A DNA stretch of 64,000 bases from Gemmatimonadales bacterium (GCA_041613315.1 JBFJHJ010000001.1:1452-65451), one strand, 5' to 3'; counted from the first letter of the stretch, positions 1 through 64,000 are shown. Notes: a model not told the origin generated them from the sequence alone. Numbers and translations are program-made.

Positions 1-533
1 TCGGGGCGGTCCCGCAGGCAGCGCTTCGCCGTCACCAGGCGAATGGCGCACACCCCAGACGTGAGGTCACGGATCCCGGGAACCGAGAGCCCGGGTCGCA
101 GCAGCCACGGGGCCAAGCGGCGGACGAGGCGCCGGCTGAACGACGCGTCGCTCGTCACCGTCTCGCCCACCACGACGTCGGCACCGGACTCGATGCGCTT
201 GAGGAGCGCCGGTACCACCGCGGGCGAGACCGAAAAGTCCGCCGGGAGGGTGAGGAGGCAGTCGCGCTTCGGGCGGTCCGTGCGCCGCAGCGCCTCACGC
301 ACGAGGGTCTCGAGGCACGCGGCGCGTCCCCGGGGCGTGTCGTGGCGCACGACGTCCATGGGAAGGGCGCCTTGATACGCCTGTAGCGTCTCCGGCGCCG
401 TGTCGCGAGAGGCGTCGTCCACCACGAGGAGGTGGTACTCGCGCGGAAACTCCCGGAAGACCTTGCGGATCTTCCAGAGCACCAAGCCAAGGGTCGCGCC
501 GTCGTCGCGCGTGGAGATGCCGACGTAGATCAT
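1..533 (-). CDS. Glycosyltransferase family 2-like protein, N-terminal part (gene runs off the left edge)
   Basis: The minus-strand reading from ATG (cat 531-533) stays open to position 1: MIYVGISTRDDGATLGLVLWKIRKVFREFPREYHLLVVDDASRDTAPETL... It has a GT-A style acidic motif VVDDAS. It is missing from the ORF track only because no stop lies in the window. Confidence 0.65.
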   Translation of the reverse strand, partial: MIYVGISTRDDGATLGLVLWKIRKVFREFPREYHLLVVDDASRDTAPETLQAYQGALPMDVVRHDTPRGRAACLETLVREALRRTDRPKRDCLLTLPADFSVSPAVVPALLKRIESGADVVVGETVTSDASFSRRLVRRLAPWLLRPGLSVPGIRDLTSGVCAIRLVTAKRCLRDRP

Positions 534-658
534 GAGTCGCGTTGCTCCTGTGCTCCCCTAGACTCTTCCATACAGCCGCAAGGCTCAAAAGTTCGGGCGT
601 GGAAGTTAGGCAGAGAGGCGCGGTGGCAGAAGGGGCGCCGCGGCTGGCGAGGCTCCCG

Positions 659-2614
659 TCAGGTGGCCGCTTGCCCCAGGGCGGCGCGAAGCTCGGCGAG
701 GGTAAAGGGCTTCTGGAGCACCGGGCGCCCCGCGGACTCGAGGAACGCGAGAGTATCGCCGCGCACGGTGTCCCCCGTCGCGAAGACCACGCGCCGGGCG
801 AGATCGGGGCGATCGCGCGCGAGCTGCTGATACAGGTCGAGCCCGCTCACCTCGGCCATGCGGAGGTCGCTGATGATCACGTCGAAGCGTTCCGCCATGG
901 CCCTGCCGAGGGCGTCGCGCCCGTCCGCCGTGACCGTCACCCGGTGGCCCCACGCTTCGAGCGTGGCCAGCATGTAATGAAGGATGTGCGGTTCGTCGTC
1001 CACGACGAGAATGCGTAGCCGGCCGGTGTCGGTCGTGGGAGGCGTCAGGCGCTCGGCGGGCGGGCCGCCGCCGGGAAGCTCCACGCGGAAGACGGCACCG
1101 CCCCCGGTGCGCGGTCCGTACGTGATCCGGCCACCATGCTCCGTGACGATCCCATGGCAGATGGAAAGCCCGAGGCCGGTACCGTCGCCTTCGGCCTTGG
1201 TGGTGAAGAACGGCTCGAAAATCCGCGGGGCGACCTCTTCAGGAATCCCGGGGCCGTCATCCTCCACGGTCACCGCGATGCCATCCAGCCAGTGAGTCGC
1301 CGTGACCCGTACCCTCCCTCCGGTCCCGCGGCCCCCGATGGCCTGCACCGCATTATTCAGCAGGTTCACCACCACCTGCTGAATGCGATTCGCATCCACT
1401 GGCACCGGGGGCAGGTCGTCCTCTGCGTCGAGGACCACCTCCACCTTGTGCGCCGTGAACTCGTTGCGCAGTAAGAGCAGCGTGGCATCGAGAATCGGTC
1501 CGACCGGTTGCGCGCGCCGACGACCTTCGTGCTTGCGGGCGAAGTGGAGCAGGTTGCGCACGATGTGTGCCGCCCGTTCAGCCTCCTGGCGAATGATGCG
1601 GAGGGGTTCCTGGAGTTGCGGCGGCGCTCCGCTGCCGTCTTCGGCCAGGAAGTCGGCGAACCCGATCACGGACGCCAGGGGGTTGTTCAGGTCGTGCGCC
1701 ACGCCGGCGATCAGCTGTCCGATCGCGCTGAGCTTCTCCGATTGGATCAGTTGGTCCTGGAGGGCCCGCGTTTCCGTTTGATCTTCGAACACGAGCACGG
1801 CGCTGCCGTCGTCCTCGCCGCCGAGTCGAAACGCCAGGACCGTGAAGAGGCGGGTGCCGGCGTGGAGTTCAGCCGGGGTGCCCGTCCCGCGAGCGCGCAG
1901 CGCGCGCTCGACGGGCGTAGCCCACGCTCTCGGCAGGACGTCGTGCCAGTGGCGCCCGCCGATCGCGGTGACGGGCACCGCGGCGAGGAGGCTGAACGCG
2001 CGGTTCGCCCGGCGGATGACGCCGTCGCCGGCCACAACGCAGAACGCGAGCCCGATGGCGTCCACCGCCCGTTCCCAGTCGCCCCGACCGGCCGCCACCA
2101 CCTCGAGCAGGCGGCCGTGCTCGACGGCGATGGCGAGTTGAGCGGCGGCGGCCTCGGCAAACGCGAGATCCTCGGACGCGAACCGGTCTGGTGTTCGCGC
2201 GACGAGGCAGATCGCCCCGGTGCGGTCGTCGCCGGCGGCGACGGGCACGCCCAGCCACGAGCGCACGGCCGACGAGGCCGGAAGGCCCAGGGCGGCGCGG
2301 GCGTTCGGGGTGATCCGTGGTAGCACTCGCGGCCCATCGCTGATAATGGCCCGGAGGAGTGGATCGTTGGGATCGGGTGTCGCATAATGATGGGTCGCCG
2401 CCGCCGCGAGGTCGTGCGTTGCCGGATCGACGAGCGCGATAACGACGCCATCCGGACGCAGCACTTCGAGGAGGGTCTGGACCACACAATCGGCGGCCAC
2501 GCTCGGGTTCGCGGCGCCGGCGAGGTCGCGCGCCAACCGGGTCAGCAGGAGCAGCGGGTCGCGGGACCCGGCGCCGTCAGGAGGGGTATGTCGCGGTACG
2601 GGAGGTGATGTCAT
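659..2614 (-). CDS. Hybrid sensor histidine kinase (GAF/PAS-like sensor, HisKA-HATPase core, C-terminal receiver domain)
   Basis: This is the in-frame part of ORF 659..2821. I moved the start to the ATG at 2614 (MTSPPVPRH...) because the longer N-terminus overlaps the divergent gene. H-box AHDLNNPL; N/G boxes LLNNAVQA, DDGPGI, GTGLGL; receiver ILVVDDEPH...ISDLRMAEVSG. Confidence 0.85.
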   Translation of the reverse strand: MTSPPVPRHTPPDGAGSRDPLLLLTRLARDLAGAANPSVAADCVVQTLLEVLRPDGVVIALVDPATHDLAAAATHHYATPDPNDPLLRAIISDGPRVLPRITPNARAALGLPASSAVRSWLGVPVAAGDDRTGAICLVARTPDRFASEDLAFAEAAAAQLAIAVEHGRLLEVVAAGRGDWERAVDAIGLAFCVVAGDGVIRRANRAFSLLAAVPVTAIGGRHWHDVLPRAWATPVERALRARGTGTPAELHAGTRLFTVLAFRLGGEDDGSAVLVFEDQTETRALQDQLIQSEKLSAIGQLIAGVAHDLNNPLASVIGFADFLAEDGSGAPPQLQEPLRIIRQEAERAAHIVRNLLHFARKHEGRRRAQPVGPILDATLLLLRNEFTAHKVEVVLDAEDDLPPVPVDANRIQQVVVNLLNNAVQAIGGRGTGGRVRVTATHWLDGIAVTVEDDGPGIPEEVAPRIFEPFFTTKAEGDGTGLGLSICHGIVTEHGGRITYGPRTGGGAVFRVELPGGGPPAERLTPPTTDTGRLRILVVDDEPHILHYMLATLEAWGHRVTVTADGRDALGRAMAERFDVIISDLRMAEVSGLDLYQQLARDRPDLARRVVFATGDTVRGDTLAFLESAGRPVLQKPFTLAELRAALGQAAT

Positions 2615-3326
2615 GATCCTCGCCAACTTGCGCGAGCGGCTGACGCCGGACGACATCGCGCTGGCAGCGCGGCTGCTCGCCCGCGGCGATGAGGGACGGT
2701 GCGACGTACTCGAGCGGCGCGCAGCCCAGGAGGGGATCGACGTCCTGCTCGACGCGCCCGATCTCCCGGAACTGCTGCGCACGGCGCCCGGGCTGGCGAG
2801 CCCGTCGGCGCCGCTGTTCATCTACGTAATCGTACGGCACGCGTTACGCGCCGTCGCGATTGACGATGCTCGGCTCAGTGATTATCTCGGGGCGCTCGTC
2901 TACGAATTCGGGCTTCGCGACCGCGCCGCGCGCATCGCCCGTCACGACGACGAGATCTATCGCTACGTTGCGGACCTCGTCGTCGATCTCGACGCCGCCT
3001 CCGATCGCCGAGGGTTCCTCCTGCGGGCGCACCTCGGCAACTTCAGCCTGTGGCTGGCCGGCGTGTTTCCCGATTATATCACCGTGCGGAGGGAGCGGAA
3101 GGGCGGGCCAGGACTCGAGTACTACGAGAAACTCGGGGCGGCGGGATACCGGCTCGCCGCGACTCACCGGCTCGCCTATCAACATCGCTTGTCCGAGATC
3201 TACGAGCGTGCGGCTGGGTCCTTCCGCCAGATCCGCATCGCGCTCAACCGTCTGTCCGACCGCGTCCTGTTCCCGATGTACCACAGTCCGGACCGGCTGC
3301 TCCGACAGGTGGTGGACGGGCAGTAG
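2613..3326 (+). CDS. Hypothetical protein
   Basis: 237-aa ORF with ordinary amino-acid composition (not Arg/Pro/Gly-skewed like the off-frame ORFs) and no motif I recognise. Its ATG shares the tetranucleotide CATG (2612-2615) with the divergent kinase start. Confidence 0.55.
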   Translation: MILANLRERLTPDDIALAARLLARGDEGRCDVLERRAAQEGIDVLLDAPDLPELLRTAPGLASPSAPLFIYVIVRHALRAVAIDDARLSDYLGALVYEFGLRDRAARIARHDDEIYRYVADLVVDLDAASDRRGFLLRAHLGNFSLWLAGVFPDYITVRRERKGGPGLEYYEKLGAAGYRLAATHRLAYQHRLSEIYERAAGSFRQIRIALNRLSDRVLFPMYHSPDRLLRQVVDGQ

Positions 3327-3371
3327 AGCCGCCGGTCGTGCCTCACGCCGAGGCGCTCGGCCGACCCGACC

Positions 3372-3833
3372 TTACTCCTCGTCGCCGCGCGACGGTCCGA
3401 CCCCGCGGCCCGCCTCATCGAGGAACGTCGTCGGCACGTGGCCCGCGCTCGCGACCATCTCCTGCGCCGCCTGCACGAAGCGCACCACGATCCCCAGGCT
3501 TCCCTTGAGCTCGAGCCGCCCCAGCATCATTCCCGCGATCGGGTCAAGCCGGCCTTGGAGTACATCCTTCCAGTTGGGATACGTGCCGATGATGCAGAAC
3601 GCCGCGCCGGCGGCCTCGTGCGCGGGGACGACCCGCGCGTCGCGGCACGCTCCCTCGTGGAGGTCCAGCCAGATGCCGACGTCCTCCCCGAGTCCGATCG
3701 CCGGATCCGCGCGGCAGACGATGGCTACCGGCCCGTGGGTCCAGGCGCGGGCGGCTTCCTGGTACGCTCCGTTGGCGTTGATGGCAGCACCGTAGGCCGC
3801 CGCCCATGGTTGCGACGGAAAGACGTGCGTCAC
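3372..3833 (-). CDS. SCP2 sterol-carrier-like domain protein
   Basis: 153-aa ORF with the pattern typical of SCP-2 family proteins: FPSQPW...WTHGPVAIV...GIWLDLHEGAC...TYPNWKDVLQGRLDPIAGMMLGRLELKGSL. Confidence 0.65.
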   Translation of the reverse strand: MTHVFPSQPWAAAYGAAINANGAYQEAARAWTHGPVAIVCRADPAIGLGEDVGIWLDLHEGACRDARVVPAHEAAGAAFCIIGTYPNWKDVLQGRLDPIAGMMLGRLELKGSLGIVVRFVQAAQEMVASAGHVPTTFLDEAGRGVGPSRGDEE

Positions 3834-3843
3834 GGGGCCTGCG

Positions 3844-4335
3844 TCAGGGGGTGCTGGTGGTGTCGATGCGGCCGAACATCGGGCACTTGGGATCGCTCAC
3901 CGCGCCCCAGGCGACGCGGAGGCCGAACAGCGGGAGCGTGCCCCCGCCGTTGGTGACGGTTCCGAGTTGCGGATAGCCTTGTGGCGGGCTCAAGTCGTAG
4001 ATCAGCACGCCTTTGAACGTATCGGCGGAGTCTTCGACGAGCGCGAGCCCGAAGCCCGGGGTCGCCGGGAAGCCATCGCCGGCATAGCGGATCACCGGTC
4101 CCCGGGCGCCCGAGTCGGCCACGGCCCGGGTCGTCCCGTACCCGGCGACGCGCGCGGGGACGGGGCCACGGAGCTCCGGCGGCGCGGCACGCAGGACCTT
4201 GGAGGCGCTGCCGAGCTGGTTCAGCACCATGGTGGCGCCGGCGACGCTGGCGAACCCGCAGGAGGCGCTGTTCTCGGGATTGCCGCCGCTGCACGCCAGG
4301 ACCGCGACGGCGACGAGGGCGCTCGCACATCTCAT
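3844..4335 (-). CDS. Putative lipoprotein, unknown function
   Basis: 163-aa ORF. The N-terminus MRCASALVAVAVLACSGG has a lipobox (LAC). Confidence 0.55.
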   Translation of the reverse strand: MRCASALVAVAVLACSGGNPENSASCGFASVAGATMVLNQLGSASKVLRAAPPELRGPVPARVAGYGTTRAVADSGARGPVIRYAGDGFPATPGFGLALVEDSADTFKGVLIYDLSPPQGYPQLGTVTNGGGTLPLFGLRVAWGAVSDPKCPMFGRIDTTSTP

Positions 4336-4396
4336 GGGGTAATACTAATGCCGGATGCGGGAGGCATGCCACCGGGTGAGCCGGCGAGCCGCGTGC

Positions 4397-4425
4397 TTGA
4401 CCCCCCCTTGCCCGGCGAATATCGT
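4397..4425 (+). promoter_or_regulatory. Sigma-70-like promoter candidate upstream of the zinc-ribbon gene
   Basis: TTGACC (4397-4402), 17-nt spacer, TATCGT (4420-4425). A GGAGG sits 8 nt before the ATG at 4464. Confidence 0.35.
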
Positions 4426-4463
4426 CTTTTTGGGTTCCCCAGTCGAGCGTGGAGGCCGGCAGC

Positions 4464-4628
4464 ATGCCTACCTATGAGTACCAGTGCGAGAACTGCCGCA
4501 AGCGGTTTTCGCGGATTGAACCGATGTCAGCACACGGCCGGAAACGTCCCGCGTGCCCGAAGTGCAAGTCCACCAAAGTGGCGCAGATCTTCTCGCCGTT
4601 TTACGCGAAGACGATCAAGAAAAGCTAG
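4464..4628 (+). CDS. FmdB-family zinc-ribbon protein (54 aa)
   Basis: MPTYEYQCENCRKRFSRIEPMSAHGRKRPACPKCKSTKVAQIFSPFYAKTIKKS. It has the hallmark MPxYEYxCxxC...CPxC. It is below the ORF-track size cutoff, and a GGAGG lies upstream. Confidence 0.8.
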   Translation: MPTYEYQCENCRKRFSRIEPMSAHGRKRPACPKCKSTKVAQIFSPFYAKTIKKS

Positions 4629-5197
4629 TGTTCGAGCGCCTGCGCGCCGCGATCCACGCCGCGCTCGACGCGGCTGCGCCGCGTGAGGACGCCCGTGACC
4701 GGACGGCGCGGATGCGCGAGGCGGTGCTCGCGGCGCGCGCCGCGTTGGAGGCGATGCGCGACGGCATTGCCGCGACGGATCGAGCGCTGGCCGCCGAGCG
4801 AATCCGGCTGGCCGACGCCGAACGGCGGGGCCGCCTGGCGGCCGGTATCCAGGATCACGAGACGGTGGACGTGGCGGACGCCTTTGCGGCGAAGCATCGC
4901 GAGCGGGTGCGCGTGCTCGAGCGCAAGCTCGAGGCGCAGCGGAGCGAGCTCGCGCTGGCCGAGCAAGAGTTGGGCGAGATGAAGGCGCAGCTGCAGGAAG
5001 TGGAGCGCAACCGTCCGGCGTCGGACGCGGCCCGCAGCGTGGAGGCCGCGTGGCGCGAACTGGAGACCGCCGGCGGGAGCCGACCGGAAACGGATGTGGC
5101 GGGCGACGTGCTCCGCTCTCGGCTCGATCGTGCGGCGCGCGAGGCGCTCGCGGATCAACAGCTCGACGCGCTCAAGCGGCGCATGGGCAAACAGTAG
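4628..5197 (+). CDS. Coiled-coil protein (PspA/IM30-like character, unconfirmed)
   Basis: In frame with ORF 4553..5197. A GTG at 4628 overlaps the upstream stop (TAGTG). The sequence is a long Ala/Arg/Glu heptad-like region (AERIRLADAERRGRLAA...ELALAEQELGEMKAQLQEVERNR). Confidence 0.55.
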   Translation: MFERLRAAIHAALDAAAPREDARDRTARMREAVLAARAALEAMRDGIAATDRALAAERIRLADAERRGRLAAGIQDHETVDVADAFAAKHRERVRVLERKLEAQRSELALAEQELGEMKAQLQEVERNRPASDAARSVEAAWRELETAGGSRPETDVAGDVLRSRLDRAAREALADQQLDALKRRMGKQ

Positions 5198-5226
5198 AGG
5201 CGGCCGTGGAGATCAAAGCCGGTCGG

Positions 5227-5601
5227 ATGATTTCGCTCGGGTACGGGAAATACTGGCGTTCCGACGCCATCGTCGGGCTCAAGCCCATCGAGGACGATCG
5301 GGGGCCGGGGCGGCGCACCGAGGTCTTCACGGCCACGTTGGAGCAACCGATCATCGCGTCGCGGAGCGAGCAGGCCATCCTCCAGGATATGGCGGTGGTG
5401 ACCGACGAGGAGTTCCGGATGCAGGAAGCCCGGGAGGTGATGAGCGACCTCCTCGATGCGCTGGAGGACCTGCCGGACGTCCTTCACCGGATGCTCGCGG
5501 TGGAGGCGCACTTCGACGTGGCCGCGTGGGTGCGGCGCCTCCGTACACTCGTCAGGACCGTGCCGGCCGAGGTCCCGGGGCAGAACGATCTGTTCGATTA
5601 G
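5227..5601 (+). CDS. DUF370/RemA-like protein with C-terminal extension
   Basis: In frame with ORF 5050..5601. MISLGYGKYWRSDAIVGL...GRRTEVFTATLEQPIIASRSEQAIL resembles RemA (LINIGFGN...GRRTRAV...VILSAVQPET). An alternative GTG start lies at 5206. Confidence 0.5.
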   Translation: MISLGYGKYWRSDAIVGLKPIEDDRGPGRRTEVFTATLEQPIIASRSEQAILQDMAVVTDEEFRMQEAREVMSDLLDALEDLPDVLHRMLAVEAHFDVAAWVRRLRTLVRTVPAEVPGQNDLFD

Positions 5602-5634
5602 GCGCGACGGCTGCACCCGAGTGCCGGTCGCCGG

Positions 5635-7155
5635 TTACTCGACGGCCGGTTCGCCCCCGCCCAGCGCCCGCTCCGCGGGGGGCGTAAAGAACGGCGCCCA
5701 CTTCGCCGTCGGCGACGCGGCCGTCAAGAGGCTCACGCCGACCAGCAATCCCACCGAAGCCAACACCCCCGGGATCACGATGTAGTCGCTGCTGGCGAAA
5801 TCGAAGCTCGTGCCACCAAGCGTCATGGTGAAGTTCACGCCGAGCCGTCCCAGCACGCCGATGCCCACGATGCTCCCGAGCCCGCCGGCGATACACGCGA
5901 CGCCGCCCGCCGGCGTCACGCGCTTCCAGAGAAACGCCGCCAGGAGTGCCGGCGTGAGGCTCGCACCGACGAGGGAGTAGGCATAGAGCGCCATCGAGAG
6001 CACGGTCTGGAACTGGGTAAGGAGGTAGAGGCCGACCCCTCCGAAGAGGACGACGCAGGCCCGCTGCACGCTCAGCTTGGCCCGCTCGCTGGCCGCGGGG
6101 TCGATGAACCGCTCGTAGAGATCGCGGCTCACGTTGGTGGACGGCACGAGGAGGAAGGTGTTGCCCGTGGAGAGCACGATCGCGACTGCGGCGGCGAGCA
6201 GGATCGCCCCGCCGAACAGCGGCATTCCATGCCGGGCGATGAAGAGAATCACGGTTTCGGACGCCGCCCGTCCCACGATGGACGTCTGCTCGGCGAGGTC
6301 GGGATACACCGCACGGCCCACGATCGCCAGTAACGCGAGCATCGTCTCGATTACGACGATCCCCACCACCATGCCGATCACGGCCCGTCGCGCCGCGCTC
6401 TCGTTCTTGGCGGAGAAGAACTTCTGATACATCCCGCTTTCGCCCATGATGAGGAGAAACGTCGGCATGGCCACGCCCAGGACCCAGAGGATGTTGTGGC
6501 CGCCCAAGGGAGTCATGTGTTCCGCCGGGAGCCGCGCCATCACCTCCCCGACCCCGCCCGCCGCGAACACCATGTAGGGGACGGCGAACACGACAGCCAG
6601 CGTGATGATGACGCCGTTGAAGACATCCACGGTCACGATCGACACCATGCCCGCGAGCGCGGTGAACAGCACGATCGCCCCGGCGGTGATCAACATCCCA
6701 GCGGTGGGCGTGATGCGTCCGTCGGTGACGATGCTGAGGATCCACCCGCCGCCGCGGAACTGATAGGCGGCGATCGTCACGTAGGCGAGGATGATGGCGA
6801 CGGTGCCCAGCACGCGTGCGGTCGTGTTGTACCGCTGCTCCAGGAGATCGGGCACCGTGTACTGCGCGATGCGCCGCACGCGCCCCGCGATGAAATATGC
6901 CACGATCAACCCCACCCACCCTCCGAAGGAGAACCACAGCTCCGTGATGCCGCTCCGGTAGGCGAGTCCGGCCCCGCCGAAGAGCGATCCCGACCCGATC
7001 CACGTGCAGACGAGCGTTCCGACCAGAAGCGGCACCGGCACCGATCGGCCCGCGACCATGAAGTCCGCGTGGCTCTTGACCGACCGTGAGCGCCACAGGC
7101 TCACGCCGAGGAGGATGACGGGATAGGCGAGCACGACGGCGACGAGCAGAGTCAT
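5635..7155 (-). CDS. Sodium:solute symporter family transporter
   Basis: 506-aa polytopic membrane ORF. The N-terminal pattern SHADFMVAGRSVP...TWIGSGSLFGGAGLAY is typical of the SSF family. Confidence 0.85.
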   Translation of the reverse strand: MTLLVAVVLAYPVILLGVSLWRSRSVKSHADFMVAGRSVPVPLLVGTLVCTWIGSGSLFGGAGLAYRSGITELWFSFGGWVGLIVAYFIAGRVRRIAQYTVPDLLEQRYNTTARVLGTVAIILAYVTIAAYQFRGGGWILSIVTDGRITPTAGMLITAGAIVLFTALAGMVSIVTVDVFNGVIITLAVVFAVPYMVFAAGGVGEVMARLPAEHMTPLGGHNILWVLGVAMPTFLLIMGESGMYQKFFSAKNESAARRAVIGMVVGIVVIETMLALLAIVGRAVYPDLAEQTSIVGRAASETVILFIARHGMPLFGGAILLAAAVAIVLSTGNTFLLVPSTNVSRDLYERFIDPAASERAKLSVQRACVVLFGGVGLYLLTQFQTVLSMALYAYSLVGASLTPALLAAFLWKRVTPAGGVACIAGGLGSIVGIGVLGRLGVNFTMTLGGTSFDFASSDYIVIPGVLASVGLLVGVSLLTAASPTAKWAPFFTPPAERALGGGEPAVE

Positions 7156-7211
7156 GAGCGTTCTCCGGGCGCGCGGATGATGCCGCGGGCCCTAATAAGG
7201 AATGCGCGGCC

Positions 7212-8213
7212 TCACGCCGGCGGGACCGGCAGGGGATCCTCGGCATAGTGGCATGCCACCCAGCGGCCGGGCCGCACCTCCCGGAGCGGCGGGGCCTCGG
7301 CGCGGCACCGGTCGCTCTTCTGCGGGTGCGGGCACCGGGGGTGGAACAGGCAGCCCGACGGGGGACGCCGGAGACTCGGTGCGTCGCCCGACAGCACGAT
7401 GCGCGCGCGTCGACGGTCAGGGTCGGGGACCGGCACGGCGGAGAGCAGCGACACCGTGTAGGGGTGGAGCGGTGCGGCGTACAGCGCGGTGCTCGACGCC
7501 ACCTCCATGAGCGTTCCCAGATAGATCACGGCCACGCGGTCCGCCAGATACCGGACGACGGCGAGGTCGTGCGCGATGAAGAGGTACGTGAGCTCGCGAC
7601 GGCGCTTCAGGTCGGCGAGGAGGTTCAGCACCTGGGCCTGCACCGACACGTCGAGCGCGGAGACCGGCTCGTCCAACACGAGAAAGTCGGGCTCCACCGA
7701 CAGCGCCCTCGCGATGGCGACGCGCTGCCGCTGGCCGCCCGACAACTCGTGCGGAAAGCGGTCGACATAGGTGGGGTCCAGCCCGACCTCCGCAAAGAGC
7801 GCTCGGACGCGCGCGGCTGCGCTTCCTTTCGGCTCCAGCCGGTGCACCTCCACCGGCTCCCGGACGGCGGCACCGACCCGCATCCGCGGGTTGAGCGACC
7901 CGTAGGGATCCTGGAAGACGATCTGCATTCGGCGGCGCAGCGCCCGCAGCCGCGCGGGGGGGAGCGCCAGCACGTCCTCGCCGTCGAACCGGACCTCGCC
8001 GGACGTAGGTTCCGCCAGTCGCAGGATGCAGCGACCAATGGTGGTCTTGCCGCTGCCGCTCTCTCCGACGAGCCCGAGCGTCTCGCCTCGAGCGACGGCC
8101 AGGGAGACCCCATCGACGGCGCGGAGCGCAGCGCGCGGACGAAAGAGCCCGCCGCCCACGTGATACTCCTTGACGAGGGCACGAACCTCCGCGAGCGCGT
8201 GTCCGTGCGTCAT
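7212..8213 (-). CDS. Oligopeptide/dipeptide ABC transporter ATP-binding protein (OppF/DppF-like)
   Basis: Start at the ATG at 8213 ([10 protein letters not shown]...) within ORF 7212..8681. Walker [10 protein letters not shown], signature LSGGQRQR, Walker B LVLDEP, and a C-terminal oligopeptide-type tail (CLFHPRCPH). ATGA overlap with the upstream gene. Confidence 0.9.
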
Positions 8214-9196
8214 GCCCGCCTCCGACTCGGCTGCTCCACCAGCCAACACCGGGCCCGGTGCCCCGGTGTGGCCTCCAGATGCGGCGGCGGTGTCGTGCAC
8301 CGCTCCCACCCGTAGGCGCATCGTGGGTGGAAGCGACAGCCCTCGGGCCACGCGGTGGCGGGCGGCACTGCGCCCGGGATCGCGGCGAGGCGATCGGCGG
8401 GTCGGTCGAGTCGCGGCGCCGCGTTGAGCAGGGCCTCCGTATACGGATGCTGTGGCGCGGCGAATAACTGGCGCACCGGCGCCTCCTCGACGACCTGCCC
8501 CGCATACATGACCGCCACGCGGTCGGCGAGTCCGGCCACCACGCCCAAGTCGTGCGTGATCAGGATCATCGCCATACCCAGCTGGTGTTTGAGATGCGCC
8601 AGCAACTCGAGTATTTGCGCCTGGATGGTCACATCGAGCGCCGTGGTGGGCTCGTCGGCAATCAAGATCCGCGGCTCGCACGACAGCGCGATCGCGATCA
8701 TCACCCGTTGCTGCATGCCGCCGCTCAGCTGGTGGGGATAGTCGTTCATTCGTCGGGCCGCGTCCGCCAGGCCCACGAGCTCCAACAACTCGACCGCGCG
8801 CTGCCGTGCGGTCGCCCTGGTCATCACGCGGTGCGCCAGCAACGTCTCGGTGATCTGCGTGCCGACGGAGAGCACGGGATTGAGACTCGCCCCGGGCTCC
8901 TGGAAGATCATTGCGATCTCGGCGCCGCGGACCGCGCGTAGCTCCGACTCGGGCAGCTGCAGCAGGTTCCGACCGTCGTACTCGACGACGCTCTCTGCGC
9001 CGATCTCACCCGCCGGCCCCTCGATGAGCCGCAGGATCGAGAGGGCGGTGACCGTCTTGCCGCAGCCCGACTCCCCGACCAGCCCGAGGGTTTCCGCGGG
9101 GAACAGGTCGAACGACACGCCGTCGGCCGCGCGGGCGACGCCGTCCGCCGTGCGGAAGGTCGTACGCAGGTCCCGGACGCTGAGAAGCGGTTTCAT
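8210..9196 (-). CDS. Oligopeptide/dipeptide ABC transporter ATP-binding protein (OppD/DppD-like)
   Basis: Start at the ATG at 9196 ([14 protein letters not shown]...). [36 protein letters not shown]. Confidence 0.9.
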
Positions 9197-10029
9197 CGGG
9201 TGCGCGGATCCAGCGCGGCCTGGAGGGCGTCCCCCAGCAAGCTGAAGGCGATGACGGTGATGACGATCGCGAGGCCGGGAAACGCCACGGTCCACCAGGC
9301 GCTCACCATGAGGTCCTGGCTCTCGGCGATCATGAGCCCCCACGAGGGCGTGGGCTTGCGGACCCCGATCCCGAGAAAGGACAGGCCGGCCTCGACGAGC
9401 ACGATCTGGCCTATGCCGAGGGCCGCGCTCACCGTTATGGGGGCGGCGACGTTCGGGAGTATGTGACCGAACAGGGTCCGGGTGGGGCCGACGCCGAGCG
9501 CCCTCGTGGCCAGGACGAACTCTCGTTGCTTGAGGCTCAGGACCTCCGCGCGTACCAGCCGACTGGTGTCGAACCAGTTGGTGAGTCCGAGGATGACGAT
9601 CAGCACGGGCACGCCGACCGCCCCCCAGAGCCCCAGAATCACCAGGAGCAGGAAGATGCGCGGGATCGCGAGCGCCGTATCGACGGCGCGCATGGCCAGC
9701 GTGTCCAACGCGCCGCCGGCGAACCCCGCGACGAGACCCACCAGCGTTCCCACGACGATGGAGACCGTCACGGAGAGGAACGCGATCGCCAGAGAGATAC
9801 GGGCGCCGAACAGCACGCGGCTCAGGAGGTCCCGACTCAGAAGGTCGGTGCCGAAGGGGTGGGCGGGCGACGGCGCCAGCAGCTGTCGCTGCTCCAGATC
9901 GAGCTGCGCGATCGGATCGTAGGGACTGACGATCGGTGCCAGCAGGGCGCCGGCGACCAGCAGCGCGATGAGCAGCAGCCCCGCTTGCGCGCGCCGCTGG
10001 ACGAGGAGGCGCTGGACGGTGAGCGGCAT
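9193..10029 (-). CDS. Peptide ABC transporter permease (OppC/DppC-like)
   Basis: Start at the ATG at 10029 (MPLTVQRLL...) within ORF 9193..10881. It has a BPD-transporter EAA-like region (ATRALGVGPTRTLFGHILPN). Start and stop overlap both neighbours. Confidence 0.9.
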   Translation of the reverse strand: MPLTVQRLLVQRRAQAGLLLIALLVAGALLAPIVSPYDPIAQLDLEQRQLLAPSPAHPFGTDLLSRDLLSRVLFGARISLAIAFLSVTVSIVVGTLVGLVAGFAGGALDTLAMRAVDTALAIPRIFLLLVILGLWGAVGVPVLIVILGLTNWFDTSRLVRAEVLSLKQREFVLATRALGVGPTRTLFGHILPNVAAPITVSAALGIGQIVLVEAGLSFLGIGVRKPTPSWGLMIAESQDLMVSAWWTVAFPGLAIVITVIAFSLLGDALQAALDPRTR

Positions 10030-11000
10030 CACGCCGTCCGTGTCCGCGGATCCACGAACCGGTACAGCACGTCGGCGAGCAGGTTGCCGGCCGTCACCAT
10101 CACCGCGGTGATGATTGCCGACGCCGTCACCACTTGGTAGTCGCGGTTGCGAATGGCGTCGACCGCGAACTTCCCGAGGCCCGGCCACCCGAACACCGTC
10201 TCTACGAGGACGGCGCCCGACAACAGCAACGGGAACGTGAGCCCAAAGAGGGTGACCGTCGGGAGCAACGCGGTACGCAATGCGTGCCTGATCAGCACCG
10301 CGCGCTCCGCCAATCCCTTCGCCCGGGCGGCGCGGACGAAGTCCTGGCGAACGGCTTCGAGCATCGCGGCCCGCTGGTAGCGGGCCACGCCTGCGGCACC
10401 CACGAGGCCAAGCGTGGCGGCGGGAAGGATGAGGTGGCGCACGCGGTCCCCGACCCGGCCGAGCCACGACAGGTGCGAGTGCAGTACGGCGTCGGTCGCA
10501 CCGCCGACGGGAAGCCAGTGCAGGGCCTGACCGAACAAGAGGAGCAGCACGAGGCCGAGCCAAAATACGGGCACCGAGTAGAGCACCACCGTCGTCAGCG
10601 ACAGGGCATCGTCGAGCCGTGAGCGGGCACGCGCGCCCTGAAGGGCGCCGACCGCGATCCCGACGCCGAACATGACGACCAGCGCGGCGACGGCCAGGAC
10701 GAGGGTGTTGGGGATACGCTCGCCGATCGCCTGGGCCACGGGCCGGTGCTCGGCGAACGAATAGCCGAGGTCGCCGCGGGCCACGTTGGCGACGTATCGC
10801 AGGTACTGCTCGGACAGGGGGCGGTCGAGGCCCCAGAGTCGGCGTTGCTGCTCGATCACGTCCGGCGAGACGAAGGACCACTCGCCCATCGCCTGCATCG
10901 GATCGCCGGGGGCCATGTGGATCAACACGAAGCTCAGCGTGGCGACGAGGAAGACGATAGCCGCCGCCTGTGCCAACCGGCTCACGAGGAACCGGACCAC
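10029..11000 (-). CDS. Peptide ABC transporter permease (OppB/DppB-like)
   Basis: 323-aa ORF MVRFLVSRLAQAAAIVFLVATLSFVLIHMAPGDP, the classic OppB N-terminus. Confidence 0.9.
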   Translation of the reverse strand: MVRFLVSRLAQAAAIVFLVATLSFVLIHMAPGDPMQAMGEWSFVSPDVIEQQRRLWGLDRPLSEQYLRYVANVARGDLGYSFAEHRPVAQAIGERIPNTLVLAVAALVVMFGVGIAVGALQGARARSRLDDALSLTTVVLYSVPVFWLGLVLLLLFGQALHWLPVGGATDAVLHSHLSWLGRVGDRVRHLILPAATLGLVGAAGVARYQRAAMLEAVRQDFVRAARAKGLAERAVLIRHALRTALLPTVTLFGLTFPLLLSGAVLVETVFGWPGLGKFAVDAIRNRDYQVVTASAIITAVMVTAGNLLADVLYRFVDPRTRTA

Positions 11001-11001
11001 T

Positions 11002-12663
11002 TCAGTTCACGCCGACCCGGTCGCGCGCAATGAGCTGGGTGGGGTCCACGCGCCAGGTCCACACCGTGGCGGTCCACAGATCGGGCCGGATCGTCACGTT
11101 CTCGAGCCGGGTGTGCACGCCCGCACTCACGCTCGGTTCGTACACCCAGACAGCCGGCGCGTCGGCGTTGATCATCGCGATCGCCCGGTGCCAGAGCGTC
11201 CGCGCCTGGGCCGGGTCGCGAATCCGCATCGCCTGATGGACGAGGCGGTCGACCTCGGGATTCACGTACCGCTGGTAGTTGGCCGACCCGATGCCGTCCG
11301 CCGTCCACTCTTCCAGGATGGATGCGGGGCTCGGGTCCTGCTGCCGGCCGCCGAAGAACGCGTCGAATCGGCCGGCCCCCGCTCGGGAGAGCATCACGTT
11401 GAAATCCACCTCGGCGATCTGCATCGCGACGCCGACCCGCCGAAGCTGATCCTGGATCACCTGCGCTGAGCGGACCCGACCGGCGCTGGAGGTGGGCACG
11501 AGGAGCTCAAACTGGAGGCGGCGCCGGCCCCGCTCGCGGATCCCGTCGCCGTCCGCGTCTCGCCAGCCCAGGCGATCGAGCAGTCGCCGGGCGCCGGCGG
11601 AGTCGAACGACAAGCCGGGAATCGTATCGCTCCAGATCGCGAGCGGCCGCGTGAGGGGGCCCACCGGCACCTCGGCGAAACCGCCGAACACGGCGCGCAC
11701 CACGGCCTGCCGGTCCACCGCCAGCGCCAGTGCCCGCCGCAGCTCGCGGTCGGCGAAGAGGGGGTGCGGCCGCTCCGGGTTGGCGGGGTCGCGGAAATTG
11801 AACCCTATGTAGGAGTACGCCGGCACGCGATACGGGATGGCCCGTAGGTGCGGGGCGGAGTCCACACGAGCCAGATCTTCCGGTCGAGGTGGGATGACCT
11901 GAAGAAGGTCGGCCTCGCCCGCCAGGAGTTGGGTGAACGCCGTGAGCAGGTCGGGCGTGAACCGCCAAACGATGCGGCGCAGGCCGGGCCGGCCGAGGAC
12001 GTACCCGGAGTCGGCGGCCAGCTCCACGAACTGGCCGGCGTTCCAGCGGACGAAGCGGAACGGGCCGCTGCCCACGGGGCGGCGACCGAACGGGTGGGCT
12101 GCGAGGCGCTCCCGCGGCACGGTGTCGAGCAGATGCCGGGGGAGGATCCACATGTGATAGGTGGCGTCGAACAGCTGCTCGGGGTACACCTCGCGGAACC
12201 GGAAGACCGTGGTCAGCGAGTCGCGCGCGGTCACGGTGGCGATGTGTCGCAGGCGCGGCGCCGCCGGCGAGTTGACCCGGGGATCTTGGTGCACGTCGAA
12301 GGTGAACGCGACGTCCGCCGCTCGCACCGGCTCGCCGTCGTGCCAGCGGGCCGTCGAGCGCAGCGTGACGCGCAACGTCAGGGAGTCTTCGAAGCGCCAC
12401 GACTCGGCGAGGAGGGGGACGAATCCCGAATCGCCGAGCGAGTTGAGGTCGGAGCCCACGTCGGCGAGCCGACTGAACACGAGCTCGCTGAGCTCTTTCG
12501 CCACGTTGCTCGACGTGACGGCTGGGAGGAGGACATCCGCCTCGGCCCCGGTCACAATCACCAGGGTGCCGCACCACCTGTCAGGGCAACCGCGCTCCGC
12601 CGCGCATGCCGTGAGCGCGGTGAGGGCGGCGGTCACCAAGAGTCGTGGCGAGGATCGTCGCAC
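11002..12663 (-). CDS. ABC transporter substrate-binding lipoprotein, family 5 (OppA/DppA-like)
   Basis: In frame with ORF 11002..13032. GTG at 12663 is preceded by GGGAGGAGGG. The signal sequence VRRSSPRLLVTAALTALTAC carries a lipobox. The body is typical of the SBP_bac_5 family. Confidence 0.85.
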   Translation of the reverse strand: MRRSSPRLLVTAALTALTACAAERGCPDRWCGTLVIVTGAEADVLLPAVTSSNVAKELSELVFSRLADVGSDLNSLGDSGFVPLLAESWRFEDSLTLRVTLRSTARWHDGEPVRAADVAFTFDVHQDPRVNSPAAPRLRHIATVTARDSLTTVFRFREVYPEQLFDATYHMWILPRHLLDTVPRERLAAHPFGRRPVGSGPFRFVRWNAGQFVELAADSGYVLGRPGLRRIVWRFTPDLLTAFTQLLAGEADLLQVIPPRPEDLARVDSAPHLRAIPYRVPAYSYIGFNFRDPANPERPHPLFADRELRRALALAVDRQAVVRAVFGGFAEVPVGPLTRPLAIWSDTIPGLSFDSAGARRLLDRLGWRDADGDGIRERGRRRLQFELLVPTSSAGRVRSAQVIQDQLRRVGVAMQIAEVDFNVMLSRAGAGRFDAFFGGRQQDPSPASILEEWTADGIGSANYQRYVNPEVDRLVHQAMRIRDPAQARTLWHRAIAMINADAPAVWVYEPSVSAGVHTRLENVTIRPDLWTATVWTWRVDPTQLIARDRVGVN

Positions 12664-12689
12664 GGTCCCTCCTCCCGTCGGGGGTGGCG

Positions 12690-13565
12690 TCAGTGGCGCC
12701 AGGTCCAGGCGGGGTCCGCGAAGTGCGCCAACCGCTCGGGGTCGACGCGCGCCCCGGCCGCTCGCCAGGTACCGCTCCATGCCGCCTGCGCCTCGGCGGC
12801 GATTGCCTGGGCCACCTCCTCGAACGACACCGGCCGTCCCAGCACGTCGGCGAGTGCCGCCGCCCGCGGGGCGGCGTGCGACCCCCGGGCGACCTGCGCG
12901 ACCCGGTCCTGCCGATCCTCCAGCAGGATCGAGCCGTGCTGCAAGAACGCACCCGGTCGCCGCACCTGCGCACTGCCCACGAGCTTGCGGCCCCCAAGGA
13001 CGATCTCCCCACCGGCGGGCGTCGCGAAGCACGCCCCGATGTCGAGGCGGACGGGCCGGCCGGGCAGCTGGGGCGCAAGCTCCACGTTGGCGCCGAGGCG
13101 TTGCAGCGCATCCCGTAGCATCGTGTGGATTCTAATGTATGTCACGGAGAGCGCACCGAACATCTCGGTCGGGGCGGCGACCGCGTACGTCACTTCTCGA
13201 TCGTGCCACACGGCGCGTCCACCGGTCGGACGGCGCACCGTGTCGAGTCCGAGCCGGCGAATGGCGTCGAGGTCGTAGCGGCGGCGCACGGGCTCATGGC
13301 GGCCGAACGACATACAGGGGGGAGACCAGCGGTACAGTCGTACGAACGCGGTGGGATGCGCGCGCCGCGCCGCCTCGTCGAGCAGCCCGACGTCGATCGC
13401 CATGTTCTCGGCACCGGAGCGGCCGCTTGGGTCGAGGATCAGGAACCAGGCCGTGGCGCGGGCGGGCGGCTCCTCGGTGCGTCGCCGCGACCGCGAGGCG
13501 GTCTCGGTGCCGCCGCCCCCGCCAGGTCCCGTCCCGCGTTCATCTCTGTCGCGGATCTCGACCAT
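12690..13565 (-). CDS. Lipoate-protein ligase / octanoyltransferase family protein (BPL/LPL catalytic domain)
   Basis: RRPTGGRAVWHD and GRKLVGSAQ motifs. It lies directly downstream of gcvP. The first ~40 aa are Gly/Arg-rich, so the true start may be further inside. Confidence 0.75.
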   Translation of the reverse strand: MVEIRDRDERGTGPGGGGGTETASRSRRRTEEPPARATAWFLILDPSGRSGAENMAIDVGLLDEAARRAHPTAFVRLYRWSPPCMSFGRHEPVRRRYDLDAIRRLGLDTVRRPTGGRAVWHDREVTYAVAAPTEMFGALSVTYIRIHTMLRDALQRLGANVELAPQLPGRPVRLDIGACFATPAGGEIVLGGRKLVGSAQVRRPGAFLQHGSILLEDRQDRVAQVARGSHAAPRAAALADVLGRPVSFEEVAQAIAAEAQAAWSGTWRAAGARVDPERLAHFADPAWTWRH

Positions 13566-13633
13566 CTGCCCTGCCTTCCCGTGACGCCGTGATCACCCGT
13601 TCCGCCACGCGCCGTCCCCTCACCCCGCCCGGC

Positions 13634-16519
<2,886 letters not shown>

Positions 16520-16546
16520 GTATGATGGCTGCCCTGTGTGTGCAAA

Positions 16547-16569
16547 CGCCCCGGGGGGGTCCCGGGGCG
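16547..16569 (-). terminator. GC-rich hairpin between gcvH and gcvP (attenuator or partial terminator candidate)
   Basis: On the minus strand, CGCCCCGGG-ACCCC-CCCGGGGCG forms a 9-bp perfect stem followed by UUUG. It sits in the 90-nt gcvH-gcvP spacer. Confidence 0.35.
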
Positions 16570-16609
16570 CACGGCGTGGTCGAACCTCGGAGGACCCCGG
16601 GACGGTCGC

Positions 16610-16999
16610 CTACTCCCCGATGTGCGCGGCGTAGTCGGCGGCGCTGAGAAGCTGATCCAGGCTCTGCGGGTCTCGGATCCGAAGCTTGATCATCCACCCG
16701 TCCCCGTAGGTGTCGCGGTTTACCACCGCCGGGTCGTTCTCGAGCGACTCGTTGACCTCCACGATCTCGCCGGACACCGGACAGAACAGTTCCGACACGG
16801 CCTTCACGGCCTCGATCGTCCCGAAGACGTCCATTCGGGTGAACTTGGTACCAACCGCGGGAAGCTCTACGTAGACGATGTCTCCCAGCTCCCCCTGCGC
16901 ATAGTCCGTGATCCCGATCTGCACCACCGCGGGGTCGTCCGTCGGCTTCACGTACTCGTGTTCCTCGGTGTAGTGCAACGTGTCGGGGATCTCGGACAT
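16610..16999 (-). CDS. gcvH: Glycine cleavage system H protein
   Basis: Start at the ATG at 16999 (MSEIPDTLHYTEEHEYV...) within ORF 16610..17065. Lipoyl-lysine motif IEAVKAVSE. Confidence 0.9.
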   Translation of the reverse strand: MSEIPDTLHYTEEHEYVKPTDDPAVVQIGITDYAQGELGDIVYVELPAVGTKFTRMDVFGTIEAVKAVSELFCPVSGEIVEVNESLENDPAVVNRDTYGDGWMIKLRIRDPQSLDQLLSAADYAAHIGE

Positions 17000-17036
17000 G
17001 GGCGTTCCGGAGAAGACAGGGTCGCTGGCGAGGCGT

Positions 17037-17065
17037 AGGTTATCCGCCGGTCCCGAGACTGTCAA
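17037..17065 (-). promoter_or_regulatory. Sigma-70-like promoter candidate for gcvH
   Basis: On the minus strand: TTGACA (17065-17060), 17-nt spacer, TAACCT (17042-17037). The -35 abuts the stop of the upstream coaE-fusion gene. Confidence 0.4.
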
Positions 17066-18322
17066 CTAGGTCGTCGGCGCAAACAGATCGGTCACGACGC
17101 GGGTGCGACGAGGGTCGACGACATACCACTCTCGGTCCATAGGCGGCCACGCCGAGGGGTCGGTCAGCCCGAGCGGGTTGGAGCTCGACGCGTGCGCGGT
17201 GATGGCGGCGCGCTTGACGTCACGCCACGGCCGGACGTCGAGTCGGACATGAATCGCGGCGTCTGGCACGGCATGCAGGCGCGATGACACGGCGCGCGTC
17301 GCGGTGTCAGGGTAGGCGACGCAGTACAGCGGGCAGGGGCGGCCGACCTGCTCCCACGCCAGCCGCGTCCACTCGGCCACTGCGATATGGTCGCGGTCGC
17401 CGTTCACGCCGTCTGCACCGAAGCTGAGCAGGGCGGCCGGCCGAACCCGGGTGATCGCCGCGGCCACGTCGCGGATTCCGGTGGCGTCGGTGGGGGCGAG
17501 CCCGCCCGTCGGGTGTTCTAGCACGGTTGCCTCCGCCAGCCCGAGCACCTGCGCCGCCCGCGCGAGCTCGTCGCGGGCGGCGCTGCCTGGGGTGGCGCAG
17601 ACGAGGTGCGTCGTGAGCCCGGCGTCGGCGTAGCGCGCCAAGGTACCGCCGGCCGCAACCGCGGCGTCATCGGGATGGGCAAACACCGCGAGCAGCGGCC
17701 CCGGCGCGATGGCGGCGGTCGCGGCGGCCCGGGCCCGAATCGTACGCCACACCTCCCACGCCGCCCGCTCCAGCGCCGCCAACGTCCCCGCGTTCTCGAT
17801 CACCACATCGCTCCGCGCGCGCTTGCCCTCGGCTGGGAGCTGCGCGGCAATGAGCCGGTCGGCCTCTTCTGGCGCGAGACCCCGGTCGCGCACCAGCCGC
17901 GATCGGCGCACGTCGGTCGGGGCGTCCACCAGCACGACGAAGTCGAAGGCTGCCGGGTCCAGGGCCTCAAAGAGCAGGGGGATGTCATTCACCAGCACAC
18001 AGTCGCCCCGGTCTGCCGCTTCGGCAGCCTGCGCGTGCCGCAGACGTGCGACCGCGGGGTGCACGAGCGCCTCGAGGGCCCGTCGAGCCGCTTCGTCGTG
18101 CAGGATCCGTCGCCGCAGCGCGTCGCGGTCGAGGGCCCCCTTCCCCGTGAGCACGTCGCGCCCGAAGCGCTTCACGATCGCCGCGAGCGTCGCGGAGCCT
18201 GGTGCCTGGACTTCCCGAACCAGGGCGTCGGCATCGACCACGGTTGCGCCCCACTCGGCGAAGTGGCGCACCACCGTGGACTTGCCGGAGGCGACGTTGC
18301 CGGTCAGCGCGACGTTGAGCAC
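17066..18322 (-). CDS. coaE: Dephospho-CoA kinase fused to a PIG-L/LmbE-family deacetylase domain
   Basis: Single 418-aa ORF. The N-terminus has the P-loop LTGNVASGKST and CoaE-like order. From about aa 205 it reads LLAVFAHPDDAAVAAGGTLARY (the AHPDD motif of PIG-L deacetylases). No stop separates the two halves. Confidence 0.8.
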   Translation of the reverse strand: MLNVALTGNVASGKSTVVRHFAEWGATVVDADALVREVQAPGSATLAAIVKRFGRDVLTGKGALDRDALRRRILHDEAARRALEALVHPAVARLRHAQAAEAADRGDCVLVNDIPLLFEALDPAAFDFVVLVDAPTDVRRSRLVRDRGLAPEEADRLIAAQLPAEGKRARSDVVIENAGTLAALERAAWEVWRTIRARAAATAAIAPGPLLAVFAHPDDAAVAAGGTLARYADAGLTTHLVCATPGSAARDELARAAQVLGLAEATVLEHPTGGLAPTDATGIRDVAAAITRVRPAALLSFGADGVNGDRDHIAVAEWTRLAWEQVGRPCPLYCVAYPDTATRAVSSRLHAVPDAAIHVRLDVRPWRDVKRAAITAHASSSNPLGLTDPSAWPPMDREWYVVDPRRTRVVTDLFAPTT

Positions 18323-18413
18323 GCGGCGATGCGCGAGGCGGGGCGGTCGGAGCGCGGTCGGTCAGACGCCGTCGGTGCCTCCATGTGCCGGTCGCCCGAC
18401 GGCCGACCGGTCG

Positions 18414-19016
18414 CTACAGGAGTCGGGTCTGGTCTTCATCGATCCGCGGCACCTCGTGGCAGTGCCGGCACCGCGCCTCGTAGGTCTCGCTCCCGCCCAC
18501 CATGATCTGCGGGGAGGCATAGCAGGCCGGGCGGCCGTCGATCAGCCGCTGGTTGCGGCACGCGGGATCCCCACACCGGACGCAGATGGCGTGGAGCTTG
18601 TCCACGACCTCGGCCACGGCGAGCAGCTCAGGCATCGCGCCGAACGGCTCGCCGCGGAAGTCGGTCTCGGTACCGGCGACGATGACCCGCACGCCGCTGC
18701 GGGCGAGGGTCTCGCATGCGCCGACGATGGGCCGGTCGAGAAACTGCGCTTCGTCAATGGCAATCACCGAGGAGTCGGGGCGGCGGAGCCGCATGATCTC
18801 GGCAGAGGAGTCCACCGCCTGGGCTTCCACCGAGATGCCGTCATGTGTCGTTACGGAATAGACCCCGTAGCGGTCGTCAAGATGGGACTTGAAGACTTGT
18901 ACACGCTTGCGGGCGATCACCGCCCGCCGCACGCGCCGAATCAACTCTTCGCTCTTCCCGCTGAACATCACGCCGGTGATCACTTCGATCCAGCCGGGGC
19001 GGGTGCTGTGGACCAT
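18414..19016 (-). CDS. tdk: Thymidine kinase
   Basis: P-loop [11 protein letters not shown] and C-terminal zinc motif CVRCG...CRHC. 200 aa. Confidence 0.9.
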
Positions 19017-19195
19017 GCGGCAGTCCCTCGTCTGGCGGCGAGTGGAGGGCAGAGGAGGTTATCGCGCGGCCGGGGCGGGGGCAACCCGCTTGCCAACGGT
19101 ACGTCCCTGCTCGAAGTTAGTGGCGGCCGGACGCGGCGGCTGGACGCGGCGCCGCGCCACTTTTTGCCTTTCCATCTCCTCATGAGGGGGTACGG

Positions 19196-19483
19196 GTGAA
19201 CAAGACGGAACTGATGGATGCGCTGGCGTCCCAGGCGGGGCTGTCCAAGGCCGATGCGGGTCGAGCCGTGGAAGCCCTGTTCGGCACCGACGGGCTCATC
19301 GCCCGCGAGCTCGTCAAGGGGGGCAAGGTTCAGATCACCGGGTTCGGCACATTTCAGGCGCGCAAGCGGGCGGCCCGTACGGGTCGAGATCCCCGCACCG
19401 GCAACACGATTCAGATCTCGGCGGCGACGGTCCCCACCTTCAAAGCCGGCCAGGGTTTGAAGGATGCGGTGAATCGGCGCTAG
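19196..19483 (+). CDS. hup: HU-family DNA-binding protein
   Basis: MNKTELMDALA...GFGTFQARKRAARTGRDPRTG. GTG start at 19196 with GAGGGGG upstream. Confidence 0.9.
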   Translation: MNKTELMDALASQAGLSKADAGRAVEALFGTDGLIARELVKGGKVQITGFGTFQARKRAARTGRDPRTGNTIQISAATVPTFKAGQGLKDAVNRR

Positions 19484-19531
19484 CGACCCCCCGTTCCCCT
19501 CGCGGGCGGGCGGCGGCGGCCCACGACCGGC

Positions 19532-20995
19532 TCAGTGCCGGTCGATGTGGGCCCCCACCGCCCGCCCGCGGAGTTGGATGTCGGCCAGCCCGAGGAGCGC
19601 GCGGTCCGCGGCGTCGGCCCGCACCTCCACCAGTGTAAAGCTCTCCCGTACCTCCACACGACCCACATGGTCCTTCGGCAGGCCGACGCCGTTCAGCAGC
19701 GCGCCCACCACGTCGGCCGTTCGCACGCGATCGCGGCGCCCCACATTGAGCCGGAGGTGGACCCAGGTTGGCGCGGCGGTCGTGTGTGCCGCGCCGGACG
19801 CCGGACCCGCCGCCTCGGCACCAGTGCTTAGGACTAGCGCTGCCGCGGCCACCACGGCGGGGTCGTATTCGTCCAACAGGGGTGCCAGCGCCATCAGTTG
19901 ATCGGTGATCGCGCCGTCGGCAAGACGCTCCCGCAGTTTGGATCGGAGTCCGAAGCTGCGGTCGCGCGCCCGATCGGCTTCCGACGGCAGCCGCATCGCT
20001 TTGAGAGGGTGCGCGAGGCGCTGGAGGTACGCGAGCTGGGCCGCCCGCACCAACACGATCACGTCCCGGGCGGCGGCACGGAGGGCGAACAACGCCTCGG
20101 GCGTGGGGAGCTCCACCGCCACCGCGAGGGAGACGGGCTCGCCACCGGGGTCCGCCGCGACCCGCACGGTCGGATCGTCGCGGTGCTCCGTCCACCGCTC
20201 GGCAGCGAGAGGCGACGGGTCCCAGAGGAGCACCGAGTCGGGATTCAGGCTGTCGAGCACGGCCCGCACGGCCCACGCGAGGCGCTCCTTCGGGACGACG
20301 GCATACCGTGCGGCCCCCACGGGCGTCCCGGCGCGGGCGGCGACCGCGACCGGTGCGCGCCGCGCATGCCGTTCGAGAAAGTCGCCAATGGCCGCGTCGT
20401 CGGACGTGAGGACGAGGCGGCCGATCCCGCCGCACTCGGCGAGCGCGGTGTCGAGCCCCTCGCCGAACCCCGCGGAGAGATGGAGCTCCGGCCATGCGAC
20501 CGCGACGGACGCCAGCCCCCGGGCGTCCAGGCTCGAGCGCGCAATCAACTCGAGCGCGTCAGCGGTCATGGCCACGAGGGTCCGCACCCACCCGCTGCGG
20601 AGGTGCCGTGCGGCGCGCGCGACCCCGCTCACGCCATGCACCGGGCACAGCGCCGGCAGCGTGGCCAGCGTGGAGGCGAGATCGTCGGCGGTGGCCGGAT
20701 CCGGGGCGAGAACGAGGGTGCGGACGGCTCCGGGGTCCGTGTCGCCGAGCTGGCCGAACAGCGGGGCGGCCGCCCACGCCGCCGGCGGGCAGACGTACAC
20801 CAGATTCTTGCGCGCAGCCAGCGCGGCCCGATGCGCCGCGTCGAACGCCGGCGCGAATCCCCAGGACACCGTTGCCTCGATTGTCAAAGACGAGTGGTCG
20901 CCGTGCTCTCCAGATGCTAGTTTCTTCGCTGCCTCGCCGCAACGGTTCGCGACCACGCCGGGAGCCGTGATGGGCCGTCGTTGGAACCGCTTCAA
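19532..20995 (-). CDS. DEAD-box-helicase-like protein lacking catalytic motifs, with C-terminal DbpA-type RNA-binding domain
   Basis: The motif positions are recognisable but degenerate: Ia-like RTLVLAPDPATADDL, Ib-like LVAMTADAL, DEAD replaced by AWPEL, SAT replaced by TSD. The C-terminus VHLRLNVGRRDRVRTADVVGALL...VEVRESFTLVEV is DbpA-like. The start is uncertain because the 5' end overlaps the divergent gene by 26 nt. Confidence 0.55.
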   Translation of the reverse strand: MKRFQRRPITAPGVVANRCGEAAKKLASGEHGDHSSLTIEATVSWGFAPAFDAAHRAALAARKNLVYVCPPAAWAAAPLFGQLGDTDPGAVRTLVLAPDPATADDLASTLATLPALCPVHGVSGVARAARHLRSGWVRTLVAMTADALELIARSSLDARGLASVAVAWPELHLSAGFGEGLDTALAECGGIGRLVLTSDDAAIGDFLERHARRAPVAVAARAGTPVGAARYAVVPKERLAWAVRAVLDSLNPDSVLLWDPSPLAAERWTEHRDDPTVRVAADPGGEPVSLAVAVELPTPEALFALRAAARDVIVLVRAAQLAYLQRLAHPLKAMRLPSEADRARDRSFGLRSKLRERLADGAITDQLMALAPLLDEYDPAVVAAAALVLSTGAEAAGPASGAAHTTAAPTWVHLRLNVGRRDRVRTADVVGALLNGVGLPKDHVGRVEVRESFTLVEVRADAADRALLGLADIQLRGRAVGAHIDRH

Positions 20996-21779
20996 GTCTG
21001 CGATCTACACCCGTTGGCACGGGCTGACCGAGTTGCACGCGCGGTACCGGGGCGCACGCGGCGCCACGATCGCTCAGCCGCCGCTCGCGCCGCTCCCGCG
21101 GCCGCTCACGGCATGCCGAGTGGGGCTGCTCACCACCGCCGGCGTCCATCATGTGAAGCAGCACGGGTTCGATATGGTCAACCCCGACGGGGATGCGTCT
21201 TACCGGGTGATCGCCGGCGACGTCCGGTCCGACGAGCTCACGATTACGCACGACTACTACGATCATCGCGCCGCCGATCGCGACCTCAACTGCGTGTTCC
21301 CGCTCGAGCGACTCCACGAGCTCGTCCGGGCGGGCGAGGTGGGAGGCGTCGCGCCGCGCCACGTCGGGATGATGGGGCACATTCTGGGTGCCGAGCGCCG
21401 CCGGCTCGTTGCCGTGACCGCGCAGGAAGTGGCAGCGCTTTTCAGGGACGACCGCGTCGACGCGGTGCTGGCCTCGCCGGGATGACCGACGTGTCACCAG
21501 ACCGTGAGCCTGGTCGCACGTCAGATCGAGACCGCCGGCATCCCCACGGTGATGATCGGAGTGGTCGAGCACGCGCTTCGCGCGCTGCCGGCGCCGCGCA
21601 ACGTCCTGGTACGGTTCCGACTGGGCCAGGTGTTCGGGGAACCCGGGGCGCAGCTCCAGCAGCGGACCATCCTGCGGGCCACCCTGGGCCTGCTCCCGCG
21701 CGCGAGCGTGCCCGGCGTGATCGTGGAGCTGCCGTACCGGTGGCGGCGGGAGACGTACGAGGCGGAGGCGGCCCGTTGA
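20970..21779 (+). CDS. GrdB/PrdB-family reductase-like protein with in-frame TGA at 21483-21485 (candidate selenocysteine)
   Basis: The tail of ORF 19905..21485 (from ATG 20970, MGRRWNRFK...) and ORF 21504..21779 are in the same frame, separated only by the TGA. The read-through gives ...VDAVLASPG-U-PTCHQTVSLVARQIETAGIPTVMIG... It also has THDYYDHRAADRDLNCVFPLERLHELVRAGEVGG, which is GrdB-like. Confidence 0.6.
21488..21522 (+). promoter_or_regulatory. SECIS-like stem-loop immediately 3' of the in-frame TGA
   Basis: GACGUG(21488-93) pairs with CACGUC(21517-22), and ACCAG(21496-500) pairs with CUGGU(21510-14). The 9-nt apical loop ACCGUGAGC starts 18 nt after the U of UGA. Confidence 0.45.
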
Positions 21780-21811
21780 CACCGAGCCGCTCGGTCGCCC
21801 AGCTTGCCGTC

Positions 21812-22981
21812 ATGCGGGCGCGCGTGGGGTGGATCGGTTGGGCGGCCGTGCTGCTGGGCCTGCTGGGGGCTGCCTCGGCTCCGCTCGCCGCTCAGGAGCG
21901 GCGCTCTGCCCGTGACCTCGGCATCCCCGTGGGTATTTTCCTCCCCGGCCCGCTGAATGCCATTACCGACGTGCCGGGTGTGCTGGTCGGGCACACGACG
22001 GTCGTAAGTGGTGACTCCATCAACACGGGCGTCACCGCCATCGTGCCGCATGGCGGGAACGTCTTCCGCGAGAAGGTGCCGGCCGCGGTCGTGGTCGGGA
22101 ATGGCTTCGGCAAGCTCGCCGGATTCACCCAGATACAGGAGCTGGGCGAGCTCGAGTCGCCGATCATCTTGACCTGCACGCTGTGCGTGCCCCGGGCCGC
22201 GGACGCCGTGCTGAGCTACTTGTTGGCGCTCCCCGGCAATGAGGATGTGCGCTCGGCGAACGCCGTCGTAGGGGAAACGAACGACGGGTTCCTCAACCAC
22301 ATTCGCCTCCGCCCCATCCGGGACGAGCATGTGCTCGCGGCTATTCGGGCGGCGCGGAGCGGCCCCGTGGCGCAGGGCAGTGTGGGTGCCGGCCGCGGCA
22401 CGGTGGCGTTCGGTTGGAAGGGCGGGATCGGGACGGCCAGCCGCCGCGTGCCAGCCGGGCTCGGCGGGTGGGTGGTCGGCGTCCTGGTGCAGTCGAACTT
22501 CGGCGGCGTGCTCACGATCGCGGGCGCGCCGGTGGGGAAAGCGCTGGGGCGGTTCTATCTGCGCGACCGGCTGGACGGGGCCGCAGGAGGGCGAGCGGAC
22601 CGCGGGGACGGCTCTATCATGATCGTGGTCGCGACCGATGCGCCGCTCGACCACCGCAACCTCGAGCGATTGGCTCGGCGGGCGTTTGCCGGGCTCGCCC
22701 GCACGGGCAGCGCGATGACCAACGGGTCGGGCGACTACGTCATCGCCTTCGCCACGCGGCGCTCCGCCGGAGGGTCCGGTCGGCTTGCCGATACCGTGGC
22801 GGTGGTGAGCAACGAGGCCATGTCGCCGATCTTTCAGGCGGTGATCGAAGCCACCGAGGAGGCCATCTACAACTCGCTCCTGCTCGCCACCACCGTGCGT
22901 GGCCATCGCGGCACGGTGGAGGCCCTCCCGTTAGATTCGACGGTGGCGATTCTCGAACGCTACGGGGTCGTGCGCCCATGA
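21812..22981 (+). CDS. DmpA/P1-family aminopeptidase (peptidase S58), secreted
   Basis: Start at ATG 21812 within ORF 20981..22981. Signal peptide MRARVGWIGWAAVLLGLLGAASAPLAAQ. Motifs NTGVTAIVPHGG, GSVGAGRGT and IMIVVATDAPL. Confidence 0.8.
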   Translation: MRARVGWIGWAAVLLGLLGAASAPLAAQERRSARDLGIPVGIFLPGPLNAITDVPGVLVGHTTVVSGDSINTGVTAIVPHGGNVFREKVPAAVVVGNGFGKLAGFTQIQELGELESPIILTCTLCVPRAADAVLSYLLALPGNEDVRSANAVVGETNDGFLNHIRLRPIRDEHVLAAIRAARSGPVAQGSVGAGRGTVAFGWKGGIGTASRRVPAGLGGWVVGVLVQSNFGGVLTIAGAPVGKALGRFYLRDRLDGAAGGRADRGDGSIMIVVATDAPLDHRNLERLARRAFAGLARTGSAMTNGSGDYVIAFATRRSAGGSGRLADTVAVVSNEAMSPIFQAVIEATEEAIYNSLLLATTVRGHRGTVEALPLDSTVAILERYGVVRP

Positions 22982-24207
22982 CCGTTTCCTCTGCTTCCAG
23001 GTTTACGCCGTCGAAGAACCTGTCGCACCTGACGCCGTCGGAGACGATGGCCGTCAGTCAGGAGGCGCAGCGGCGCCGGCGGGCCGGCGAGGACGTGATC
23101 GACCTGTCGGCCGGGGAGCCGGACTTCGAGACGCCGCGGCTTGCGGCGGAGGCGGGGATCCGCGCTATCCAGCAGGGCAAGACGCACTACCCACCGAACG
23201 CCGGCATCCTCGACCTGCGAGCCGCAGCGGCCCGCCATCTTTCGCTGCTGTCGGGAGGTCGCCCGGTCAACGCCGACCACATCGTCGTCTCCACCGGCGC
23301 CAAGCAATCATTGTTCAACGCTTGCTTCACCCTCTTCGGGCCCGGCGACCACGTGCTGATTCCCGCGCCGGCGTGGGTCTCCTACCCGCAGATGGTGCAC
23401 CTGGCCCGTGGCACACCGGTCCTGGTTCCCGGTGATATCGAATGGAGCCTGAAGGTCGGCGTGGAGGACGTGACCCGTGCGGCCGACAAGCGGACCACGG
23501 GGCTCATCCTCTGCTCGCCGGTGAACCCGACCGGCGCGGTCTACACGCGGGCGGAGTTGAAGACCCTGGTGGAGTGGGCGCGAGAGCGGGAGATCTGGGT
23601 GATCGCGGACGAGATCTACCGCCGCATCCACTACGGATCGGGTCCGGCCCCGTCGGTCATGGATCTCCCCGACGAGTTGCTCGAGCGCGTGGTGATCGTG
23701 AGCGGCGTCAGCAAGGCGTTCGCCATGACAGGCTGGCGGATCGGTCTGGCCATCGCGCCGCCGCCCGTGGCGAAGGCGATGGCGGGATTGCAGACGCACG
23801 TCACGAGCGGGGCCTCGCACCCCGCTCAATGGGCGGCCGCCGCGGCGCTGGCGGACGAGCGCGTGGAGGCTGATGTCGTGCGCATGGTGGAGGCGTTCCG
23901 CCGCCGCCGGGATCTGGTGGTCGAGCGGTTCCGTAGCGATCTCCCGGGGGTCGAGTTCGTGGAGCCGCTCGGGGCCTTCTACTTCTTCTTCCGGGTGGAC
24001 GGGTACGTCACCCCCGAGCTCACGGGCGCGATGCGCTACTGTGAGCGGCTCCTGGCTGAGGAGAAGGTGGCCCTGGTGCCGGGCGAGGCGTTCGGCGACG
24101 GCCGCTGGGTGCGGTTGTCGTTTGCGGCCGCCGAGCGCGATCTCGAGCGTGCCCTCGACCGCCTCGCCGCCTTCGGGAGAACACTGGACCGCGAGCGCGG
24201 GCATTAG
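22978..24207 (+). CDS. Class I/II PLP-dependent aminotransferase (aspartate aminotransferase-like)
   Basis: ATG 22978 overlaps the upstream stop (ATGA). Motifs YPPNAG, NPTGAVY and the PLP-lysine motif SGVSKAFAMTGWRIG. Confidence 0.9.
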   Translation: MTVSSASRFTPSKNLSHLTPSETMAVSQEAQRRRRAGEDVIDLSAGEPDFETPRLAAEAGIRAIQQGKTHYPPNAGILDLRAAAARHLSLLSGGRPVNADHIVVSTGAKQSLFNACFTLFGPGDHVLIPAPAWVSYPQMVHLARGTPVLVPGDIEWSLKVGVEDVTRAADKRTTGLILCSPVNPTGAVYTRAELKTLVEWAREREIWVIADEIYRRIHYGSGPAPSVMDLPDELLERVVIVSGVSKAFAMTGWRIGLAIAPPPVAKAMAGLQTHVTSGASHPAQWAAAAALADERVEADVVRMVEAFRRRRDLVVERFRSDLPGVEFVEPLGAFYFFFRVDGYVTPELTGAMRYCERLLAEEKVALVPGEAFGDGRWVRLSFAAAERDLERALDRLAAFGRTLDRERGH

Positions 24208-24246
24208 CGCGCCGCTGGCCATCACACCGAGAGACCGGATCAGCAT

Positions 24247-24756
24247 ATGAGCTTCCCCGGACGCATCGAGTCCCTCGCGGGTCCGCTCCCCCCCGTCGCG
24301 TTCCGGTGGGATGCGGAGACCGAGATCCTGGCCGCGCGGCTCACGGGTGTGCGGGGCCAACGCGGCTTCAGCGGGAGCGTCGAGTTCGAAGACGGTCGCG
24401 GCGCCGTGCTCACGCTCGATGTCGAACTGGGGGTCGCCTGCGGGCTGGAGGTCGTGGTCTGGCCCGAGGCGGACGTCGTGGACACGCTGGCGCCGCCGAC
24501 GCCGAAGCGCCAAGGGCGTCTCGTGGTGCCGGCGCGGCCGTCCCAGCCGGAGATCGGCGTGGTGGAGTTGGAGGTCTCCCTCTCCGCCGAGCGCAGCGCC
24601 GACGAATCGGTGATTCACGTGCGTGTGGGCCCTGCCCGCAAGTCGGAGCCGGTGAGTCTGGGCACCGGGCTCATCGCCGACGTGGACGGTGACGGCGATG
24701 TCGCCGGTTTCTGGCTCGTGGGCGTTCCGCCGTTCCCGACCGCGAAGGGGGTATGA
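24247..24756 (+). CDS. Hypothetical protein
   Basis: 169-aa ORF with ordinary composition and two similar halves, each ending in a ...LD/VDGDG..G.... pattern. Its stop overlaps the next start (ATGA at 24753-24756). Confidence 0.5.
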   Translation: MSFPGRIESLAGPLPPVAFRWDAETEILAARLTGVRGQRGFSGSVEFEDGRGAVLTLDVELGVACGLEVVVWPEADVVDTLAPPTPKRQGRLVVPARPSQPEIGVVELEVSLSAERSADESVIHVRVGPARKSEPVSLGTGLIADVDGDGDVAGFWLVGVPPFPTAKGV

Positions 24757-26402
24757 GGCGCTCGGTTGCGGCAGCGATCGCCGCGGTGGTGGCGACGGCC
24801 CCGTCGGCGCCGGGCCAGACGCCGCCCGACGTGCGCGTCTTCGTCAATGCGCGGATCTGGACCGGTGATTCCGCGGCGCCGCTCGCGGAGGCCGTGGCCA
24901 TCCGCGGCGACCGCATCATCGCCGTGGGCGGACGGGCAGCCGTCGAGCGGGCAGCCGGCGCGGCGGCCGGCCGCGAGGATCTCGGAGGACGCTTCGTCGT
25001 CCCCGGGTTCATCGACACGCATACCCATTTCGGGCGCGCCGGGGAGCTCCTGCTCGGCGTGAACCTGCTGGATGTGTCGGACGATGCCGGGCTCGTCCGG
25101 CGCGTCCGCGAGGCGAACGCGCGCCTGCCCCCGGGTTCGTGGATGGTCGGTGGCGACTGGGGCGCTTACGACCTCGAGAGCCGGTGGGCGCCGTCGCGTC
25201 CGCTCCTCGATTCGCTGACGGGCAGTCGACCGACGCTCCTCAGCAAATGGGACCGCTCCCAGTACGTGGCGAATGCCGCCGCCCTCCGGGCCGCCGCCCT
25301 GGATCCCGCGCGCCACGACGGGCGCCTGACGCCGGAGGAAGCGCAGGGCATCCGCGGCGTCATCCCCGTCCCACCCTTCGAGCAACGGCTCGCCGAAGCC
25401 CGGCTCGCCCTCCAGGACCTGGCCCGACACGGCGTGACCGAAGTGCATGACATCACCGGCGCCGGGCAGATGCGGATCTTCCAGCACCTCCTGGCGCGGG
25501 ACTCCCTCACGGTCCGCGTGTGTGCCCGCCCGACGCTGGATCAGTGGGAGCACCAGGCAGCGCTCGGCATCGTGACCGGCTTCGGCAACCGCATGCTCCG
25601 CTACTGCGGTCTCAAGGGATTCGTCGACGGCATCATGGGGAATTCTTCGGCGATGTTCCGAGAGCCGTATCGCCACCTCCCCGCGACACGCGGCCGGTGG
25701 CGGGACATGATGTCGCCCCCCGGCACGATGGAGCGTTTGATCGCGGGCGCGGATGCGGCCGGCCTGACGCCGCAGGTTCACGCCATCGGGGACCTCGCCG
25801 TTGACACGCTCCTGGACATGTTCGCGATGGCGATCGCGACGAACGGCCCCAAGGACCGCCGGTTCCGCGTGATTCACGCGCAAGTCGTCGAGCCGGACGA
25901 CGTCGCCCGATTCGGTGAGTTGGGAGTGATCGCCGAGGTCCAGCCCTACCACGCGATCGACGACATGCGCTGGATGGAGGAACGGATTGGGGAGCGGGCA
26001 CGCGGGGCCTACGCGTTCCGCTCGCTCAAGGCGGGCGGGGCGCTGCTCGTCTTCGGCTCCGACTGGCCCGGCACGAACGCCTCCTGGTATCCGGCGGAGC
26101 CGCTGCTTGGGATCTACGCCGCCGTGACCCGAAAGACCCTCGACGGTGTCCCGCCCGAGGGCTGGTTTCCGGCCGAGCGTCTGAGCGTGCGGGAGGCGCT
26201 CGAGGCCTACACCACGGCAGCAGCGTACGCCGGGTTCGAGGAGCGCGTGAAGGGGAAACTCGCGGCCGGCTATGTGGCGGACCTGGTCGTGCTGTCCGAC
26301 GATCTCTTCGCGATCCCGCCTGACGCGATCAAGGACGTGCGGGTTCTCGGCACGATGGTCGCGGGCCGCTGGGTGTACCGCTCGGGGCCCGTGACACCCT
26401 GA
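24753..26402 (+). CDS. Metal-dependent amidohydrolase (Amidohydro_3-like), secreted
   Basis: Signal-like N-terminus. Motifs PGFIDTHTHF, HAIGD and FGSDWP. 549 aa. Confidence 0.85.
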   Translation: MRRSVAAAIAAVVATAPSAPGQTPPDVRVFVNARIWTGDSAAPLAEAVAIRGDRIIAVGGRAAVERAAGAAAGREDLGGRFVVPGFIDTHTHFGRAGELLLGVNLLDVSDDAGLVRRVREANARLPPGSWMVGGDWGAYDLESRWAPSRPLLDSLTGSRPTLLSKWDRSQYVANAAALRAAALDPARHDGRLTPEEAQGIRGVIPVPPFEQRLAEARLALQDLARHGVTEVHDITGAGQMRIFQHLLARDSLTVRVCARPTLDQWEHQAALGIVTGFGNRMLRYCGLKGFVDGIMGNSSAMFREPYRHLPATRGRWRDMMSPPGTMERLIAGADAAGLTPQVHAIGDLAVDTLLDMFAMAIATNGPKDRRFRVIHAQVVEPDDVARFGELGVIAEVQPYHAIDDMRWMEERIGERARGAYAFRSLKAGGALLVFGSDWPGTNASWYPAEPLLGIYAAVTRKTLDGVPPEGWFPAERLSVREALEAYTTAAAYAGFEERVKGKLAAGYVADLVVLSDDLFAIPPDAIKDVRVLGTMVAGRWVYRSGPVTP

Positions 26403-26429
26403 CATGCCGTCGCGGCTCGCGAGCGGCCG

Positions 26430-27455
26430 GTGCCGCGGCCGGCCCGGCGGAATCCCGCCTCGCCGGTCGGCCGGCGGCCCGGAGGCGGACGACTGACCCT
26501 CTCGATCCATCATCGGTTGCGGGACGCGCTTCTGCGCGCGGGTGGCACCCCGGGCGCGGATACGCCGCGCACGCACGCGGCGCCGCCGGTGCATTCCCCC
26601 TTCGCCGCGTCCACGCCCATCGAGCACGCGGCCGTGCGGGCGGTGGACGTGGGCGGGCCGGCCGAGCCGCCGGAGGGGACGGGGTTCCTCGACGGGATCC
26701 AGCGCTATGCCGTGGCGGGCCGAATCGGCCTCACGCCCGTCGTCCGTGCGGTAGTGGCGGCGGCCGTGCTCACCCGGCGGGCGGGCGCCCTGCGGCCCGC
26801 GCAGGTCGCGCACGAGGAGTTCGTGGTGGTTCCGTTCGCGCGGCTCACGGGAGCACAGCGGTCGGCGCTCGAGGAGGCGGACCTCCAGCTGCTCGAGTGC
26901 GAGGTCGACGAGCGCGCACACCCGATCCTCGACGTCCAGGCGGCGGTGCACGTGATCGAGCAACGCCGGGAGGCCCTGGAGCGACAGGTGGCGGAAGCGC
27001 ATCTGGTGGAGGAGCGTGACGCGTGGCTGGTCGTGGACGGGCCGATCGGCGCGCTCACGTGGCGGGGCGACGGACCCCCCCGGGTCCTGGGGATCGTCAA
27101 GAGTCACGAGACGCAGTACCTCGAGGGACCGGACCTGGAGGCGGCGCTCACCCTTCCCGCGGGGCACCGCACGAGCGTGTTCGGCCGCGCCACGGGGGGG
27201 CGCGGGGGGCGCAGGGAGGCCTTTTCGTGGTATCTTCGGTTATGGCCATGGGAGGATCACGACCTGCTGTTTGGGCTGGTGCGGCTGGAGCGTCCGTCGG
27301 TCCCTGAGGTGGCGGGAGAAGCGACGGCGGTGAGCCGCTGGATCCTGGCTGAGCGGGCGCCGTTGGCGGCGCCCGACGGCCGGTGGGATCGCCTCATCTA
27401 TCCGATCCAGCAGGTCGAGACCTACTTGCGGGCGCAGGCCGGGGGGTGGCTGTGA
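26430..27455 (+). CDS. nurA: NurA-like nuclease
   Basis: Motifs in NurA order: FLDGIQRY, WLVVDGPI, GIVKSHETQYL, FSWYLRL. The ORF has no internal Met. The first ~65 aa are Arg/Pro-rich, so the real start may be a later GTG (e.g. 26634). Its stop overlaps the herA start (GTGA). Confidence 0.55.
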   Translation: MPRPARRNPASPVGRRPGGGRLTLSIHHRLRDALLRAGGTPGADTPRTHAAPPVHSPFAASTPIEHAAVRAVDVGGPAEPPEGTGFLDGIQRYAVAGRIGLTPVVRAVVAAAVLTRRAGALRPAQVAHEEFVVVPFARLTGAQRSALEEADLQLLECEVDERAHPILDVQAAVHVIEQRREALERQVAEAHLVEERDAWLVVDGPIGALTWRGDGPPRVLGIVKSHETQYLEGPDLEAALTLPAGHRTSVFGRATGGRGGRREAFSWYLRLWPWEDHDLLFGLVRLERPSVPEVAGEATAVSRWILAERAPLAAPDGRWDRLIYPIQQVETYLRAQAGGWL

Positions 27456-29395
27456 TTCGGCTGGGCGACCCGCGTCCGATCGGCCGCGTCGTGGCCACGG
27501 AGGCTCTGCCCGCCACGCCGCACCAATTCCACTTCTGGACCGCCACGGAGACCCCCATCGGGATCGGGACGATCGTGCGCGTGGACGGTCTCGAGGGACG
27601 GAGCGCGTATGCGGTCGTGATGGACGGACGCGCGTACTCCGATCTCGCGACACCGCTCCACGATGTCGTGGCGGCCGACGGCGATCCCGCGGGCGCCCGG
27701 GCGCCAACGCGGCGCACCGAAGTGCGCCTCTGGACGGCCGCGGTCCTGCGGCATGTGCCGGAGGAGCCCGTGCAGCCGGTGTCGCTGTCGGACGTGTGGC
27801 TGGCCACCGCCCGCGACATCGAGACGGCGCTGCGCATGGACGCCTATGTCCATGGAGACGCCCCCACGGGGATTCCGATCGGCGTGTACCGAGGGGGCGG
27901 GCTCACGGCGCCGGTCTCGCTGGACGCGGGCTTCCTGCTGGGCCCCGAGTCGGCGCACCTCAACATCACCGGGATCTCGGGTCTGGCGACCAAGACCAGC
28001 GCCGTCGAATTCATCCTCGCAAGCATCTTCCAGCACCTGCCGAGGGCGAAGGGCACCGTGGCGGCCGTGTGCTTCAACGTGAAGGGGCCGGACCTCTGCT
28101 TCCTGGACCAGCCGACGGAGCTCACGGACGAGGACCGTGAACTCTACGGGGCGCTGGGCGTCGCGCCGGCGCCGTTCAAGGGCGTCTCGTACTACGCTCC
28201 CTTCAAAGCGGACGGCGTCAACCTGAACACGCTTCGCTCGCACCCGGATCTCGTGGGCTCGGTGCAACCGTTGGTCTGGGGGCTCCGGGAGGTGCTTGAC
28301 TACCACGAAGTCCTGCTCAGCCGCGACGACCTCGACGCCAAGTCCGACGCGTTCCTCGATTTCCTCGCGGATCGTGTGGTGGAGAAGTCGTTCGATGACG
28401 ACTGGGGCAACCGGCACCGGGTGCAGAGCTTCGCCGACCTCGAGCGCCTGTTCCGGGCGATCTTCGACGGGCTGGAGGCGGCGGGGCGGGGGGACATCTG
28501 GCGCACGCATCACATCGCGACGATCCGCAAGGTGCGGAACCGGTTGCTCAACATCTCGACGCGTTGCAAGGGGCTCGTCACCGACGACGGTACGGTGAGC
28601 GATCTCCCGTTCGGCCACTTCGAGGACCGGGCGGTGTATCTGCTCGATGTGGCCGGCATGGACCAGCTGGGGCAGGATCTCGTCTTCACCCGCGTCGTCT
28701 CGCGGCTCCGGGAGCACCTCGAGCGTCGCGATCTCGGGGTCGACCATGTGGTGGTGTTCGTGGACGAACTGAACAAGTACGCTCCCGGCGACGGGCCGGA
28801 AACGTACGTGAAGAAGATGCTGCTGGATATCTCCGAGCGGGGCCGGTATCTGGGCCTTGTCCTGTTTGCGGCTCAGCAGTTCCGCTCGCAGGTGCACCGT
28901 CGCATCGTGGGCAATGCCGGCACGATGGTCTTCGGACGCATGGATATGGACGAGCTCGCGACGCCGGGGTATCAAGTGCTGTCGCCGGCGACCAAGATCA
29001 AGCTCGCGACGCTGCCCAAAGGAGAGCTGATGGTGCGACATCCGCACTTCACGCAACCGATCTTCGTCCGCTTCCCCCGTCCCGCCGTCCTCAGCGGCCC
29101 GATGGGCGTGGCCCGCTTCCCGCCGGCGACAGACGTTCCGTTCGAGGACGCCGTGGTGCGACAGCTCGTCGCTCTCGATCGCCGGGTGGCGCCGGGGCGC
29201 GTCAAGGATATGATCGCCGACCGCCGGGAGGACGAGGTGCGCCGGGCCCTCCTCGCGACGCGCCGGGCGCGACCCGCGGACGCGCTCGCGTTCTTCCGGG
29301 CAAGCCTCGGCGACGCGGTGCCGGCGACGGCGGTGCGTCGGGCGGCCGGCGCCACCACTCCGCTCCGATCGGTGGAGGATCCCTATGCGACGTGA
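27452..29395 (+). CDS. herA: HerA-like FtsK/HerA-superfamily ATPase
   Basis: GTG 27452 is in frame with ORF 27383..29395. The N-terminus is HAS-barrel-like (IGRVVATEA...FHFWT...IGTIVRVDG). It has a P-loop-like GISGLATKTS, Walker B VVVFVDELNKY, and ERGRYLGLVLFAAQQFRSQV...TMVFGRM. Confidence 0.8.
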   Translation: MIRLGDPRPIGRVVATEALPATPHQFHFWTATETPIGIGTIVRVDGLEGRSAYAVVMDGRAYSDLATPLHDVVAADGDPAGARAPTRRTEVRLWTAAVLRHVPEEPVQPVSLSDVWLATARDIETALRMDAYVHGDAPTGIPIGVYRGGGLTAPVSLDAGFLLGPESAHLNITGISGLATKTSAVEFILASIFQHLPRAKGTVAAVCFNVKGPDLCFLDQPTELTDEDRELYGALGVAPAPFKGVSYYAPFKADGVNLNTLRSHPDLVGSVQPLVWGLREVLDYHEVLLSRDDLDAKSDAFLDFLADRVVEKSFDDDWGNRHRVQSFADLERLFRAIFDGLEAAGRGDIWRTHHIATIRKVRNRLLNISTRCKGLVTDDGTVSDLPFGHFEDRAVYLLDVAGMDQLGQDLVFTRVVSRLREHLERRDLGVDHVVVFVDELNKYAPGDGPETYVKKMLLDISERGRYLGLVLFAAQQFRSQVHRRIVGNAGTMVFGRMDMDELATPGYQVLSPATKIKLATLPKGELMVRHPHFTQPIFVRFPRPAVLSGPMGVARFPPATDVPFEDAVVRQLVALDRRVAPGRVKDMIADRREDEVRRALLATRRARPADALAFFRASLGDAVPATAVRRAAGATTPLRSVEDPYAT

Positions 29396-30287
29396 GGCCC
29401 TCTGGCTGTCCGTCTTCGCGGCATGCCTCGCGCCCGGCGCGGGCCTGGCGCAGGACTCCCTGCTCCTGCGCTACCGGCCGTTGCCCGGGGCGGTCGTGCA
29501 CCTGCTGGCCTCCACCGACGTGACCATGGCGATTCGGGACGTGAGCGGCGCCGCGACCGAGGCCGGGGTCCCCGACAGCATCACGTTGGAGACGACGATG
29601 CGGCAGAGCCTTACCGAGCGCGTCCGGCAGGCGGCGGAGGGCCGCTACCTGCTCGAGCGGACGCTCGACTCCACCCGGCTGCGTCTGCGCGCGATGGCGG
29701 GCGCGTGGTCCGAGCGACCGATGGACGCGGCGAGAGGCCGGACGGCACGGGTCGTCATGAACAGCCGTCTCCAGATGGGGGACTTCCAGCTCGTGGACGG
29801 TGACGGGGCGCCGGCCGTCGCCACCAACGCGCTCCGGGCCGGCGCGACGGGGTACGAGCTCGGCTTCCCCGACGAGCCGGTGGCGGCCGGACAGAGTTGG
29901 ACGGCCGAGGTGATCTATCCCTTTGCCAACCCGATCGAGCTCGAAGGCGCGGCACGGGCGCTCGTTGCGAACGCCGAGCTCATCGCCCGAGCGACGGTGA
30001 TCCTCGACAGTCTGGTCGCGCGCCCATCCGATACGCTGGCGTACCTGCGCATGTCGGGCACGTTCCTGCCGCTCACCATTCCGGCGTCACCTGAGTCCGG
30101 CCGTGGCGCGACCGACGTGACCGGCGCGTTGGCGGGCCGGCTGATCTGGTCCACCGGGTGGAACGCTTTCGTGTCCGGCGCCTCGCGAGCGGTGATCGTG
30201 GTGCAGTCGTCCACCGGGGACTCGACCGGCCAGCCGGCGACGCGCCTGCGCTTCGACGCCACGAGCCGGTTCCGCGTGCGGCCGTGA
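29385..30287 (+). CDS. Exported protein of unknown family (paralog A)
   Basis: GGAGGA lies 8 nt upstream of the ATG, and the gene overlaps the herA end by 11 nt. Signal peptide MRREALWLSVFAACLAPGAGLA-QD. It shares the motifs LRYxPxPG, GAWSE, DSxVARxxDTLAYL and WSTGWxAFV with the next gene. Confidence 0.65.
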   Translation: MRREALWLSVFAACLAPGAGLAQDSLLLRYRPLPGAVVHLLASTDVTMAIRDVSGAATEAGVPDSITLETTMRQSLTERVRQAAEGRYLLERTLDSTRLRLRAMAGAWSERPMDAARGRTARVVMNSRLQMGDFQLVDGDGAPAVATNALRAGATGYELGFPDEPVAAGQSWTAEVIYPFANPIELEGAARALVANAELIARATVILDSLVARPSDTLAYLRMSGTFLPLTIPASPESGRGATDVTGALAGRLIWSTGWNAFVSGASRAVIVVQSSTGDSTGQPATRLRFDATSRFRVRP

Positions 30288-31132
30288 TCGCCTACACCGC
30301 GGTCGTCGCCGGCCTCCTCGTCCTGGTGCCGGCGGGCGCCCAGGCCCAGGCCGTGAGGCTGCGCTACGCACCAGTCCCGGGAACGAAGCTCACCCGCGTG
30401 TTCCAGACCTATACGCGGATGGTGGTGCGGCTTCCCGCGGCGGGTGCCGGGAAGGTGCTGGAGACGCGGGAGATGGCCGACTTGGGCGGAACCAGCGAAC
30501 TCGTCCTCCCCGGGCCCGACGGGCACCCGGTGGTGCACGTGACGGTCGACTCGCTGCGAACCCGGGAGCGGACGGAAGGGGGTGCCTGGAGTGAATCCCG
30601 AGCGGCGCTGGACTCGGTCTGGTTCCAGCTGGACTTCGACGCGCGGCTCCGGCTGCGACGGGCCAACCGCGCTGACCGCGTGCCGGAAGCGGGTGCCCTG
30701 ATGCACTTGATGACCGGTCTCCCCGGGCTCATCCTGCCCGAGCGCCCCCTCCGAGTGGGCGAGCGCTGGTCGGTCGACATGGCGATGCCCCTGTCCGCGT
30801 GGGTGATGCGGCCGTCGAGCGCCGAACGCGAACCGCCGCTCAGGGGGGAGGCGACCCTCACGGTGGACAGCGTGGTGGCGCGCACGCGAGACACCCTGGC
30901 GTATCTGAGCGTCGAGGGGACGATCGGCCCGGACACGCCGGACATCGCGACGGCCTCGGTGTACGGTGGCGGCGTAACTGGCACGCTCGTCTGGTCCACG
31001 GGGTGGCACGCCTTCGTCGCTGCCGCCACCCGCGTTCGTATGCACGTCGCGGGGCCCGCCCCGCCGACGGCTGGCGGGCCGCGGCCGCAGGTGGCGATCG
31101 AGACGACGCTTCGCCAGCAGGTCCGCCCCTAG
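30284..31132 (+). CDS. Exported protein of unknown family (paralog B)
   Basis: GTG 30284 is in frame with ORF 30158..31132 and overlaps the upstream stop (GTGA). The N-terminus is hydrophobic (IAYTAVVAGLLVLVPAGAQA-QA). It carries the same motif set as paralog A. Confidence 0.6.
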   Translation: MIAYTAVVAGLLVLVPAGAQAQAVRLRYAPVPGTKLTRVFQTYTRMVVRLPAAGAGKVLETREMADLGGTSELVLPGPDGHPVVHVTVDSLRTRERTEGGAWSESRAALDSVWFQLDFDARLRLRRANRADRVPEAGALMHLMTGLPGLILPERPLRVGERWSVDMAMPLSAWVMRPSSAEREPPLRGEATLTVDSVVARTRDTLAYLSVEGTIGPDTPDIATASVYGGGVTGTLVWSTGWHAFVAAATRVRMHVAGPAPPTAGGPRPQVAIETTLRQQVRP

Positions 31133-31136
31133 GGCC

Positions 31137-32318
31137 GTGAAGCTCGCGCACCTCGCCGACGTCCACCTGGGCTTTCGCCAGTACCACCGCCTGACGCCCA
31201 CAGGAATCAATCACCGCGAAGCCGATGTCGCTCTCGCCTTCCGCCGTACGATCGATGACGTGATCGGCACGGGGCCGGACGCGGTCGTGATCGCGGGCGA
31301 TCTGTTTCACAGCGTGCGGCCGACCAACACGGCGATCTTGGATGCGTTCAATCAGCTCCGTCGGCTCCGCGAGGCACTGCCCGCTGCCCCCGTGGTGATC
31401 GTCGCCGGCGATCATGACACGCCGCGCTCGGTCGAGACCGGCACGATCTTGCGGCTCTTCGAGGCCCTCGGCGTTCATGTGGTCGCTGCGGAAGCGCGGG
31501 AACTCGTGTTCGGCGACCTGGACCTCCGGCTCTTGTGCGTGCCGCATGCGGCGCTCGTGAGCGGCGGGCGGCCCACCCTCACCCCCAAAGGTGGAGGCAC
31601 GACCGTGCTGGTCACGCACGGCGAGGTCGCCGGCGTGCTCCCCGAGCACGCCAGCGCCCGCGAGTTCGGCGGCAGCGTCATGGAGCCCTCCGAGCTGCAT
31701 GCGGAGCGATGGGATTACGTGGCGCTCGGCCACTATCACGTTGCGCACCGGGTGCGGGACAACGCGTGGTACGCCGGCGCGCTGGAGCATGTCAGCCCCA
31801 ACCCCTGGGGCGAGCTGCAGGACGAAGCGCGCGAGGGACGGCCCGGGCAGAAGGGATGGCTCCTCGTGGACCTGAGCGACGGCGCGCGCGTGACGTTCCG
31901 GCCGGTGGTGCAGGCCCGGCGCTTCATCGATCTGAAGCCGGTGCACGGCGACGGACTCACCGCGGACGAGATCCACGCGGCCATCCGCGAGCGGGTCGAT
32001 GCGGTGGCCGGCGGCGTGACGGATCAGGTCGTGCGCCAACTCGTGTGGGACGTGCCCCGTTCGGTGGCGCGAGACCTCGACCATGAGTGGATTCGCGCGG
32101 TCAAAGCTCGGGCCCTGCACTACCATCTGGATCTCCGGCGACCCCGCCCGCAGCGCGAGGTGGGCGTGGGCGCTCCGGGCGCGCGCCAGACGCTGAACGA
32201 TCTTCTGGCGGAGTACCTCGGCCACCGGCCGCTCCCGGCCGAGCTCGACCGGACGGCGCTGGTCGCGCTGGGGCGGCGGTATATGGAGGCGGTCGACCGC
32301 GAGGCCCAGGGGACGTAG
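31137..32318 (+). CDS. sbcD: Mre11/SbcD-family nuclease
   Basis: All phosphoesterase motifs are present: DVHLG, AGDLFH, AGDHD, VTHG, GHYH. Confidence 0.9.
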   Translation: MKLAHLADVHLGFRQYHRLTPTGINHREADVALAFRRTIDDVIGTGPDAVVIAGDLFHSVRPTNTAILDAFNQLRRLREALPAAPVVIVAGDHDTPRSVETGTILRLFEALGVHVVAAEARELVFGDLDLRLLCVPHAALVSGGRPTLTPKGGGTTVLVTHGEVAGVLPEHASAREFGGSVMEPSELHAERWDYVALGHYHVAHRVRDNAWYAGALEHVSPNPWGELQDEAREGRPGQKGWLLVDLSDGARVTFRPVVQARRFIDLKPVHGDGLTADEIHAAIRERVDAVAGGVTDQVVRQLVWDVPRSVARDLDHEWIRAVKARALHYHLDLRRPRPQREVGVGAPGARQTLNDLLAEYLGHRPLPAELDRTALVALGRRYMEAVDREAQGT

Positions 32319-34748
32319 ATGCAGCTCCACCGTCTCCGCCTCGAGAACTTTCGCCAGCACGCGCAGACCGAGATCGTGTTCGGTCCCGGCATCACGGCGA
32401 TCATCGGGCCCAACGGCGTGGGGAAGACCACACTGCTCGAGGCGATCGCCTGGGCGTTCTACGGCGCCTCCGCGGCCAGGGGCAGCCGCGACACCATCCG
32501 CTGGCACCACGCCCCCGCCCGGGCATCCGTTCGCGTGGACGTCGAATTCACCCTGGGCGCCCACGAGTTCCGCGTCGTCCGAGGCCTCTACACGGCGGAG
32601 TTGTTCCAGGACGGTGCGGAGCAGCCGATCGTCATCAGTCATCAGGAGGTCAGCGCCCGGATCGAGCGTTTCCTCGGCATGACGCGAGAGGAGTTCTTCA
32701 ATACGTATTTCACCGGACAAAAAGAGCTCGCGGTCATGGCGGCGATGGGACCGACCGACCGCGCGCGCTTCCTCTCGCACGTGCTGGGGTACGACAAGCT
32801 ACGGGTGGCGCAGGACCGCCTCCGGGAGGTGCGGTCCGGCCTGCGCGGAGAGCTCGCGGGCCTTGAGCGGGGGCTGGTCGATGCGGACGAGCTCTCGCGG
32901 GAACGGGAGACGGCGGTTGCCCGACTCGCCGCGGTCAGCCGGGCCGTGGAGGAAGGGCGCACGCGGCAGGGCGCGGCGCGTCTCGCGCTCGAGCGGGAAG
33001 GCCCAGCGTGGACCCGCGCCGTCGAGATACGAGAGTCGGCGCTCTCGCTGGATGGGGAGCGACGGGTGGCGGAACGGGATGTGGACGAGGCGCGTCGCGC
33101 ATTCGAGCGGCTTGACCGCGAGCTCGCCGAGGCGCTGGCGGCGAAGGACCGGCTGGCGACGCTCGCGCCGGAACTCGACCAGGTGGCGCCCCTCAAAGCG
33201 GACCTCGAGCGCCTCGAGCGGGAGGCGCAGGGGGCCGGCCGCCGCCGGGCGTTGGAGGGACAGCAGCGCGAGGTCGCGGACCAGGTGGCCCATGTGCGGG
33301 AGCGACTGGCTGGAGCGCAGGACGCGCCGCCCCGGCTCGACGCCGCGCAGCGCGCGCTTGCGCCGGCCCGTGAGACGCTCACGGTGGCGGAGGCGGCGGA
33401 GGAGACGGCGCGGACGGCGTGGGTGCGGGACCGGCAGGACGCGGAAACGAAGCGGCAGACGTTCCGAGACCAGTATGCCGACGTGCAGAAGCACCGCCAT
33501 GCGGTCGTGGAGGCCGGGTCGGAGGGAGCGTGTCCGGTGTGCAAGCGCGCGCTGGGCGCCGTGTATCAGGAAGTGCTCGACACGTTGGAACGACAGCTGG
33601 AGGAGATCGAGGTCAAGGGCAAGTTCTTCCGGCAGCGCTACGAGCAACTCGGCACGGAGCCGGCGGAGGTTCGCGAGGCGCAGCGCCGAGCGGTTGCCGC
33701 GGCACGGCGCGTGGAAGAGGCCGTGCAGGACGTGGCGCGGTGGGAGGCGCGGGAGCGGGAGCGGGCCGAGTTGGATACGGAAGTCGCGCGGCTCGAGGAA
33801 CACCGCCGGGCACTCGAGCGCGAGGTGGCGGCGCTCCCGGACACGTATGATGCGGAACGGCACGACACGGTACGCCAGCGGCTCCGGGCGCTGGAGCCCA
33901 CGATCCAGCAGGCGGCAGAGGTGCGGGGGAAGGCCGAGCGGGCCGAGCGGCTGGTCACGGAGGCCGAAGCGGCCGAGAAGGCGCTCTCTCAGTGCGAGCA
34001 GCGCGTCAAGGATCTGCAGGCAGCCCTGGCCGATCTGGGGTACAGTGAGGAGCGTTACCATGAGGCGCGGTCGCGCTACGAGGCCGCTGCGGCCGCGGTA
34101 CGGGAGGCGGACCTGGAACTGGCGTCGGTGCAGGGAGATCTGCGGGCCTGTGAGGCGACGCTGGAGGCAGTGGCGCGGCGCATCAAGGAACGGGAGGAAC
34201 GGGCGGCGCGCCTTGTGGGCGTCCGGCGGGAGCTGGATCTCCACGACGAGCTGGACCAGACGCTCCACGACCTCCGGCTGGAGCTCAATGCGGCCATGCG
34301 GCCGGATCTGTCCGAGCGGGCGTCCGAGTTCCTCGCCGACTTGACGGACGGTCGCTATCACGAGCTGGAACTGGACGAGCAGTACCGGGTGCTGGTCATC
34401 GAAGACGGCGTCCCCAAACCCGTGATGTCCGGGGGCGAGGAGGATCTGACCAACCTGGTCCTGCGACTGGCGATCAGCCAGATGGTGGCCGAACGCGCAG
34501 GACAGCCCTTGTCCTTGCTCGTGCTCGATGAAATCTTCGGGAGTCTGGACGAGCATCGGCGGCGCAACGTGGTGGAGCTGCTCCGGCGGCTCGGTGACCG
34601 GTTCCCGCAGGTGGTGCTCATTACGCACGTCGAGTCGGTACGCGACGGCGTCGACCGGGTGCTTCGGGTGGCGTTCGACGAAGAGCGCGGGGCCGCGGTC
34701 GTGACCGACGACGAGGAGGTTCCAGTCGGTGAAGATGTGGCGGCCTGA
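32319..34748 (+). CDS. sbcC: Rad50/SbcC-family SMC-like ATPase
   Basis: Walker A GPNGVGKTT, long coiled coil with zinc hook CPVC, signature SGGEE, Walker B LLVLDE, H-loop LITHV. 809 aa. It starts immediately after the sbcD stop. Confidence 0.9.
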   Translation: MQLHRLRLENFRQHAQTEIVFGPGITAIIGPNGVGKTTLLEAIAWAFYGASAARGSRDTIRWHHAPARASVRVDVEFTLGAHEFRVVRGLYTAELFQDGAEQPIVISHQEVSARIERFLGMTREEFFNTYFTGQKELAVMAAMGPTDRARFLSHVLGYDKLRVAQDRLREVRSGLRGELAGLERGLVDADELSRERETAVARLAAVSRAVEEGRTRQGAARLALEREGPAWTRAVEIRESALSLDGERRVAERDVDEARRAFERLDRELAEALAAKDRLATLAPELDQVAPLKADLERLEREAQGAGRRRALEGQQREVADQVAHVRERLAGAQDAPPRLDAAQRALAPARETLTVAEAAEETARTAWVRDRQDAETKRQTFRDQYADVQKHRHAVVEAGSEGACPVCKRALGAVYQEVLDTLERQLEEIEVKGKFFRQRYEQLGTEPAEVREAQRRAVAAARRVEEAVQDVARWEARERERAELDTEVARLEEHRRALEREVAALPDTYDAERHDTVRQRLRALEPTIQQAAEVRGKAERAERLVTEAEAAEKALSQCEQRVKDLQAALADLGYSEERYHEARSRYEAAAAAVREADLELASVQGDLRACEATLEAVARRIKEREERAARLVGVRRELDLHDELDQTLHDLRLELNAAMRPDLSERASEFLADLTDGRYHELELDEQYRVLVIEDGVPKPVMSGGEEDLTNLVLRLAISQMVAERAGQPLSLLVLDEIFGSLDEHRRRNVVELLRRLGDRFPQVVLITHVESVRDGVDRVLRVAFDEERGAAVVTDDEEVPVGEDVAA

Positions 34749-35703
34749 GCGTGTCGTGCAGGGCCCGCGCGTGGCGTCACTCGAGGACATCCCGGCGCTC
34801 AACCGGGTGTTCTCGGATGCGTTCACCGACCGATACCGTCGGGACGGGCTGGTTGGGGTGCGAGTTCCCCAGTTGAACCCCGATATCTGGCGCTACGCGC
34901 TCGAGGATGCCGGCGACGGGGCGATGCTCTGGTACGACGAGAGCGGGGAGATCATCGCGTTCAACATCGCGCACCGCTCCGGCACCGAGGGGTGGATGGG
35001 CCCCCTCGCGGTCCGAGCCGACCGCCAGGGCCTGGGTCTTGGGCGCACGATCGTCGAGACGGCGGTCGACTGGCTTCTGGAGCGCGGTGTCACGACGCTG
35101 GGGCTTGAGACGATGCCGCGAACCGTGGACAACATCGGTTTCTATGGCCGGTTGGGCTTTCTCCCCACGTATCTGACGGTGACGATGACCGGCGAGCCCG
35201 GTCGACGCAACGTCGCCGGCCGGTTCCAGCGAGTGGGCGCGCTCCCGCCACACGCCAAGCGGGACATCGTGGCCCGGTGCCGCGAGCGGCTGACGCAAGC
35301 CGCCCCGGGCTACGATTTCAGCCGCGAGATGGAGCTGACCGACGAGTTGGGGATCGGCGACACCGTGGTACTCGAGCGAAACGGTGTCGTGGCGGGCTTC
35401 GCCCTGTGGCACTCGGCGCCGCTCGCCGAAGTGCGCCCCACGGATGAGCTCAGGATCCTCAAGCTGTTCGCCGACTCGACCGATGCGTTCGGGCGCCTGC
35501 TCGTGATGCTCGATGCCTGCGCCGCGGCGCTCGGGATCCGCCGCGTCGCCATCCGGTGCCAGACCGCCTACGCGGACGCCTACCACACCCTGCTGGCGCG
35601 GGAGTACCGCGTGCGCTGGACGGACCTCCGTATGACCTACGCGAGCTTCCGCGAAGCAACGCCGCCCGCGGGGCACGTGCTGTTTTCGAACTGGGAGATC
35701 TGA
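34729..35703 (+). CDS. GNAT-family N-acetyltransferase (two-lobed)
   Basis: GTG 34729 lies 9 nt after GAGGAGG and overlaps the sbcC end by 20 nt (an alternative ATG is at 34735). Acetyl-CoA motif VRADRQGLGLGRTIV. Confidence 0.75.
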   Translation: MKMWRPERVVQGPRVASLEDIPALNRVFSDAFTDRYRRDGLVGVRVPQLNPDIWRYALEDAGDGAMLWYDESGEIIAFNIAHRSGTEGWMGPLAVRADRQGLGLGRTIVETAVDWLLERGVTTLGLETMPRTVDNIGFYGRLGFLPTYLTVTMTGEPGRRNVAGRFQRVGALPPHAKRDIVARCRERLTQAAPGYDFSREMELTDELGIGDTVVLERNGVVAGFALWHSAPLAEVRPTDELRILKLFADSTDAFGRLLVMLDACAAALGIRRVAIRCQTAYADAYHTLLAREYRVRWTDLRMTYASFREATPPAGHVLFSNWEI

Positions 35704-35705
35704 GC

Positions 35706-35864
35706 CTACCGCTGGGCGCGATCCCGATCCACGATCCCCTTGACGAGGAAGACCGTGCCGACGGCGAGCGGCACGTGCACCCATCCACTGGGGACCGCCC
35801 ACACGAACGCCAGCGCCAGCCACAGTACGAGACAGCCCAGCGCGAGCGCGAACGCCCGGTTCAT
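35706..35864 (-). CDS. Small membrane protein (lmo0937/DUF5670-like, 52 aa)
   Basis: MNRAFALALGCLVLWLALAFVWAVPSGWVHVPLAVGTVFLVKGIVDRDRAQR has two TM helices. GGGAGG lies 7 nt upstream of ATG 35864. The longer ORF (to 36014) is Arg/Pro-rich. Confidence 0.55.
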   Translation of the reverse strand: MNRAFALALGCLVLWLALAFVWAVPSGWVHVPLAVGTVFLVKGIVDRDRAQR

Positions 35865-36003
35865 TCCGGTGCCTCCCGTCGGGGGAGCCGGCGGACGCAG
35901 ACGTGCCGAATGACGCGAGCGTGCCGGCGAGCCTTGGCAAGGTACGCGACCGACGGCGGACCGCAATACTCCCGAGAATAAGCGACAGCGGTGCTGGGCG
36001 CGC

Positions 36004-36032
36004 TTGACGGTCATCAGCGGTGTTTCTATATT
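36004..36032 (+). promoter_or_regulatory. Near-consensus sigma-70-like promoter
   Basis: TTGACG (36004-36009), 17-nt spacer, TATATT (36027-36032). It lies about 320 nt upstream of folE in the only long non-coding stretch of the window. Confidence 0.45.
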
Positions 36033-36050
36033 CGCGCACTCGCGGGGGTG

Positions 36051-36190
36051 GGGAGCAACATTATTGAGCCAACAAGCTCGACAGCGCGTCCAGGTGCGGC
36101 GGTGGATGTCATGCCCCGCTGGGGAAGGCAGAAGTCGCGGCTAGGGCGCGATAGATGTGTGTTCGGGCTTCAATAATCCTCTTCGCTCCC
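36051..36190 (+). ncRNA. Structured RNA domain in the folE leader (class unknown; cis-regulatory or independent sRNA)
   Basis: Nested long-range pairings seen by eye: GGGAGC(36051-56)/GCUCCC(36185-90); AUUAUUGAGCC(36060-70)/GGC-U-UCAAUAAU(36166-77); CGCGUCC(36085-91)/GGGCGCG(36144-50). GC content is locally lower. Confidence 0.3.
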
Positions 36191-36353
36191 GTTTTCCCCG
36201 CGCTTCCATGGGCGGGGAACTTCTGACGGCGGCTCGGCGCGTGTGACGCCGGGCCGCCATTCGCTTGCCGGCCCGGTCGAGTAGATTACGCTGCTTCCAC
36301 GGACGCCGCTGCGTGGACGTGGCAGGCGACGTCACGACGAAAGGACGGCGCTG

Positions 36354-36965
36354 GTGTCCCAGGATCCCAAGATCGTCTCGCTCAAAGAATCCGCCGCGGT
36401 CGACGGCGAACTCCGCCGCCTGGTGCGCCGGCTGCTCGAGCTCATTGGAGAGGATCCTTTGCGCGAGGGGCTGGTGCGCACGCCGGCCCGCGTGGAGGAG
36501 TCTCTCCAGTGGCTCACCCGGGGCTACCAAGAGTCGCTGGAGCAGGTGGTGGAAGGCGCGATCTTTCGGGAGTCGCACGACAACATGATCATGGTGCGCG
36601 ACATCGAGATCTACTCGCTGTGCGAGCACCACATCCTGCCGTTCTTCGGGAAGGCGCATGTGGCGTACCTGCCCGCCGGGAAGATCATTGGTCTCTCGAA
36701 GATCCCGCGGATCGTGGACATCTTCGCCCGCCGGCTGCAGATCCAGGAGCGGCTCACCGACCAGGTGGCGGATGCCATCTGCGACGTGCTGGAACCCCGT
36801 GGGGTGGGGGTCGTGATCGAGGCGTATCACCTGTGCATGATGATGCGTGGCGTCGAGAAGCAGAACTCGAAGACCGTCACCAGCGCCCTGCGCGGCCACT
36901 TCCATGACGGCAAGACGCGGGACGAGTTCTTGCGGCTGGCCCACGGAGGGAACTGGCTCGGGTGA
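36354..36965 (+). CDS. folE: GTP cyclohydrolase I
   Basis: Motifs [25 protein letters not shown] and [12 protein letters not shown] start with AAGGA 8 nt upstream. Confidence 0.95.
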
Positions 36966-37660
36966 GCGACCTCGCCGGCAAGGTCGCGCTGGTCACGGGC
37001 GCGAGCCGGGGCATCGGACTGGCCATCGCCGAGCGCCTCGAGGAAGCGGGAGCGCATGTCGTGCGACTGGCGCGCAGTCTCACACCCGCGACGACCGCAA
37101 CCCGGACCGACATCTCCTGCGACGTGACCGACGCCGCGGCCGTGCGGCGCGCCGTGCAGCAGCTGGTGGCGGCGGGACATGTGCCCGACATCGTGATCAA
37201 CAACGCGGGCAGCTTCTTGTTGAAGCCGCTGGGCGAGACCACCGCCGACGAATTCGAGAACCAGCTCGCCGTGAACCTCGTCGGCCCCTTCCACGTGCTC
37301 CGCGCCCTCCTTCCCTATTTGACCCAGCGTGACCGGGCGCATGTCGTGACGATCGGCAGTGTCGCCGATCACCGGCCCTACGCAGGTAATGCGGCGTACG
37401 GCGCCAGCAAGTACGGCGTTCGGGGGCTGCACGAGGTACTGGTGGAAGAGTTGCGCGGCCAAGGCATCCGCACCACGCTCATTTCGCCGGGACCCACCGA
37501 CACCCGGCTGTGGGATCCGCTGGAGCCTGAGCGGCGCGACGATGTCCCGCCGCGGGAGGCGATGCTCCACCCCGAAGACGTGGCCGACGCGGTGCTGTAC
37601 GTCCTCACCCGCCCGCCACGCGTGAGCATCGAATGGGTGCGGCTCATGCCGGTGGTGTGA
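36962..37660 (+). CDS. Short-chain dehydrogenase/reductase (possible pterin/sepiapterin-type reductase by context)
   Basis: GTG 36962 overlaps the folE stop (GTGA). Motifs TGASRGIG and YGASKYG. Confidence 0.85.
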
Positions 37661-37768
37661 TCCCCGCGGCCCACCGTTTCGCTCCCGTTCACCATTCTCC
37701 GGCGCCCCGCGTCCACCGCCGGTCGGCCTTCCGGGTCGGCGTCGCGCCCCCGATGGGGGGCGACCGCC

Positions 37769-38380
37769 ATGTTCATCGAGCTCGCTGAGTTCCTTCGCTG
37801 CCCCGAGGGGCACCCGGACGAGCCGTATTGTGTGGTGGCGCCGGACGTCATGGTGGAGCGGCGCGTCGTGCGGGGCTCCGTCGGCTGCCCGGTGTGCCGC
37901 CGGGAATACGGAATCGCCGCCGGTGTGGTCGATTTCGGTGCGGGGTTCGGCGGCGCACCGCCCGCGACGGAGCCCGCCGGTGGGGGAGCGCTCCCGGACG
38001 CGGCGGTCGTGCAGGCGCTCCTGGGGCTGGAGAGCACCGGTGGGTACGTGGTCCTGTTCGGGTCGGCGGCGCACCTGGCGATGGGGTTGGCGGCGCTACG
38101 GCCGGGGGTCCATCTCGTGGGGGTGAATGCGCCGCCCGAGGTGGAGCCGTCGCCGGCCTTCAGCCTCCTCCGGCATCCCGCAGTCGCCCCGTTGCGATCG
38201 GCGATGGCGCGAGGCGTCGTCATGGGGCGTGAGACGACCGTGCCGTCATGGTTGGCCGAGGGCGCTCGGGTCTTGCTTCGTGGGCAGCGGCTCGTCGCGC
38301 TGCGAGAAGCGGTGGCGGTGCCAGGCGTGGCGACGTTGGCGGACGGTCAGGGGCTTTGGGTGGGCCAGAAGACGTTATGA
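37769..38380 (+). CDS. Trm112-like zinc-ribbon domain protein with C-terminal extension
   Basis: FLRCPEG...GSVGCPVCRREYGIAAGVVDF matches the Trm112p-like pattern. The C-terminal half has no clear motif. Confidence 0.5.
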   Translation: MFIELAEFLRCPEGHPDEPYCVVAPDVMVERRVVRGSVGCPVCRREYGIAAGVVDFGAGFGGAPPATEPAGGGALPDAAVVQALLGLESTGGYVVLFGSAAHLAMGLAALRPGVHLVGVNAPPEVEPSPAFSLLRHPAVAPLRSAMARGVVMGRETTVPSWLAEGARVLLRGQRLVALREAVAVPGVATLADGQGLWVGQKTL

Positions 38381-38390
38381 CGTGGTGCCG

Positions 38391-40196
38391 TCAGTCTACT
38401 TCCTCGTAGAGCTGATCGATACGGTCCTGGTAGTGCTCTTCGACCACCCGTCGCTTGACCTTGAGCGTCGGGGTCAACTCACCGCTCTCGATGGTGAAGT
38501 CGTTCCGGATCACGAGGACCTTCTTCGGCATCTCGAAGCTGGCCAGGTCCCGGAGATTTCCCATCACCTCCCGCTCGAGTTTCGCCACCACGTCCGGCTG
38601 CTGCAGGAACTCGTCGACGTCGCCCACCGGTAGGCGGCGGTCCGCAGCCCACTCCCTGAGCGCGTCCATGTTGGGCACGACCAGCAGCGCGGGGAAGCGC
38701 CGCTTGTTGCCGATCATCACGGCGTTCAGCACGAACTTGTTCGTCTTGATCAGGTTTTCGATCGGCTGCGGCGCCACCTTCTTCCCACCGGCCGTTACGA
38801 TCAAGTCCTTCTTCCGGTCGGTGATCTTCAGGAATCCGTCCTCGTCGATCGTGCCGATATCGCCCGTGTGGAGCCAGCCGTCGGCATCGATCGCATCGGC
38901 CGTCGCGTCGGGTTGCTGGTAATAGCCCGCCATGATGTTCGGTCCGCGGGCGAGGACCTCGCCGTCCTCGGCGATGCGGACCTCGACGCCGGGGATCGGT
39001 CGGCCCACGGTGCCGATACGCGGCTCCTCGAGCGTATTCACGGTGATCACCGGCGAGCTTTCCGTCAGCCCGTACCCCTCCAAAATCGGGAGGCCGGCGG
39101 CGAAAAAGAACTTCGCGATCTCAGCGTTGAGGGGCGCCCCCCCTGAGACGAAGAACCGGATCCGGTTGCCGGTCCGGGCGCGGAGCTTGGAGAACACCAA
39201 GCGGTCGGCGAGGCGCTTCTTGGTGGCGAGCCAGGCGGGCACGGAGCCGACGCCCAGTTTACGCTCGACCCACGTTTCCGCGTTGCGCTTGGCCCAGAAG
39301 AAGATCCGGCGCTTGAGCGTGCTTCCTCTCATCGCACTCTCCAGGACGCGGGCGTAGATCTTCTCGAACAGGCGCGGCACCGAAAGCACCACCGTGGGCC
39401 GCACCTCCTGGAGGTTGTCCGCCACCTTGTCGATGCTCTCGGCGTAGTTGATGGTCACGCCCGAGTAAAACATCGTGTAGTGCCCCGCCATGCGCTCGAA
39501 GCTGTGGGAGAGGGGGAGGAGCGAGAGGCACGAGTCATCGGGTCCCACCGCCAGCATCGTGAGCGCGCTCACCACGTTCGAGGCGAAGTTGTGGTGCGTC
39601 AGCCTCACGCCTTTCGGCACGCCGGTCGTGCCCGACGTGTAGATCAGCGTGGCGAGGTCGTGCGGGGCCGCCGCCAGGGCCTCCTCCCGGTACGCCGGGT
39701 GCCTTCCCTCCGCGTTGGCGCCCCGCTGCAGCAGCTCCCGAAAACTCAGGACGCCGCGACCTTCCATGCCTTCCCGGACATCGAACACGATCACGTGCGC
39801 CAGCTCGGGGAGCTCGGCGCGCACCTCCGCAACCTTGTCGAATTGCTCGTCGTTCTCGACGAAGATCGCCCGCGACCCGGAGTCACGGAGCAGGTACGCG
39901 GCCTGTGCCGCCGGCAGCGTGGGGTAGATCGGTACGTCGGCCGCGAGGGCCGTGAGGCAGGCGAAATCCGCGATGGCCCATTCCGGCCGGTTGTTCGACA
40001 GGATGGCAACCCGATCGCCGGGCCGGATGCCGAGCTCGCGCAGACCGAGCGCTGTCCGATGGACGCGGCGCGCCAACTCCTGATGGGGGAGATCGTGCCA
40101 CTCGCCATCCGCTTTGAAGCGCACGGCCGCGCGTTTCGTGCTAAAGCGGTCCACGGCCTCGAAGAAGAGCTGGTTCAGCGTCTGCGGCCCGTTCAC
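38391..40196 (-). CDS. fadD: Long-chain fatty acid-CoA ligase (AMP-dependent synthetase)
   Basis: GTG 40196 (VNGPQTLNQLF...) is in frame with ORF 38391..40625. AMP-binding motif LIYTSGTTGVPKGV, plus GYGLTE and TGDIG. GTGA overlap with the upstream gene. Confidence 0.9.
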   Translation of the reverse strand: MNGPQTLNQLFFEAVDRFSTKRAAVRFKADGEWHDLPHQELARRVHRTALGLRELGIRPGDRVAILSNNRPEWAIADFACLTALAADVPIYPTLPAAQAAYLLRDSGSRAIFVENDEQFDKVAEVRAELPELAHVIVFDVREGMEGRGVLSFRELLQRGANAEGRHPAYREEALAAAPHDLATLIYTSGTTGVPKGVRLTHHNFASNVVSALTMLAVGPDDSCLSLLPLSHSFERMAGHYTMFYSGVTINYAESIDKVADNLQEVRPTVVLSVPRLFEKIYARVLESAMRGSTLKRRIFFWAKRNAETWVERKLGVGSVPAWLATKKRLADRLVFSKLRARTGNRIRFFVSGGAPLNAEIAKFFFAAGLPILEGYGLTESSPVITVNTLEEPRIGTVGRPIPGVEVRIAEDGEVLARGPNIMAGYYQQPDATADAIDADGWLHTGDIGTIDEDGFLKITDRKKDLIVTAGGKKVAPQPIENLIKTNKFVLNAVMIGNKRRFPALLVVPNMDALREWAADRRLPVGDVDEFLQQPDVVAKLEREVMGNLRDLASFEMPKKVLVIRNDFTIESGELTPTLKVKRRVVEEHYQDRIDQLYEEVD

Positions 40197-40612
40197 GAGC
40201 GGTCTCCGAAGCGCGGCGCGTCCGGCCGTGAGGGACGGCGGCCGAGCACCGTGGTCCGCGCCGGGGCGACCGGGGCGCTGACGGTGATCGTGATCGCACC
40301 GGACTGCAGGGTCTCGACTCGGGCCACGACGCGGCCCGTGCCGGCCGCGATGCCGGTGACGACTCCCGTCGTGGACTCCAGCGTGAAGCCCGCCTGCTCG
40401 GGCGCATCCAACTGCTCCCACACGATCGCCGCCTCGGGCACCTGGTCCCCGCGCGCGGTCAGGGCCCGGGCCTCGAGCGTCACGGTTTCGCCCACGACGA
40501 TCTGGCGGGTCAGGCTGCCGATGATCTCGATCGCCACGATCCGGTCCAGGTCGCCCCTGAGCACCGTGCACGCCCCGGCGGCCAGGACGGCGATGGCGAG
40601 CCGCGGATTCAC
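40193..40612 (-). CDS. Lipoprotein with bacterial Ig-like (Big_2-type) domain
   Basis: MNPRLAIAVLAAGAC carries a lipobox. VGETVTLEARALTARGDQV...TGVVTGIAAGTGRVVARV is Big_2-like. The GTG start overlaps the TPR gene stop. Confidence 0.55.
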   Translation of the reverse strand: MNPRLAIAVLAAGACTVLRGDLDRIVAIEIIGSLTRQIVVGETVTLEARALTARGDQVPEAAIVWEQLDAPEQAGFTLESTTGVVTGIAAGTGRVVARVETLQSGAITITVSAPVAPARTTVLGRRPSRPDAPRFGDRS

Positions 40613-41043
40613 CGCGCCTCCTCACGCCTGAGTTGGGTGACCGTGTGGCGCGCGTGCTCGATCCACTTCGCGGCGTCGGGGCCGCGCGGCGGGCGGTGGA
40701 GGAACAGCTTCAGGTGGTGGATCGCCCCGTCCGTCTCCCCACGTTTGAGCAGGAGGAACGCGAGGCCATAATGCGCGCCCCCCAACTCTCCATCGACGTC
40801 GAGCGCCTTCCGGTAATGACGGATCGCCTCGTCGATCTGGTTGGTCTTGGTGAAGGCGATCGCCATGTTCTGCAGCACCCGCGGGTCGTTCGGATGGTCG
40901 CGCAGGGCGAGGCGATACGAGGTCAATGCGGCGTCATAATCGCCCTGGCGCTCGAGCGCCAGCGCCTCGTTCAAGTAGTCGAGACGCTGAGGCCTGAGGG
41001 CCGAGTTGCGGCGGCGGCCGAAGATTCGGTTCCAGAACCCCAT
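40609..41043 (-). CDS. Tetratricopeptide-repeat protein
   Basis: Start at ATG 41043 (MGFWNRIFG...) within ORF 40609..41577, with three TPR-like units (YLNEALALERQGDYDAALTSYRLAL...). Confidence 0.75.
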   Translation of the reverse strand: MGFWNRIFGRRRNSALRPQRLDYLNEALALERQGDYDAALTSYRLALRDHPNDPRVLQNMAIAFTKTNQIDEAIRHYRKALDVDGELGGAHYGLAFLLLKRGETDGAIHHLKLFLHRPPRGPDAAKWIEHARHTVTQLRREEAR

Positions 41044-41169
41044 CTGGAGCGGGAAGATACCGACTGTCCCGGCCCGCCCGCCACCCTGGCGCGTCCCCTC
41101 ACCCCCTCCACGGTCCCGCCGCACGTGCGTCAGTTGTTCTCGCCTGTCCCCCCGGCTATATCTCAGCGC

Positions 41170-41700
41170 ATGAGCATGCCCTCCGGCGCCGGCACCCATC
41201 GTGACGTGCTCGAAGTCGACTGGGCGTTCTTCGGCGAATTGTGTCGTGCGCTGGCGCTGCGGATCGCCCGGAGCTACGACCCAGAGCTCGTTCTGGGGAT
41301 CGCCAAAGCCGGCGTGATCCCCGGGGCCGTGGTCGCGTCCATCCTTCAACGGGATTTCGCCTCCATGGCGATCACTCGTCCCGACGCGGCCCGGAGACCG
41401 ACCCTCGTCACCGAGCCGCCCCCAAGCGTCGCGGGCCGGCGCGTACTGATCGTGGACGAGACCTGCGATTCGGGTGACACCCTGAAGCTGGCGCTGTCGG
41501 CGGTCCGGCGGCGGGGTCCGGCGGAGGTGCGGACCGCGGTGTCGTTCACCACGGGGCGCTATCCCGTGGATTTTCACGCCCTTGCGACGGAGAGCTACAT
41601 CATCCTGCCGTGGGATCGGGAGGTGATTCTGGACGGCGCGCTGCGGATGAGGCCCGACTACGCCGCGCAGCTCGAGGCGGTCCGGCCACGCGAACCGTAG
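41170..41700 (+). CDS. Phosphoribosyltransferase-family protein
   Basis: Start at ATG 41170 in frame with ORF 40633..41700. PRPP-binding motif RVLIVDETCDSGDT. Confidence 0.8.
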   Translation: MSMPSGAGTHRDVLEVDWAFFGELCRALALRIARSYDPELVLGIAKAGVIPGAVVASILQRDFASMAITRPDAARRPTLVTEPPPSVAGRRVLIVDETCDSGDTLKLALSAVRRRGPAEVRTAVSFTTGRYPVDFHALATESYIILPWDREVILDGALRMRPDYAAQLEAVRPREP

Positions 41701-41706
41701 CAGCGA

Positions 41707-42264
41707 TCAGCTTCGGAGAATCGCCTCGTAGTCTTGGCCCGCGCTGAGGGCCTCGTACACCGTGTCCAGCGTGCCGGGCGCACCGGCCACGAACCGGCAC
41801 TGCCGATCGTTCCGGGACCGGCACTCCACTTCCATGATGGCGACCGTGTCGCCGCCCGCCACGCGCGTGAGAAAGTCCGCCAACAGTCCTGCCGAGAAAT
41901 GGCAACTTGGCACCGCGGCGTCGGAACCGGGTTCTGCCTCGGCCCAATCCGGGGATGACAGGGCGAGCCCCGCGTTTCCCAACTTCTCGAGCGTGAGCGA
42001 CCCCCAACCCTGTTCCCGGAAGAATGCGGAGAGCGCGTCACCGAGCGCCGACGCGTCGAGGCCATCCACGTCGGCGACGCCCGCATGGTCGCGAAGCCAC
42101 CCCGTGAAGCTCAGGTACAGCTCCTCGCCGGCCGCGTAGCCCATCTCATGCAAGCAGGCCGCCGCGTGCTCGCCGAGATCGCGCTCGAGGGCGCGGCGCG
42201 ATGCGTGCAGGGCCTTGTGCCCGATACGAACGAGGCCGTGGTTGGTGTGGGAGCCTGAGGGCAT
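41707..42264 (-). CDS. V4R (4-vinyl reductase-like) domain protein
   Basis: The C-terminal pattern SCHFSAGLLADFL...VECRSRNDRQCRFV is typical of V4R domains. Confidence 0.6.
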   Translation of the reverse strand: MPSGSHTNHGLVRIGHKALHASRRALERDLGEHAAACLHEMGYAAGEELYLSFTGWLRDHAGVADVDGLDASALGDALSAFFREQGWGSLTLEKLGNAGLALSSPDWAEAEPGSDAAVPSCHFSAGLLADFLTRVAGGDTVAIMEVECRSRNDRQCRFVAGAPGTLDTVYEALSAGQDYEAILRS

Positions 42265-42341
42265 GCCCCGCCGGAGGGTTGCGGACGGGCCAAGTTAGGG
42301 CGGACGCGTGACGCGGCGCAAGCCCGGGACCGCCGCGCGGC

Positions 42342-43136
42342 TCACTCGCTCTTCGCTTCCTCCGCCAAGACCGCCATGGTGATCTCCACCAGCCGCTCCA
42401 GCTCCTCGGCGGAGCTCCGGGGGAGGTGCCCCTCGGTCCAGGCGCCATCGCCTCGGGTGTACACTTCGAGCAGGCGACGCAGGTACTGGACGAGGGCCAG
42501 GCGTTTGAGCCCGGCGGGAGGATGGCGGCCCGCCGCCACCCCTCGCTGTCGCATCAGGCGATCGAAGCGGTAGGCGTTGCGCAGGGCCGTGGCGGCGAGA
42601 CCGGCGACGACACTTACAAAACGGATGTCGGCGTCGGAAAACGCCGGCCCGTCGCGGAAGGTGCGGAGGAAGATCGCGCCGATCACGGCCGTGCGCCAGC
42701 GAATCGGCACGACGGTGATGCTCTTCACCCGTCGGTTCTCGAGCGTGCCACGGATGTGCTTGAGCGCCGGATCGTCCTTGGCGTCCGGAATGAACACCGT
42801 TTCGCCGGACGCCAAGGCCCGGCGCAACTCCGGGTAGCGCTCGAGATCGACCAGGTAGTTCCGGATGGAGGGATCTTCATAGGACGCCACCAAACGGGCG
42901 GTGCGAGCGCCGCGTTCCGCTAGGAAGATGGAGCAGCGGTCGAGGCCAAATGTCTCGCCGAGCTTGCGCGTGATGGTCTGCAGGATGTCGACGAAATGGA
43001 GCGTGCCCGAGATCTCCTGGAGGATCTCGACGACCGCGAGGAGACGCGTACGTTCGTGCTCGAGCTCGCGCACCCGCGCTTCCAGCTCCTCGACGGACAA
43101 CGGCTCGCCGGTCCCATCCCCCATGACGGCTCCCAT
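42342..43136 (-). CDS. GAF domain protein
   Basis: Coiled N-terminus followed by a GAF-like core (ILQTITRKLGETFGLDRCSIFL...VVPIRWRTAVIGAIFL). Confidence 0.7.
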   Translation of the reverse strand: MGAVMGDGTGEPLSVEELEARVRELEHERTRLLAVVEILQEISGTLHFVDILQTITRKLGETFGLDRCSIFLAERGARTARLVASYEDPSIRNYLVDLERYPELRRALASGETVFIPDAKDDPALKHIRGTLENRRVKSITVVPIRWRTAVIGAIFLRTFRDGPAFSDADIRFVSVVAGLAATALRNAYRFDRLMRQRGVAAGRHPPAGLKRLALVQYLRRLLEVYTRGDGAWTEGHLPRSSAEELERLVEITMAVLAEEAKSE

Positions 43137-43165
43137 CAGTGCGTTGACGCTGAATTCTTGCGGTC

Positions 43166-43194
43166 TCGACGGAGCACCGTCAAGGCGCTACAAT
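43166..43194 (+). promoter_or_regulatory. Sigma-70-like promoter candidate for the YtxH-like gene
   Basis: TCGACG (43166-71), 17-nt spacer, TACAAT (43189-94). A strong AGGAGG precedes ATG 43278. Confidence 0.35.
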
Positions 43195-43277
43195 CCACAG
43201 AGCGCGCCGTGGCGCGTGATATTCGGCACATCCGAGCCCGGCGGCCCACGCCGCGGGGACGTTAGGAGGAGCGGGTC

Positions 43278-43619
43278 ATGGAACGCGAACGGGATATCGA
43301 TTTGGCGGAGGGCGACGAGCGCGGGGACGAGGAGTCGGCTGACCTGGTCGATGACAAGCGCGCCGGCTCGATCGCGGCCTTCGTGGGCGGGATGCTCATC
43401 GGGGGGCTCGTGGGCGCCGGCGTTGCCTTGCTCCTGGCGCCCGACCGTGGGGATGTGACGCGCCGGCGTGTGCGCCGCACCTTCACGGATCTCACGGAGG
43501 GGGCCCGCGAGCAGTTCGAGGGAGCCCGCGAGCACCTCGATGAGCTGCGCGACGACGCGCGACGCGAGCTGCGTCGCCAGCGACGCCGGCTGCACCGTCG
43601 CCGCAAGAGCCACGCCTAA
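43278..43619 (+). CDS. YtxH-like membrane-anchored protein
   Basis: One TM segment (IAAFVGGMLIGGLVGAGVALLLAP) followed by a charged helical tail. Confidence 0.65.
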   Translation: MERERDIDLAEGDERGDEESADLVDDKRAGSIAAFVGGMLIGGLVGAGVALLLAPDRGDVTRRRVRRTFTDLTEGAREQFEGAREHLDELRDDARRELRRQRRRLHRRRKSHA

Positions 43620-43643
43620 ACGCGCCGCGCCGTTCAGACGGAG

Positions 43644-44441
43644 CTACGGCCGGCGGAGACGCTCGAGTAGCTTGACCGCCTCCGCCTTGTAATACGGATC
43701 CATGACGTCGCTCGTGGGCGGCAGCGTCGCGGTCGTCTGAAGCTGGCGCACCGCGTCGGCGGTTCGGTCCATGTCCACGTAGACCTCCGCCAGCTCGAAG
43801 CGATGGAAAAGGTGATGCGGCTCGAGCTCGGCGGCGCGCTCGAGTTGGGCGGCCGCTGAATCCCACGTGGCCCGGGACATGAAGTCCGCCCCCAGGAGCG
43901 TCCGGGCGAAGAACTTCGTGATGCCCGACAGCCGCATGATCTCCGCGTGCCAGGCACCCAGCACGTGGTGTGCCCCGCCGTGCGCCGGGTCCAACGCGAG
44001 CGCCCGCGCGGCTTCATCGTAGATCTCCCTGGCGAACTGCACGCGCTCCTTGCCGCCGCGCGTCCGGGAGAGCCGCCCCAACGCCTGGGCGAGCTGGAAG
44101 TGGCCCTCCGCGCCATCGGGGTTCGCGCGCGTCGCCGCCTCCGCATACAGGCGCGCCACGTTGTAGAGGCTGTCGCGCAGCTGCCGCCGGCCGTCGTCCA
44201 GGATCTGCTTCGCGACGTCGGTCTGCGCGCGCGCGAACTTCCACATGGCGTCGTACGCGTCCGGGTTCTGCAGGAATGCGGCGCGATACTGCTCGAGCGC
44301 CTCGGCAGGCTTCAGCGCCGCGTGGAGACTGTCGCCTAGCCGCATGTGGGCGTCGAAGGACTGGCCCCGGGCGGCGCCCGCCGGCCAGGCGAGCAGCGAC
44401 AGGGCGGCGACGAAACGAACGACGCGCATGACGCACTCCAT
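43644..44441 (-). CDS. Secreted TPR-like helical-repeat protein
   Basis: Signal-like N-terminus (MRVVRFVAALSLLAWPAGAARGQ; alternative start at 44429) followed by repeated helical hairpins. Confidence 0.55.
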   Translation of the reverse strand: MECVMRVVRFVAALSLLAWPAGAARGQSFDAHMRLGDSLHAALKPAEALEQYRAAFLQNPDAYDAMWKFARAQTDVAKQILDDGRRQLRDSLYNVARLYAEAATRANPDGAEGHFQLAQALGRLSRTRGGKERVQFAREIYDEAARALALDPAHGGAHHVLGAWHAEIMRLSGITKFFARTLLGADFMSRATWDSAAAQLERAAELEPHHLFHRFELAEVYVDMDRTADAVRQLQTTATLPPTSDVMDPYYKAEAVKLLERLRRP

Positions 44442-44470
44442 TCGGTGATCCTACGGCGAGTGACCGCACA

Positions 44471-45823
44471 ATGTTCGTCATCCCCCTGATCGAGCGCAAG
44501 CGCGATGGCGGTGCGTTGACGCCGGACGAATGGTCGACGCTGATCGCGGCGTACACCGCCGGCCAGGTGCCCGACTACCAGATGGCGGCGCTCCTCATGG
44601 CCGCGTTTCATCACGGGCTCACGGCGGACGAGCTCGCCGCGCTCACGGACGCCATGAGCCGGTCGGGCGCGCGCCTTGCGTTCGGCGCGGAGATTCCCCC
44701 ACGGGTGGACAAACACTCGACGGGCGGCGTCGGGGACAAGGTGTCGCTGCTGCTCGCCCCCCTGGTCGCCTCCTGCGGCGTCGCCGTGCCGATGATGTCC
44801 GGGCGTGGCCTGGGGCACACGGGGGGCACGCTCGACAAGCTGGAGGCGATCCCGGGCTTCCGCACCGATCTCACCCTCGTGGAGGCGCGTCGGCAGGTGG
44901 AGCGGATCGGCTGCGCCATGCTGGGCCAGACCGCGGAGATCGCGCCCGCCGACCGCAAGTTGTACGCGCTGCGAGACGCGACGGCGACCGTCGAATCGGT
45001 CTTCCTGATAGCGGCGAGCATCATGTCGAAGAAACTCGCGGAGGGGCTGAACGGGCTCGTCCTCGACGTCAAGCGGGGGAGCGGCGCGTTCCTACCGGAG
45101 CTGGACGACGGCCTCGCCCTCGCGCGGATGATGATCGAGCTGGGGGAAGCGCGCGGCTGTCCGACCGTCGCGCTCCTCACGGCGATGGACCGCCCCCTGG
45201 GCCACGCCTGTGGGAACGCCCTCGAGACCGAGGAAGCGGTGGTGGGCCTCCGGGGCGAAGGCCCCCACGACCTGATGGAAGTCGTATACGTCCTGGGCGT
45301 CGAGATGCTGCTGCTGGCGGGCGTCGAGCGCGACCGGGGTGAGGCCCGGCGGACACTCGAGGCGGCCATCGGCGATGGGCGGGCCGCGGACCGGTTCCGC
45401 GCGGTCATCGAGGCCCAGGGCGGCAACCCGGCCGTGCTGGACGATCCGGCGGTGCTCCCCCAGGCGCCGGTGTCGGCGGTGTACGACGCCCCCGCCGCTG
45501 GGTACGTGACCCGCGTCGAGCCGCGGACGATCGGTCGGGCGGTGACCGCCTTGGGCGGCGGTCGCCGCACGATGGACGACACCATCGATCCGGCCGTCGG
45601 GTTCGTCATCACCGCCAAACCCGGGACCAGCGTCGAGCGCGGCGCCCCCCTGGCGACGATCTATGCCCGGGACGCGGACGGGCTCGCCGTCGGCCGCCAG
45701 GCCCTGGCGCGCGCGATCGCGATCGCCCCGGCCCCGCCGCAGGATCCCCTGCCGCTCGTATCGCATCGGGTCACGACGCAGGGGAGCGTGGAGCCGGCGG
45801 CGGAACCGCCGCGACGCGGTTAG
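44471..45823 (+). CDS. deoA: Thymidine/pyrimidine-nucleoside phosphorylase
   Basis: Motifs DKHSTGGVGDK and SGRGLGHTGGTLDKLE. 450 aa. Confidence 0.9.
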   Translation: MFVIPLIERKRDGGALTPDEWSTLIAAYTAGQVPDYQMAALLMAAFHHGLTADELAALTDAMSRSGARLAFGAEIPPRVDKHSTGGVGDKVSLLLAPLVASCGVAVPMMSGRGLGHTGGTLDKLEAIPGFRTDLTLVEARRQVERIGCAMLGQTAEIAPADRKLYALRDATATVESVFLIAASIMSKKLAEGLNGLVLDVKRGSGAFLPELDDGLALARMMIELGEARGCPTVALLTAMDRPLGHACGNALETEEAVVGLRGEGPHDLMEVVYVLGVEMLLLAGVERDRGEARRTLEAAIGDGRAADRFRAVIEAQGGNPAVLDDPAVLPQAPVSAVYDAPAAGYVTRVEPRTIGRAVTALGGGRRTMDDTIDPAVGFVITAKPGTSVERGAPLATIYARDADGLAVGRQALARAIAIAPAPPQDPLPLVSHRVTTQGSVEPAAEPPRRG

Positions 45824-45862
45824 CGGGTTGCCGAGAACAGGGAGGCCGTCGGCAGGGTCCGG

Positions 45863-46087
45863 CTAGCGCTTCGGGGTGCCTGGACCCCAGTCGGCGATCT
45901 CATCGGCATCGTCGGGCGACGCGAACGCGTCCGGCCCCCGCACCTCATGCTCTGCCTCGCCCAGCATCTCCCAATCCGTTTCGTCGTCGGGCTCGTCTGG
46001 GGGGGGCCGGCGTCGGCCGACGCCGAGGAACCACATGAGCACGGCGGCGAGGAGCAGCAGCAGGGCGAGGAGGGATCCGGGGCTCAT
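45863..46087 (-). CDS. Small membrane protein with acidic tail (74 aa)
   Basis: ATG 46087 overlaps the upstream stop (ATGA). MSPGSLLALLLLLAAVLMWFLGV is a TM segment followed by an Asp/Glu/Pro-rich tail. Confidence 0.45.
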   Translation of the reverse strand: MSPGSLLALLLLLAAVLMWFLGVGRRRPPPDEPDDETDWEMLGEAEHEVRGPDAFASPDDADEIADWGPGTPKR

Positions 46088-46494
46088 GCGGGGTCGGTCG
46101 TTCGGCGCCAGAACGCCGCGATACGCGCCGCGAGCTCGTCTCGTACGCGCCGGAACGCGTCCGGCTCCTCTCCGGGAGGCGCCGCCGCCGGGTCTGGGAG
46201 CGGCCACGCCTCACGCCGCGCCCGCGTGAACGCCACGGGACACTCCTCCTCCGCACACAAGGTGATCACCACGTCGGCGTCGGCCATCGGGATATCATCC
46301 AGACCCTTTGAGCGGTGCCCGCTGATGTCGATGCCGACGTCGCGCATCGCTTGCACCGCGCGGGGATGCAGAACACCGGGTCGGGAACCCGCAGAGTGGA
46401 TCGTCCAGCCATCCGGCGCGGTCGCGCGCGCCAGGCCCTCGGCGATCTGACTGCGGGCGGCGTTGGCGACGCAGAGGAAGACCAGCGACGGCAC
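46084..46494 (-). CDS. Low-molecular-weight phosphatase / ArsC-type arsenate reductase family protein
   Basis: Active-site CX5R(S/T) motif: VFLCVANAARSQIAEG. GTG 46494 is in frame with ORF 46084..46695. Confidence 0.8.
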   Translation of the reverse strand: MPSLVFLCVANAARSQIAEGLARATAPDGWTIHSAGSRPGVLHPRAVQAMRDVGIDISGHRSKGLDDIPMADADVVITLCAEEECPVAFTRARREAWPLPDPAAAPPGEEPDAFRRVRDELAARIAAFWRRTTDPA

Positions 46495-46511
46495 GGCGGC
46501 GTGCGTGAGGA

Positions 46512-46910
46512 TCAGAGCTTGTCGAGGGGGGTGTCCGTGCGCACCAAAACCAGGATGGCCGGTTGGGGCACGACCAGGTAGCGCTTTCCCTCGAACGTGA
46601 TCTCCACCGCGGCCTTGCGGAAGAAGAGGGCGAAGTCGCCGACCCGCGCCTGCATCGGGACGTAGCGGGGTTCGTGGGTGGCCCCCACCTTCCACGGCTC
46701 GTCGTCCAGCTCCGTGGGAGCGGAGGTCGGCGTACCGGGGCCCGTGGCCACGATCCGGCCGCTCTGCACAGCCTGCCGGTCGATCGCGGTCGGCGGCAGG
46801 TAGAGCCCCACGTTCGTGCGCTCCTCCCCCTCCTCCGGGACCACCAGCACGCGGTCGCCGACAACAACGAGCTTTTTCTTCGGAGAATCGGGCATCTCTA
46901 AATGAACCAC
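46512..46910 (-). CDS. Cpn10/GroES-like protein (stand-alone, with insertion)
   Basis: KLVVVGDRVLVVPEEGEERTNVGLYLP...GRIVATGPG is GroES-like. An extra ~30 aa segment precedes the last strands. An alternative start lies at 46895. Confidence 0.65.
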   Translation of the reverse strand: MVHLEMPDSPKKKLVVVGDRVLVVPEEGEERTNVGLYLPPTAIDRQAVQSGRIVATGPGTPTSAPTELDDEPWKVGATHEPRYVPMQARVGDFALFFRKAAVEITFEGKRYLVVPQPAILVLVRTDTPLDKL

Positions 46911-47058
46911 CGCCGTCGGGGGCCGCGCCAGGGCCGGGGGGACGAAGGCTGGCGCAGCGGGGGCCGCAGGGGCAGGGGCGAGGCCACCGCCCAGCCCGCC
47001 CCCAGCTGCCCCTCCGTCCCCTCTTCCCTTGCTGTTCCCTCGACCCCCTTGCCCAGGG

Positions 47059-49098
47059 TCAATTCGCTCCCGTGACCCGCTCCGCCGCCGCCTTCGTCAG
47101 GTAGCGCTCGAACCAGCTCCGCAGGTAGAGCTGGGTGCGCATGAAGTTCGAGGGCTTGCTCGACGTGCCGTGCCACTCGTCCGTGAAGCGGATCATCGCG
47201 GTGGGCACCTTGAGCACCTTGAGCGCCGAATAGAACTGCTCGGTTTGGGGCATCGGTGTGCGCAGGTCACGCTCGCCGGTCATGAGCATGGTCGGAGTCT
47301 TCACGTTGCCCACGTACATGAGGGGCGAGCGCCGCAGGTGCTCTGACGGGTCATCCCACGGCAACGACGCGAAATTCCGGTACCACGAGATCCCGTCGGT
47401 GGTCCCCACGAACGACAGCCAGTCGGTCACGGGGCAATTCGCCGAGGCGGCGGCGAAGCGGCCGGTGTGTCCCACGATCCAGGACGTGAGGACGCCGCCG
47501 CCGCTGCACCCGTAGACGAAGAGGTTCCGTTCGTCCACGTAGCCACGCGCCAACACCGTATCCACTCCGGTCATCAGATCGTCGTAGTCTTTGCCGGGAT
47601 ACGCGTTCTTGATGGCGTTCCCGAATGCGCTCCCGTATCCCGAGCTGCCGCGGGGATTCGTGTACAGCACGACGTACCCGTTGGCCGCGTGCTCCTGCCA
47701 ACCGAAGTTGAACCCGACGCCGTACATACCGTGCGGCCCACCGTGGATCGCGAGGATCAGCGGATACATCTTGGACGGGTCGAAGTCCGGCGGTTTCACG
47801 ATCCACCCCTGGATGCGGTACCCGTCCAGCGAGGTGTACCACAGCTCTTCCACCTCCCCGAGCCGCCGGCCGGCGAGTACGTCGCCGTTCACGTCGGTCA
47901 GGGCGCGGATGGCGGGACGGGTGACCGTGAAGGTCACGATGTCACCCGGCGCGTGCGGCGCCGTCAGCGTCCCGACGGCTTGTCCCGTTCGCGCGAGGCT
48001 TCCGAGGGCGAGCAGATGGGTTCCTTGCGTGACCTGACGCGGCTCGCCGCCTCGAACGGCGGCGAAGTACACGTTGCTGGTTCCACGGTCGTCCGCCGTG
48101 AAGTAGAGCCCCGTGTTGTCCGACGCCCACAGGGGATCCTCGGGCGACCGGTCGAGGCGCCCGGAGATCTCGCGCGGCTGCGACCCGTCGCGGTTCATCA
48201 CGTAGAGCCGCGAGGTGATATAGGTGTCGTCCGTCCAGTCGTACCCCGTATACGCGACCAGGCGACCATCGGGGGAGACGATCGGGCCGCGGTCGGGTCC
48301 CCGGCGGGTGGTGAGCTGGCGGATGGCGCCGCTTCGGACGTCGACCGCGTAGATCTCCGACTCGCGCCACTGGTACTCGGCGTCCGCGATCCGGAGGCCC
48401 GAAAACAGGATCTCGGTGCCGTCCGGCGTCCAGGCGGGATCGTCGTGATGCCATGTGCCGTCGGTGAGCTGCCGCGGTGTGCCGGCCGTCGCCGGGACGA
48501 TGAACACATGGCGCCACCCGCCGTCGGTGTACCCGATGCGATCGCGCCGGTACGTCGCCCGCGTCACGATCTTGGGGTCCGCCGTCCATTTGGCGCCCTC
48601 CGGTCGCGCCGGGAGCTTGATCGGCCAGCGTTCCTCATCGTCGACCAGCATGGTGAACGCGAGGTGCTCGCCGTCCGGCGACCACACCACGTCCCCCGGG
48701 GAATGGTCGACCCGCGTGATCTGAGTGGTCGCCCCCTCGGCGTCCATCCAGCGGACGAACAACTGCGTCCCCTTGGGCTCGCCGTCGCGGAGGAACGCGA
48801 TCCGCGTCCCGTCGGGGGACCAGCGCGCGGAGGCCCCGTCGGTGAGGAAGCGGTTCCGCCGTCCGTCCGCGTCCATGATCCAGAGGGACGACTCCCAGCG
48901 GTCGTTGATCTTGTCGACCCAGCGGCGCGTGTAGATGATCTGCCGGCCGTCGGGGGAAATCTGGGGGTCGCGGACGCTTTCCCATTCGAGAAAGAGGTCG
49001 AGGCTGAGGCGCTCGCTCCGGGTCTGCGCGGTGGCGGGGGTCCCAGCCACGGCGAGCAGCGCGATGATCGACACGGGCATGACGCGACGGTCAAACAT
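47059..49098 (-). CDS. S9-family serine peptidase (prolyl oligopeptidase/acylaminoacyl peptidase) with beta-propeller
   Basis: Start at ATG 49098 (MFDRRVMPVSIIALLAVAGTPATAQ signal) within ORF 47059..49194. TolB-like repeats and the nucleophile motif YGCSGGG. Confidence 0.9.
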   Translation of the reverse strand: MFDRRVMPVSIIALLAVAGTPATAQTRSERLSLDLFLEWESVRDPQISPDGRQIIYTRRWVDKINDRWESSLWIMDADGRRNRFLTDGASARWSPDGTRIAFLRDGEPKGTQLFVRWMDAEGATTQITRVDHSPGDVVWSPDGEHLAFTMLVDDEERWPIKLPARPEGAKWTADPKIVTRATYRRDRIGYTDGGWRHVFIVPATAGTPRQLTDGTWHHDDPAWTPDGTEILFSGLRIADAEYQWRESEIYAVDVRSGAIRQLTTRRGPDRGPIVSPDGRLVAYTGYDWTDDTYITSRLYVMNRDGSQPREISGRLDRSPEDPLWASDNTGLYFTADDRGTSNVYFAAVRGGEPRQVTQGTHLLALGSLARTGQAVGTLTAPHAPGDIVTFTVTRPAIRALTDVNGDVLAGRRLGEVEELWYTSLDGYRIQGWIVKPPDFDPSKMYPLILAIHGGPHGMYGVGFNFGWQEHAANGYVVLYTNPRGSSGYGSAFGNAIKNAYPGKDYDDLMTGVDTVLARGYVDERNLFVYGCSGGGVLTSWIVGHTGRFAAASANCPVTDWLSFVGTTDGISWYRNFASLPWDDPSEHLRRSPLMYVGNVKTPTMLMTGERDLRTPMPQTEQFYSALKVLKVPTAMIRFTDEWHGTSSKPSNFMRTQLYLRSWFERYLTKAAAERVTGAN

Positions 49099-49232
49099 GG
49101 ATCCCTCCGCATGTGGGCGTGCCTGCCGGATATTGCCGATGGGACCGGGAGGCGCCAGGGGGTGGTCGGGGAGGTCACCGGCGTCGTGGCCCAAAGATTG
49201 ACGCCGTCCCGCTGCGCTTCGAACTTGAGCGT

Positions 49233-50297
49233 ATGGACAGTTCCGTCGTTGCGGTGGCCGTCTTGGGCGTGACGGTGCTGCTGCGGATCGCGCTGATCCT
49301 CCTCGTCATCTGGCTGCTCGTCCCACGCCGGCGCAGCTGCCCGCAGTGCGGAGAGGCGAGCGCCAGGGTCGTGGCGTCGCGCGTGCTCCGGCTCCTGTTG
49401 CTCGAGCGCCGCTGGTGCCTCCGCTGCGGGTGGGACGGGATCGCGAAGTGCCCGCCCGGCGGTGAGCGCTCAGCGAGGCGGTCCACCGCCCCGACCGCGC
49501 ACCTGCTGTTCCTGGTGGCGCTTCCCTGGTTGGGGTGCGACCGGGGGGATGACGTGCGCCGACTGTTCGACGATCCGTCGGCCTGGGTCGATCTCACCTA
49601 TGCGTTCGATGCCCAGACGATCTACTGGCCCACGGCTGACGGGTTCAGCCTCGAGGTCGTCGCGGCCGGCATGACGCCGCAGGGATACTATTACGCCGCC
49701 AACAACATCCGCACCTCCGAGCACGGCGGAACGCACCTCGACGCGCCGCTCCACTTCGCCGAGGGCCGTCACGCGACCGATCAGATCCCCCTGGCGCAAC
49801 TCGTGGGGCCGGCCGTCGTCGTGGACGTGACGGGAAAGACGGCGGCCGATCGCGATTACCGCATTACGGCCGCGGACCTGCAGGCGTTCGAGACGGCGCA
49901 TGGGCGCATCCCGGACGGGGCGATCGTGCTGTTCCGGACGGGGTGGGGTGCCAAATGGCCCGATCGGGCGGCGTACCTCGGGACGGCGGGCCGCGGGGCA
50001 GCCGCCGTCGCGGAGCTGCGTTTTCCGGGGATCGACACGACGGCCGCCCGCTGGCTGGTCCGCGAGCGGCGAATCGATGCCGTCGGCATCGACACGCCGA
50101 GCATCGATTACGGACAGTCATCCACCTTCGATACCCACCGCATCCTCTATGCGGTAGATATCCCGGCCTTCGAGAACGTCGCGAACCTCGACCGTATGCC
50201 GGAGACGGGCGGTTACGTCGTGGCGCTACCGATGAAGATCGCTGGGGGAAGCGGCGGCCCACTCAGGATCGTCGGGGTAGTTCCACCGCCGCGTTAA
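49233..50297 (+). CDS. Cyclase-family protein (kynurenine formamidase-like) with N-terminal TM plus zinc-ribbon extension
   Basis: Motif EHGGTHLDAPLHF. The start is uncertain. The N-terminal 75 aa contain a TM helix and CPQCG...CLRCG, followed by a second signal/lipobox-like segment (HLLFLVALPWLGC). Confidence 0.7.
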   Translation: MDSSVVAVAVLGVTVLLRIALILLVIWLLVPRRRSCPQCGEASARVVASRVLRLLLLERRWCLRCGWDGIAKCPPGGERSARRSTAPTAHLLFLVALPWLGCDRGDDVRRLFDDPSAWVDLTYAFDAQTIYWPTADGFSLEVVAAGMTPQGYYYAANNIRTSEHGGTHLDAPLHFAEGRHATDQIPLAQLVGPAVVVDVTGKTAADRDYRITAADLQAFETAHGRIPDGAIVLFRTGWGAKWPDRAAYLGTAGRGAAAVAELRFPGIDTTAARWLVRERRIDAVGIDTPSIDYGQSSTFDTHRILYAVDIPAFENVANLDRMPETGGYVVALPMKIAGGSGGPLRIVGVVPPPR

Positions 50298-50316
50298 CGA
50301 GCCGGGTGCCCGCCGC

Positions 50317-52875
50317 TCACTCCCCCATCTCCCGCATCACGGCCAGCGGCGCGCGCCGAAACACCTCGCGGCTGTTGAGCACCCCGATCACCGTGGCCGC
50401 CGCCACCACCGCGAGCGTCAGCACGAGCAGCGGGAGCGGCGCCAATCGAAAGTCGAGCCGGAAGAAGAAGGTGGTGAGCGCCCAGCCGGCTGCGCCCGCC
50501 AGCAGCGCGCCGGTGAGCCCCGCGAGCGTCCCGAGCGCCAGGTACTCGGTCACCAGGATCTTGATGACCTGACGGGCGCGGGCGCCCAGCGTCTTGAGCA
50601 GAACGCTCTCGCGGAGCCGCTGGAATCGCGACGTGGCGATTGCGCCGAACAACACGATGCCGCCGCTGGCAATACTGAAGAGGGCCATGAAGCGAATCGC
50701 CAGGGCCACGCTGCCCAGCAGCGTGTCGAGCGTCTGCTGGAGCAGCGTCAAGTCGATCGCCGAAATGTTGGGGTAGCGCAGCACCATGTCGCGCTGGAGC
50801 TCGGCGCGCGTCGTGGGGTCGCCGACCCGGGTGAGCGTGACGAAGCTCTTGGGGGCCTGCTCGAGGACACCAGGCTCGAACACGACGAAGAAGTTGGGCT
50901 CGAACCGCGCCCAGTTCACTTCTCGCACGCTCGCGACCTCGGTCTCGACCTCGACGCCCTGCACGTCCCAGGTGATCCGGTCGCCGATCCCGAGCCGCAA
51001 CTCCTGGAGCAGCCCTTCCTCGACGGACACGCGCGGCAGGCCAGACGAGGAACGGCGTCCCCCTCGGCCCGGCTCGTCCCACCAGGCGCCGGCCACGAGG
51101 CGCTCCGTCCGCACCAACGTGTCGCGATAGGTGTTCCGGTATTCGCGGCGCAGCGCCCAACGCGCCGGACGAACCCCGGCACTGTCCGCCGCGATCTCGT
51201 CCGTCGTACGCCCATTGAGCCGCGCGATGCGGGCCGGCACGATCGGCGTCATGGCGGGCGCTTCTACGCCGCGCTCGTGAACCAGGTCCTCCACGCCCGC
51301 CCGCTGATCCTCCTGAATGTCGAACACCACGAGGTTCGCCCGCCCGGGACCGGTGTCGACGGTGATCGCGTCGAGTAGGTTCTGTTGCACCACGGCCAGC
51401 GTGCCCAAGAGGAACACGCCGAACCCGACCGCCAGCGTCACGGCGACGGTCTGGTTGTGCGGGCGGAACAGGTTGGCGATCCCCTGGCGGACCACGTACG
51501 GCGCGCGCCGTGGGAAGTAGCGGCGCGTGGCTCGTGTGAGCGCCCAGGCGAGGCCCCCCAAGACGACCGTCGTGGCCCCGATAGCGACCGCGAACGCAAT
51601 GCCCGCCCCCGTGGCGGGCGCCTGCCACAGACTCAGCAGCAGCACGGTGGCGCCGAGCGCCAGGTACGCGGCGAAGCGCACGAGATCTCGGCGCGGGCGG
51701 TCGCCTTCTTCCTCGCGGCGCAGCGCTCGAAGCGGCGTCACGTCGCGTACCGCGAGCAGCGGGAGTAGGGCGAACAGCACCGCCACCCACACGCCGATCC
51801 CGAGCCCGGCGACGATGGCCCCACCGTCGAGGGACGGCTGGACCTCGAGAGGCAGGAAGTCCGCGAGGAGTACGGGGAGCGTCCGTTGCACGGCCACTCC
51901 GACGAGAGCGCCGGCAGCGGCGCCAACGAGTCCCATCAGCGCGGCCTGGAGCACGTAGACGCCGAAGACCGTGCGCTGCGTCGCCCCGACGCAGCGCAGC
52001 ACGGCCACCGTCGCCAGCTTGTCTTTCACGAAGACGTTGACAGCGCTGGCCACGCCGATGCCGCCCAGGATCAAGGCCACCAGCCCCACGAGTCCGAGGT
52101 AGCGAGCCAGCATGTCGAGCGACTCGGTGAGCTCTTCTTCGCGCTCCGACACCGTGTCGTACCCCACCCGTTGCGACTCGAAGAGCGCGTTGTGCCGGTT
52201 CAGGAACCGTTCCACGCCGCCGGCGTCGGCGAACCGGAGGTACGCCGTGTAGAACGCGCGGCTCCCAAAGGTGAGGAGGCCCGTGTCGTCGAGGTATCGG
52301 CCCGGGATGTACACGCGCGGCCCGAGGGCCGAGCGGAGACTCACCTCGCCCGGCACGCGCGCCAGCGTCCCGATGATGACGAAGCGCACCTCGCCGATGC
52401 TGAGCGTGTCGCCGAGCCGGGCGTCCAGCTGCACGAGCACGGCCGGGTCCACCAGGGCGCGGCGGTCGTCCTGAAGGGTCGTCCACAGGCCGGGTGGGTC
52501 GGTGTCGATGGTGCCGTAGTAGGGATACCCACCCGTCACGCCGCGGACGTTGACCAGGCGCGTGAGGCCGCTTCGGCGGGCCAGCGCCATCGAGCCGAAG
52601 CTGGTGACGTACGCGACCGGGGTGCCCCGTGCGGTCATCGAGTCCAGCACGGCGCGCACCGAGTCGGGAAAGGGGCGCCGGCTCCGGAGCTCCAGATCCG
52701 CTCCCAGCAGGTTGCGGGACTGATCCCGGATCGCGTTGGCCACGTCGCCGCGGAACCCGTTGATGGCGACCAAGGCGGCAACGCCGATGGAGATCGAGAA
52801 CATGTAGAGCCCGATCCGCCGCCAGCTCGCGCGACCCTCCCGCCGGGCCATCGCGAGCGTGAAGGACAGGTTCAC
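50317..52875 (-). CDS. FtsX-family ABC transporter permease (YbbP/MacB-like, duplicated FtsX domains)
   Basis: 852-aa polytopic ORF starting MNLSFTLAMARREGRASWRRIGLY... Its start overlaps the upstream ATPase stop. Confidence 0.9.
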   Translation of the reverse strand: MNLSFTLAMARREGRASWRRIGLYMFSISIGVAALVAINGFRGDVANAIRDQSRNLLGADLELRSRRPFPDSVRAVLDSMTARGTPVAYVTSFGSMALARRSGLTRLVNVRGVTGGYPYYGTIDTDPPGLWTTLQDDRRALVDPAVLVQLDARLGDTLSIGEVRFVIIGTLARVPGEVSLRSALGPRVYIPGRYLDDTGLLTFGSRAFYTAYLRFADAGGVERFLNRHNALFESQRVGYDTVSEREEELTESLDMLARYLGLVGLVALILGGIGVASAVNVFVKDKLATVAVLRCVGATQRTVFGVYVLQAALMGLVGAAAGALVGVAVQRTLPVLLADFLPLEVQPSLDGGAIVAGLGIGVWVAVLFALLPLLAVRDVTPLRALRREEEGDRPRRDLVRFAAYLALGATVLLLSLWQAPATGAGIAFAVAIGATTVVLGGLAWALTRATRRYFPRRAPYVVRQGIANLFRPHNQTVAVTLAVGFGVFLLGTLAVVQQNLLDAITVDTGPGRANLVVFDIQEDQRAGVEDLVHERGVEAPAMTPIVPARIARLNGRTTDEIAADSAGVRPARWALRREYRNTYRDTLVRTERLVAGAWWDEPGRGGRRSSSGLPRVSVEEGLLQELRLGIGDRITWDVQGVEVETEVASVREVNWARFEPNFFVVFEPGVLEQAPKSFVTLTRVGDPTTRAELQRDMVLRYPNISAIDLTLLQQTLDTLLGSVALAIRFMALFSIASGGIVLFGAIATSRFQRLRESVLLKTLGARARQVIKILVTEYLALGTLAGLTGALLAGAAGWALTTFFFRLDFRLAPLPLLVLTLAVVAAATVIGVLNSREVFRRAPLAVMREMGE

Positions 52876-53573
52876 GGCCGGACGCCCGCCGACGCGGAGT
52901 CGGAAGCGATCCGCCCACCCGAAAGCCGCACCACTCGATGTGCCCGCGTGGCGAGCTCCTGATCGTGCGTCACGAGCACCAGCGTCGTTTTCGCCTCGCG
53001 ATTGAGCGCCACCAGCAGATCGATGATCGCATGGCCGGTTTCGGCGTCCAGGTTGCCCGTGGGCTCGTCCGCGAAGAGGATCCGCGGCTCGTTGGCGAAG
53101 GCGCGGGCCAGGGCGACGCGTTGCTGTTCCCCGCCCGAGAGCTGCGCCGGATAGTGGTCGGCCCGGTCCCCGAGTCCCACCTTGGTCAGCAGCTCGAGCG
53201 CCCGCCGGTCGGCGTCACGCCCGTTGCGGCCGGCCCACCGCAGCTCCATCGGCACGAGCACGTTCTCGAGCGCTGTGAGGGTCGGGATGAGCTGGAACGT
53301 CTGGAAGACGAATCCCACCTTCTCCGCCCGGAACCCCGCCCGCTCGTCCTCCGTCAGCGCATCGAGATCCTGGCCGTCCAGACGCACGGTGCCGGCCGTG
53401 GGCCGGTCGAGTCCGGCCAGCAGGCCGAGCAGGGTGGTCTTCCCACTCCCGGAAGGCCCCACGATGGCGACGAACCCCTCCGGCTCCACCGACAGGTTGA
53501 TTCCCGTCAGCACGCGGAGCGGACGGCCCCCGCTGGTGTATGTTTGTTCGAGATTCTCGGCGACGATCATCAT
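52872..53573 (-). CDS. ABC transporter ATP-binding protein (YbbA/LolD-like)
   Basis: Start at ATG 53573 (MMIVAENLEQ...) within ORF 52872..53924. Motifs GPSGSGKTT, LSGGEQQR and LFADEPTGNLD. Confidence 0.9.
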   Translation of the reverse strand: MMIVAENLEQTYTSGGRPLRVLTGINLSVEPEGFVAIVGPSGSGKTTLLGLLAGLDRPTAGTVRLDGQDLDALTEDERAGFRAEKVGFVFQTFQLIPTLTALENVLVPMELRWAGRNGRDADRRALELLTKVGLGDRADHYPAQLSGGEQQRVALARAFANEPRILFADEPTGNLDAETGHAIIDLLVALNREAKTTLVLVTHDQELATRAHRVVRLSGGRIASDSASAGVRP

Positions 53574-54270
53574 GGCTCGAAAGGTACTCTTGGCGGCGCT
53601 CGCGGCGCTCGTGGGCTGCGGGTCGGAGCAGCAACCCCGGGAGGTCGTACGCCCCGGGGGCGCGGAGGTTTCGCCGGCCCGGGCGCCCGGCGGCAGCGGG
53701 GCGCCCGCGGTCCTGTTTCTCGGGACCAGCCTCACCGCGGGGCTCGGCCTCGATCCCGATGAGGCGTTCCCCGCGCTGATCGCGCAACGAATCGACTCGG
53801 CCGGCCTGCCGTTTCGCGTCGTGAACGCCGGCGTGTCGGGAGAGACCTCCGCCGGTGGCCTCGCGCGCATCGACTGGCTCCTGCGCCAGCCGGTTGCGGT
53901 TCTCGTGCTCGAGCTGGGCGCCAACGACGGCCTCCGCGGTCAGGACCCCGACGCGATGCGGCGAAACATTCAGCAGATCATTGACCGGACGCGGGCCGCC
54001 CATCCCGACGCCCGGATCGTAATCGCCGGCATGCAGGCGCCCCCCAACATGGGCGGCTTCTACACCGATGCCTTTCGGGAGGTGTTTCCCGCCATCGCAC
54101 GCGCCAACGGCGCCGCCCTCATCCCCTTCCTGCTGCAGGACGTCGCTGGCCACCGCCGGCTGAACCAGGCGGACGGGATCCACCCCACGGCGGCGGGGCA
54201 GCGCATCGTGGCGGAGAACGTCTGGAAGGTGCTGGGGCCGGTGCTCAAGAACCTCGCCGCGACCTCCTGA
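53572..54270 (+). CDS. SGNH/GDSL-family arylesterase/thioesterase (TesA-like) lipoprotein
   Basis: ATG 53572 is in frame with ORF 53182..54270. MARKVLLAALAALVGC carries a lipobox. SGNH blocks FLGTSLTAG, GANDG and DGIHP are present. Confidence 0.85.
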   Translation: MARKVLLAALAALVGCGSEQQPREVVRPGGAEVSPARAPGGSGAPAVLFLGTSLTAGLGLDPDEAFPALIAQRIDSAGLPFRVVNAGVSGETSAGGLARIDWLLRQPVAVLVLELGANDGLRGQDPDAMRRNIQQIIDRTRAAHPDARIVIAGMQAPPNMGGFYTDAFREVFPAIARANGAALIPFLLQDVAGHRRLNQADGIHPTAAGQRIVAENVWKVLGPVLKNLAATS

Positions 54271-54288
54271 TCGGTGCGCGCGCTGTAG

Positions 54289-55128
54289 TCACCCCGCGGC
54301 GATCAGCCGCGCGCTCACCTCCCACAGCCGCTGTTGGGCGTCCCGGTCGTACGAGCGAGCGGAGGAGCGTCGGGGGGCGCGGCGGACGAAGTATTGGCCG
54401 GTGATGCCCTCCACCTTCGGCGAGACCGCCAAATGGATCGCGGTCGCGGCGCCCCTGGCCGGGCGCCCGTAGCCCAGGCTCAGCAGCCAGGCAAGGGAGC
54501 GCGGCAGGGGCGTCAGGTCGCGGGCGAGCCCGGTCCGGATGACGCCGGGGTGCAGGCAGTTGGCGGTGACGCCGGTGCCCTCCAGGCGGCGGGCCAGTTC
54601 GTAGGTGAAGAGCACGTTCATGAGCTTGGTGCTCGCGTATCGGCTCCAGCGGCCGTAGCGGCGCTCGGCCTGGAGATCGTCAAAGTCGAGCCGGGCCACC
54701 CGATGGGCGTCGGATGAAACGGTGACGACGCGCGCCGGGGCGCTCGCCCCAAGGCACTCGCGGAGCAGCGCCGTCAGCAGGAACGGCGCCAGGTGATTCA
54801 CGGCGAGTTGCAGCTCGATGCCGTCGTCCGAGACTTGCCGGCGTCGGGGGACGACCCCCGCGTTGTGCACGAGGACGTCGACGCGGCCGAACCGCTCCGT
54901 GTACGCCGCCGCCAGACGGCGGATCGAGCCACCGGAGGCCAGGTCCGCCAGCATCACGTGCACCTTTTCGTTCCGCGTCCGCCGCCGGATGCGGGCGGCG
55001 GCCTCCTGCGCGGCCTGGAGATCCCGGCACACGAGCACCACATTCGCCCCGGCAGCGGCGAGCCCTTCGGCGATGGCTCGCCCGATGCCGCGGTTGGCGC
55101 CGGTGACCAAGCAGACTTTATCGTGCAT
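54289..55128 (-). CDS. Short-chain dehydrogenase/reductase
   Basis: Start at ATG 55128 (MHDKVCLVTGANRGIG...) within ORF 54289..55182. YxxxK motif YASTKLMN. Confidence 0.85.
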   Translation of the reverse strand: MHDKVCLVTGANRGIGRAIAEGLAAAGANVVLVCRDLQAAQEAAARIRRRTRNEKVHVMLADLASGGSIRRLAAAYTERFGRVDVLVHNAGVVPRRRQVSDDGIELQLAVNHLAPFLLTALLRECLGASAPARVVTVSSDAHRVARLDFDDLQAERRYGRWSRYASTKLMNVLFTYELARRLEGTGVTANCLHPGVIRTGLARDLTPLPRSLAWLLSLGYGRPARGAATAIHLAVSPKVEGITGQYFVRRAPRRSSARSYDRDAQQRLWEVSARLIAAG

Positions 55129-55247
55129 TGGGATGCCGTACGCTGTGGGTTGGGGTCGGCGGGCGCTGCGCCGAAGTTGCATGTTGCGGCACTCCCCAAC
55201 AAGCCGTCACGTCTGACGGGCGACGGACAACGGACCACACGCGAGCC

Positions 55248-55877
55248 ATGCAACTGCTCCGCCCGACCAAGATCGTCTGCGTAGGCCGCAACTACGCGGC
55301 GCACGCGAAGGAGCTGGGCAACCCGCTGCCGGAGCGCCCGCTCCTCTTTCTCAAGCCGCCGTCCGCGCTGATCGGGGACGGGGCCGCGATCGTGCTCCCC
55401 GCGGACTCGCAGCGCGTGGAGCACGAGGCGGAGCTCGGTATCGTGATCGGCCGGCGGTTGCGGAGAGCGGACGAGGCCGCGGCGCTCGCCGCGGTTCGCG
55501 GGGTGACGTGCGTCAACGACGTCACGGCGAGGGATCTGCAACACACCGACGGCCAGTGGACGCGGGCCAAAGGGTTCGACACCTTCTGTCCGGCGGGCCC
55601 GCGCATCGTGCCGCTCGCTGACCTCCCGCCGCTGGACGCGCTCGAGGTGATCTGCCGCGTGAACGGGGACGAGCGTCAGCACGGCCGGTCGGGCGACCTG
55701 ATCTTCGGCGTGCCGGCGCTCCTCGCCTATGTCTCCTCCATCATGACCCTCGAGCCGGGCGACCTGGTGGCCACGGGTACGCCCGCGGGTGTGGGGCCGC
55801 TGACGGTGAATGATGTGGTGGAGGTGGAAATCCCTGGCGTGGGCGTGTTGCGGAATCCCGTGCGGGCGGGCGCGTGA
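55248..55877 (+). CDS. Fumarylacetoacetate hydrolase family protein
   Basis: Start at ATG 55248 (MQLLRPTKIVCVGRNYAAHAKELG...) within ORF 55128..55877. Motifs EAELGIVIG and GTPAGVGP. Confidence 0.85.
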   Translation: MQLLRPTKIVCVGRNYAAHAKELGNPLPERPLLFLKPPSALIGDGAAIVLPADSQRVEHEAELGIVIGRRLRRADEAAALAAVRGVTCVNDVTARDLQHTDGQWTRAKGFDTFCPAGPRIVPLADLPPLDALEVICRVNGDERQHGRSGDLIFGVPALLAYVSSIMTLEPGDLVATGTPAGVGPLTVNDVVEVEIPGVGVLRNPVRAGA

Positions 55878-55879
55878 CG

Positions 55880-56395
55880 TCAGTCGGCGCGCACCACTAA
55901 GACTCTGACCGTCCGGCCGAGGGGCGTCGCCGCCGAGACGTATCCGATCGCGTTCGTGTCTCGGGCGACGAACTCCAGCATCTCGGCATCGGATGCGCGC
56001 TCGACCGGCGGAACGGCATGGCCGGTGAAGATCTGCCGGTGCCAATAGGCGCGAATGGCGGACACGGACCGGCCGTGGACGTCGCGCGTGAACCGCTCGC
56101 GGACCGGGGAGTTTGGGGCAAGGTCCGCAGCCGCGATGCCGCCCCCCTCCGGCCAGCGCGTCATCTGTTTCAAGAAGATGCGGGAGAGGTCATCACGACT
56201 GATGGTGGTGATGGGATTGGCGGCGTTGACGATCACGTGGTATTCGACACGCTGGGCGGCGAGCGGCCGCGCGGGAAGGAGCGCGCCGAGCGCGCCAAGC
56301 ACCACACCGATCACGGGCCACGGCCCGTACCACGCGCGCGTCCCGCGGGCTTTCCAGGCGCGACGCCGGGGCGTCGCGGCACCAAACGAGTGCAC
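55880..56395 (-). CDS. PstS-like periplasmic substrate-binding-domain protein (short, orphan)
   Basis: GTG 56395 is in frame with ORF 55880..56599. TM/signal segment WPVIGVVLGALGALL, then VNAANPITTISRDDLSRIFLKQMTRWPEG...IGYVS. Confidence 0.55.
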   Translation of the reverse strand: MHSFGAATPRRRAWKARGTRAWYGPWPVIGVVLGALGALLPARPLAAQRVEYHVIVNAANPITTISRDDLSRIFLKQMTRWPEGGGIAAADLAPNSPVRERFTRDVHGRSVSAIRAYWHRQIFTGHAVPPVERASDAEMLEFVARDTNAIGYVSAATPLGRTVRVLVVRAD

Positions 56396-56417
56396 GTCGT
56401 CCACCGAGCCCGGCCGG

Positions 56418-57659
56418 CTAGAACTCGGCGGTGATCGCGAGCGCGAGGAGGTTGTTGGCGACCTGTGGAGCGTCTCGGCCCTCGCGCTGCACGAGGTAGG
56501 CGAGCTTGGCCTTGAGCAGATCCGTCGCCTGCACCTCGACGCCGGCGCCGAACTGGGTGCGCCGCAAGGTCTGGCCGGCCAGGGTCTCCTCGTCGGCATA
56601 GCCCCATCGGCCGACCAGGCTCACCCGTTGCACCTGTTTGGATCTCGGCGTCAGGACGATCGCGGGCTCAACCGTGGCACCCCGGCGGTCGAGCCGCGGG
56701 AGCGGGGCGCCCTCGAGGTCCTCCCGTGAGCGGTAGTAGTAGCCCGAGAGCCTGAACCCCGGCGCCTCGACCCTGAGGTCGGGCCCGAGCGCCCAGAACT
56801 CGGCGCCGTATCGGCGCGGATCGTCGATGCCGAAATCGGTGGACGTGCCCGAGCGCATGCGGCCGCGGGCCGCGCTGAATCCGAGATCCACCTTCGCGGC
56901 GCTGCGGACGGCGACGGCGAGCCGGCCCGTGAGCGACCGGTCACCATCCGCATCGAACGCCGTGGCCATCACGTTGTCCATCAACTCAAAGCTCGGCACA
57001 CCGTTGCCGACGGCGGCCACGTAGTTGATCCCCACCCGCCGGCCGACCAGCCATTCGCCCTCCGCCATCGCGCCGACTTCGTTGTAGTGGGCCGGCACCG
57101 CCTCCCCCGCGGCGGGGGAGAGCACGCTGAACGTGTTGACGGCCGAGAACCATTCATGGTTGTGGATCCCGAAGGGCCACCAGAACCGCCCGAAAGCGAA
57201 CCGGAGGCTGGCGTCTCCGCCGGCGAGTCCCGCCACGTCCCACGTGACCTTCGCCTCGGTAATGACGGGGTCGAGGCCGTTCCCCACGAAGTGGAGCTCG
57301 ACCACGGCTCCCACGCCGCGCAGGGGCTCGCCACCGACGAACACGGCGGCGTCATTGCGGAAGCCCGACTCGTTCACGCCCGTGCGCGGACTCAGGCCGC
57401 TGACGAGGATCTGCGGCGTCGCGCCGACCTCGCTGCCCAGGCCGTCCTGCGCTTCCACATAGACCATCGTGACGTACCCGTGGAGCCGGAAGAAGCTCGT
57501 CGGGTGCGCGTATTGGCCGCTCGCCGTGGTGCGCCGGATATCGCTCAGCGTTACCGTGTCGCTCGGCTCCTCCTGGCCCGGTAGCAGGCCGGCGGAGAGA
57601 GTCCCGAAGAACGAGACCAGCACGCTCGCGCGGATGAGGCCGCGCCGGGCTCTTTGCAT
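56418..57659 (-). CDS. Outer-membrane beta-barrel porin-like protein (phosphate-selective porin O/P-like)
   Basis: ATG 57659 is preceded by GGAGGAG. It has a signal peptide, alternating beta-strand patterns and the C-terminal ...LALAITAEF (terminal Phe). Confidence 0.6.
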   Translation of the reverse strand: MQRARRGLIRASVLVSFFGTLSAGLLPGQEEPSDTVTLSDIRRTTASGQYAHPTSFFRLHGYVTMVYVEAQDGLGSEVGATPQILVSGLSPRTGVNESGFRNDAAVFVGGEPLRGVGAVVELHFVGNGLDPVITEAKVTWDVAGLAGGDASLRFAFGRFWWPFGIHNHEWFSAVNTFSVLSPAAGEAVPAHYNEVGAMAEGEWLVGRRVGINYVAAVGNGVPSFELMDNVMATAFDADGDRSLTGRLAVAVRSAAKVDLGFSAARGRMRSGTSTDFGIDDPRRYGAEFWALGPDLRVEAPGFRLSGYYYRSREDLEGAPLPRLDRRGATVEPAIVLTPRSKQVQRVSLVGRWGYADEETLAGQTLRRTQFGAGVEVQATDLLKAKLAYLVQREGRDAPQVANNLLALAITAEF

Positions 57660-57739
57660 GTTCTCCTCCATCGCTCCATGAGCCCGTCGACCATCCGGTA
57701 GCCGGGCGCACCACATTCTCGCGCCGTGGCGCACACTGC

Positions 57740-57755
57740 CGTGACAGCTATCACA
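57740..57755. promoter_or_regulatory. CRP/FNR-type palindromic operator candidate
   Basis: cGTGA-cagcta-TCACA matches the TGTGA-N6-TCACA consensus at 9 of 10 positions. It is centred about 88 nt upstream of the porin start codon. Confidence 0.3.
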
Positions 57756-57872
57756 GGGCGGAGCGATGCCGGGTTGCGCGCCGCGTGCAGCCGGGTGGGG
57801 AATTTCGTGGTGGGAACCCTGCGATCGCGAGCGAGGGCAACCGCCGTCCTCCGTGGACCTACGTCGTCGGCC

Positions 57873-58907
57873 TCACGGCGTCCCTCGGCGCCACGCCGCG
57901 CCGTCATAGATCCACAGATCGTTCGCTCGCGTGCGCTCGGCGACTGCCATGCTCTGCCCAACCACCCCACCGAACACCACGAACCCGCCCCCCGGCACGT
58001 AGACACCCTCGTGCTCGGCCCGCGCGGGCGGTCCCACCGCATCGAGCCGCGACCAGGCCGCGCCGTCCCACGACCACAGGTCGGCGACGCGGCCCTCGGC
58101 GCCGAAGCCGCCGAAGACCAGCATCCGGTCTCCGGCGGCATCGTAGTCCATGGCGTAGTGCACACCGGGCGGTGCGTCGGGCGAGACGATCGGCCGCCAC
58201 GCGCGGCCATTCCATTCCCAGAGATCGTTGAGCCCCCGCTCGCCGTCGTAGCCCCCGAGCAGGATGATCGTGCCCCGCCCGGCGTGGTACGCCAGCGTGA
58301 ACGCGCCGCGAGCCGACGGGCCGCCGTCGCTCACCCGGTACCAGGCGCCGCCGTCCCATTCCCAGGTGTCGCCGAGCCGCGCGCGGCCCTCGCCCGAGCC
58401 GCCGAACAGCACGGCGCGTCCGCGACGGGGGTCGAACGCCATGGCGCCCAAGTTGCGGGGCGGGGGGCCGTCAACCGCCGACTCGACCCACGACGTGCCG
58501 TCGAACTCCCAGGTGTCGCCGAAGCGGACACCGCCTCCCGCTCCGCCGAACAGCACGACCCGTCGTCGGCGCGCATCGTAGGTCATCTGGAGGTCGCTTC
58601 GCGGCGCCGGTCCCACGACGGAGGCCGCGCGCCAACGGGACCCGTCCCATTCCCACGTATCACCGAGACGGGTGCCGCTGGAGTCGGCGCCTCCGAAGAG
58701 GACGACCGTGCGGCGCGCGGCGTCGTAGGCGAAGCCGAACCCGCTCCGGGGCGCCGGGGCAGCGGCGGCGCGATGGTCCTCTCGAGCGCATGCGCCCGCG
58801 ACTAGACTGAGGACGAGCAGGGCGAGCACCCCGGAGGCGGGCCGGCACGGCAGCCGCTCATGCCACCGGGCGGCGATGTCGCGGGCGGGGGAACGTGGGT
58901 CGAGCAT
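57873..58907 (-). CDS. Kelch-repeat beta-propeller lipoprotein
   Basis: Lipobox LVAGAC, then about six repeats of ...VLFGG....LGDTWEWDG..W... Confidence 0.75.
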   Translation of the reverse strand: MLDPRSPARDIAARWHERLPCRPASGVLALLVLSLVAGACAREDHRAAAAPAPRSGFGFAYDAARRTVVLFGGADSSGTRLGDTWEWDGSRWRAASVVGPAPRSDLQMTYDARRRRVVLFGGAGGGVRFGDTWEFDGTSWVESAVDGPPPRNLGAMAFDPRRGRAVLFGGSGEGRARLGDTWEWDGGAWYRVSDGGPSARGAFTLAYHAGRGTIILLGGYDGERGLNDLWEWNGRAWRPIVSPDAPPGVHYAMDYDAAGDRMLVFGGFGAEGRVADLWSWDGAAWSRLDAVGPPARAEHEGVYVPGGGFVVFGGVVGQSMAVAERTRANDLWIYDGAAWRRGTP

Positions 58908-58993
58908 GGGCCGGGCTAATCTATGAGGTTCCCGGCGCGGCAGGGACGGAGCCTGTGCGACGAGCCATCAGGGAACGGTGGAGGCCGTGGTGT

Positions 58994-59857
58994 TCAGCCC
59001 GCGGCGGCGACGGTTGCGCCGCGCTGCGCCGCCTCCCATCCCAACATCGCCTGCTTGCGCGCCGTGCCCCAGCGGTACCCGCCGAACGCACCCGTCGTGC
59101 GCAGTACTCGGTGACACGGGATGAGATACGCGACCGGGTTCCGACCCACCGCCGACCCGACGGCCCGGGCCGCGCCGGGGCGGCCCGTCGCGCGGGCGAG
59201 ATCCCCATAGGTCGTGGCCGCCCCTCGCGGGATGCGGAGAAGCGCCTCCCACACCTTGAGCTGGAAGTTCGTGCCGCGGAGCACGAGGGTGAGGGGCCGC
59301 CCGCCCTCGCCGCCGAAGATCCGCTCGCCGTAGGAGGCCGCCATCGCCTCGTGCTCGCGGATCACCGCCGCCGGCCACGCGCGCACGAGCCGGTCCACGG
59401 CCTCCCGGCGACTGCCGCCTTCGACAAACTCCAAGGCACAGACGCCCCGGTCTGTCGCGGCGATTACGCACTCGCCGAAGGGACTCGGGCGGAATCCGTA
59501 GCCGATCGTGAGGCCGCTGCCGGACGCCTTGTACTCGCCCGGGGTCACGGCCTCGACGGTGACGAAGAGATCGTGCAGGCGCCCCGGTCCCGACAGGCCA
59601 CTTTCGTACGCGGCGGCCAACACCGAGCGTCCCTCGCGCAGCGCCTCCTTGGCGCGCTCGACCGTGAGGTACTGGAGAAATCGTTTCGGGCTCACGCCGG
59701 CCCACCGCCGGAAGAGCCGTTGAAAGTGGAAGTCGCTCAGGCCCACGGCCTCCGCCACCGCCCGGAGCGGCGGCTGTCGGTCGGCGTGCGCCTCCAGAAA
59801 CCGGATCGCCGCTTCGATTCGGCGATAGTCGCGCAGCAGTTGCGGCCCGTGGGGCAT
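58994..59857 (-). CDS. ogt: AraC-type HTH fused to methylated-DNA-protein-cysteine methyltransferase (Ada/Ogt-like)
   Basis: Start at ATG 59857 (MPHGPQLLRDY...) within ORF 58994..59989. HTH region GLSDFHFQRLFRRWAGVSPKRF and active site IPCHRV. Confidence 0.85.
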   Translation of the reverse strand: MPHGPQLLRDYRRIEAAIRFLEAHADRQPPLRAVAEAVGLSDFHFQRLFRRWAGVSPKRFLQYLTVERAKEALREGRSVLAAAYESGLSGPGRLHDLFVTVEAVTPGEYKASGSGLTIGYGFRPSPFGECVIAATDRGVCALEFVEGGSRREAVDRLVRAWPAAVIREHEAMAASYGERIFGGEGGRPLTLVLRGTNFQLKVWEALLRIPRGAATTYGDLARATGRPGAARAVGSAVGRNPVAYLIPCHRVLRTTGAFGGYRWGTARKQAMLGWEAAQRGATVAAAG

Positions 59858-59917
59858 GGATCGTCGCACCTCGAGGAAGCCGATCGCGGCAGAGACTCGA
59901 CGATAGTCGCGTAACGC
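59791..59917 (-). repeat. 78-nt-period direct duplication spanning the ogt-like gene start
   Basis: Plus-strand 59791-59839 and 59869-59917 align by eye, including the exact run cgatagtcgcg. They encode LLRDYRRIEAAIRFLE and ALRDYRRVSAAIGFLE. Confidence 0.5.
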
Positions 59918-60077
59918 CTGATGCACGTCGCTCACGGCTGCCCCCTGCGGAAGTGCCTGCAAGGTGGAGGGGGCCCGGCGTGGCGACAACCCGATTCTTG
60001 CGGCGCGGCGTGTGGGGGCCGCGGCCCGCTATCTCTCCGCCCGTCGCCGTGCTGCGAGGCTCGATCCCGGCGACCCG

Positions 60078-60989
60078 CTAGTGACCGCTCGGGGACGCGG
60101 CGACCGGCGCGGCGAAGTCGGTGAGATTCAGTTCCAGCAGCGACAGCCCGTTCACATTGACCAACCCGTAGCGGGTCGTCCAGTGAAGGTGCGGGCCCGT
60201 CACGCGGCCGGTTGCGCCGATCCTCCCGACGACCTGCCCCTGCTCGACGGTGTCGCCTTCAGCCACCAGCACCTCGCTCAGGTGCATGAGGGCCGACACG
60301 ACCCCGGCGCCGTGATCGAGGTACATGATGTTGCCCGCATAGTAGAAGTCCCCGACCAGCGCCACGACGGCGCGGTTCGGGGCGCGGACCGGCGTTCCGG
60401 TGGTGCCGGAGAAATCCACTCCCCAGTGCCGGCTCTGGAGCCTGCCGTTGAACTCGCGGCCCGTCCCCCAGAGGCTCGTCACGCGTCCCGAGGCCGGCGG
60501 CTGGAACGAGCCGCGCCAGTAGCGGTCGGCCTCGAGCGACCGCCGGGACACCGCTCGCCCCGCCTCACGCTCCCGGGCCACGCGGGCGGCGGTCGCCGAG
60601 TCCAGCGGCTCGACGAAACGCGGCGCCACCGTCAGCTGCTCGATCCGGAAGTCGCCCCGGGCCACCGGCAACCGGACGAAGTGGTGGATCTCCGGGCCGC
60701 GCGCCGCCTCGACGATGAGCGTCATGGGGATGGTCTGGCCGGCGCCGATGGGGATGCCGCCCACGGCGACAAACCGGCCACCGGCGTCCCGCTCGAACCG
60801 GAGCGGTTGGCCGGCCAGCGTGCCGCGCATCGCGCGCGTGCCGCTGTCGGGGCGTACGGACAGCACGACGAGCGAGCCTTGCGTCGGCGGGTCGGGGGTC
60901 CAGGTCACCCGCGGCGCCGCATTCTGGAGTGGGGCGGCCGCGCCCGCGAAGAGGAGGAGCGCGGCACCCGCGGCGATCCGTTTGATCAT
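60078..60989 (-). CDS. M23-family metallopeptidase, secreted
   Basis: Start at ATG 60989 (MIKRIAAGAALLLFAGAAAP signal) within ORF 60078..61025. Motifs HWGVDF and GPHLHW. Confidence 0.85.
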   Translation of the reverse strand: MIKRIAAGAALLLFAGAAAPLQNAAPRVTWTPDPPTQGSLVVLSVRPDSGTRAMRGTLAGQPLRFERDAGGRFVAVGGIPIGAGQTIPMTLIVEAARGPEIHHFVRLPVARGDFRIEQLTVAPRFVEPLDSATAARVAREREAGRAVSRRSLEADRYWRGSFQPPASGRVTSLWGTGREFNGRLQSRHWGVDFSGTTGTPVRAPNRAVVALVGDFYYAGNIMYLDHGAGVVSALMHLSEVLVAEGDTVEQGQVVGRIGATGRVTGPHLHWTTRYGLVNVNGLSLLELNLTDFAAPVAASPSGH

Positions 60990-61085
60990 GCTGCAAGATA
61001 CACCGCTTGTGTCGCGGAGTGGCACTCCCCGCTAGCTTACAAGCGAATCCCCACCCGCCACCCGTTCTCCCAGGCTGGGCACGCC

Positions 61086-61913
61086 ATGCTCATTGATTGC
61101 CACGTGCACGTCAACAACTACGATGAACGCCGAACGCGATCCACGGAGGAGATCGCCCAGGACCTGTTTCGCACGATGGAGACGTGTGGCGTGGATCACG
61201 CCGTGGTCCTCACGTCGTACAAAGTGACCCCTCACCGCCCGCACGCGGAGAAGGTCATCGAGGTCATGGGCGACGATCCGCGCGTCACGATCGTCGAAGG
61301 GCTGCGGTGGCGGGAGCCCGAGCATCGCACGGACCTGTTCGCCCTGGAGGATCGGGTCCGCCAGGGCTTCGTGAAAGGGATCAAGCTGTATCCCGGATAC
61401 GACAAGTACCCGATCAACGACCCGTCGCTGGAGAGCTTTTTCCATCTCGCCGCCAAGTACGATGTCCCGGTGATGATCCACACCGGCGACACGTACCACA
61501 AACGGGCCAAGGTGCGGCAGGCGCATCCCCTCCTCGTGGACGACGTGGCGGTCGACTACCCCGACGTCCGGTTCGTCATGTGCCACTTGGGCAATCCCTG
61601 GTTCGACGACACCGCGGCGGTGCTGTACAAGAACGAGAACGTCTACGCCGACATATCGGGGCTGACGCTCGGAGACTTCTCCGCCGAGTTCGAGCGACAT
61701 ACCCTCGCACGGCTGCGAGAGATGATTCAACTCATGGGAGATCCGAGCCGCCAGTTGTTGTTCGGTTCCGACTGGCCGCTCGTCGGAATGAAGAGTTACG
61801 TCAAGTTCTTCAACGGGTTGGACCTCACGGCGGAGCAGCGGGAGTGCGTGGCGTGGCGGACGGCCTCGCAGCTCTTCAAGATCGACGTCGAGCGCCTCCA
61901 GCACCGTTCATGA
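61086..61913 (+). CDS. Amidohydrolase_2-type TIM-barrel metal-dependent hydrolase
   Basis: Start at ATG 61086 ([11 protein letters not shown]...) in frame with ORF 59964..61913. Motifs [12 protein letters not shown] and FGSDWP. Confidence 0.85.
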
Positions 61914-63376
61914 CCGCCGTTCGAGGCCGTTCCCTCTTCGACGCGTATGAACCGCTGGCAGGCGCGTACGACGAGGTGTTTGCCGGCCCCGGGCGGGTAC
62001 GGTCCGAGGTGCAGCGCGTCGTGACCCTCCTCAACGCCGTAGACCGGGCGGAGTTCCAGGCGCGGCGCCGGCTGGCGGACGGAGCGTTCCTGAAACACGG
62101 CGTCACCTTCTCCGTGTCTGGCGGCGCCGAAGGGACGGAGCGGATCTTTCCGTTCGATCTCGTGCCGCGGATCGTGAGCGGGGAGGAGTGGGACCGCCTC
62201 GAACGGGGGCTCGTGCAGCGTGTGACGGCGCTCGACGCGTTCTTGCACGACATCTACGGCGACCGCCGCATCCTGGCGGAGGGCGTGATCCCCGGGGAGA
62301 TGGTGGAGGCGTCCCGAGGCTACCTGTCGCAGATGCGGGGCGTCTCGCCCCCCGGCGGCGTGTTCATCCACATCGCAGGGATCGATCTCATCCGTCGGCC
62401 CGACGGCGCATTCGTCGTCCTCGAGGACAACGTGCGGACCCCGTCTGGGGTGTCGTACGTGTTGGAGAACCGCTCGGTCATGAAGCGGGTGTTTCCCGGC
62501 GTGTTCCGCGAGGCGCAGGTGCGGCCGGTGGACGAGTATCCGGCGCGGCTCAAAGCGGCGCTCCTCTCCGTCGCGCCTCCGGGGGCGGAGCGTCCTCGCG
62601 CCGTGATTCTGACGCCCGGGCCATACAGCGCCGCGTACTTCGAGCACAGCTTCCTCGCCCGGCGCATGGGCTGCGAGCTCGTCGAGGGGCAAGACCTCTT
62701 CGTGCGAGACGATCGGGTCTTCGTCCGCACGACGCGCGGCCCGAGCCCGGTGGACGTGATCTACCGGCGCGTGGACGACGCCTTCCTCGACCCCGAGACC
62801 TTCCGCACCGACAGCCTCCTGGGCGTCCCCGGGCTCGTGCGGGTGTACCGCGCCGGTGGGGTGACGATCGCCAACGCCATCGGCAACGGCGTCGCGGATG
62901 ACAAGGCGATGTATCCCTTCGTGCCCGACATGATCCGTTTCTACCTGGATGAGGAACCCGTCCTGCAACAGGTGGAGACCTATGTCTGCCACCGGCCGAA
63001 CGAGCTCGAGTACGTCTTGACGAACCTCGGGAGCCTCGTGGTCAAGGCCGTGGACGAGGCCGGGGGATACGGCATGCTGGTCGGTCCCCAGGCCAGTCGG
63101 AAGGCCATTACCGCCATGCGTCGGCGCATCCGGGCGGCCCCGCGGCGCTACATCGCGCAGCCGCTGGTCGAGCTGTCCACCTGTCCGACGTGGACGGGAC
63201 GGAGCATGGCGCCGCGCCGCGTAGACCTCCGGCCCTTCGTCGTCTCCGGCCGCGACCGCTGGGTGTTGCCAGGCGGCCTCACCCGCGTCGCGCTTCGCCC
63301 AGGATCGTATGTCGTGAACTCGAGCCAGGGCGGCGGGTCCAAAGACACCTGGGTGCTGGAGCCCCGCGACGCATGA
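61910..63376 (+). CDS. Circularly permuted type-2 ATP-grasp protein
   Basis: ATG 61910 overlaps the upstream stop (ATGA) and is in frame with ORF 61184..63376. The family-typical strings are [24 protein letters not shown] and [17 protein letters not shown]. Confidence 0.85.
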
Positions 63377-64000
63377 TCTCGCGCGTGGCCGAGAGCTGCT
63401 TCTGGCTGCACCGGTACATGGAGCGGGTCGAGAACACGGCCCGCATGCTGCAGGTCAACGTCTGGTTCCTGTTGGATGTGGACCTGCCGGTGCTCAATCA
63501 CTGGCGGCCGGCGCTCATCGTGGCAGGCGAAGACGCTCGGTTTCGGTCCCTGCACGACGAGTTGGCGGCGGACGACGCGGAGGCGGTGCAGGGGTATCTG
63601 GTATGGGACGAACGGAACCCGACGTCCGTCGTGCGCTCCCTCGGCGCGGCCCGCGAGCACGCGCGGACCATCCGCGACACCATCAGCCTCGAGGCCTGGG
63701 CGGCCGTGAACAGCTTCTGGCTGTGGCTGCGGGGCGGGGCGGGGCGGCGCCTCTACGGCCGGGATCGGCACGCGTTCTACGATCGGGTGCGCGAGTCCTG
63801 TTACATGTTCCATGGCGTGTGCGCCGATACCATGCTGTATAACGAGCCGTTCGACTTCATGCGGTTGGGCATGCTGCTGGAGCGCGCCGGCCAGACGGCC
63901 CGGATCCTGGACATCAAGTATCACAACCTCGGGCCGACCCACGCGGACCGCGAGTCGCCCGCGGAGGCAGCCCAGTGGCTCGCCATCCTCCGCTCGTGCT
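63373..64000 (+). CDS. Alpha-E domain protein (partial, runs off the right edge)
   Basis: ATG 63373 overlaps the upstream stop (ATGA). [26 protein letters not shown]... is the characteristic alpha-E N-terminus. The reading frame stays open to the window end. Confidence 0.85.

Follow-up and report, generated by a model that had tools for sequence, protein, structure and literature searches.

We propose that positions 26430-35703 of the window, i.e., the whole 64,000-nucleotide stretch of DNA analysed here, form a chromosomal, vertically inherited block for processing the ends of double-strand breaks, and we consider it likely that this block comprises two sub-modules, viz., nurA-herA and (X)-mre11-rad50-GNAT, where X is the label given here to the orphan family of exported β-proteins represented by ORF3 and ORF4. 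In the window's genome, both sub-modules are fused into one compact unit that is probably co-transcribed, and chromosomal double-strand-break end resection is its most likely function.

Layout and genomic setting of the block

The source genome, a Gemmatimonadales MAG, belongs to a soil bacterium within the Gemmatimonadota phylum. The block consists of seven same-strand ORFs joined by overlaps or tiny gaps (Table 1). The nurA and herA genes share a GTGA overlap (27452-27455), herA and X1 overlap by 11 nt (29385-29395) and X1 and X2 again by GTGA (30284-30287), while X2 is separated from mre11 by a 4-nt gap (31133-31136), the TAG of mre11 directly abuts the ATG of rad50 (0-nt gap, 32318/32319) and rad50 overlaps the GNAT gene by 20 nt (34729-34748). 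The ORF and junction boundaries given in the initial annotation, as well as every motif quoted there, were recovered, and all seven genes are called with these starts in the public annotation of GCA_041599715.1, a contig nearly identical to this one. The sole in-frame alternative start for X2 is at 30158, and an ATG at 34735 is possible for the GNAT, with its overlap with Rad50 retained. Given same-order orthologues at ~100 other loci, the seven-ORF block is far beyond chance.

The GC3 of all seven ORFs (0.85-0.91) is similar to that of the neighbouring genes, and the GC content of the block is that of the genome, without a compositional anomaly. The flanks consist of housekeeping genes and, as originally noted, hold no integrase, transposase or known defence gene; the scan for tRNA genes and Rfam elements found none. 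A promoter and terminator scan within the block, which is uninformative for Gemmatimonadota, gave no signal.

Table 1. Predicted features of the block, in window coordinates
Feature	Position	Strand	Details
nurA, putative bacterial-type NurA nuclease	26430..27455	+	341 aa as called
herA, bacterial-type HerA hexameric translocase/ATPase	27452..29395	+	647 aa
HerA Walker A	27971-28000	+	
HerA Walker B	28748-28780	+	
HerA Arg-finger region	28835-28855	+	
X1, exported all-β protein, orphan Gemmatimonadota family	29385..30287	+	300 aa; signal peptide 29385-29450
X2, tandem paralogue of X1	30284..31132	+	282 aa; signal peptide 30284-30346
mre11, Mre11/SbcD-family nuclease	31137..32318	+	393 aa
Mre11 phosphoesterase motifs I-V	31158-31172, 31296-31310, 31407-31418, 31611-31622, 31728-31739	+	
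rad50, Rad50/SbcC-family ABC ATPase	32319..34748	+	809 aa; coiled coil and zinc hook
Rad50 Walker A	32406-32432	+	
Rad50 CPVC hook	33531-33542	+	
Rad50 signature	34428-34442	+	
Rad50 Walker B	34515-34532	+	
Tandem-GNAT acetyltransferase	34729..35703	+	324 aa
GNAT acetyl-CoA motif RQGLGLGR	35023-35046	+	
GNAT invariant C-terminus SNWEI	35686-35700	+	

Assignment of the enzymes

The initial annotation had assigned ORF1 and ORF2 to NurA and HerA, to be given up should profile searches fail them. Pfam and NCBIfam searches returned zero matches for either ORF, which came close to that outcome, and only the PDB searches rescue the two assignments. Using phmmer with the single NurA protein, the D. 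radiodurans NurA (PDB identifier 7f6d_H) was matched at an E-value of 3.2e-6, and a profile of 24 sequences matched T. maritima TM1739 (PDB identifier 1zup; 2e-6) in addition to 7f6d_H (1.5e-5). Among the orthologues D203 (in VVDG) and E184 are invariant, and D88 (in FLDG) and K224-S225-H226 nearly so. Matches at E-values of ~1e-6 lend modest support to a NurA identity. The N-terminal 60-80 residues are Arg/Pro-rich and lack conservation across orthologues, and hence the start of NurA is uncertain and may lie further downstream. The D. radiodurans HerA (PDB identifier 7f6d_B) was matched by ORF2 at 1.4e-39 with phmmer, over a region spanning the N-terminal region and the ATPase, and at 1e-102 with a profile of 41 sequences, which also matched 9x1l (annotated 'DNA helicase'; 9e-14) and S. 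solfataricus HerA (PDB identifier 4d2i; 1.7e-3). G174, G177, K181, D438, E439 and R465 are invariant in HerA, which has more than 6400 homologues, the best 120 being all from Gemmatimonadota at 75-100% identity.

ORF5 and ORF6 encode Mre11 and Rad50 that are nearer to the archaeal than to the SbcCD models. ORF5 matches Metallophos in Pfam (7e-12), and its NCBIfam matches, every one of them under the curated cutoffs, are led by archaeal Mre11 models (9e-24, 9e-21), followed by SbcD (TIGR00619; 7e-18). In the PDB, its best matches are the P. furiosus and M. jannaschii Mre11 (3e-13), with that of T. maritima next (6e-6). Motif III reads GDHD in the window's lineage versus GNHD in 60 orthologues. 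ORF6 matches SMC_N (2e-23), AAA_23 and SbcC_Walker_B in Pfam, archaeal Rad50 (PRK03918) at 1e-62 versus SbcC (TIGR00618) at 1.6e-27 in NCBIfam, and the Rad50 of M. jannaschii (2e-29), P. furiosus (1e-28) and T. maritima (7e-22) in the PDB; its CxxC motif occupies residues 405-408 of 809, i.e., mid-coil. SbcCD of E. coli and Bacillus is of the same superfamilies and likewise pairs a calcineurin-like nuclease with an SMC-like ABC ATPase that bears a zinc hook, the two genes overlapping. However, the SbcC and SbcD models score much weaker than the archaeal ones for the proteins described here, no E. coli SbcC chain is among the PDB matches of Rad50 at E≤1e-3, and this Rad50 is shorter than E. coli SbcC (~1050 aa).

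In the seventh ORF, Pfam detects Acetyltransf_1 (4.5e-14, residues 52-144), and the nearest proteins in the PDB by sequence are RimI-type protein acetyltransferases (1e-5). Its AF2 model (pLDDT 90) displays two GNAT-like α/β domains, for which Foldseek retrieves 3ddd from P. horikoshii as the best match (TM 0.65/0.74), followed by the tandem GNATs 3tt2, VipF, 5kf1, MAB_4324, NMT and Eis. Tandem GNATs such as 3ddd, 3tt2 of S. thermophilus, Legionella VipF, M. abscessus MAB_4324 and Eis have two GNAT-like domains per chain and share the acetyl-CoA motif in the N-terminal domain (Foldseek E-values 5e-15 to 1e-10, TM up to 0.74), but are only 10-20% identical in sequence to the GNAT of the block, whose SNWEI C-terminus is specific to its family. 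To our knowledge, none of them is linked to Mre11-Rad50. Thus, profile and structure-database tests uphold the initial assignments of NurA, HerA, Mre11, Rad50 and GNAT.

Conservation of gene order and the variable slot

In a synteny survey of 80 Gemmatimonadota species genomes, the strand and the order NurA-HerA-slot-Mre11-Rad50-GNAT are kept at all loci. The NurA to HerA junction has a median of -4 nt across the Gemmatimonadota loci, that of Mre11 to Rad50 does not exceed 12 nt in 65/65 loci, and that of Rad50 to GNAT, as tight as the latter, is an overlap or ≤8 nt in all 57 of 57 HerA-seeded loci. One exception, with a gene inserted at this junction, is L103, one of three GNAT-seeded loci. 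The GNAT, initially taken for an appendage, is the most constant partner of Rad50. The identity of HerA across the phylum (60-81%) and the mean column identity of the GNAT alignment (63%) point to strong purifying selection. Identities to the window's proteins drop together locus by locus, with no outlier gene that would suggest exchange.

The block is not indivisible, and the herA/mre11 junction is both a variable slot and a breakpoint. This slot is empty in 27 loci, holds one X gene in 35 and, in a few, unrelated genes, some of them on the opposite strand; two X genes are found in the window's subclade only. Bacterium HR33 has X-Mre11-Rad50-GNAT and lacks NurA-HerA at the locus, L102 has HerA without an adjacent NurA, and L022 and L033 carry unrelated genes between nurA and herA. 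More distant HerA relatives occur in four-gene clusters as well as in lone NurA-HerA pairs. As unrelated genes occur at herA/mre11, at nurA/herA and once at rad50/GNAT, the physical or functional coupling of all parts is not obligatory.

As first described, the inserted pair encodes exported paralogues: X2 is 30% identical to X1 (E=2e-26), and both N-termini carry a signal-peptide-like segment ending in A-x-A followed by Q. X1 has no match in Pfam, NCBIfam or PADLOC, none among viral structures, and just 15 word-sharing homologues in 5.8 billion proteins. Its AF2 model (pLDDT 84) has ~14 β-strands and weak PDB fold matches, viz., LmcA (TM 0.31), the ApoB barrel (0.41) and outer-membrane barrels. 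Mycobacterial LmcA, β-barrel/β-taco lipid carriers and outer-membrane β-barrels resemble X in being all-β, exported and ~260-280 residues long when mature, and are its top Foldseek matches, but a TM of only 0.2-0.4 with an rmsd ≥9.5 Å does not speak for homology, which leaves X as an orphan fold or family. A signal-peptide-like segment is present in 45/46 members and a lipobox Cys in ~10, and the mature protein is mildly basic (median pI 8.8).

Wherever present, X lies directly upstream of mre11 (41 HerA-seeded loci, 13/13 X-seeded metagenome loci, and also HR33, L102 and L103), and none is found elsewhere in 1.3 Mb of scanned flanks; the gene belongs with mre11 and not with herA. It is missing from 27/75 loci, from ~1/3 of the species and from one entire clade, while the enzymes are retained. 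X1 and X2 arose by recent tandem duplication of a single accessory gene, and the pair is seen in L001-L005 and in L089-L092, L094 and L095, the closest of the X-seeded metagenome loci. We infer that X, which evolves fast and is dispensable, is an accessory or passenger gene without a catalytic role in resection. It is not obvious what an exported protein would do in DNA repair in the cytoplasm, a point against the end-processing reading.

Proposed function, known systems and alternative readings

HerA is predicted to form a hexameric dsDNA translocase with a NurA nuclease dimer as its cap; going by the D. radiodurans complex, it would push DNA ends into NurA for resection. The second sub-module would provide an archaeal-like Mre11-Rad50 complex that may recognise, tether, and nick or clean DNA ends, and the tandem-GNAT, predicted to be translationally coupled to rad50, may act on a component or substrate of this step, e.g., through Lys or N-terminal acetylation of repair proteins. 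HerA-NurA works together with Mre11-Rad50 in archaea (PMC3326311, PMC2288612), and the four enzymes may cooperate here in the style of thermophilic archaea.

The same four families are clustered in the herA-mre11-rad50-nurA operon of Sulfolobus and Pyrococcus, with a presumed role in double-strand-break end resection, and it is archaeal models and structures that Mre11 and Rad50 of the block match best. However, the gene order differs, the archaeal HerA (4d2i) is only remotely similar, HerA and NurA of the block being of a bacterial Deinococcus-like clade, and the archaeal hosts are thermophilic, whereas the present host is bacterial and the sources are mostly non-thermal environmental metagenomes. 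The slot with its exported protein and the rad50-coupled GNAT further set the block apart. The closest solved homologue of ORF1 and ORF2 is the D. radiodurans NurA-HerA (PDB identifier 7f6d), which functions in the resection of DNA ends (PMC9960219); D. radiodurans shares the nurA-then-herA order with overlapping stop and start, although the similarity between the NurA proteins is low. The nurA/herA mutants of D. radiodurans are reported to show growth and recombination defects but to remain radioresistant (summarised in PMC5448004), which weighs against the proposed function. In Deinococcus and Thermus, the nurA-herA pair alone is described as an operon (PMC9960219, PMC5448004), in Thermus in a context unrelated to DNA metabolism (PMC5448004), whereas here it is joined to mre11-rad50-GNAT. 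A direct bacterial precedent for the four-gene arrangement is the nurA-hepA-sbcD-sbcC cluster of Oceanithermus profundus, mentioned in passing in PMC5448004, where the SbcD/SbcC homologues lie directly downstream of nurA-herA; this species belongs to another phylum (Deinococcota), and PMC5448004 reports no GNAT or X-type gene.

The block could instead be a conserved neighbourhood without functional unity, i.e., two independent repair modules adjacent by descent, with GNAT and X as housekeeping or passenger genes of no related function that are just transcribed with the operon. The breakpoint that admits unrelated genes, the absence of NurA-HerA in HR33 while the rest stays, the HerA without NurA in L102, the rad50/GNAT insertion in L103 and the lone NurA-HerA pairs frequent among distant relatives all fit this possibility, as does the folE-SDR pair, likewise syntenic downstream without an obvious link; synteny inside one phylum could also be partly inherited rather than selected. 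Yet we consider it less likely, as the Rad50-GNAT junction is constant whereas the gene upstream of the block differs between loci and folE lies anywhere from 0.5 to 4 kb away, X occurs exclusively directly upstream of mre11, and clusters of all four genes are also seen in more distant lineages and in Oceanithermus.

Two further roles suggested at the outset, envelope-linked translocation and nucleic-acid-directed defence, gained no positive evidence. HerA is a member of the FtsK/HerA pump superfamily, and a HerA pump with exported X and DNA-processing nucleases would suit DNA translocation or uptake akin to competence or transjugation. The link of Thermus HepA and a NurA-like protein to transjugation (PMC5448004), the conserved export signals of X, some members being lipoproteins, and its basic character are in line with such a role. 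It is nevertheless very improbable, given that X goes with mre11 and persists without herA, that many loci dispense with X while keeping the enzymes, and that genes for membrane-spanning, secretin, pilus or competence proteins are lacking from the block and flanks; moreover, HerA lacks transmembrane segments, the structure closest to it being that of the soluble DrHerA-NurA resection complex, and the fold of X reaches a meaningful TM-score with no known DNA-binding or channel protein. We give still less credence to anti-phage or anti-plasmid defence with HerA- and SMC/Rad50-like ATPases, as in HerA-Sir2/DUF4297, Lamassu and MADS. The PADLOC similarities of Rad50 (LmuB, 4e-36; mad3, 5e-35) and HerA (mad8, 5e-5) are generic, and the HerA profile matches defence-type HerA structures (9c1m, 1e-7; 8xau, 1e-6) at the superfamily level, with 1e-102 for DrHerA versus ≤1e-7 for these. 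In PADLOC, NurA, X and GNAT have no model support, Mre11 has a sub-threshold match only, and no complete known system is found. The block keeps the same chromosomal position and flanks in most of 80+ species, without mobility genes, a pattern opposite to the patchy, island-borne distribution typical of defence systems.

For the proposed end-processing block, phylum-wide vertical conservation favours a core rather than an island function, in agreement with the initial annotation. The composition, then thought to be undescribed, has a precedent for its four-gene core in O. profundus. Thus, an enzyme core of this kind is already known; new are the two added partners, viz., the constant GNAT and the slot-specific X, which are undescribed variants.

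Gene content and chromosomal setting

The initial annotation had described the block as seven same-strand ORFs, viz., nurA (ORF1), herA (ORF2), the genes of two exported paralogs, X1 and X2 (ORF3 and ORF4), mre11 (ORF5), rad50 (ORF6) and a GNAT gene (ORF7). ORF listing and translation returned all seven on the forward strand, at exactly the same coordinates, every quoted motif could be located in the window proteins, and the junctions, in gene order, are again a GTGA overlap coupling nurA to herA, an 11-nt overlap, a second GTGA, a 4-nt gap, a 0-nt gap from mre11 to rad50 and a 20-nt overlap. A contig from a Gemmatimonadales MAG (GCA_041599715.1), which shows 15 mismatches to the window in 18.4 kb, is annotated with the identical seven gene calls and identical starts. 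The G+C content is 70% across the whole window, and the locus shows no shift in composition.

The block is flanked by housekeeping genes, which upstream encode the glycine-cleavage P protein, CoaE, thymidine kinase, a DbpA-type helicase, an aminotransferase and an amidohydrolase, and downstream FolE, an SDR, an acyl-CoA synthetase and pyrimidine-nucleoside phosphorylase. Neither an integrase nor a transposase was found in these flanks, in agreement with the initial annotation, and the tRNA and Rfam scans were both empty. Scanning for promoters and terminators inside the block yielded nothing useful, such scans being uninformative for Gemmatimonadota.

We also note several features around the block (see table). 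The folE-SDR pair, separated here from the GNAT gene by a gap in which no riboswitch was detected, follows the block in many species, the distance varying. Of three ORFs without a Pfam match, the 169-aa one immediately 5' of the amidohydrolase gene keeps this position in L001, L088 and L102. In two related genomes, L088 and L102, a gene for the NAD-dependent DNA ligase LigA follows the block after about 9-10 kb; none was seen among the ORFs scanned at the corresponding window position.

Coordinates of features in the window and in compared loci of other genomes
Sequence	Feature	Position	Strand	Remark
Window	Seven-gene block	26430-35703	+	
Window	ORF without Pfam match	24247-24756	+	GC3 0.85-0.88, well supported
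Window	ORF without Pfam match	37769-38380	+	GC3 0.85-0.88, well supported
Window	ORF without Pfam match	56418-57734	-	GC3 0.85-0.88, well supported
Window	N-terminal region of NurA as called	26430-26680	+	
Window	Alternative in-frame NurA starts	26517, 26589, 26634, 26643, 26649	+	
Window	HerA start, adopted	27452	+	Fits public annotation and orthologue alignments
Window	HerA start of longest ORF, rejected	27383	+	Such a product is absent from records
Window	Mre11 motif III	31407-31418	+	
Window	Gap after GNAT gene	35704-36353		650 bp
Window	Sigma-70-like promoter match in this gap	36004-36032	+	Sole match of the region, shortly before folE-SDR; scan uninformative for the phylum
Window	folE-SDR pair	36354-37660		
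L088 (bacterium HR33)	O-methyltransferase gene in place of nurA-herA, with X-mre11-rad50-GNAT retained	4815-10975		GCA_002923375.1
L088 (bacterium HR33)	LigA gene	19636-20975		
L102	HerA-X-Mre11-Rad50-GNAT	2713-10972		No adjacent NurA
L102	LigA gene	20412-20972		
L103	PD40/Tricorn-like gene between rad50 and GNAT	8835-9932	opposite	All block genes present
L022	GlpD-like FAD oxidoreductase (DAO, DAO_C) between nurA and herA	8296-9969	same	
L033	GlpD-like FAD oxidoreductase (DAO, DAO_C) between nurA and herA	8306-9979	same	

Assignment of the repair proteins and the acetyltransferase

Pfam and NCBIfam profiles recognise three of the seven proteins, which are the three initially called as Mre11, Rad50 and GNAT. 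ORF1 to ORF4 gave no match to either collection, and the NurA/HerA clade went undetected even at E≤0.1, Pfam including HerA-type models such as DUF87. Since ORF1 and ORF2 lack any such match, we tested their assignment as NurA and HerA by other means. When PDB sequences are searched, HerA matches the D. radiodurans NurA-HerA complex (PDB identifier 7f6d, chain B) at 1.4e-39 in two stretches, residues 10-314 and 397-545, which take in the N-terminal region with the HAS-barrel as well as the RecA-like ATPase, and NurA matches chain H of the same complex at 3.2e-6. Thus, the profile check suggested for these two proteins failed with Pfam and NCBIfam models and succeeded with the solved complex. 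Orthologue profiles strengthened both assignments: that of HerA matches 7f6d_B at 1e-102 over positions 5-545, with further matches to 9x1l (annotated as 'DNA helicase'; 9e-14) and S. solfataricus HerA (4d2i; 1.7e-3), and that of NurA aligns with T. maritima TM1739 (1zup; 2e-6) along positions 38-277 and with 7f6d_H (1.5e-5).

In HerA, the Walker A motif GISGLATKTS (residues 174-183), the Walker B residues DE (438-439) and the arginine finger R465 are invariant among 41 diverse homologues. Sequence and profile similarities lend modest support to the reading of ORF1 as NurA. At positions that are candidates for catalysis, E184 and D203 show no variation among 24 orthologues, and conservation reaches at least 90% at D88 and K224-S225-H226. 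The first 60-80 residues of NurA as called are Arg/Pro/Gly-rich and unalignable among orthologues. Because alternative in-frame starts exist, the true start may lie downstream of 26430.

Mre11 carries the five calcineurin-like phosphoesterase motifs DVHLG, GDLFH, GDHD, VTHG and GHYH and matches Pfam Metallophos with 46.6 bits (cutoff 21.5). Archaeal Mre11 models rank best in NCBIfam, followed by SbcD, and the scores against curated equivalogs remain below cutoff (Mre11_Sulfo, 84 bits against 500; TIGR00619, 65 against 77.65). By these scores, Mre11 is a divergent member of the family and an equivalog of no curated subgroup. Rad50 (809 aa) has a Walker A motif (residues 30-38), the hook CPVC (405-408), the signature SGGEE (704-708), Walker B LLVLDE (733-738) and the H-loop ITHV (768-771), the layout of a split ABC head with a central CxxC zinc hook and a putative long coiled coil in between. 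It matches Pfam SMC_N over residues 3-788 with 83.5 bits (cutoff 40) and Rad50 heads in the PDB at 2e-29, and in NCBIfam the archaeal PRK03918 (1e-62) is far ahead of SbcC (1.6e-27), both curated equivalogs again staying below cutoff (PRK03918, 212 bits against 700; TIGR00618, 96 against 478.5). Among solved Mre11/Rad50 structures, those of P. furiosus and M. jannaschii are nearest to the window proteins, with T. maritima behind.

Sixty other Gemmatimonadota orthologues of Mre11 have the canonical GNHD as motif III, where the window protein and its three closest relatives have GDHD, an Asn to Asp change specific to this lineage. The position contributes to metal/phosphate coordination.

The product of ORF7 matches Pfam Acetyltransf_1 with 53.2 bits (cutoff 20.7) and has the acetyl-CoA-binding motif (Q/R-x-x-G-x-G/A) as RQGLGLGR at residues 99-106. 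Its AF2 model (pLDDT 90) comprises two α/β domains, and Foldseek matches it to tandem GNATs at 5e-15 with TM-scores of up to 0.74; the model thus places it confidently in the tandem-GNAT subgroup of acetyltransferases. Its fold neighbours, P. horikoshii 3ddd, VipF, MAB_4324, NMT and Eis, act on sugars, aminoglycosides or proteins, and the nearest solved sequences are RimI-/Naa-type protein N-acetyltransferases, matched weakly (E of 1e-5 or weaker). We hypothesize that it may acetylate a repair component or an end-binding protein.

Conservation, modularity and the exported family X

A HerA-seeded scan, made with a 13-sequence HerA alignment as probe and one genome per GTDB species, gave 80 loci, all of them from Gemmatimonadota, with HerA 60-81% identical to that of the window. 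The order and strand NurA-HerA-...-Mre11-Rad50-GNAT are kept in nearly all loci of sufficient length, and the four resection genes are adjacent on the same strand in virtually all of these, with a variable slot inside. The neighbourhood survey proposed in the initial annotation upholds the gene order in these loci and confines the two-X form to the window subclade. The NurA to HerA junction has a median of -4 nt, with an overlap in 40 of 68 loci; Mre11 and Rad50 are within 12 nt of each other in all 65 loci, and Rad50 and GNAT within 8 nt in all 57, with 51 overlaps.

The slot is the interval between herA and mre11. It is shorter than 200 bp in 27 of the 75 loci scored and 200-500 bp in three; 35 have a single gene of 0.85-1 kb, five, from the window lineage only, have two genes, and five have 2-4.4 kb of unrelated genes, including a histidine kinase, an opposite-strand ClC channel, PAP2, a molybdo-oxidoreductase and a Rieske reductase. 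With an iterated HMM, every single-gene insert proved to be a member of family X, and no X gene turned up elsewhere in about 1.3 Mb of surveyed flanks; in X-seeded metagenome loci X is directly upstream of mre11 in 13 of 13. Of the three major clades on the HerA tree, two have X, apart from scattered losses, and one is without it; the tandem duplication of X occurs only in the subclade of the window.

X1 and X2 are 30% identical (E=2e-26), which bears out their initial description as paralogs. Word-based searches found 15 homologues among 5.8 billion proteins, and the family has no match in Pfam, NCBIfam or PADLOC. The AF2 model is all-β (pLDDT 84) and lacks a convincing fold relative, with TM-scores of at most 0.41 to PDB structures and no match among viral structures. 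Since 45 of 46 members have a signal-peptide-like hydrophobic segment right before the conserved domain, as read from sequence patterns, export is probably a conserved property of the family, in line with the initial annotation. The usual end of the segment is A-x-A|Q, replaced in about 10 members by a lipobox-like Cys. In one single-copy subclade this Cys (LTAC, VAGC, LLAC, AVGC) replaces the A-x-A|Q site (L010, L015, L016, L017, L032 and others), suggesting that the family switches between lipoprotein and soluble periplasmic forms. We rejected an ORF artefact (GC3 0.85-0.91, more than 50 orthologues, a confident model), and set aside an outer-membrane porin (TM-score ≤0.3; a conserved R-P at the C-terminal end in place of an aromatic residue). 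As a hypothesis, X would be an accessory protein or a passenger.

Several genomes deviate from the four-gene arrangement (HR33, L102, L072, L022 and L033). GNAT-seeded look-ups added three further genomes: bacterium HR33, in which the order is amidohydrolase, methyltransferase, X, Mre11, Rad50 and GNAT, lacks NurA and HerA at the locus and has an O-methyltransferase gene in their place, L102 retains HerA, and the insertion in L103 is the sole exception seen to the tight rad50-GNAT coupling. In a Longimicrobiales locus of the HerA-seeded set, 4.7 kb separate nurA and herA, and rad50 is not followed by a GNAT gene; two related species (L022 and L033) have an oxidoreductase gene between nurA and herA. 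Five representatives of 50% clusters of more distant HerA homologues (36-54% identity) comprise two four-gene clusters without GNAT or X (P0136, P0155) and three lone NurA-HerA pairs (P0140, P0148, P0164). Given these departures and distant lone pairs, the block is best seen as two usually adjacent sub-modules, nurA-herA and (X)-mre11-rad50-GNAT, which the window genome packs into one unit, and herA|mre11 is demonstrated to be a modular breakpoint.

Proposed function and significance

On the basis of homology and synteny, the most likely function of the block is the processing of chromosomal double-strand-break (DSB) ends. Mre11-Rad50 would recognise and clean the DNA ends, and a HerA hexamer would feed DNA into a NurA dimer for resection. 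These steps follow findings in D. radiodurans, where NurA-HerA resects DNA ends (PMC9960219), and in archaea, where HerA-NurA works with Mre11-Rad50 in end processing (PMC3326311, PMC2288612).

The initial annotation had also considered nucleic-acid-directed defence. PADLOC does return LmuB, mad3, PbeC and mad8, but these matches are at the superfamily level and no complete set of system-specific proteins was matched, while the E-value of the HerA profile is over 90 orders of magnitude lower for the resection complex than for HerAs of the defence type; an anti-phage role is therefore very unlikely. Further, instead of a patchy, island-borne distribution the block shows vertical conservation at a single position of the chromosome, and a mobile island was likewise rejected. 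An envelope-linked DNA translocation machine, a further role initially entertained, is undercut by the association of X with mre11 and not herA, by the dispensability of X in a third of species, and by the lack of membrane machinery encoded nearby.

Within DSB end processing, that the GNAT by itself is a dedicated regulator of Mre11-Rad50 is possible, though we lean against it. Distinctly improbable is the broader proposal that the GNAT, as an acetyl-switch on Rad50, Mre11, HerA or an end-binding protein, and X are both genuine Mre11-Rad50 partners, in which case X would connect the processing of DNA breaks with the envelope, for example through periplasmic or extracellular DNA handling or the signalling of envelope or desiccation damage. 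If true, this would be a six-component system without a described counterpart.

The four-gene core is not new to bacteria, as a nurA-hepA-sbcD-sbcC cluster has been noted in Oceanithermus profundus (PMC5448004), and whether NurA-HerA cooperates with Mre11-Rad50 in the archaeal manner has been studied in Deinococcus and Thermus, with the two modules reported apart (PMC9960219, PMC5448004). Full-text searches of the available papers returned no description of the block in Gemmatimonadota and none of a prokaryotic GNAT with a link to Mre11-Rad50. The composition initially thought to be undescribed is thus known in its core and without literature description in its GNAT and X variants. What is new is that a bacterial phylum of largely mesophilic members conserves the four genes throughout, that a tandem GNAT is coupled to rad50 almost without exception, that the orphan exported family X keeps a fixed address upstream of mre11, and that a modular breakpoint between herA and mre11 could be demonstrated.

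HerA homologues are named 'ATP-binding protein' or 'hypothetical' in public records, and because Pfam and NCBIfam models do not detect the bacterial NurA/HerA clade, thousands of its proteins bear such labels, an annotation gap that is exposed here. Gemmatimonadota include cultured members (Gemmatimonas) and keep the four genes together across the whole phylum, and so provide bacteria in which the resection model from archaea can be tested. Acetylation control of bacterial DSB processing is a testable hypothesis that arises from the near-invariant translational coupling of rad50 and the GNAT gene, and X adds a new orphan family of exported proteins whose place in the genome is strictly fixed.

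Follow-up and report, generated by a model that had tools for sequence, protein, structure and literature searches.

The region between herA and mre11 of a Gemmatimonadales bacterium (GCA_041613315.1) contains two tandem open reading frames, ORF A and ORF B. We propose, with a probability of about 0.6, that their products are exported to the envelope and that the genes are ancestral yet dispensable. They would be co-expressed passengers in an operon of DNA-end-processing enzymes and not part of the repair machine. The window analyzed was the whole 64,000-nucleotide stretch, and all positions are counted from its first letter. The features are listed in Table 1.

Table 1. Features of the DNA-end-processing block and of the tandem pair inside it.
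Feature	Position	Strand	Description
NurA-like nuclease gene	26430..27455	+	First gene of the DNA-end-processing block; PDB sequence match to D. radiodurans NurA 7f6d_H (E 3.2e-6); GC3 0.88
HerA-like hexameric translocase gene	27383..29395	+	PDB match to D. radiodurans HerA 7f6d_B (E 1.6e-39)
Predicted Sec signal peptide of A	29385..29450	+	MRREALWLSVFAACLAPGAGLA then QD; basic n-region; core mean KD 2.28; small residues at -3 and -1; conserved Gln
ORF A	29385..30287	+	ATG start, 300 aa; predicted exported β-barrel protein precursor, signal-peptidase-I-type branch of a DUF6263-related family
Predicted signal peptide of B	30284..30346	+	fM-IAYTAVVAGLLVLVPAGAQA then QA; core mean KD 3.14; AQA↓Q site aligns with the A site
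ORF B	30284..31132	+	GTG start, 282 aa; paralog of A, predicted exported β-barrel protein precursor
Mre11/SbcD-type nuclease gene	31137..32318	+	GTG start; Pfam Metallophos (E 7e-12); best NCBIfam matches are archaeal Mre11 models
Rad50/SbcC-type ATPase gene	32319..34748	+	Pfam SMC_N, AAA_23 and SbcC_Walker_B; NCBIfam Rad50 PRK03918 (E 1e-62)
GNAT acetyltransferase gene	34729..35703	+	Last gene of the conserved block; overlaps the Rad50 3' end by 20 nt; Pfam Acetyltransf_1 (E 4.5e-14)

A and B were 30% identical over their full length by BLASTP (E 2e-26), far above chance. The first-pass annotation had described them as tandem paralogs, and the motifs it listed were all present in the translations: LRYRPLPG/LRYAPVPG, GAWSE, DSLVARPSDTLAYL/DSVVARTRDTLAYL, LIWSTGWNAFVSGA/LVWSTGWHAFVAAA, and the VRP end. 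The similarity it reported at the DNA level was also recovered, with the two strings located at 30146 and 30991. The proteins carry their own motifs, WSTGWxAFV and a terminal QVRP. In-frame GC3 was 0.90 for A and 0.89 for B, comparable to that of adjoining genes. Between close orthologs, dN/dS was 0.15–0.19 for A and 0.13–0.15 for B; the values for HerA and Mre11 were 0.06–0.11 and 0.12–0.14, respectively. We conclude that both copies are under purifying selection. Homologs fell into 15 clusters for A and 11 for B, and the two subtrees mirrored one another. By this comparison, the tandem state arose a single time and the duplication is ancient.

The start of B was best taken as GTG 30284, which gives a 4-nt GTGA stop/start overlap with A. 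The sole longer alternative, GTG 30158, was rejected; it adds 42 Arg-rich residues absent from aligned B orthologs. The ATG of A overlaps the HerA stop and is preceded, 6 nt upstream, by the Shine–Dalgarno sequence GGAGGA, the strongest ribosome-binding site of the block. Stop and start codons had been described as overlapping on both sides of the pair. The overlap is real on the HerA side (11 nt), whereas a 4-nt gap separates the B stop from the Mre11 start (GTG 31137). The overlapping-codon coupling is also kept in relatives.

The pair was confirmed to lie amid cytoplasmic DNA-end-processing genes, its neighbors being NurA, HerA, Mre11, and Rad50. The NurA-like gene had no Pfam or NCBIfam match; its orthologs, 39–68% identical, precede HerA in most related loci. 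Read from GTG 27383, HerA is 670 aa long, versus 649–652 aa for the genes called in relatives. Its true start is probably GTG 27452, which would overlap the NurA stop as GTGA. The GNAT gene follows Rad50 in every related locus reaching that far. The gene order here is nurA-herA-X(-X')-mre11-rad50-GNAT, with a Deinococcus-type NurA–HerA pair and an archaeal-type Mre11–Rad50 pair, both members of which had archaeal models as their best NCBIfam matches. The block belongs to an 11-gene co-directional row that also contains peptidase, aminotransferase, amidohydrolase, and GNAT genes. A scan of the + strand from 24.2 to 36.0 kb turned up no promoter-like or terminator-like site.

We assessed export with a set of rules, which asked for a basic n-region, a hydrophobic core of 7–15 residues (scored as a 10-residue window averaging KD ≥1.9), and a small-x-small↓Q site. 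The leaders end in GLA↓QD (A) and AQA↓QA (B). In the model of A, residues 3–14 form a helix, and the linker after it has low confidence. Read from GTG 30284, the leader of B has no Lys or Arg ahead of its hydrophobic core, unlike most orthologs. Among distinct N-termini of the A/B-type branch, 64 of 65 had the hydrophobic core and 63 of 65 the small-x-small↓Q site, and the leader sequences were otherwise variable. The first-pass annotation had described the leaders as cleavable-looking, and A and B are very probably exported by Sec-type leaders. In the same slot, a second branch of relatives carries lipoprotein leaders, with the Cys in all 31 aligned members and a canonical lipobox ([LVI][ASTVI][GAS]C at the leader end) in 38 of 41. 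Only 9 of the 65 A/B-type leaders matched a loose lipobox pattern. A signal-peptidase-II lipoprotein was also considered for A, whose leader has a Cys (FAAC LAPGAGLA), but other members of its branch do not conserve this residue. That one orthologous position has retained export signals of two kinds is a strong argument for selection on export.

The pair had been assigned to no recognized family. This was correct for direct searches, as neither A nor B matched any Pfam, NCBIfam, or PDB sequence model, but the two branches proved to be full-length homologs. When the A/B branch alignment (A1; A, B, and 23 others, 25 members) was compared with the lipoprotein branch alignment (A2; 31 members), hhalign gave 99.4% with an E of 1.7e-21 over 273 columns. 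Pfam PF19777 (DUF6263) was matched by 26 of the 31 A2 members, weakly and near threshold (best E 1.3e-7). One of them, P0157, scored 28.1 bits against a gathering cut-off of 26.7. These matches span only model positions ~99–196, the C-terminal half. None of the 25 A1 members, including A and B, matched PF19777 even at E 10. We place A and B in a family with a remote relationship to DUF6263, as a divergent Gemmatimonadota branch that is presumably not lipidated.

Every named relative was from Gemmatimonadota, and so were all of the 31 GTDB-genome loci except one titled 'Bacterium HR33'. The first-pass annotation had asked whether homologs elsewhere neighbor herA, nurA, and sbcCD-type genes, and they do: the gene was between HerA and Mre11 in 29 of these 31 loci, and also in distant lipoprotein-type loci. 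At the loci read, homologs were immediately upstream of Mre11–Rad50 except for a stray copy (L007), and directly 3' of HerA except for L007 and L031, the latter without NurA–HerA. 'Bacterium HR33' kept the gene with Mre11–Rad50 and lacked NurA–HerA. One genome had an extra lone copy among esterase and multicopper-oxidase genes. The A/B-type protein diverged to 31–43% identity across relatives, while HerA stayed at 65–82%. Comparison of these loci leads us to conclude that chance in this one genome does not explain the placement, that the arrangement is old and widespread in Gemmatimonadota, and that the gene goes back to the ancestor of all members of the clade sampled. An unrelated insertion that became co-translated, one of two readings suggested earlier, is the closer one, but the gene is not a recent insertion. 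Synteny beyond the block was also conserved in these genomes. The conserved position is therefore partly mere relatedness.

Losses were counted at 61 herA–mre11 junctions found through HerA. The gene was present between HerA and Mre11 in 45 and absent in 16; at 2 of the 61 it was present but frameshifted. Losses occurred at no fewer than six separate places in the HerA+Mre11 tree. Operons that lost the gene kept HerA, Mre11, and Rad50 as full-length matches, and NurA too wherever the contig reaches. The operons with a deleted gene were closely related ones (HerA 71–77% identical). The deletion remnants were in-frame, with the leader fused to the C-terminus; in L104 and L097, flanks 97.8–99.5% identical surrounded a deletion of ~620 bp. 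Outside the lipoprotein-type clade, no loss was seen among 12 HerA-ascertained and 27 other A/B-type loci. With the losses, the HR33 locus, and the lone copy, the gene does not co-occur obligately with NurA, HerA, Mre11, and Rad50. Repeated loss in related operons suggests that it probably encodes a co-expressed envelope protein and not a repair-machine part.

3D structures of A and B were modeled using AlphaFold 2. The model of A was all-β (pLDDT 85.4, pTM 0.81), and that of B (pLDDT 86.0, pTM 0.84) had the same order of strands and helices. The predicted fold class is a long-stranded β-barrel. For both models independently, the best Foldseek match was the N-terminal barrel of vitellogenin, lipovitellin, ApoB, and MTP, with a probability of 1.00. 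TMq to this barrel was weak, 0.44–0.46 for A and 0.40–0.52 for B, and TMt was 0.12–0.30 because the targets are much larger; the yardstick for a shared fold was TM above 0.5 both ways. Pfam Vitellogenin_N gave no match for the A/B branch. The likeness of the models is a resemblance only, with no claim of common descent or lipid binding. A structural search had been recommended earlier to find remote folds; it yielded a barrel of this weak likeness, and since TM was at most 0.52, no function could be transferred.

In the reading that we prefer, A and B would be made from one mRNA together with NurA–HerA and Mre11–Rad50–GNAT. A would be translated from its own strong ribosome-binding site within the HerA 3' end, and B through stop/start (GTGA) coupling to A. 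Both would be exported by Sec and cleaved by signal peptidase I, leaving presumably soluble proteins of ~260–280 residues that fold into a closed, long-stranded β-barrel. They would then work in the periplasm or envelope, where the barrel would probably bind a ligand or serve as a scaffold, and would make no contact with the cytoplasmic DNA enzymes. Their position would be inherited: the common ancestor of the Gemmatimonadota sampled would already have had an exported family member between herA and mre11. Some observations do not favor this reading. The slot next to Mre11 is firmly held outside the lipoprotein-type clade, and the coupling by overlapping codons has been kept; both would also fit a functional link. 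The missing basic n-region of B also weighs against it, and so do the rule-based assessment of export, the weakness of the fold matches, and the synteny conserved beyond the block.

A more specific version, which we consider rather unlikely, is that co-expression brings an adaptive benefit. Under the stress that induces double-strand-break repair (desiccation, oxidative or radiation damage), the barrel would shield or reshape the envelope, with no physical link to the enzymes. Gemmatimonadota are typical of dry soils, the gene row appears to be a single transcription unit, and the genes have been retained for a long time under purifying selection. That A has the strongest ribosome-binding site would suit a structural protein made in larger amounts. 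We identified no regulator site, and the repeated losses within one clade imply that any benefit would be conditional. We regard it as unlikely that NurA–HerA/Mre11–Rad50 is positioned at the membrane or coupled to DNA movement across the envelope (uptake, extrusion, or extracellular DNA processing), with A and B as its periplasmic partner, receptor, or conduit. The herA–mre11 slot is kept from 31–43% identity down to profile-only similarity, translational coupling is conserved, both duplicates are under purifying selection, and the TTC1878–TdtA pair of Thermus thermophilus sets a precedent (PMC5365140). However, 18 of the 61 HerA-ascertained operons had the gene lost or frameshifted with HerA, Mre11, and Rad50 kept, and the nearest match of this HerA is the D. 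radiodurans repair enzyme. The block encodes no membrane-spanning component to bridge cytoplasm and periplasm, and a lone copy exists outside the operon. PADLOC defense-system models did not match A, B, NurA, or GNAT, and Rad50 had generic SMC-head similarity only (e.g., 123 bits to LmuB versus 212 bits to the NCBIfam Rad50 model). The first-pass suggestion that the pair tethers or regulates the machinery at the envelope thus found no support, given the repeated deletions, a lineage without NurA–HerA, and the extra copy in an unrelated place.

Two further readings concern where the proteins end up. Integral outer-membrane β-barrels, porin- or OpcA-like, are very unlikely. The signal peptides and the all-β models with long hairpins would suit them, and Foldseek listed many outer-membrane barrels with E 1e-3 to 1e-2 (OpcA, the COG4313 channel, porins, and autotransporter domains among them), but TMq to outer-membrane proteins was 0.17–0.32, below the 0.44–0.52 to the soluble vitellogenin/ApoB barrels. 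The C-termini (RFRVRP and RQQVRP, consensus QVRP) have no aromatic β-signal residue, and neither does that of the lipoprotein branch (LQLTxAK), whose members follow the Cys with a Gly/Ser-rich tether, as soluble lipid-anchored domains typically do. Uncleaved leaders, which would leave A and B in the cytoplasm or anchored in the membrane as accessories to the repair complex, are hardly credible. The B leader without a basic residue would fit, but the n-h-c architecture and the small-x-small↓Q site persist in 63 of 65 relatives despite variable leader sequences, and the sister branch swaps this leader for a lipobox with Cys in every member.

Several known systems resemble parts of this arrangement. 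DUF6263 is an uncharacterized bacterial protein family whose model is matched by the lipoprotein-type orthologs in the herA–mre11 slot. These are similar to A and B in length (260–305 aa); a difference is that they have lipoboxes where A and B have signal-peptidase-I leaders. The N-terminal barrel of large lipid transfer proteins (vitellogenin 9ens/9enr, lipovitellin 1lsh, ApoB100 9bd8, and MTP 6i7s) is soluble and long-stranded, like the models of A and B, which also have a short mid-chain helix. However, sequence identity is 7–11%, TM is at or below the usual same-fold line, and in eukaryotes the barrel makes up a single domain within a very large protein. Among the better matches (probability 0.95–1.00) were further long β-barrels that are exported or bind ligands: LmcA of Mycobacterium smegmatis (7n3v/7shw), PsbO, LIMP-2, and DynF. 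They are soluble and of similar size, and several of them are exported or lumenal, but their TMq was 0.19–0.31 with no sequence similarity.

The herA-mre11-rad50-nurA cluster of thermophilic archaea and the NurA–HerA operon of D. radiodurans have the same enzyme types, all four of which are found here in a co-directional, tightly packed block. Unlike those clusters, this block has one or two exported proteins in its middle and an acetyltransferase at its end. The nurA-herA-X(-X')-mre11-rad50-GNAT arrangement was absent from the published descriptions that we found, including PMC9960219. In T. thermophilus, the NurA-like/HerA-like pair TTC1878–TdtA at the cytoplasmic membrane pushes DNA out of the cell (PMC5365140). 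This transjugation module likewise ties such a pair to the cell envelope, but TdtA is itself membrane-associated and is encoded on a mobile element that also carries a restriction enzyme (PMC5365140). Here, HerA is of the repair type in a conserved chromosomal neighborhood, and the envelope protein is distinct from it, an exported barrel.

The window (G+C about 70%) carries an unbroken row of co-directional plus-strand genes from an S58 peptidase gene to a GNAT acetyltransferase gene, and the codons of neighbouring genes overlap or nearly abut. ORFs A and B, two tandem genes encoding 300 and 282 amino acids, are part of this row. Their placement between herA and mre11 in the first-pass annotation was correct, as the flanking products matched D. 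radiodurans NurA–HerA (7f6d) and NCBIfam Mre11 and Rad50. NurA and HerA of the window had no Pfam or NCBIfam match, even at permissive thresholds, so standard annotation would leave proteins of this type 'hypothetical'. The longest HerA frame overlaps NurA by 73 nt (27383–27455), and HerA was called as 649–652 amino acids in relatives, which points to GTG 27452 as the real start, forming a GTGA overlap with the NurA stop. Because the row also contains peptidase, aminotransferase, amidohydrolase and acetyltransferase genes, mixed function is normal for this gene array. No internal promoter or terminator signals were found on the plus strand within the block by a scan that used sigma-70 and intrinsic-terminator consensus only and is weak evidence.

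The 169-aa ORF had good coding composition (GC3 0.88) and a 4-nt overlap with the amidohydrolase start; Pfam and PADLOC scans of it gave no match. The GNAT gene followed Rad50 in every related locus reaching that far (L001, L003, L006–L039 and most of L040–L119), including loci without a barrel gene. It seems more closely tied to Mre11–Rad50 than A and B are.

Coordinates of genes in the window and of features in related loci (L numbers) from other genomes or contigs
Feature	Sequence	Positions	Strand	Remark
S58 peptidase gene	window	frame ends 22981	+	
Aminotransferase gene	window	frame ends 24207	+	
169-aa ORF	window	24247–24756	+	no family match
Amidohydrolase gene	window	24753–26402	+	
NurA-like gene	window	26430–27455	+	matches D. 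radiodurans 7f6d NurA, E 3e-6
HerA-like gene	window	27383–29395	+	matches D. radiodurans 7f6d HerA, E 1.6e-39
ORF A	window	29385–30287	+	
ORF B	window	30284–31132	+	
Mre11	window	31137–32318	+	best NCBIfam matches archaeal
Rad50	window	32319–34748	+	best NCBIfam matches archaeal
GNAT acetyltransferase gene	window	34729–35703	+	20-nt overlap with Rad50 3' end
Amidohydrolase, O-methyltransferase, barrel protein, Mre11 and Rad50 in a row	L031 (Bacterium HR33, BEIJ01000001.1)	7300–10068		
Lone A-type copy	L007 (JAZDCZ010000091.1)	8001–9005		longer, 334 aa
HerA frame	L018 (JAZDCZ010000254.1)	5975–7981		one in-frame stop
Lipoprotein-type gene	L087	7994–8812		two overlapping frames, apparent frameshift
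Lipoprotein-type gene	L096	7784–8852		two overlapping frames, apparent frameshift
In-frame remnant of lipoprotein-type gene	L097/L101	~6047–6204		
In-frame remnant of lipoprotein-type gene	L106	~7962–8126		
In-frame remnant of lipoprotein-type gene	L094	~2540–2656		

All shared motifs quoted in the first-pass annotation were present in the two translations, and its DNA strings were located at 30146 and 30991. The paralogy was confirmed by BLASTP (30% identity over the whole length, E 2e-26). Overlapping stop and start codons had been described on both sides of the pair. This was true of HerA and A (11 nt), whereas the B stop and the Mre11 GTG are separated by a 4-nt gap. ORF A starts with ATG, and GGAGGA, 6 nt upstream, forms a ribosome-binding site clearer than any other in the block. 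The start of B is best read as GTG 30284, which forms GTGA with the A stop. The sole longer option, GTG 30158, was rejected because B would then share 130 nt with A and gain an Arg-rich extension without a counterpart in aligned B orthologs. GC3 was 0.90 for A and 0.89 for B, a coding composition like that of neighbouring genes. Spurious ORFs in high-GC DNA were rejected, since GC3, conservation and dN/dS were all contrary.

In the family tree, B genes formed one clade and A genes another, with internal branching orders that mirrored each other. Single-copy genes mostly branched next to the A clade or at its base; one, that of L036, grouped with the B clade. The tandem state was monophyletic on the HerA+Mre11 tree. 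Together, the mirrored subtrees and the monophyletic tandem state indicated a single ancient duplication after which both copies were retained. Nei–Gojobori dN/dS between close genomes was 0.15–0.19 for A, 0.13–0.15 for B, 0.12–0.14 for Mre11 and 0.06–0.11 for HerA. By these sequence measures, A and B are each a functional gene subject to ordinary purifying selection. Over longer distances, A and B diverged much faster than HerA (31–43% versus 65–82% identity).

Leaders of the A/B-type branch varied in sequence and had a common architecture in an alignment of 25 members: a basic start, a hydrophobic core and a near-invariant Ala-Gln junction. Among 65 distinct N-termini of this branch from all loci collected, 64 had a strongly hydrophobic 10-mer and 63 had small-x-small|Q. 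B of the window is unusual, as Lys and Arg are absent ahead of its hydrophobic core. In the sister, lipoprotein-type branch, the leader ends in a lipobox, which was canonical in 38 of 41 N-termini; its Cys was present in every member and invariant in 31 aligned sequences. This swap of signal type with export kept is the strongest argument for export, since it is difficult to account for if the protein does not act outside the cytoplasm, and we infer that A and B are exported. Two other signal types were rejected. A lipoprotein reading of A ('FAAC') failed because the Cys is not conserved across the A/B branch, and a Tat signal ('MRRR' in many orthologs) failed because there was no RRxFLK-like continuation and many members had one Arg or none.

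Word-indexed searches returned 15 clusters for A and 11 for B, none of them named or with a Pfam domain. When 1.84 billion representatives from a library clustered at 50% identity were searched exhaustively with a profile, 522 proteins scored E ≤1e-3, and 124 of these reached E ≤1e-30. Most of the 150 listed matches were 245–337 aa long, fragments aside. The weakest among these 150 (P0157, P0166 and P0170) were lipoproteins matching Pfam DUF6263 (PF19777), P0157 scoring 28.1 bits (cut-off 26.7). DUF6263 was matched by 26 of the 31 aligned lipoprotein-type members, and profile–profile comparison linked the two branches with 99.4% probability (E 1.7e-21, 273 columns). A and B had no match in Pfam, NCBIfam or PADLOC, E 10 scans included. 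The earlier label 'unknown family' therefore stands insofar as A and B match no Pfam model, but profile comparison ties them to the DUF6263-matching branch. Given this linkage and the failure of A and B to reach the Pfam model, they form a divergent DUF6263-related branch and are not strict members. PDB sequence searches with A and B singly and with profiles of both branches gave chance-level matches only. A tblastn search of PLSDB plasmids with a DUF6263-type member gave no match, and a literature search for DUF6263 found nothing relevant.

The predicted structures of A (pLDDT 85.4, pTM 0.81) and B (pLDDT 86.0, pTM 0.84) had an equal order of elements: the leader, three long strands (15–20 residues), a more irregular central part containing two short helices, and a further five long strands. 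Foldseek against PDB gave weak matches only. For both models independently, the top TM-scores were to the N-terminal β-barrel of vitellogenin, lipovitellin, ApoB100 and MTP (TMq 0.40–0.52), followed by the soluble long barrels LmcA, PsbO, LIMP-2 and DynF. Outer-membrane barrels ranked lower (TMq 0.17–0.32). These scores, the lipoprotein orthologs and the non-aromatic C-terminus (...VRP) point to a soluble exported barrel rather than a porin. The modelled resemblance is too weak to transfer any function. A Foldseek search of viral structures (BFVD) found nothing at E ≤1e-3.

In a scan in which each GTDB species was represented by a single genome, 31 loci were recovered; they are named Gemmatimonadota except one titled 'Bacterium HR33'. 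In 29 of them, HerA and Mre11 immediately flank a family member; the exceptions were L031 (HR33) and L007. About half of the loci had the tandem pair and the remainder a single gene. Distant lipoprotein-type relatives occupied the identical herA–mre11 slot. The association with herA and sbcCD seen in the window thus recurs elsewhere, and the arrangement is real and reproducible across the phylum. In the HR33 locus, the order was methyltransferase–X–Mre11–Rad50 and NurA/HerA were absent, indicating that the barrel gene stayed with Mre11–Rad50 when the NurA–HerA pair was lost or moved. An anti-phage defence system was rejected on the conserved chromosomal neighbourhood and the lack of a PADLOC signature. 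One lone A-type copy (L007) lies among esterase, hemerythrin/ScdA, multicopper-oxidase and FkbM-methyltransferase genes. Its MAG also carries an operon copy (L018), and the lone copy grouped with A of the window in the tree, pointing to transfer, translocation or a binning error. The HerA frame of L018 aligned over its full length with 76% identity despite its stop, which could reflect either pseudogenization or a mistake in assembly.

So that loci were not selected by means of the barrel protein itself, metagenome contigs were searched with a HerA profile, and every locus with a covered HerA-to-Mre11 junction was classified. Of 61 junctions, 3 had a tandem pair, 9 a single A/B-type gene, 31 a single lipoprotein-type gene and 2 a frameshifted lipoprotein-type gene. 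The gene was absent from the other 16, in which HerA and Mre11 were spaced by 5–293 nt. Empty junctions occurred in at least six separate places on the HerA+Mre11 tree, all inside the lipoprotein-type clade. Several retained short in-frame remnants, in which the leader was joined to C-terminal strands. Judged from their sequence, these remnants between HerA and Mre11 are natural deletion alleles. L104 is a near-identical undeleted relative of the remnant-bearing L097, and their flanks were 97.8–99.5% identical around a deletion of ~620 bp. In loci with an empty junction, HerA, Mre11 and Rad50 (and NurA where the contig reaches) were still full-length matches, indicating that the DNA enzymes are independent of the barrel protein. 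No loss of the last copy was seen in A/B-type clades; one tandem lineage (L045) reverted to a single gene. The two frameshifted lineages (L087 and L096) adjoin lineages with the gene deleted, consistent with ongoing decay.

We consider it fairly probable (about 0.6) that A and B are ancestral but dispensable exported passengers of the operon. One transcript would be made from the row, with A translated efficiently and B by re-initiation. Sec would export both proteins, with cleavage following Ala22 in A and Ala21 in B, and the mature barrels would act in the periplasm or envelope. Barrel and repair genes would have expression and position in common by descent. A stress-co-regulation version of this reading is a plausible possibility. 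The first-pass annotation had offered an unrelated, co-translated insertion; a dispensable passenger with coupled codons comes closer to this, but the position is inherited and ancestral. For the odd placement, the evidence favours an ordinary explanation.

The first-pass annotation had also proposed that the proteins tether or regulate the DNA machinery at the envelope. Gemmatimonadota is a phylum known for dry, stressful soils. One conceivable form is an envelope-located sensor or effector that, under desiccation or radiation stress, has to be made in stoichiometric amounts with the repair enzymes. By analogy, another is the periplasmic end of a system moving or processing DNA at the envelope; a loose precedent is NurA-like/TdtA of Thermus, which acts in transjugation at the envelope (PMC5365140). 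On this view, the repeated clean losses would identify lineages in which an extra function was abandoned. However, these losses, the absence of a membrane-spanning link and the stray copies disfavour this proposal, and a true functional envelope partner of the NurA–HerA/Mre11–Rad50 module in Gemmatimonadota seems quite unlikely.

Were such a partner real, it would represent the first case of an envelope component linked with a HerA–Mre11 repair operon, and double-strand-break processing would be unexpectedly coupled with the cell envelope. The clean-deletion lineages would then be natural 'knock-outs' offering a ready comparative test. If the link is merely positional, the value is mainly for annotation: a Gemmatimonadota-wide exported β-barrel family, tied to DUF6263, with confident fold models. 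The passenger genes also caution against 'guilt by association' within the herA–mre11 block, and the locus documents an operon whose NurA/HerA halves are missed by standard Pfam/NCBIfam. Literature searches pairing Gemmatimonad* with HerA/NurA or with Mre11/Rad50 yielded no relevant paper, and no description of this operon arrangement or protein branch was found. Compared with DUF6263, the A/B branch is divergent, non-lipidated and duplicated. Compared with the classical herA/mre11/rad50/nurA cluster, the operon here is a bacterial nurA–herA–X–mre11–rad50–GNAT version.
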